Positions 1 through 24,624 of a stretch of 24,624 nt of DNA are shown here, piece after piece (position 1 is the first letter of the stretch; each line of letters opens with the position of its first letter). The notes beneath the pieces were generated by a model that had not been told where the DNA came from, did no database searches, and worked only from the letters and a program-made list of their open reading frames with translations. The DNA is from Ginkgo biloba (Eukaryota; Plantae; Ginkgophyta). The position numbers and the translations under genes were made by a program. The stretch is from assembly GCA_024626585.2 (NCBI GenBank), contig JANKJI020000002.1, forward strand, positions 44,635,656-44,660,279. Direction: 5' to 3'.

Positions 1-319
1 GGGATGAGATATAATGGCAATCAAACAAAATGGGAAAAGTAGTGTTGCTTTCAGGGGCATACTTCCAAACCATGCTATCTCTAACCATACAATCTCCATG
101 ATCTTGTTAAATTGTTCGTTGTAGATTAAACTATAGGCTAAGAAGGTCTAGGTTGAGTTGACTCACCTGATGGAGCTAATTAATTTTGGGAAGCTGCTTT
201 TGATACCATCGATCAAATTCCTTGAGAGGAGGGGAGGAGCAAGAGCAAGAGCATAAGTAGAAGTGGAGGTAAAGCCCCAACAATGGGGTAGTAGTAGGCT
301 CTTCTCTCTAGTAGATCTG

Positions 320-620
320 TAGATTAATAGATCCACGAGAGCTTGCTCCATTTGTTGAACTACTCTGCAATCAACGCATACATCAAATGATACTTCTAGA
401 AGGATGTTTGGACCCATAGTCAATAGTTGAGGCAACATGATTTGGACCTTCAATAGGATCCCAAGGATTCGTAGAGCAATATCCTTTAGCTAAGGTAACA
501 TGACTTGGTGCTTCACTTCTTTGAGAGGGACCATGGTCGTGGATGGTAGGAGAGGGACTTCTCTCACTTTTGTGGCTACCACATTACCACCCAGAGTTAC
601 ACAATAGAGGCCTATCACAA
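320..620 (-). repeat. Dispersed repeat, inverted homolog of 7020-7320 (probably retroelement-derived)
   Basis: Minus strand reads LYCVTLGGNVVATKVREVPLLPSTTMVPLKEVKHQVMLP*L versus LCCVTLGGNLVAVEVKKVPHLDAKAVVSIKEVKQRLMLPHL at 7020+. Confidence 0.8.
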
Positions 621-629
621 CAGATCCAT

Positions 630-1942
630 TGTTACAATGTAGGAAAGTCAAGTGAAACTTATCTCGAAAAGTGTGAAAATGACAAGTTGTCTTTAGAGGC
701 TATTGCATGTATTTTGCAGTTATTGGTTAGTGCTCCGAATAAAGTCATATAGAGAGAAAATTTTGAAGANNNNNNNNNNNNNNNNNNNNNNNNNNNNNNN
801 NNNNNNNNNNNNNNNNNNNNNNNNNNNNNNNNNNNNNNCTTTTAGGGGCATAGGGCATTCCCCTAAGTTTTAAGCTCTACCCTTATGTAGTAGATTGTGC
901 CTAGCTTTTGGCATAAATAAGGGCTTGTTTGGGCTTCAACAACCCCTAACACATCATATCATCTCTCTCTGCAAAGGCATTCTCTTTGTGACTCTTATTT
1001 TTAGTGTTTTGGCTAGAAGATCTTAACCATACAAGTTGTTATTTACTGTTGCTNNNNNNNNNNNNNNNNNNNNNNNNNNNNNNNNNNNNNNNNNNNNNNN
1101 NNNNNNNNNNNNNNNNNNNNNNNNNNNNNNNNNNNNNNNNNNNNNNNNNNNNNGTCATAGCGCTCATTTCTTATGTTTTAGTGCATTTATGCTATAGTAA
1201 TGATTTTTATTTGAAGTATGCATGCCTTAATTAAAATTCTGAAGTTATACCTACATGTAATGTAGAAACCCTAGCAACTTTGTCTAGGGTAGTTATGGCT
1301 CCAATTAGAGACCTTTTGGGGGGTTGAAAGCCTTTACCTCAGGCACTTCTTTGTGAGGATTCTTTTTAGCCCTTGCATGCACTGATTAGTGCAATTGATA
1401 GTTGGCTTAATGCCTTTTTAGCCAAATGGATATTTGTGCTTCTTTTCTATCGGTTATGACTATTGGTGTAGCTGTAGGGTTTATGGCTATTGGTGTAATC
1501 ATAAACTGAATGACTATTATTGTAGCCATGCGCATGGTCTATTGGTGCAACCATGTGCTCTTCTACTGGTAGGGTTTTTTTGGAAGTAGGGTCTATTGGG
1601 ATTTCCCTAGAGTTTTCAATTGAAAACCACAAACTATTAGTGAGGGATGGATACTCTACCTAATTAGGGTTTATTCTGATTCCAAAAAGGGCTCTAAATA
1701 ACCTATGCCTGAAATCCTTGAATAAGTAGGGTTGAGGGATGGAATCTAGCGGATCCATAATAGCTGCCAGGAACTAATAACTGCATTTATGCACTAGGCA
1801 CCTTAGATCAAGAAGGCTTTAGTTCATGAAATTTTTTGACTAAGTGGCTTGTAGTGCTTTACATTTTATGTTTTGCGTATCCTTTTGCTTGATGTTTATA
1901 CACTTTGCAAGGTACCAAGGTATATTTACCACCTTCTTCACA
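630..1942 (+). mobile_element. LTR-like repeat (TGTTACA ... TTCTTCACA), gap-interrupted; 1240-1800 homologous to 16660-17100
   Basis: TG...CA-like ends and collinear shared blocks with 16660-17100 (AAACCCTAG..TTGTCTAGGGTAG, AGGCAC.TCTTT.TGA..ATTCTTTT, TATCGGTT..ATTGGTG, ACCTATGCCTG). No convincing target-site duplication, so ends are tentative. Confidence 0.5.
1452..1556. repeat. Imperfect ~27-bp tandem repeat, about 4 copies (core ATGRCTATTGGTGYA)
   Basis: CTATT cores at 1460, 1487, 1514, 1539. Confidence 0.75.
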
Positions 1943-3033
1943 ACCCTAGTTGTTTGAATATATGATCATTACAGAATTTGTTTTCAACCCCAGTACTCGT
2001 ATTTTGAGAAATTCCTCATTGCCCATGAATGTGATGGAGTGACCCTCCCAACCAATCATTAGATAGTATTGGTGGAACTATTTGCTACTCTATATCACAT
2101 CGGATTTGCATTGTGGTACAGCATAGGCATCTTTGCTTTTTTCATAACTGTTATATTCAATATTCAGAATTGGCAACCATGGATGAAGTGTCTTTTGGCT
2201 TTTCTCTTAGTGCAAATGTCAAGATTAGGGTTTCTACTTCTTTTTATCTTAAATTAACATTGTCATGAGCTCCATTGAAATGAGATTTGCTTTGAACCCA
2301 TGTTATAGTAGTTGGAGCGTAACAACAGACTAATTTTTTTAATAGAAAACCCTGTTGATGGTGTTTCCATTTCCCTAATACTATTCACTGAAGGGACCGA
2401 TTAATGGTCACTTGTGGATATTCAATCTAGTAACTATTGCTTTGTGGTTGTTCTAGTTGTTGATTCCTCATATTTTGGATGTTGGTATAGGTTGTTGATA
2501 ATGTCTAAAATTGAAGTGAACTTGATTGGGATTATATTTAGGATGAATTTGTTTGACGCATTAAAAGGGAAACCTTATTTTTGAGTAATTGGAAAGGGAT
2601 GTTGGTTATAGGGTTTATTGTTCATGAAGGGTCCAAACACTAGTGATAATTCATGGCCACCAAACAAAAATCGATAGAGCTTAAGTAATAAAAAACTATG
2701 AAGCACTACATTCCCATTTTATAGATGCTGATGATTATTCAAAATAATATATATAAGCACACTCATATTAAGGAAAATATTACAAGGAATATTAGGGGAG
2801 CCTTTGATCCAATAAGATAGAGAGTTCATCATATACCAAGGATATAAGCCTTATTTCTCTTCAATCTTAGATTTTAGGAGTCTCCAATGTATGCACCCTA
2901 ATGTCCCTCTAATAGATCCAAAAAGATATGGGCATTAAAATTTTATAGTACATAATTTAGTTTCAAGTGATTGGTATGTATTCAATGCTTTAAGAGTTTA
3001 AGGATATTTGAAGAGTAGAGGTAAAATTGATAT

Positions 3034-3084
3034 TTAGTTTATAAGAATTATTGAATCTTAGTTTATAAGAAATATTGAATCTTA
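3034..3084. repeat. 24-bp tandem duplication TTAGTTTATAAGAAWTATTGAATC x2
   Basis: Two adjacent copies with one mismatch. Confidence 0.9.
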
Positions 3085-3901
3085 AAGCCTGACATAATAA
3101 GTAAGGGTCAAAGTATGAAGAATCAATGGAATAGTGAATAAATGATAACTCCTAGGATCAGTCATTCACTTAGGGCTTATAGTTCATGTATTTAGGAAGT
3201 TCTAAAGAGTTCACCCAAGAAATACGAACATGAATCCAAATAAAGTGCAATTAAAAATTTTGGCTCTATGAAAGTTCAAGGAAATAAAAAAATGTACTCA
3301 ATTACTTTTCCTCACTAGGTCCTATTGAATTGAATGAAAAATGAACATTCGATAGATAAAAGATCACATAATTTCACTAAAGTTCATATTTTAAAATTTT
3401 TTGTATCCAAATTTTTGGGGAATGAAGAGAATATTTTGCAAGTAACTTGCATAAGGCCCCCCAGATCCATAAGTAAAAATAAATAAGGGTTAATATAAGT
3501 GGGTTAGTTTTTTAATCTTAGAGTTAATACNNNNNNNNNNNNNNNNNNNNNNNNNNNNNNNNNNNNNNNNNNNNNNNNNNNNNNNNNNNNNNNNNNNNNN
3601 NNNNNNNNNNNNNNNNNNNNNNNNNNNNNNNNNNNNNNNNNNNNNNNNNNNNNNNNNNNNNNNNNNNNNNNNNNNNNNNNNNNNNNNNNNNNNNNNNNNN
3701 NNNNNNNNNNNNNNNNNNNNNNNNNNNNNNNNNNNNNNNNNNNNNNNNNNNNNNNNNNNNNNNNNNNNNNNNNNNNNNNNNNNNNNNNNNNNNNNNNNNN
3801 NNNNNNNNNNNNNNNNNNNNNNNNNNNNNNNNNNNNNNNNNNNNNNNNNNNNNNNNNNNNNNNNNNNNNNNNNNNNNNNNNNNNNNNNNNNNNNNNNNNN
3901 N

Positions 3902-4047
3902 TATTATGGCCCTTTTCAAGTGTAAAACAAAGGTTTAAAGATGGAGCTTATGAACAGAGGGACAAGAAGTCAACCTTCCCAAATCCCGTCTTCGTAATGC
4001 ATAGCTTTGAATAAGGGCAGCGTGGCTATGGTCTATACACAATTAAG
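3902..4047 (+). CDS. MRS2: Candidate 5' exon (3' part) of the MRS2-like gene; contains in-frame TAA at 4012-4014
   Basis: Frame from the gap reads LWPFSSVKQRFKDGAYEQRDKKSTFPNPVFVMHSFE*GQRGYGLYTIK, then donor AAG|GTACGT in phase 0 with the next exon. Alternatively only 4021-4047 (after a CAG) is exonic. Confidence 0.45.
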
Positions 4048-4141
4048 GTACGTGTAGCATATCTTTGATTTAAGGAAGAAGATTTCAACCCAAACTGAGA
4101 AACTGTCTGTACAACTATGATGTTTTGCTGCTTGGGAGCAG

Positions 4142-4163
4142 GTGACAACATTTGATCAACAAG
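4142..4163 (+). CDS. MRS2: Candidate 22-nt exon VTTFDQQ(G), start of the MRS2 N-terminal domain
   Basis: CAG|GTGACAACATTTGATCAACAAG|GTAAAA. Matches the 'V/CTxFDxxG' first strand of MRS2 proteins (human VTKFDKQG, from memory). Confidence 0.65.
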
Positions 4164-4832
4164 GTAAAATATTTGGGATTGTTTGTGAATATTTGGACAG
4201 CCAAATAATCTTGTTGAGTATTAGTCCAGTGTTTGGCCCAAAGGTCAAATTTGTTTTACAATCAGTGTTGGTCAGCACCAGTCAAAAACCAAAATGATCA
4301 ACAGAATAGCTTTACTAATTTTCTTTCCTGCACTTAATATGTGCATGCCTTACAGTTACCACCAACATTTCTCAGCAGGCTGCTAAAATGTGTTTTTAGC
4401 CCTTCACATAGATGCTTCTATGAGAATGCTCTAGGTGACATTTTTTATGTTCTTAAATTGTTTTGATCAAAATTTTATAGTTTATATTTTCTATCTTTCA
4501 TACAAATGCCCTTTTTTCCCCCTATATATTGGTGCCTTGAATGGATTTTTTCTGCACAATACTGCTCTGATAAATTGGTGAATGGTGGATCATGTGAGTA
4601 GCAAATAAAGAAGGGAGAGCATTTGAGTAGCAAACTAAAGAAGTGAATTGAGTAGATGGTCTGATACTTCCCACAGTTACCACGCTTCTGTTTGGTTCCT
4701 GAAAAACAAATGAAGTTTACCTGATCTAGTAGTGTTGCTTGTTTCAGTGTGGACTTTGACAAATGCCATGGTACTTCAAATAAGTGAATAAGAATTAATT
4801 CTTTGAATAACAACATGCTTTTTGGGTTGCAG

Positions 4833-4873
4833 CATGAATCTTGAAAATGAACTTTCTAATACCATTATAATGT
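4833..4873 (+). CDS. Possible exon (MNLENELSNT...) of the MRS2-like gene; frame uncertain
   Basis: Good splice flanks (TTGCAG| ... |GTAAGA) 130 nt upstream of the next acceptor. No diagnostic motif. Confidence 0.3.
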
Positions 4874-5003
4874 GTAAGAGTGATTGAAAATCAAAATAAC
4901 ATTTGTATTGTGGAGTATAAATTATTATTCATATAGAGTCTCTCACATTCTACAAAATGCATTATATTGTTTTGTGCTTCATTGCAAACTGTTTTCCTTG
5001 CAG

Positions 5004-5074
5004 ATATTTGCTACTACAGTAAACTGAAAGCCCTCAGTGAACTCTGCAATGTACTATGTCTGAGATTAATGAAG
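5004..5074 (+). pseudogene. MRS2: Frameshifted exon of the MRS2-like gene (reconstructs to approximately LLPVTESLSELQCTMSEINE)
   Basis: Strong acceptor TTTTCCTTGCAG. Pieces in different frames (LL, LSEL, LQCTMSEINE) fit the helix expected before the 'LLDDDEDM'-like segment only if several 1-2 nt insertions are removed. Donor unclear. Confidence 0.55.
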
Positions 5075-5385
5075 GCACATAAGTCTTTATATGATTGCAG
5101 ATGATTATGATAAAGAACCTTACTAAATACTGCTTGCAGGGTTGCTTAAGAATTACAAAATCAAGTAATTATATACGTAAGCATCATTTATTTANNNNNN
5201 NNNNNNNNNNNNNNNNNNNNNNNNNNNNNNNNNNNNNNNNNNNNNNNNNNNNNNNNNNNNNNNNNNNNNNNNNNNNNNNNNNNNNNNNNNNNNNACAAAA
5301 TTATCTTAAGAACTTAAAGATTGAATCTTATTTGGTATTTTGCATTCTTTAGTCTCACACCTTTTATTTTGATTTGAATTTGTAG

Positions 5386-5456
5386 GTTTTGGGAAGTGAT
5401 GATGCACTGACTGCCCTCTGCCTTGAGCGCTCGGAGAACCCTCCAACATATCCCAG
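5386..5456 (+). CDS. MRS2: Exon VLGSDDALTALCLERSENPPTYP(R)
   Basis: TTTGTAG| ... AG|GTATGA; equivalent of the MRS2 LLxDDxDMxxMYL motif; ends in phase 2. Confidence 0.88.
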
Positions 5457-5759
5457 GTATGACTTCATTGCATACTTCAGACTACTTCTTGATTTTCAGT
5501 GTTTATGTTCAGTTACTAAGCACATGCGAAGTGAGAAGAAAAATTATCAGCTAGTTGTTAGAAACTTGAAATTGTATTTAGCCTTAAGATAATCTTATGA
5601 AAACCTTCTGTTTGAAAGCATGTGTTCCATGATCATAATGATTTAAAGAAATATATCACCATATACTTTTAAGTTGTGAATGCATTTTTTTGCAAAGAGT
5701 AGGTGTCAAACTTTTAGTGACATAAGAAAACTTTTATAAATTTCTTGGAGGGGGGACAG

Positions 5760-5838
5760 GAAAGGATCACAACCCTTTGCAGAGCAAGATAAGCTTCGTC
5801 GAGCAGCTGCAGACATCATATTGACATATCAACGCCAG
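5760..5838 (+). CDS. MRS2: Exon (R)KGSQPFAEQDKLRRAAADIILTYQRQ
   Basis: CAG| ... CAG|GTGAAT; phase 2 to 0; equivalent of the EMLLExYxxQ helix. An in-frame alternative acceptor is possible at 5750/5751. Confidence 0.85.
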
Positions 5839-7019
5839 GTGAATTGCCAAATCTGAACAGTCAAGTAAAGGATATTATTTCTCTTTCTCAGCTGTCATAG
5901 AACTTAAGTAGCAGAGAGTACTGAAGAAATTTGAAGTGACAACTCAAGTTGGAGAATGTTATAAACTGCTAGGACAATTTATAGTTGTTTGTTTTCTTCT
6001 GCAAAATTGTGTATAAAGCAGCCTCACAGTGGCTGAGCCTGCAAGAAACTTTTTCTTATTGGTGTTAAACATAAAGCAGCACTTCAGTATCTCTAGATCT
6101 CTGGATGGGTTGAAAAACAAGGCTACTGGAATTCATGAGGAAATTGATCAACAGAAACAAGAGGAACTAAACCATATACACATCAAAATTAGTGTAAGGC
6201 TGGGGGTCCATTACATGCCATCTCAAATCCTTGGTTGATTTATTCCATTACGTAGACAGACAACATTAACGAATAATGCCCAAAATCAATTTGCACATGC
6301 GCATGTGTTATTACTCAAGGTGTGATGAAAGGATTCAAATGCAAAAAAGCATTAGGACATCAGTCAATAAAAATCTTGGCAAAAGAAGAAAGGCGATACT
6401 GGGCTGTTATAGAATGGAGAACAGAAAGTATTTTCTTAAAACTCCAGTCAATCCTATAGCATTTAATGCCCAACACATGCTCATTTTTGTGATTTACACT
6501 GAGGCTTAACGTGATGGTCGAAGCTTGAGGCTAGCATCAGTCAATCTGAGCTGCAGATGCAACCTACCGTGAGAACTTGCCCACTTGATCTTTACTTAAT
6601 GTTGCTCTGTCTTGATCCTCAGAAACCAATCTCAATTCTCCTCACTAGGAATCACCAAGAAAGACATAGCAGTAATGGCAGATGGGTTCCTGGAACATGA
6701 CCTCAGTGTACTATATTTAAGAAAGAAAGAAATTATATTAATGTCTATGAATGAGAAGCAGTCAATGGGACTGGAGTTACATCATGTGTAAAGTTTGAAA
6801 GGAGTGTGTAAAGCAGCTCCAGTCTACCTAAATGAAAAGTATAAAACGATGAAATACATTAAATCCTAAATGTGAAGCAATTATGCATGACTGTGAGGCT
6901 GGAAGACAGCTGTAGAGCATAGAACCTATCGCCCATACATTGTCTCCATCTACCACTNNNNNNNNNNNNNAAACTGTGCCAAAATGTGTCCTAGAATATT
7001 ATTTAGTGAGAGTTCTGCT

Positions 7020-7320
7020 GCCGTGGACCTATGTTGTGTGACTTTAGGAGGCAATCTGGTGGCCGTAGAAGTGAAGAAAGTACCTCATTTAGATGCCAAA
7101 GCTGTGGTCTCTATAAAAGAAGTGAAGCAGCGGCTAATGCTACCTCATCTAGAGGCTATGGGTCAAGAATCCTCTAGGAAGGCCTAGTCAATGTCTAGGC
7201 CGTGTTACCTCGATTAGGGGCTGTGGGTCTAAAAGTCCTCCAGGAAGGCAACCTGGATATCTGAGTCGATGTTGAGTAGTTCTATGTGTGGAGTAGTGTC
7301 TCATGCATATATGGGTAGCT
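7020..7320 (+). repeat. Dispersed repeat, inverted homolog of 320-620
   Basis: Collinear nucleotide and peptide similarity to the reverse complement of 320-620. Confidence 0.8.
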
Positions 7321-7479
7321 CTATGAAAATTTTGGGGTTGTTTCTAGTCAGCAACTATGGTAATAGGTTGGGAAAATGAAGTAATGTATTTGTCTGTCCT
7401 CTGTCAGCCTCTCAGTTACTGCTTCTTGATGAAAACAGCCAAGCATTGCTGACTTGCATATCTGTGAAAGTTTGAGAGG

Positions 7480-8950
7480 AATATTCTTAACTCCTAATTG
7501 GGCATAAAATATAAAAGTGTTTCCCTATTCCCACCTCTAAGGATCAAAGTCTGCAAATGCACTGATCCCGAAGAGTACCATGATTAATCTCTACTCTAAG
7601 ATGGTGTCAAAAAATTCTAAGCCAGCCAGAGAGAAATCTCAACCCATGGGACCAGTGATGCGTGATGGATTCTGGATGATCAATGACACCATCTAAAATA
7701 TAGAGAAAAAGCTGAGCATAAAAGGCAAGATTGGAGTTAAGAGGCTGGTGAGGAGCAGTCCATGTGACCTGGGTGTATCTCTATTAGATGTCCTATCGAA
7801 TGGCTTCATTAACCTCCTTCCTACAAATGAGGAGATGATAGGGAGCATCCANNNNNNNNNNNNNNNNNNNNNNNNNNNNNNNNNNNNNNNNNNNNNNNNN
7901 NNNNNNNNNNNNNNNNNNNNNNNNNNNNNNNNNNNNNNNNNNNNNNNNNNNGGGGTTCCAAGTGAGCCAATTGGGCTTGGGGTTACTCAATGTTGTGGAT
8001 GGTTTGCTATTGCTTGGACCTATGCTAAAATGGATGGATTTTGAATGTGGTAATTATGTAGAAATTGGATAATTGATTGTAGCGATATTTGTAATCAAAC
8101 ATTACATTTTTCATTTTGTTGGCACTTGGAGGTTGTTTTGGGCTTGTTACATAATTTGGAGGATCAATGACAACATATGAAATATGGAGTAAGTGTTGAG
8201 CATAGCATGCATGTTTTGCACCAAGTCTGATGAGCAGTAATTCATGTGAATTGAGTGTATCTTTGATAGATCTCCTCTTGGATAGCTCCATTAATCTCCT
8301 TCCTAGAAGGGAGGAGATGATAGGGAGCATCCAAGGAAATTACTAAAGATATCCATGGTCTGTAAACGTGTTGAAACCTCCAAATACCAGCCCCGCCTAT
8401 GAGTGGAATGGTCTAGGTATGTGAGTCTCTAGTATGAGCACAAGGCAAGATGTGGGTATCAATCTCTCCCAAATTCTGTATTACCCATGTTACATCTCCT
8501 ATGAAGACAGGATATAAGCCTTGTAGGTAGTCTCAAGATAGAAAGAGCAAGCAACAAATTCAGCCTTGATAATAAATTGAGGAACAATGTGCTTACAATG
8601 GATGATCCTTTGAAGCATGATTGCTTGTATGCTCTAAATGTGTGCCACTCTATGTGTGTAAAGCTCAAACCCCAAATCTTTGACCCATAAAGTCGTGTAG
8701 GTTTAACAATGAAATGAAAAGATTGTGTCTTGGACCCAATATCCTAAAAGTGAAATTGGAAATACTCTCTCTAAGACTGCAAGGGATGCATATCCCTTTC
8801 ATAATCAAGAGTGTGGTGTACATCACAAGTTGAAAAAAGGCCTTGTATTCCTAACACCTAGATAAGAGGTTGTGACCTCCATAGCCTGCCCTCTAAAAGT
8901 AAAGTTGTTGGATAATTTAATGTTCGCCACATGCCACTTGACTATCTAAT
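7480..8950 (-). mobile_element. Heavily decayed Ty3/gypsy pol remnant (protease to RT-start region), intronic
   Basis: Minus-strand DAPYHLLPSRKEINGAIQE and DAPYHLLICRKEVNEAIR resemble the PYRxxxxxKxEIExxIxE start of gypsy RT. Many stops; weak similarity only. Confidence 0.45.
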
Positions 8951-9095
8951 TGTACTTTGAGTTGTACTTTAAATTAAGTCAAGTTAGTTGTCTTGCNNNN
9001 NNNNNNNNNNNNNNNNNNNNNNNNNNNNNNNNNNNNNNNNNNNNNNNNNNNNNNNNNNNNNNNNNNNNNNNNNNNNNNNNNNNNNNNNNNNNNNN

Positions 9096-9707
9096 NTTCA
9101 ATAAATGATGTACGCTATTCAGATTAGAGATGCTCTGAGAGAGGATACGACTGATTACACACTCTATTGATTGATGATTGATGCCGCAATAGCTTTTTCA
9201 TATATAGGCCTTTAGTGCGCTTTTCATAGGGATGACAATTATTCTTGACATTAATGTGACTATTCTATATGTTAACTAACGATTTTGGTAGTTCTGATAA
9301 CATTGCTGTTTAAGTTACACTAATTAATCTTTGTATTGTAGTTTNNNNNNNNNNNNNNNNNNNGTTTGCTGAAATGATTGAACATATGATCACTAACAAT
9401 CCGACACTGATTCTGGCTGTGATCAAGCGCTGTCTTATGTAATTGTGATTGAACACTGTCTTTTGGCTATGATCAAACAGTGTCTTCTGGCTGCGATCGA
9501 TCATTACTGGTGTTGCACTGTGACCAAAGATTGATATCTGAAACGATCGGCCTTTACTTGTTGCAGCCGGATACTGCTATGCTTGCTTTCAGTCTTATCA
9601 AGGTGTCAAAATACCTGCCAGCAGCTTCAGGCAGCTTCAGCTGCTTCAATTTGCCTTGTCCCTACGGCAAAGCAGGATGTACAACTTCCTATTAGCAGAT
9701 TCTAACA
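9096..9707 (-). mobile_element. Probable LTR (solo or partial) containing ~24-bp tandem repeats
   Basis: Minus strand starts TGTTAGAATCT (same 11-mer at 14087 on +); TATA-like CCTATATAT near 9205 on the minus strand; other end lost in the N gap. Confidence 0.45.
9405..9503. repeat. Imperfect ~24-bp tandem repeat, 4 copies (CTGTCTTYTGGCTRYGATCAAACA)
   Basis: Units begin near 9406, 9430, 9456 and 9480. Confidence 0.8.
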
Positions 9708-10766
9708 TATAGTGGAACATGAATGGAATCACAACCTTTGGATCCTCAACAATCTCCATCTGCACCCTCTAATGGCCAAATAAGTCTGGCACACTATCTA
9801 TATTAGTCAGTCGCACATGATGGATGTCTGGAACAAACTTGCACTTGCTCTTTACTCATAATGATTGTGCATTAAATGAGGCCTTATGTGACTATGTATA
9901 GGTGCAAAGGCACTCTTATTGGGTCTACATTCTTCTTGAAGTCACCCTTGGATAAGCCACGCATCAATATATCAGTGCCTAGATTTGCCCAGAGGTGATA
10001 TCTTCCACATGATTAATGTCTTGAAGGTCTATTTCTGCCATGTGTCTCCCTGACAACATACCTGCAAACTGAAAAATATTTGATAAGGCATAACTTCCTC
10101 ATGTAGAGACAAAAGTGGTTCATATGGCGATTTGAATTTATTGGCACGAGATACCNNNNNNNNNNNNNNNNNNNNNNNNNNNNNNNNNNNNNNNNNNNNN
10201 NNNNNNNNNNNNNNNNNNNNNNNNNNNNNNNNNNNNNNNNNNNNNNNNNNNNNNNNNNNNNNNNNNNNNNNNNNNNNNNNNNNNNNNNNNNNNNNNNNNN
10301 NNNNNNNNNNNNNNNNNNNNNNNNNNNNNNNNNNNNNNNNNNNNNNNNNNNNNNNNNNNNNNNNNNNNNNNNNNNNNNNNNNNNNNNNNNNNNNNNNNNN
10401 NNNNNNNNNNNNNNNNNNNNNNNNNNNNNNNNNNNNNNNNNNNNNNNNNNNNNNNNNNNNNNNNNNNNNNNNNNNNNNNNNNNNNNNNNNNNNNNNNNNN
10501 NNNNNNNNNNNNNNNNNNNNNNNNNNNNNNNNATACATTGCTACTAATGCTTTATATGTTCATTTTATAAACATTGGTAATTTGAATTCAGTGGATTTGT
10601 TTTGAATTGTACGTTCCTATAATATTTTTAAAATGTCTGAGTATAGTTTTTCTGTAACTGGACATTTTCAGCCTATGGTATCCACGAATCATCATTTCAG
10701 ACAAATTCGTTGGGGATGACCTTAAGTGATATTTGATCATAACAAATTATATATATGTTCCTTTAG

Positions 10767-10826
10767 GTTGATGACGCTGGAGGCGTGGTTGAAGAGCTGA
10801 GGAAAGGCATTGAATCAGCACAAGAG
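10767..10826 (+). CDS. MRS2: Exon VDDAGGVVEELRKGIESAQE (stalk helix)
   Basis: TTCCTTTAG| ... GAG|GTATGA; 60 nt, phase 0-0. Confidence 0.92.
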
Positions 10827-10965
10827 GTATGAATTTGTGGAGCCACTAATAGATGCTAATAATTGTGTTATGTGTTTTGCATATGTTTTCTTCAAGTCTT
10901 TATACTCTTGTGGGATTGTATGGTTTTATCAATTGTTCTGATTCATTTTTTTTCACAATATTAAG

Positions 10966-11051
10966 GTCTGGGAGCTTACGCTAGACACAACAAGAAATAA
11001 AATAATACGCATGAACCTTTTCATTTCTATGGCAGCATTATCATTCAGCTT
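10966..11051 (+). CDS. MRS2: Exon VWELTLDTTRNKIIRMNLFISMAALSFS(L): LDxxRN and start of TM1
   Basis: TTAAG| ... TT|GTAAGA; conserved LDxxRN motif. Confidence 0.95.
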
Positions 11052-11226
11052 GTAAGAATTATTCAATCCTCATCATTCTGTTCTGTAAANNNNNNNNNNN
11101 NNNNNNNNNNNNNNNNNNNNNNNNNNNNNNNNNNNNNNNNNNNGGGGCAGGTTTTCTTTGTGTGCACTTTGTTGGCAGAATACGATGATTGTTTATTCAT
11201 TTTGTTTCCTCATATTCTCATGGCAG

Positions 11227-11268
11227 AGCTACTGTTCCTGCAAGCTTCTTTGGCATGAACGTTATCAG
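11227..11268 (+). CDS. MRS2: Exon (L)ATVPASFFGMNVI(S): GMN selectivity filter
   Basis: GGCAG| ... AG|GTCTGC; GGC ATG AAC at 11252-11260; phase 2-2. Confidence 0.96.
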
Positions 11269-11448
11269 GTCTGCTTGGATTATTTGGTGCTTGGTAGCAT
11301 TGAAATGATCAATTGGTTTCTTGTGACATTACTTGTATAACTTACATACATATTGAGGTTACATCCAATCTTAATAGTTGTCCTAAAAATTGAATGCTTA
11401 CTTGGAAATGTGGTGTGTCTCTGTGAACTGAAACGATATCAAGTGCAG

Positions 11449-11572
11449 TGGACTGGAGGCTTCACCGAGGGCGTTCTATATAATAGTTGGAGCAACATCA
11501 GCATCTTCTGTATTTGTTGGTCTAGGACTTGTCTTGATGTTCCGTAAATTTCTTGATAAGCGACGTGCCCAG
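11449..11572 (+). CDS. MRS2: Exon (S)GLEASPRAFYIIVGATSASSVFVGLGLVLMFRKFLDKRRAQ: loop, TM2, basic cluster
   Basis: TGCAG| ... CAG|GTTTGG; SGLE loop, hydrophobic TM2, then basic RK..KRR residues. Confidence 0.94.
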
Positions 11573-11658
11573 GTTTGGTATCCATTTTTATTCATTGTAT
11601 ATAAGGCAATCCGTTTTATCTTGAGCAATCATTCAGCTTTTGAAATTTTCAATTTCAG

Positions 11659-11734
11659 GATCTTGCAGCTTTACAAGATCTTCTGAGCCATATTGATGAC
11701 ATTGATAATATTTTCCAAGTTTTGGCATCCAAAG
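11659..11734 (+). CDS. MRS2: Exon DLAALQDLLSHIDDIDNIFQVLASK(G): post-TM2 helical extension
   Basis: TTTCAATTTCAG| ... AAAG|GTACTC; open, amphipathic, follows an 86-nt intron. Confidence 0.9.
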
Positions 11735-12763
11735 GTACTCTATCATACTTAATTCTGTCCATTGCATGTTTCATATCCTGTATATCTAGCTCAGAGACAC
11801 TCTGCACAAAAACCAGAGATTGTGAACTAAACATAAGGATTCAATCTTCTATTCTTATGATTAGATGAGGGATTGCGAATTCAATAAAGTACATTATCTC
11901 CTGTGCATTTAGGATCTCCAATACAAGGAAGCTAGTAGTGCATCTTTTCTGTTTCTTGTCTTACGCAGCTCTCATAATTATTAGATATATTCTTTGCTTT
12001 GTCTTTTGTTGAACCTTTTGGTTTGACTAACTTTACCATATTTTGTAAGTTCTAAGAGCAGCCATTTCTGGCTAAATAAATTAATTTTATTGACAAGGAA
12101 AAAATAATGTTTCAATGCAAAGTGAAAATTTTTAGCGTAAAGTCTGTTTCTTAATGCATTATTTTCCATTATTACAATATTGCAGGATTGCATATTTATT
12201 TTTGTTTGTATGGTGAATTGTATGTATCAGGGACTGCATACTGTAAAAGAAACTGAACCAAGTATCCTAGGTGATGTGAGGCTCTGGTTCCCCAGATTGG
12301 ATATCGTTTTGGATGCCAACAGGTCTATGTACTGTAGCATGTGTTAGTGATGTGACCCAACTAGAATCAAATTAGTGGGAAAAGACACTTGTAACCACTT
12401 TCTAGTCATACGATGTGCAAGTTTTTGAAATGGCTTCATAGCTAGTGGAAGTCAAACATACATTGCTGTGAAAACTACCCATACATAGGATGCCCTATGT
12501 TGAGGAATTCATGCCGATTTTATAATATGACATGCCACCATGTTGTTATGAGAAATCATTGGACAGGAGCCATTTTTGTTGTCAAAATGTTTTGGAGGCA
12601 GAAACAGCTCTGGTACTAGTCTAGTGGGATCTAATTACAAAGTACAATAGTGGAAACTTCCATGAGGTATTTCTCATGATCCTTCCTGCACACAGAATGT
12701 ATTGCTTAGATAGGAAGGTGACCTATGGTTTCATTGACTTAGCTCTTTTCTTCTTGTGACTCG

Positions 12764-12883
12764 TCATCTTCCGTTGACCCTTCACCTTCTAATCACCTTT
12801 ACTTCCAATGACTTGTCACCTCTCTTGACACTTTACTTTCTGGTAATTCTTTACCTTCCATTACCTTTCATCTTCCAATGACG
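12764..12883. repeat. Degenerate ~17-18-bp pyrimidine-rich tandem repeat (TTCAYCTTCCAATGACC-like), about 7 copies
   Basis: Recurring tcatcttccgttgacc / ttcaccttctaatcacc / tttacttccaatgact / tttaccttccattacc / ttcatcttccaatgac. Confidence 0.7.
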
Positions 12884-13362
12884 ATGCTAGACCTAGGTCA
12901 ATGGTCAGGTATTGTTGTGTATTGAGACTCTAAATAGCAGTTACATTGCAACTACATGCATCCATCTATCCCTGAATTTTGCCACTAAAAATAAACCCAC
13001 CAGGCTTGAATGGGTCTAAATTCATGATTGAACATTATTTGTTCTTTGTAGTGCTGAATGGAGTGAGAAATATTATCTTCAAAGGTTCATTTTTACATAT
13101 AAGCTTAGTAGGAATTCAAGGACTCTTCCACTTGTCGCTTCCTTGTTTTGATAGTAAAGCTGGATCTTTTGTTGGAGCATCTCAACTAACAAAATTGATT
13201 CAAAATGAATCAAGAATCTCAATATCTAGTTATCTTGTCAAGCATGACTTCTTCATCTACTATGAAGGGGCTAAGATGAGCAAGCCAAAGCTGTGTGGCT
13301 GCAAGGCTTAAATTTTTTGTTTGCACGACATTTGGCATTACAGGATAGGAGGTGAAAAACTG

Positions 13363-13563
13363 AGGGTGAAACCTATCAAGGAAATCCCTTTTCCATTAGG
13401 AAAGAAATAAGTTCAATATTTCTTCCAAAAGATCAATTTATTAGGAAGATTTATCCTTGGATTTGTGCTAGTCCCCTTACTAATTAATAAGTGGCTAAAA
13501 AACAAGGTGAGGTTAAAATTTGGAAAAGAGGCCAAGAAGGCCTTTAAAGAAATCAAGAAGTTA
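13363..13563 (+). mobile_element. Ty3/gypsy RT thumb/connection fragment
   Basis: RVKPIKEIPFPLGKK*VQYFFQKINLLGRFILGF...LINKWLKNKVRLKFGKEAKKAFKEIKK matches the P.xKKxxQSFxGxINFxRRFIPNF...LKK..F.W..E...AF..IK consensus. Confidence 0.75.
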
Positions 13564-14539
13564 TTCTAACAACTTTTGTAAATATTGTATATATCATGTT
13601 TTAGTTCTTATTTTTAGTTGTCTTCTTATTGAGGTAATAAGTTAATTATTTTAATTTTGCATATCTCGTTGGGGGTAACACAAAATAAGGAGGGCACTTG
13701 TTGACACCTAATTTGTAATCAATTAAAAAGTAATNNNNNNNNNNNNNNNNNNNNNNNNNNNNNNNNNNNNNNNNNNNNNNNNNNNNNNNNNNNNNNNNNN
13801 NNNNNNNNNNNNNNNNNNNNNNNNNNNNNNNNNNATAAACATATGCATTGCACTGTGATGACTCATATTTTATAAATGAATATCATTAGCATGCAAGGCT
13901 GTTAGGCAGGACTGTTAAAGTTTGTATTAGACATCGGCTGAGTAGGTTCTAGAAATAGAATCTAAGATCCAAAAACTCTAGAGGCCATGAAGGTCGAGAT
14001 TAGGAAACTACAGGGAAGACAACCTCCTGCAAACCCATTCTTAGAAAGTCTATGGTTGTTTGTGTGTGTGTGCCAAAAGTGATTGTTGTTAGAATCTAGA
14101 TGTTATGATTTGTTACATCCATACACCCAACTCTCTTTGTTTGTGTTGAATGCAATTTGCATCGCATGTTGTAATTTCATCTGCAACGGGTTTGAAACAC
14201 GTGATGAAAGATATATTGATCGAGATTGTGAGGGTCTGCAAAGGAGCAAGGTACTATCAATACAACATTTAGACTAATTGAAGATGATTACAAGTAGGGA
14301 CAACCCTTTATTATAGAAATAAGGTGCCTTCTTATATAGGAATGGCAGTTGTTAAATCCCATACATAATTGTGCCCAATGTTCTATTCTCATTATCTTAA
14401 TTTGACACTTAGCCTTAATATCACTCTAAGCATGTATGCCCATAAACATCTATGCACATCATTTTATTAGATTCGTTGCTTATATTAAGTGAGGCTGAAT
14501 ATATTTTTCTACGACTAATAGAAAGAAGGTGAAATTGCA

Positions 14540-14790
14540 ATCACATATTGAGAGATACATGCTTTTATGAACACAATTACTTTTCTTCATCAAGTGATTG
14601 AGTTATGAAGTAACTTTTGCATTGCGTAAGATCTAGAATTACCCTCTTATCCACTGAAGCTTGTCTGCAACAATGTTGTTCTTATTTGTGAGCCTTTCAC
14701 ATTGATTATGAAATGTGGCCAAGCACTCAATCACACTTGGATAGATGCCAATGTAGACACTTTTGGAGAGCTAGCACCTTTAGAGTATGG
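14540..14790 (+). repeat. LTR-like direct repeat, homolog of 15970-16225
   Basis: Collinear shared blocks TTATGAAGTAAC, CAACAAT, GAGCCTT, ATTGATTATGAA.TGTGGCCAAG, AGATG, TTTTGGA, CACCTTT. Confidence 0.8.
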
Positions 14791-15188
14791 GATAGATAGC
14801 CCGTAGGGCCTATGGTGAGGCCTTATCACTAGCTTCTTTCCAACTACCATCCATGTATAGACGGGAAAGCCTTAATAGAAACAAGGTGCTTCTTTGTACA
14901 TGGATGGCAGTTATTGAATCCTATACATGTGCTCATGTTCTCGTATTTTCACCATCCTACTCACATACTCAACCTAAAGGTTACTCTAAGAGTGTACATC
15001 GTAAAAATGTTTGTCTACATCATTGCATTGACATTAGTTAAGACTTAACATTTATTCTATGAGGAAGAGTCTTTTTCGATGATTTCTCNNNNNNNNNNNN
15101 NNNNNNNNNNNNNNNNNNNNNNNNNNNNNNNNNNNNNNNNNNNNNNNNNNNNNNNNNNNNNNNNNNNNNNNNNNNNNNNNNNNNNNNN

Positions 15189-16320
15189 AAGCACTTGGGA
15201 TGAAAGTTTATCTTACATTCAACATGCATATAACCGAGCCTTGCATAGCTCAACGAACCATAGCCCATTCATGACATGTTTTGCTTTTTAGCCTATGGCT
15301 CCATTAGACATAGCATTTAAGGCTCCAATAACTACCACTTCACCTCAAACACTGAAGCAGCAAGATAAAGATGAGAGATTTATAGCTCACATTTAGATAA
15401 TACACAAGGAGGTGGAATCAATTCTAACTCGCATGCAGATGAAGTACAAGCAAAGGCATGACAAGCATAGAGGCAATCATGATTTTTTGATTGGTGACAA
15501 GGTATAGCTACACTTGCACAAAGACCACTTCAAAGGACAGAATAAGAAGATGTTGCCAATCAAATATGGGCTTTACACAATTATGAAAAAGGTCAATGAC
15601 AATGCCTTCAAGCTAGATATACCATAATATCTTGTTTTACATCTAGTCTTTAACATAGAATTGTTCAAGCCCTATGTAGCCCCCCTTATTGAAGAACTAG
15701 ATAGTCTACCAAAAGTGCCAAGGGATTTAGAGCCAGATTTTATGACCCCCATGCCCAGCATTCAAATTTTGGAGGCTCGAATGAAGCAAATTTGGCCAAA
15801 GGAAATTCCCTTGTTCAAGATTGCGAAAGCAAGGCAATATTCGTACCATATGAACTGGTATTCAAAACAGCAAATAAAGTCAAATTCCCACTGTTGCATG
15901 AAGAAGCAATAAGGGACCATCTCTCTCCAACAAGGAACACATGATCTAAGAGTCCTTGGGTCAAAATTTCAATTGTATATACAAGAGCTTCATGTATTTA
16001 TGCATGCAACTTGATTCTCTTCAACAAGTTATTAGCAAGAATTATGAAGTAACCCCTCCACTAGGTGAGATCCTAGATTATCCCCTTGTCCAATACAAAC
16101 ACGCATCCAACAATATTCCTTTTAGTTGCGAGCCTTCCATATTGATTATGAATGTGGCCAAGTCCTCGATTACATTGGGAAAGATGGCAAAGTTTTGGAT
16201 AGTCAACACCTTTTAGAAAAGTATTGTTCCAATTATTGAGTAAGTTGCTCATGGTGTTTTCATTTGTGGTTGTTGCGTGCTTGATCCCCAAGGTCAAAAT
16301 TTGGATTAAAATCGAAACAN
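15189..16320 (+). mobile_element. Ty3/gypsy 3' end: integrase C-terminal half plus probable 3' LTR (from about 15943)
   Basis: TWDESLSYIQHAYNRALHSSTNHSPF...KYKQRHDKHR..DFLIGDKV*LHL...KKMLPIKYGLYTI..KVNDNAFKLDIP*YL.LHLVFNIELFKPY is the integrase core end plus GPY/F module, with internal stops. Confidence 0.92.
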
Positions 16321-16659
16321 NNNNNNNNNNNNNNNNNNNNNNNNNNNNNNNNNNNNNNNNNNNNNNNNNNNNNNNNNNNNNNNNNNNNNNNNNNNNNNNN
16401 NNNNNNNNNNNNNNNNNNNAACTATTTTTGTTGTTTGTATACATTGTTATAAACAATATGAGCCTGAAATCTGTAATCTATTCAGATAAATTAGTGTAAA
16501 CTACTGAAAACCCTAAGAAGGGGAAAACAACTCATATAGAGTAGGGTGACTCCATTTGATGGTTCTAAATGATGCATTTATGTGTATTTATGCTTCTATG
16601 ATGCAAGATAATTGTATTTAACACAAGAAATCATTCCTTTGGCAAAATATGCAGATAAT

Positions 16660-17100
16660 CCCCTACTTGACTGCAAAACCCTAGGGACTTGTCTAGGGTA
16701 GCATGGCATTAACCGGATTCCTGCTAGGGGATTAGTATCCCTGACCAAAGGCACCTCTTTTTGACTATTCTTTTGCCCTAAGCATGCATTTAGTATGCGC
16801 CGACTGGCAATGGGTCGTAGGTACCTAATGAGGGGCTAAGTTGGTGCTCAGGGTTTTACCCTCATTATCGGTTCTATACATTGGTGCAGCCATAGGGTTT
16901 GGTGACTATACCAAAAATAAATATAAATAAATAAATTGCTAGTAGGGGTGGATATCCTAGCTGCTAGGATTATCCCGGTGTCAAAGAGAGGTTGAATCAG
17001 ACCTATGCCTGTCAGCCATTCTATGTTGGGTGAAGGTGTGGAGTCAGATTAGTCATAGCGGCTAGGTGTTGATGATATGTGTCTTCTGCAGCCAGAGGTT
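16660..17100 (+). repeat. Repeat of the same family as 1240-1800 (LTR-like), intronic
   Basis: Collinear shared blocks as listed for 630-1942. Confidence 0.75.
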
Positions 17101-17403
17101 TGGTGTCAACATAGTAAGCGCTTTTAGACGGTCCGCATAGCCAACAAGCCAACAATAGGTGGCTAGGGTCAATGCTGCAAGTTGACCTTAGTTCTAAAAG
17201 TTTCTTTTTTGAAACCTGTCATTGTACAGTATTTCACATGCTGCTATCATAAGTGAACAGAAATAAATACCTACAATGTATGAGCATATGTATTATTGCA
17301 TTTTGATTGCTGAAATCAATATCTGACTTATGTGTGCAAGTTGCCTTGCCTATGCCTCTATAATGATGTCTTATTTGCAGATCTAAATAGTTCTTTGATG
17401 CAG

Positions 17404-17495
17404 GTTTAGAAGGCGACACTGTTACAGCCTTGACCTTGACTTCCTCACAAATTGATGATGTACTACACATTGCCAAGAAAAATGTGTTGTCTCAT
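17404..17495 (+). CDS. MRS2: Exon (G)LEGDTVTALTLTSSQIDDVLHIAKKNVLSH
   Basis: TTCTTTGATGCAG| ... CAT|GTAGTT; converts phase 1 to phase 0 exactly as needed to join the flanking exons; same frame as ORF 17430-17612. Confidence 0.78.
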
Positions 17496-18921
17496 GTAGT
17501 TCTTTGCTTGCCCAACAAAGCTAACGAGCTTCTTGATCTGAATACAATGTTAAATGGGAGCGCTTTTAAAACTGATATCTTTAAGTGCAATAAAACAACT
17601 ACTATTGTTTAGATCTCCATGTTCCTTCTTCGCAAAGGCCTGATTTTTCAGATTAAGGGGCATTGAGCTTCCAGGAGTATTAAATCCAGGTTGTTGCAAT
17701 AGGTAATGAGACCTCTGATCTGCTACATTATCCACCTCCATGTGATTAGACAGGCTCCCTCCATGTGCAAGTAATTGCTTCATTTAACAGCCATGTCTTC
17801 CAAGCATACCTGTGATCTGAAGATTGTTTCAAGAATATCATTCTTCATATATAAGCTCCGCTATGTTTTGATGTACTATTTCTAACCAACCAGTCCCCTA
17901 AAAATTGAGTTGTATCTTATGACAGGGTTAAATGATTTCCCTCAATGTAAGATCCAAATAAATTTGCTAGGCTGTTTCTCCTGACGTGAATGCATTTGTA
18001 AGGATAAGCACGTACACTTGGAATGAAATATGAATTCGCATCTCAACATGGTTGGGAGGACTCCTGCAAGGAAACGGGCGAGATGAGTTCTTAGAAGCTG
18101 ACCCTTTATGTTTATTAATGGCTTTTATTTACACTCCAAAAGGAGATTAGTATCCTCTTCTCAAATTTTGACAGAATTTAAGATATAGATTTGTCTTACA
18201 ACAAAGAATCAAGTACAACTATCAAAGTTTGAAAATTTATATATCAAGTACTGCTATTTTGAAGATGGGCATAGAACTAGACAAGCTTGTGTTTGAACAA
18301 TTTTGGCATCAGAAGGGAGACTTTGATTCAAACTCATATTTGCTAGAGATTAGGAAGCATGATTCTTCTGCCAGTCTTTCTTTGCTTCTGGGCATGATTG
18401 TTTTCTCTTGAAAAAGTGCTGCTTCGTATATAGTTCTCGAATTCTACTTGGACCTAACAACTATCAGTTATTCTTATACATGCATTTCAGCTGAAGAGTA
18501 TGTCATTTCTGAGCCTTGACGTCTTCACTCTTATTCAATTGTAATATGAAAATTCTGATATACCAGGTTTCAATTCGAATTTGTTGTTCATGCCAGCTAT
18601 TGCTTAAGGACTAAAATGATGCTCTTTTTTATTTTTAATATTTAATCTCACTGCACTTGTCTTTTGTGTTCAATTTCACATTTTTTCTTGACTTTATTAA
18701 ATGCGATAAAGACCTCTCTCCCCAACAAATGAATTTTGCTAGAAATGTTTCAGAATTTTGGTGCTTTAAAGAAGTTTATTTTTACAAATATGAATAGCTG
18801 TCTGTAGCTCTTTGTTTTTTTAATGGGCTTGGAATATAAAGGTCATGAAAAATTAAAGATACTATTGGTCAATGAAAAAATCATTAACACCATGTCGTGA
18901 AATACTGTGTTTTATGTGCAG

Positions 18922-18978
18922 AGAGAAATTGACTTGATGTTCCGTATGTTTGACAACAATCGGAACGGCCAACTTGAG
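18922..18978 (+). CDS. MRS2: Exon REIDLMFRMFDNNRNGQLE: EF-hand entering helix and loop positions 1-9
   Basis: TTTTATGTGCAG| ... GAG|GTGGGT; 57 nt; FxxFDxNxNGxL pattern. Confidence 0.9.
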
Positions 18979-19125
18979 GTGGGTTTTTCATGGCATTCTG
19001 TAAAATTAATGACAGGAGACATGTTTTCCCACCAATAGCTTGTATTATCTTATTTGATTATAAAGTCATTGATGTGTCACTTCTATTCTACAACACATAG
19101 CATAATATTCTACCTTCATGTACAG

Positions 19126-19167
19126 GCTCGTGAGTGGAATGCAGTAGCACGACGACGCTCAAGGTGA
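19126..19167 (+). CDS. MRS2: Terminal coding exon AREWNAVARRRSR*
   Basis: TGTACAG|GCT CGT GAG TGG ... TGA; supplies the position-12 Glu and aromatic position 13 of the EF-hand. Confidence 0.88.
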   Translation, partial: AREWNAVARRRSR

Positions 19168-19791
19168 AAATCACCAGGCCAAGCTTGTGGAATGACTATT
19201 TTCTAGAGCCAGTGGGACCAAGGATTAGGATCCCAACCCGATGGTGCACAGCACAGCATCACATCCAACTTAACAATGTCATTCTAATGGAAGCAGTAAA
19301 TTCTCAAAGAAGAATGGCATCCCCTAATGAATTGATGAAGCTGATATACTACACCACAAACTAAGAAAACAGGAGATCTGATTCTACATTAGAGGCCAAG
19401 CTGTAATAGAGATCTGCAATGTACAATCAAGGGTCAAATAGTAGCTTCTGTTTGTTATTCAGAATGTGGCAGAAGGCACTGCAATGGTTGGAGTACCTTG
19501 TCAAGAGAGTGATCAAACCACATTAAATATGACTGTAGATCAAAGCATAGGGATGAAGCATTTTAGTGTTTAGAATTAGCAATACCCCTATGGTGATAAT
19601 TTAAGTGTAGTGAGCACTGTTTATGCTGGCCATGTATTATATTCCAACTGTTATGAAATCATTAATATTGAGAAGATGGTGTTATATTTAGCAGGTCTTG
19701 AAGCTGCTGTTCTCGGCTTATTGCCAAAGTGTACTGTGTTTTGCACCAGAGAGTGCTTTGCAGTGTGTATGGATGGTTGGCATTCGGTTCA

Positions 19792-19814
19792 CTCTCTCTC
19801 TCTCTCTCTCTCTC
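19792..19814. repeat. (CT)11 microsatellite
   Basis: Direct reading. Confidence 0.95.
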
Positions 19815-20329
19815 CAATGATGTACATGCTAAAAGAANNNNNNNNNNNNNNNNNNNNNNNNNNNNNNNNNTGATCAGAGCCCAGGTTCGTGTAGTTGGCT
19901 ACACTCATCTGTGGTGTAATGGCCTTTTTTTATTGTAACCATGTTTGGGCATTCACAACCATCTAGCCATTAGATACTAGACCAAAACCATTTAATTGCA
20001 ATGTTCATAAACATACATAGATGATTTCAAAAGATAATGACTATGGAGCAGAGTGTTGTGACTGTTTGGCTTTAGGCTACAATTATTCAATTTTATAAGC
20101 AGATAAATTATGAAGCAGTGTTACAAATCTTTGGATTTGGATGATAGAAAGTCTAAGCAACGGCTGAAGCGAAGNNNNNNNNNNNNNNNNNNNNNNNNNN
20201 NNNNNNNNNNNNNNNNNNNNNNNNNNNNNNNNNNNNNNNNNNNNNNNNNNNNNNNNNNNNNNNNNNNNNNNNNNATGAACAAAGGGAGAAGTTATTTGTT
20301 ACAAGAACTCAAATTAAGAAGAGTTTTCT

Positions 20330-23300
20330 TTTTGTAAATCTTTGATCCAGGGAGTCAAAACAATTTTTTGTCCAAAGCTATTGTAAGATAATTTGAGTTA
20401 GTTGCAACCTCACATATGCATCGATACAAGTTGGATTGGCTTAACAAGTCTTCAGTGCAGGCCGTCACCAAACAATAAAAGTTGAAATTTACTATTACAA
20501 TAGTATATATTGATGAAGCTATATTTGATGCAATTCCGTTAGATGTCTGTGGAGTTATCTTTGGCAATCCCTATTTATGGGACCAAGATGCACTATTTTG
20601 AAGGAGGACTAATCAATATTGGCTGGTTGAAGAAGGAAAGATTTTCTTGATCCAATTGCAAAAGAATCAAGATCCCTTGTAGCTAGTTTTAGTAGCACAA
20701 GCCAAGAGGCTCATAAATGCATATCATAAGTTTGTGTTTCTCTACTATTGGCCGCATATAAATGAGACAAATAGTTTGCAACCCAAGACGAACATTTTGC
20801 AACATGAGCCGAATGGTTTACATAATGACACAGACAAACTACAAAAGGAACTGACAATGTAACCTAAACAATAGGTAGAGTTGAATTAGGTGTAGTCCAA
20901 GTATGCATAATTATTTGAGGAACCTAATGGATTGCCTTTGATGCAGACCATCCAACACTCCTTTGATCTTCAACAAGATTTTGTATTACCGAAAGATGAC
21001 ATTTTAATTTTCAACAAGAGTTGGAAGGACCACTTGCAACATTTGGATGCAGCATTGGAGTTGTTGCAACAATAGAAGCTAAAAGTCAATTTGAAAAAAT
21101 GTGACTTTAGATGTGCACAATCACTTGGGTTTTGTTGTGGATGAGGATGGAATTCGGGTGGATTCTAAGAGCATGTGGAAGGTAATGGAATGGTGGGAAC
21201 TGACTAATCTTCTAGAATTGAGAAGTTTCATGGGTATGCCCAACTACCTTTGTCAGTTCATAAATCATTTCTCTGAAGTTGGTAAACCATTAAATTACCT
21301 GAAAAAAAGTGGTAAAGCATTCAAGTGGACAGTATTGGAGCGTTCAAATTTCGATGAACTGAAGAAGCAGATTTACAATACACTAGCACTTGTATTGCCA
21401 AACATCAACTTGTGTTTTGAACTCNNNNNNNNNNNNNNNNNNNNNNNNNNNNNNNNNNNNATCTTCGGTGTAGTACTGATGTAGAAAGGGAGGCTAGTAG
21501 CTTTCCATTGAGAAACATTCATTGGATTTGTGAATAACTATTCAACATACAGTAAGGAAATGTATGCCATTGTTCAAGCAGTGAAACATTGTCAACATTA
21601 TCTCTATGGAAATGAGACTGATCCATTTGGATCATAAAACCACTCCAATATTTACAAACCTTATCGAATTGTAGAATGCAAGGCATTTGAAATGGGTCAC
21701 CTTTTTACAATAGTTTCATCTAGTTATTAAATATAAGGGAGAACAAAACAAGGTCATTGATTATTTGTCTAGACCACTAGTAAGTATCTTTACTAACCTT
21801 CTTGAAGTGCAAAATTTTTAGTTTTGCAGACTTTAAAGAAATATATGCAAATTTTGGAAGGGTATATTCATTTTTGGTTGATATCATTCTGGTAAAGAGG
21901 ATCATTATAAGGATTTCAATCTAAAGAATGGACTTAAATTTTGGTTGAATGTCTTGTGTGTGCCTCAAGGTGCACACTGACTTCAAATTCTTTTTGAGGT
22001 CCATTATTTCAAAGTGTCGAGACATTTGGAATCTCGAAAAACTATTCATAATTTGTAACAATATTGTTTCTAGCAAGGATTGCTCAGGAAGTGGAGAGGG
22101 TTGTTTGTAATTGTTTGATATATAGTGTTACTAAATCGACAANNNNNNNNNNNNNNNNNNNCTTATAAACCCCTTTTAGCATTGCATAGGTCTTAGGATG
22201 CAATTGCCATGGATGTCAACGTGACTATTTATTTGTCATAGTGAATTGTTTCAGCAAGATGCCTATGTTGATTCTATTCAAGAAAATAGTGACGGGGCAA
22301 CAAGTAGCAAAGTTGTTCTTTGAAGAAATATAGAAGTATTTTGCGTTGTTGTCTACTATAGTTTTAGACAAAGACAAGATATTTCTATGTAGTTTTTGGA
22401 TACCTTATAGGGGTTTATGGACACTAAGTTGTAGATAAGCACAACTTTCCATCCACATACGAATAGACAATTAGAAGCGATCAATAAGACAATTGTACAG
22501 ATGTTACGTATCTATTGTCACAAGCGTTCAAAGAGATGGCATGAATTTATACCTTATATACAATATGAATATAATCGAGACATGCATGGTTCCATTGACA
22601 TGTTGCCTTTTGAGACTTATTTTGGGTTTCATCCTCAAGCACTATTAGATCTGTCTTTTCATAAAGGTAAGGAAGAAATTGATGGGGGGACATCATAGCA
22701 ACAAGTGACTCAATTAAGGGAGTAGTCCATGNNNNNNNNNNNACAAAACTTTTAAAAGAGCACAACAAAAGCATAAGCATAGTGTTACAGTCCAAAAAAT
22801 TTGGGTTACTTTGTTAACCAACTCAAAGCCAAGGTTTCCTTGGAAGCAAAAACATTTTTTTTCAAATTTGTTGTTGAGCGCTCTAGTAGGGGTCATTTTG
22901 AGAGAGAAAGATAACAAAAAGTTACCTAGGGAAGTATGCCAATTAAGGGAACTTCTTTCTAGAGGGTAGTGGAAGCTATCGAGATAACACCCAAGGGCCT
23001 CTTGAAGCATCCAGAAGCTTCAAGGATTAGTTAGGATCTTAAGTGGAATTTGGTGCCTCTCCTATAGTATTTATATGCATGAGTTTTGTCTTGAGGACAC
23101 ATTTTAATCANNNNNNNNNNNNNNNNNNNNNNNNNNNNNNNNNNNNNNNNNNNNNNNNNNNNNNNNNNNNNNNNNNNNNNNNNNNNNNNNNNNNNNNNNN
23201 NNNNNNNNNNAATTTCACATGTAACTAAGATTCTACCTACACAAGACAATTTCAATAGTAAGAACACGATTACCCCCTTGAAAACTAATCAAATGCTTTT

Positions 23301-23460
23301 GCATAAACTCTATTAAAACCTCCAACACCAAGCAGGTACATCAACATGGGTCTACATTTTATTTTCAACGTGGACCATTTCAGGTTGTATGAACCTTCGT
23401 TACTTGATCTAGAAGACATGGAGTGTGATACTCTTCCAAGAGAACATCTTATTCTTGATG
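20330..23460 (+). mobile_element. Decayed Ty3/gypsy pol: protease, partial RT, RNase H, integrase
   Basis: FDPGSQNNFLS and PLDVCGVIFGNPYLWD (protease); DDILIFNKSWKDHLQHL, LKKCDF, ELRSFMGMPNYLCQFINHFS (RT); NYSTYSKEMYAIVQAVKH (RNase H); FHPHTNRQLEAINKTIVQMLR..WHEFIPYIQYEYN (integrase); IFNVDHFRLYEP (GPY/F tail). PR-RT-RH-INT order is gypsy; many stops and frameshifts. Confidence 0.95.
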
Positions 23461-24624
23461 CTATGAGAGTTTTAGAGCATGATTTCATATTATAGAGAGG
23501 GGTGTACTCACCGTAATACTATTCCCTTATACAAAGTTAGAATCAAGGGAATACCTTCACAATTAGGTATATGGTTTTCAGCAAAGCTAGTCTCTTTTTT
23601 TTAAGGAATAAGAGAAGAGGATAAGTTGTCTCAGAAGAGGGAAACAAGTTTGAAGTTGTGAAACAACAAGGTTAAACCCATGTAACAATGTGTATTAAAC
23701 TTGTATATTATTAAAAAATAAATAATAGAGAATCCTTTAGGAATTTATATCTTATTTTTCTTTTATTAGTACGAGATTAATAAAACTCTAAAAATCTCAT
23801 TTTTGTTAGCATATGTTATTCTTCATCTCCATTTGTTCTTCATTTCCATCTTGTGCGTTTCATTGTTATTACCAAGATAAGAGGTTGATCTATAAGAGGT
23901 AAATCACCCTTTCTTCACACTCATGCCACTAAGGCACTACACTTAGAGAGACACACAAAAATAATTTATAATAATGTGACAAGTTGTAGACACCAAACAT
24001 TCGAAATAATAGCAATTAGTATGCGAAAAATATGAATAGAATATTGTACTTTCACCACATCTCTACCAGTGTCACATATAAAAGATGGAAGGCCGAGATA
24101 AAGAAAGAAAGGGATAGAATGAACAATTTATATTATTGTTATTGTCTTAGTTGTCGATAACTAGAAGAGTATTGGTAATTTTTCTTAGCAATGATAAGCT
24201 ACTTAATCTTCCACCTCAAAATTCCCTCACTTGATTTAACAATATGAAGTTCTATCCTCGCAATATTTTATGGTTAATTTCCATAGTTCCATCTTGAAAT
24301 AAAAGGTTTTGAATGATGAACTGTGGCAATTTTCTACGTTCATTGTACAATCACTCCATATGTTTGAAGGTGGCATTAGTTGCATTGGTTGTTTTTGTAA
24401 TAACATGCAATGAGGATAGAAGAAAAAGAGTTGCCTTTCAAGATGTTCAAGCAACATATATATTATAGGATAGTGAAATTAGAGAGGACTATGATGCATC
24501 TTCATTATGCATCCTTGATTTTTAGGGTCGTAAGACATCATGGATTGTTTTTTATAAGAATGTATGCACATACATGTGTGATATTGTAGATTAAACTCAA
24601 TGCATACAAAAACCATAGCTACAA

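What the first reader, a model, noticed from the sequence alone, without database searches (positions are those of the whole stretch)
11449..19167. MRS2/CorA Mg2+ channel fused to a C-terminal canonical EF-hand: candidate Ca2+-gated magnesium channel
Seen: after TM2 the spliced frame stays open for about 98 aa and ends in REIDLMFRMF-DNNRNGQLEARE-W, a textbook 12-residue EF loop (D1, N3, N5, G6, L8, E9, E12). The loop is completed only by splicing 18978 to 19126, which supports the model. Established: bacterial CorA, yeast/human Mrs2 and Arabidopsis MRS2/MGT have no EF-hand, and both termini of 2-TM-GxN channels lie on the same (cytosolic/matrix) side. Inference: a pentamer would carry five built-in Ca2+ (or Mg2+) sensors coupled to TM2, linking Ca2+ signalling to Mg2+ flux. 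I have an unverified recollection of similar architectures in algal gene models, so this may be an old, uncharacterised subfamily rather than a unique fusion.
Basis: partly seen in the sequence, partly recalled or inferred. Interest (0 to 1): 0.88.

Follow-up and report, generated by a model that had tools for sequence, protein, structure and literature searches.

The report
Magnesium channel with built-in calcium sensor
The window holds the 3' half of a Ginkgo gene for an MRS2-type magnesium channel whose tail is an EF-hand calcium-binding domain; this fusion is real and shared by green algae, mosses, ferns and conifers, none of the homologues found came from a flowering plant, and I found no study of it.

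Summary
The window is Ginkgo biloba; its annotated model Gb_38940 is a 195-aa fragment.

- **Supported exons.** Homologues support MRS2-type exons at 5386-5456, 5760-5838, 10767-10826, 10966-11051, 11227-11268 (FFGMN) and 11449-11572 (TM2). They also support tail exons at 11659-11734, 18922-18978 and 19126-19167. The junction 18978/19126, which completes the EF loop DNNRNGQLEARE-W, is confirmed.
- **Family.** More than 30 proteins carry the same MRS2-like body and EF-hand tail. They come from streptophyte algae, liverworts, mosses, lycophytes, ferns and gymnosperms. In Marchantia the whole protein is one intronless genomic ORF.
- **Wrong exon.** Exon 17404-17495 has no homology to the family's middle exon. 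The real exon (about 71 nt, ...VS.EEFKK..R.HPST.SMQE) is absent from the assembled letters. It is probably hidden in one of the three intron gaps.
- **Known background.** The family appears to correspond to the published MRS2/MGT "Clade III", which has no angiosperm members. No paper I could search mentions its EF-hand.
- **Untested.** Ca2+ (or Mg2+) control of gating is inferred. RNA reads could not be obtained.

The parts
5386..5456 (+). MRS2-like exon (VLGSDDALTALCLERSENPPTYP...). It is the first exon of the gene visible in the window; the exons for the N-terminal ~285 residues are not in the window.
   Evidence: tblastn of Cryptomeria, Taxus and Logan homologues and blastn of transcript L001; AG/GT boundaries read.
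5760..5838 (+). MRS2-like exon (...KGSQPFAEQDKLRRAAADIILTYQRQ).
   Evidence: tblastn and blastn: 98% nucleotide identity to L001 over 53 nt.
10767..10826 (+). Exon VDDAGGVVEELRKGIESAQE (stalk helix).
   Evidence: 100% identical to Cryptomeria and Taxus; included in Gb_38940.
10966..11051 (+). Exon VWELTLDTTRNKIIRMNLFISMAALSFS(L): end of the stalk helix and TM1.
   Evidence: tblastn and blastn; carries the family-invariant W-E-L..D..R-N.
11227..11268 (+). Exon (L)ATVPASFFGMNVI(S): the GMN selectivity motif at the end of TM1.
   Evidence: G and M are invariant and N nearly invariant in the family.
11449..11572 (+). Exon for the short loop and TM2, ending ...MFRKFLDKRRAQ.
   Evidence: 100% match to Gb_38940; 79-86% identity to gymnosperm homologues.
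11659..11734 (+). First tail exon DLAALQDLLSHIDDIDNIFQVLASK + G (phase 1). It continues the TM2 helix and supplies the entering helix of the first, ligand-less EF-hand.
   Evidence: Tail HMM 38 bits, 1.3e-10; 24 of 25 residues identical to Cryptomeria; the donor at 11734 is also used by Gb_38940.
11913..11935 (+). Terminal exon of the annotated model Gb_38940 ((G)SPIQGS, stop). No homologue ends this way, so it is probably the annotator's way of closing the frame.
   Evidence: the family alignment shows no such ending.
13735..13834 (.). Assembly gap inside the long intron. One of three places where the missing middle tail exon (~71 nt) may lie.
   Evidence: the middle exon is absent from all assembled letters.
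15089..15188 (.). Assembly gap inside the long intron, followed by a gypsy-type integrase fragment at 15189-15909.
16320..16419 (.). Assembly gap inside the long intron.
17404..17495 (+). It keeps the frame but is not homologous to the family's exon; most likely intron sequence.
   Evidence: No HMM hit. Mean local score 18.5 against 43-60 for true members, and 17 of 310 other intron windows score as high.
18922..18978 (+). Exon REIDLMFRMFDNNRNGQLE: entering helix and loop positions 1-9 of the canonical EF-hand.
   Evidence: Tail HMM 36 bits, 8e-10; 18 of 20 aligned residues identical to Taxus; the Adiantum gene has an intron at the same place after LE.
19126..19167 (+). Last coding exon AREWNAVARRRSR + TGA: loop positions 10-12 (E12), W13 and the exit helix. 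The exon continues as 3' UTR to at least 19212.
   Evidence: Best ungapped match in the window to the residues after LE in five homologues, 49 against 20; blastn of L001 aligns 19124-19212.

Best explanation
Window 5386-19212 (+ strand) is the 3' half of the Ginkgo biloba member of a conserved branch of MRS2-type (2-TM-GMN) magnesium channels.

**Architecture (shown).** After TM2 the helix continues through RRAQ-DLAALQDLL.H.DDIDDIFQ. It then leads into an EF-hand pair of about 65 residues. The first hand has no acidic ligands, like the pseudo-EF-hand of S100 and calbindin D9k. The second is canonical: D-x-N/D-x-N/D-G-x-L-E-x-x-E-W. In the Ginkgo assembly the exon for the exit helix of the first hand is missing, most probably inside one of three intron gaps. 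That exon is about 71 nt and encodes roughly G..VS.EEFKK..R.HPST.SMQE.

**Mechanism (inferred, about even odds).** The channel is a pentamer in an organellar inner membrane. The N-terminal domain and the C-terminal tail lie on the same side, the matrix or stroma. Each subunit carries one working metal site, so there are five per channel, each held on a rigid extension of TM2. Ca2+ binding there, in competition with Mg2+, would change how the tails pack under the pore and so tune Mg2+ entry.
For: **Organism and annotation**
- The only hit for the TM2 exon among 1.84 billion representatives is Gb_38940 of Ginkgo biloba, at 100% identity.

**Family**
- Searches with Gb_38940 and with an Adiantum homologue returned MRS2-like proteins of up to 719 aa, the full-length ones about 460-720 aa. 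Sources are Klebsormidium, the 'SM...' EukProt models, Marchantia, Riccia, Physcomitrium, Sphagnum, Ceratodon, Selaginella, Diphasiastrum, Adiantum, Ceratopteris, Cryptomeria, Taxus and Welwitschia.
- The tail is conserved through the whole set.
- Pfam across 36 members: MRS2-like in 33, EF-hand_1 in 22, EF-hand_7 (the pair model) in 21, best E 3.9e-9.
- The family profile hits human MRS2 at 1e-34 and fungal Mrs2 at 1e-23 over profile positions 65-415. It then hits CML18, troponin C, MICU2 and S100A5 over positions 442-512.

**One gene, not two**
- The Marchantia gene is an intronless 1830-nt ORF.
- Logan contig L001 (1974 nt, run SRR10393247) carries an uninterrupted 534-aa ORF.
- Welwitschia P0002 is a Trinity ORF.

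**Gene structure**
- Adiantum has separate exons GESSRMTREHFEQILKAHSSTQFVRK | RELDLIFRMFDGNRNRMLE | ASEWNT..., with introns at the same places as 18922 and 18978/19126.

**Window exons**
-, as listed under the parts.
- In tail exons G, I and J, compared with L001: 33 identical codons, 12 synonymous-only changes, 11 amino-acid changes.

**Working metal site**
- In 31 tails: D1 31/31, N/D3 28/31, N/D5 31/31, L/I/V8 31/31, E/D9 29/31, E12 28/29.

**Fold**
- The AlphaFold2 tail model (pLDDT 71) shows two helix-loop-helix units joined by a beta bridge.
- All top Foldseek hits are EF-hand pairs: CRACR2a, S100 proteins, calbindin D9k and polcalcin.
- In the full-length Cryptomeria model, helix 406-451 runs unbroken from TM2 into the tail.

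**Targeting**
- Homologue N-termini are rich in R, A and S and poor in acidic residues.
Against: - There is no RNA evidence from Ginkgo.
- One tail exon is absent from the assembly. Without it, 11734 joined to 18922 is out of frame, so the Ginkgo copy could be broken.
- The only annotated model ends early (GSPIQGS, stop) and has no EF-hand.
- The structure models have only moderate confidence (pLDDT 71), and the Foldseek E-values are about 0.02.
- Metal binding, selectivity, pentamer geometry, localisation and any effect on gating are untested.
- The absence from angiosperms rests on a capped word-index search and one paper's tree.
Confidence: 0.8

Rival explanations
1. The Ginkgo copy is degenerate. 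The middle tail exon is truly lost, so the gene either makes a tail-less channel through the annotated terminal exon 11913-11935, or it is a pseudogene. The EF-hand exons would then be relics.
For: - The middle exon has no match anywhere in the window by protein, HMM or nucleotide search.
- The annotated model Gb_38940 ends GSPIQGS, stop.
- No Ginkgo transcript-derived protein with the tail appeared in the searches.
Against: - All nine visible exons are open, keep their splice sites and are 78-100% identical in protein to conifer homologues, including the last two exons.
- The tail exons show 12 synonymous-only changes against 11 amino-acid changes.
- The intron holds three gaps of unknown length, and the window has 19 gaps in 24.6 kb.
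- A 71-nt exon is easily lost in such an assembly.
Confidence: 0.13
2. Ginkgo has replaced the family's middle exon with a lineage-specific exon at 17404-17495.
For: - It has AG and GT boundaries and keeps the frame: 92 nt, the same phase class as the expected 71 nt.
- It shows a faint h-T-x-x-Q-h pattern like the family's V-S/T-x-x-E-F, and only 22 of 500 shuffles reach its score.
Against: - No HMM hit.
- Its score of 18.5 compares with 43-60 for true members, and 17 of 310 other intron windows do as well.
- The neighbouring exons are about 90% identical to conifers, so an unrecognisable middle exon would be odd.
- It lacks the invariant His and the nearly invariant Phe of that segment.
Confidence: 0.05
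3. The architecture is as in the best explanation, but the canonical hand is a Mg2+ sensor rather than a Ca2+ sensor. It would report matrix or stromal free Mg2+ and close the channel as negative feedback, adding to the N-terminal Mg2+ sites known in CorA and MRS2.
For: - The loop is rich in Asn and has Glu at position 9 in 23 of 31 members.
- From general knowledge, not tested here: mixed Ca2+/Mg2+ sites such as the parvalbumin CD site have an acidic residue at position 9, and many EF-hands are Mg2+-occupied at millimolar Mg2+.
- The domain sits on a Mg2+ channel, on the side that Mg2+ flows to.
Against: - Glu at position 12 is kept in 28 of 29 members. It is the bidentate ligand typical of Ca2+ sites; Mg2+-selective hands tend to have Asp there (general knowledge).
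- No binding data exist.
Confidence: 0.3
4. The EF-hand exons belong to a separate downstream gene, or are a chance open frame.
For: - The motif alone is within chance for a window of this size.
- A gap-ridden intron of about 7 kb with retroelement fragments separates it from the channel exons.
Against: - The same tail follows TM2 in every homologue. This includes an intronless genomic ORF in Marchantia and transcript contigs.
- The tail HMM hits the exon at 8e-10.
Confidence: 0.02

Closest known systems
Mitochondrial MRS2 / Mrs2 channels (human MRS2, PDB 8IP3 and 8TUL; fungal Mrs2, PDB 8Q8Q), members of the CorA 2-TM-GMN superfamily
   Same: - The family profile matches them at 1e-34 and 1e-23 over the N-terminal domain, stalk, TM1, GMN and TM2.
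- Pfam MRS2-like (PF22099) is found in 33 of 36 members.
- The N-termini look like organellar presequences.
   Different: - The match to the solved MRS2 chains ends just after TM2 (chain residue 394), and no EF-hand family proteins were hit through the MRS2 chains. From memory, human and yeast MRS2 have no EF-hand in their tails.
- This branch has a conserved tail of about 90 residues that folds as an EF-hand pair on an extension of the TM2 helix.
Plant MRS2/MGT family, 'Clade III' of Ishfaq et al. 2021 (PMC8733655)
   Same: - The paper describes a third basal clade with members in lycophytes, mosses, liverworts and algae and none in angiosperms.
- Its Table S1 lists Mapoly0032s0166 as MpMRS2. 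That is the Marchantia protein P0013 found here.
   Different: - The paper does not mention an EF-hand or calcium binding and does not sample gymnosperms or ferns.
- That MpMRS2 sits in Clade III is my reading of the gene names, not of the figure.
S100 proteins and calbindin D9k (EF-hand pair with a non-canonical first hand)
   Same: - They are among the top structural matches to the tail model.
- The layout is the same: a first hand without the usual acidic ligands paired with a canonical second hand.
   Different: - They are soluble small proteins, with 12-24% sequence identity to the tail.
- The first loop here is shorter than the 14-residue S100 loop and is probably not a metal site at all.
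Channels and transporters with built-in EF-hands (plant TPC1, TPK1 and RBOH; mitochondrial MICU1/2 and LETM1); recalled from memory, except that MICU1/2 matched
   Same: An EF-hand fused or bound to a transport protein, reading Ca2+ on one side of the membrane.
   Different: None is a CorA/MRS2-type Mg2+ channel. No homology beyond the EF-hand itself.

Membership tests
CorA/MRS2 2-TM-GMN magnesium channels | G-M-N motif at the outer end of TM1 | tested here: met
   FFGMNV is encoded at 11249-11266. G and M are invariant and N nearly invariant in the 36 homologues.
CorA/MRS2 2-TM-GMN magnesium channels | Two C-terminal transmembrane helices joined by a short loop, preceded by a long stalk helix | tested here: met
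   Exons D-F encode ...IIRMNLFISMAALSFSLATVPASFFGMN-VISGLEASPRA-FYIIVGATSASSVFVGLGLVLMF (read exon by exon). In the Cryptomeria model, helix 313-397 is followed by an 8-residue loop and helix 406-451.
CorA/MRS2 2-TM-GMN magnesium channels | MRS2-like N-terminal alpha/beta plus helical domain | tested here: inconclusive
   Only its last part (exons at 5386-5838) is in the window. The exons for about 285 N-terminal residues gave no tblastn match. Homologues carry it: PF22099 in 33 of 36, and the profile matches human MRS2 at 1e-34.
CorA/MRS2 2-TM-GMN magnesium channels | Pentameric assembly and Mg2+ conduction | not testable with these tools
   Needs expression, complementation or flux assays.
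EF-hand (canonical helix-loop-helix metal site) | 12-residue loop with ligands at positions 1, 3, 5 and 12, Gly at 6 and a hydrophobic residue at 8 (PROSITE PS00018) | tested here: met
   DNNRNGQLE (18952-18978) plus ARE-W (19126-19137) fits every position. Read by eye across the junction; the joined peptide was not sent to any tool. 21 of 31 homologue tails fit PS00018 at this loop.
EF-hand (canonical helix-loop-helix metal site) | Flanking helices, and pairing with a second hand through a short beta bridge | tested here: inconclusive
   Met in the Cryptomeria homologue model and by Pfam EF-hand_7 in 21 of 36 members. In Ginkgo the exon for the first hand's exit helix is missing from the assembly.
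EF-hand (canonical helix-loop-helix metal site) | Binds Ca2+ (or Mg2+) | not testable with these tools
   Needs calorimetry, 45Ca overlay or a similar assay on a recombinant tail.
Plant MRS2/MGT Clade III (PMC8733655) | Groups with non-angiosperm MRS2 proteins such as Marchantia Mapoly0032s0166, apart from the MGT1-9 and MGT10 clades | tested here: inconclusive
   The visible Ginkgo exons match P0013 (MARPO_0032s0166) and its relatives, and that gene is in the paper's table as MpMRS2. I built no tree that includes MGT1-10.

The most novel reading that the evidence does not exclude
Non-flowering green plants and streptophyte algae have an organellar Mg2+ channel that is directly gated by Ca2+ through five EF-hand pairs fixed to TM2. 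It would link Ca2+ transients in the matrix or stroma to Mg2+ uptake, and flowering plants would have lost it.
Probability: 0.35. Interest if true: 0.78.

Novelty: new variant of a known kind. Interest (0 to 1): 0.62.

Why it matters
**What is new.** The gating of MRS2 and CorA channels is understood through Mg2+ sites in the N-terminal domain. I found no CorA/MRS2 channel with a built-in Ca2+ sensor described in the papers I could search. Here the sensor is conserved from Klebsormidium to conifers, and its ligand positions are nearly invariant, so it is under selection.

**Why it is testable.** It gives a direct handle on Ca2+-Mg2+ cross-talk in plant organelles. Marchantia appears to have one such gene and it is intronless, which makes knock-out, tail deletion and D1A/E12Q experiments straightforward.

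**Evolution.** It also raises the question of why angiosperms seem to have lost it.

**For the Ginkgo genome.** Gb_38940 is a mis-built fragment. The assembly lacks one exon of the gene.

Tried and rejected
- **Sequencing runs.** I tried once with a stretch containing N and once with an N-free stretch, then gave up. Read laying therefore could not be used, and there is no RNA evidence from Ginkgo.
- **Pfam on single exon frames.** Only the EF exon gave a hit, and it was below threshold. The CorA exons are too short to score alone.
- **PDB search with the TM2 frame.** Nothing found.
- **The search for homologous proteins with the 84-aa frame 11432-11683.** Nothing found, because the length window excludes full-length relatives.
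- **The look-up of encoding contigs.**
  - Gb_38940, Cryptomeria P0015 and P0031, and Selaginella P0025 are not on record.
  - The Taxus gene spans 148 kb, so no DNA was returned.
- **A faint match just upstream of the EF exon** (18847-18897, EKLKILLVNEKIINTMS against EELKKLLRSHPSTESMQ). I rejected it as the missing exon for three reasons.
  - It ends in a stop codon 21 nt before the acceptor.
  - It lacks the HPS motif.
  - It gets no HMM score.
- **Possible donor at 19164/19165 (AAG|gtgaaa).** Rejected, because transcript L001 stays collinear with the genome to 19212.
- **Literature.** The amphioxus preprint found with the terms 'CorA' and 'EF-hand' is irrelevant: 'cora' matched 'coral'.
- Everything was done exon by exon, by reference, or on homologues returned by the tools.

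Full report
**What the window is.** The 24.6-kb window has 35% G+C and 19 runs of N. It carries decayed Ty3/gypsy fragments at 15189-15909 and 20479-23500. A search of 1.84 billion representative proteins with the TM2 exon gave one hit at 100% identity. That hit is Gb_38940 of Ginkgo biloba from EukProt, a 195-aa model.

**Checking the observation.**
- TM2 ends ...MFRKFLDKRRAQ at 11572.
- Exon 11659-11734 reads DLAALQDLLSHIDDIDNIFQVLASK plus one base.
- Exon 18922-18978 reads REIDLMFRMFDNNRNGQLE before gtgggt.
- After a good acceptor, 19126-19164 reads AREWNAVARRRSR, followed by TGA.

On its own the EF motif is not beyond chance. The first nine loop positions are expected 1.1 times per window in six frames. 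With the two hydrophobic helix positions the expectation is 0.16. Pfam scores the exon at 19.1 bits, below the cut-off. The case therefore rests on relatives.

**Relatives.** I used Gb_38940 itself as a query over residues 58-188. It found a Welwitschia Trinity ORF at 76% identity, an Adiantum protein and a Logan ORF. All three continue after TM2 into DLAAL...REIDLMF..FD.N.NG..E..EW.

A second search, with a 429-aa Adiantum member, returned the family. Its full-length members are about 460-720 aa. Sources name them 'Magnesium transporter' or 'MRS2-7'. They come from these species:
- Klebsormidium and three 'SM...' EukProt models;
- Marchantia and Riccia;
- Physcomitrium, Sphagnum and Ceratodon;
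- Selaginella and Diphasiastrum;
- Adiantum and Ceratopteris;
- Cryptomeria, Taxus and Welwitschia.

No angiosperm protein appeared.

The tail is conserved throughout. Pfam finds MRS2-like in 33 of 36 members, EF-hand_1 in 22 and the pair model EF-hand_7 in 21. The family profile hits human MRS2 (1e-34) and fungal Mrs2 (1e-23) over positions 65-415. It then hits CML18, troponin C, MICU2 and S100A5 over positions 442-512.

**One gene, not two.**
- In Marchantia the whole 609-aa protein is a single intronless 1830-nt ORF in genomic DNA.
- A 1974-nt Logan contig from run SRR10393247 carries an uninterrupted 534-aa ORF with the tail.
- In Adiantum capillus-veneris the 82-kb gene has separate exons GESSRMTREHFEQILKAHSSTQFVRK | RELDLIFRMFDGNRNRMLE | ASEWNT.... 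Its introns fall before RELD and after LE, at the same places and phases as 18922 and 18978/19126 in Ginkgo.

**Mapping onto the window.** tblastn of the homologues and blastn of the transcript contig give exons at 5386-5456, 5760-5838, 10767-10826, 10966-11051, 11227-11268, 11449-11572, 11659-11734 and 18922-18978. They also give 19126-19167, followed by 3' UTR to 19212.
- A tail HMM hits only 11659-11739 (1e-10) and 18910-18981 (8e-10) in the whole window, on both strands.
- The residues after LE in five homologues match best exactly at 19126, scoring 38-49 against 15-22 for the next best.
- The junction 18978/19126, the donor at 11734 and the acceptor at 18922 are therefore all supported by homology.
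- The exons for the N-terminal ~285 residues are not in the window. The Taxus gene spans 148 kb, so they probably lie further upstream.

**The wrong exon and the gaps.** In gymnosperm relatives a 24-residue segment lies between ...SK and REID. In Cryptomeria it reads GAVVSQEDFKKFIRIHPSTKSMQE. It corresponds to bases 1503-1566 of the transcript contig, and it has no match anywhere in the window.

- It gets no HMM score.
- Its mean local score is 18.5, where true members score 43-60.
- Seventeen of 310 other stop-free windows in the same intron do as well.

The three gaps named by the scan program all lie in this intron. No visible exon crosses one, and their flanks share nothing. The simplest reading is that the 71-nt exon is hidden in a gap. 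A real loss in Ginkgo cannot be excluded, and I put it at about 13%.

The annotated model closes the frame with a nearby exon (11913-11935, GSPIQGS, stop) that no relative has. It also starts with two exons (9374-9439 and 9559-9681) that match nothing in the family.

**What the tail is.** Across 31 tails the second loop keeps its metal-binding positions.

| Loop position | Residue | Count |
|---|---|---|
| 1 | D | 31/31 |
| 3 | N or D | 28/31 |
| 5 | N or D | 31/31 |
| 8 | L, I or V | 31/31 |
| 9 | E or D | 29/31 |
| 12 | E | 28/29 |

The first loop has no acidic ligands. It does keep the hydrophobic position 8, an acidic or amide residue at position 12, and Phe at 13.

AlphaFold2 on the Cryptomeria tail (pLDDT 71) gives two helix-loop-helix units joined by a beta bridge. 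All top Foldseek matches are EF-hand pairs: CRACR2a, S100 proteins, calbindin D9k and polcalcin. Their probability is about 1, but their E-values are only about 0.02. In the full-length model the TM2 helix (406-451) runs unbroken into the tail.

**How it most likely works.** Three things are shown:
- an MRS2-type channel body;
- a conserved EF-hand pair with one canonical site per subunit;
- that pair sits on a helical extension of TM2.

The rest is inferred from the known topology of CorA and MRS2 and from the presequence-like N-termini. On that reading, the tail lies on the matrix or stromal side next to the N-terminal regulatory domain. There would be five sites per pentamer. Occupancy by Ca2+, or by Mg2+ in the rival reading, would alter gating. 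None of this was testable here.

**Known or new.** A 2021 paper describes a third basal MRS2/MGT clade without angiosperm members (PMC8733655). It lists the Marchantia gene found here as MpMRS2. It never mentions an EF-hand. Five further full-text searches found no paper on an MRS2 or CorA channel with an EF-hand. The domain hits are, however, already present in precomputed Pfam tables. I therefore rate this a new variant of a known kind. It is real and conserved, its function is unstudied in the papers I could search, and it is not unique to Ginkgo.

Noticed in passing
window 9374-9439 and 9559-9681: The first two exons of the annotated model Gb_38940 (MIEHMITNNPTLILAVIKRCL..., ...LLCLLSVLSRCQNTCQQLQAASAASICLVPTAKQD) match nothing in the family. 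The homology-supported exons at 5386-5456 and 5760-5838 are left out of the model, so its 5' part looks spurious.
   Followed up: partly
window 20479-23500 (+ strand): A decayed Ty3/gypsy retroelement, with reverse transcriptase, RNase H and integrase frames broken by stops, frame shifts and four gaps.
   Followed up: no
window 15189-15909 (+ strand): An integrase-like retroelement fragment (STWDESLSYIQHAYNRALHSSTNHSPF...) starts right after the gap at 15089-15188, inside the long intron. It may be why the assembly broke here.
   Followed up: no
window about 7775-7851 and 8265-8335: Two copies of a repeat (...INLLPTNEEMIGSI and ...INLLPRREEMIGSIQ) lie on either side of the gap at 7852-7951. 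The minus-strand frames are also similar.
   Followed up: no
L002 1001-2830 (Marchantia) compared with L004 501-82436 (Adiantum): The Marchantia member is intronless. The fern gene spans 82 kb and the Taxus gene 148 kb, each with many introns. This is either wholesale intron loss (for example by retroposition) in the liverwort line or heavy intron gain and expansion in vascular plants.
   Followed up: no
P0038 and P0039 (ENA and JGI metagenome proteins, 541 and 528 aa): These are distant relatives at about 30% identity, with LLGMN or LLGMT in place of FFGMN. They have an insert of about 38 residues between the two hands and the loop DRDGDGRIDAEREW. They may be green-algal and may extend the fusion beyond streptophytes.
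   Followed up: no
P0029 (Riccia sorocarpa) and P0024 (Sphagnum): Their tails depart from the family after DDIDDI.. (P0029) or after the loop (P0024). These are probably gene-model errors rather than real losses.
   Followed up: no
window about 19790-19837: A short CT/GA-type simple repeat (frames read SLSLSLSLS) runs into the gap at 19838-19870, downstream of the gene.
   Followed up: no
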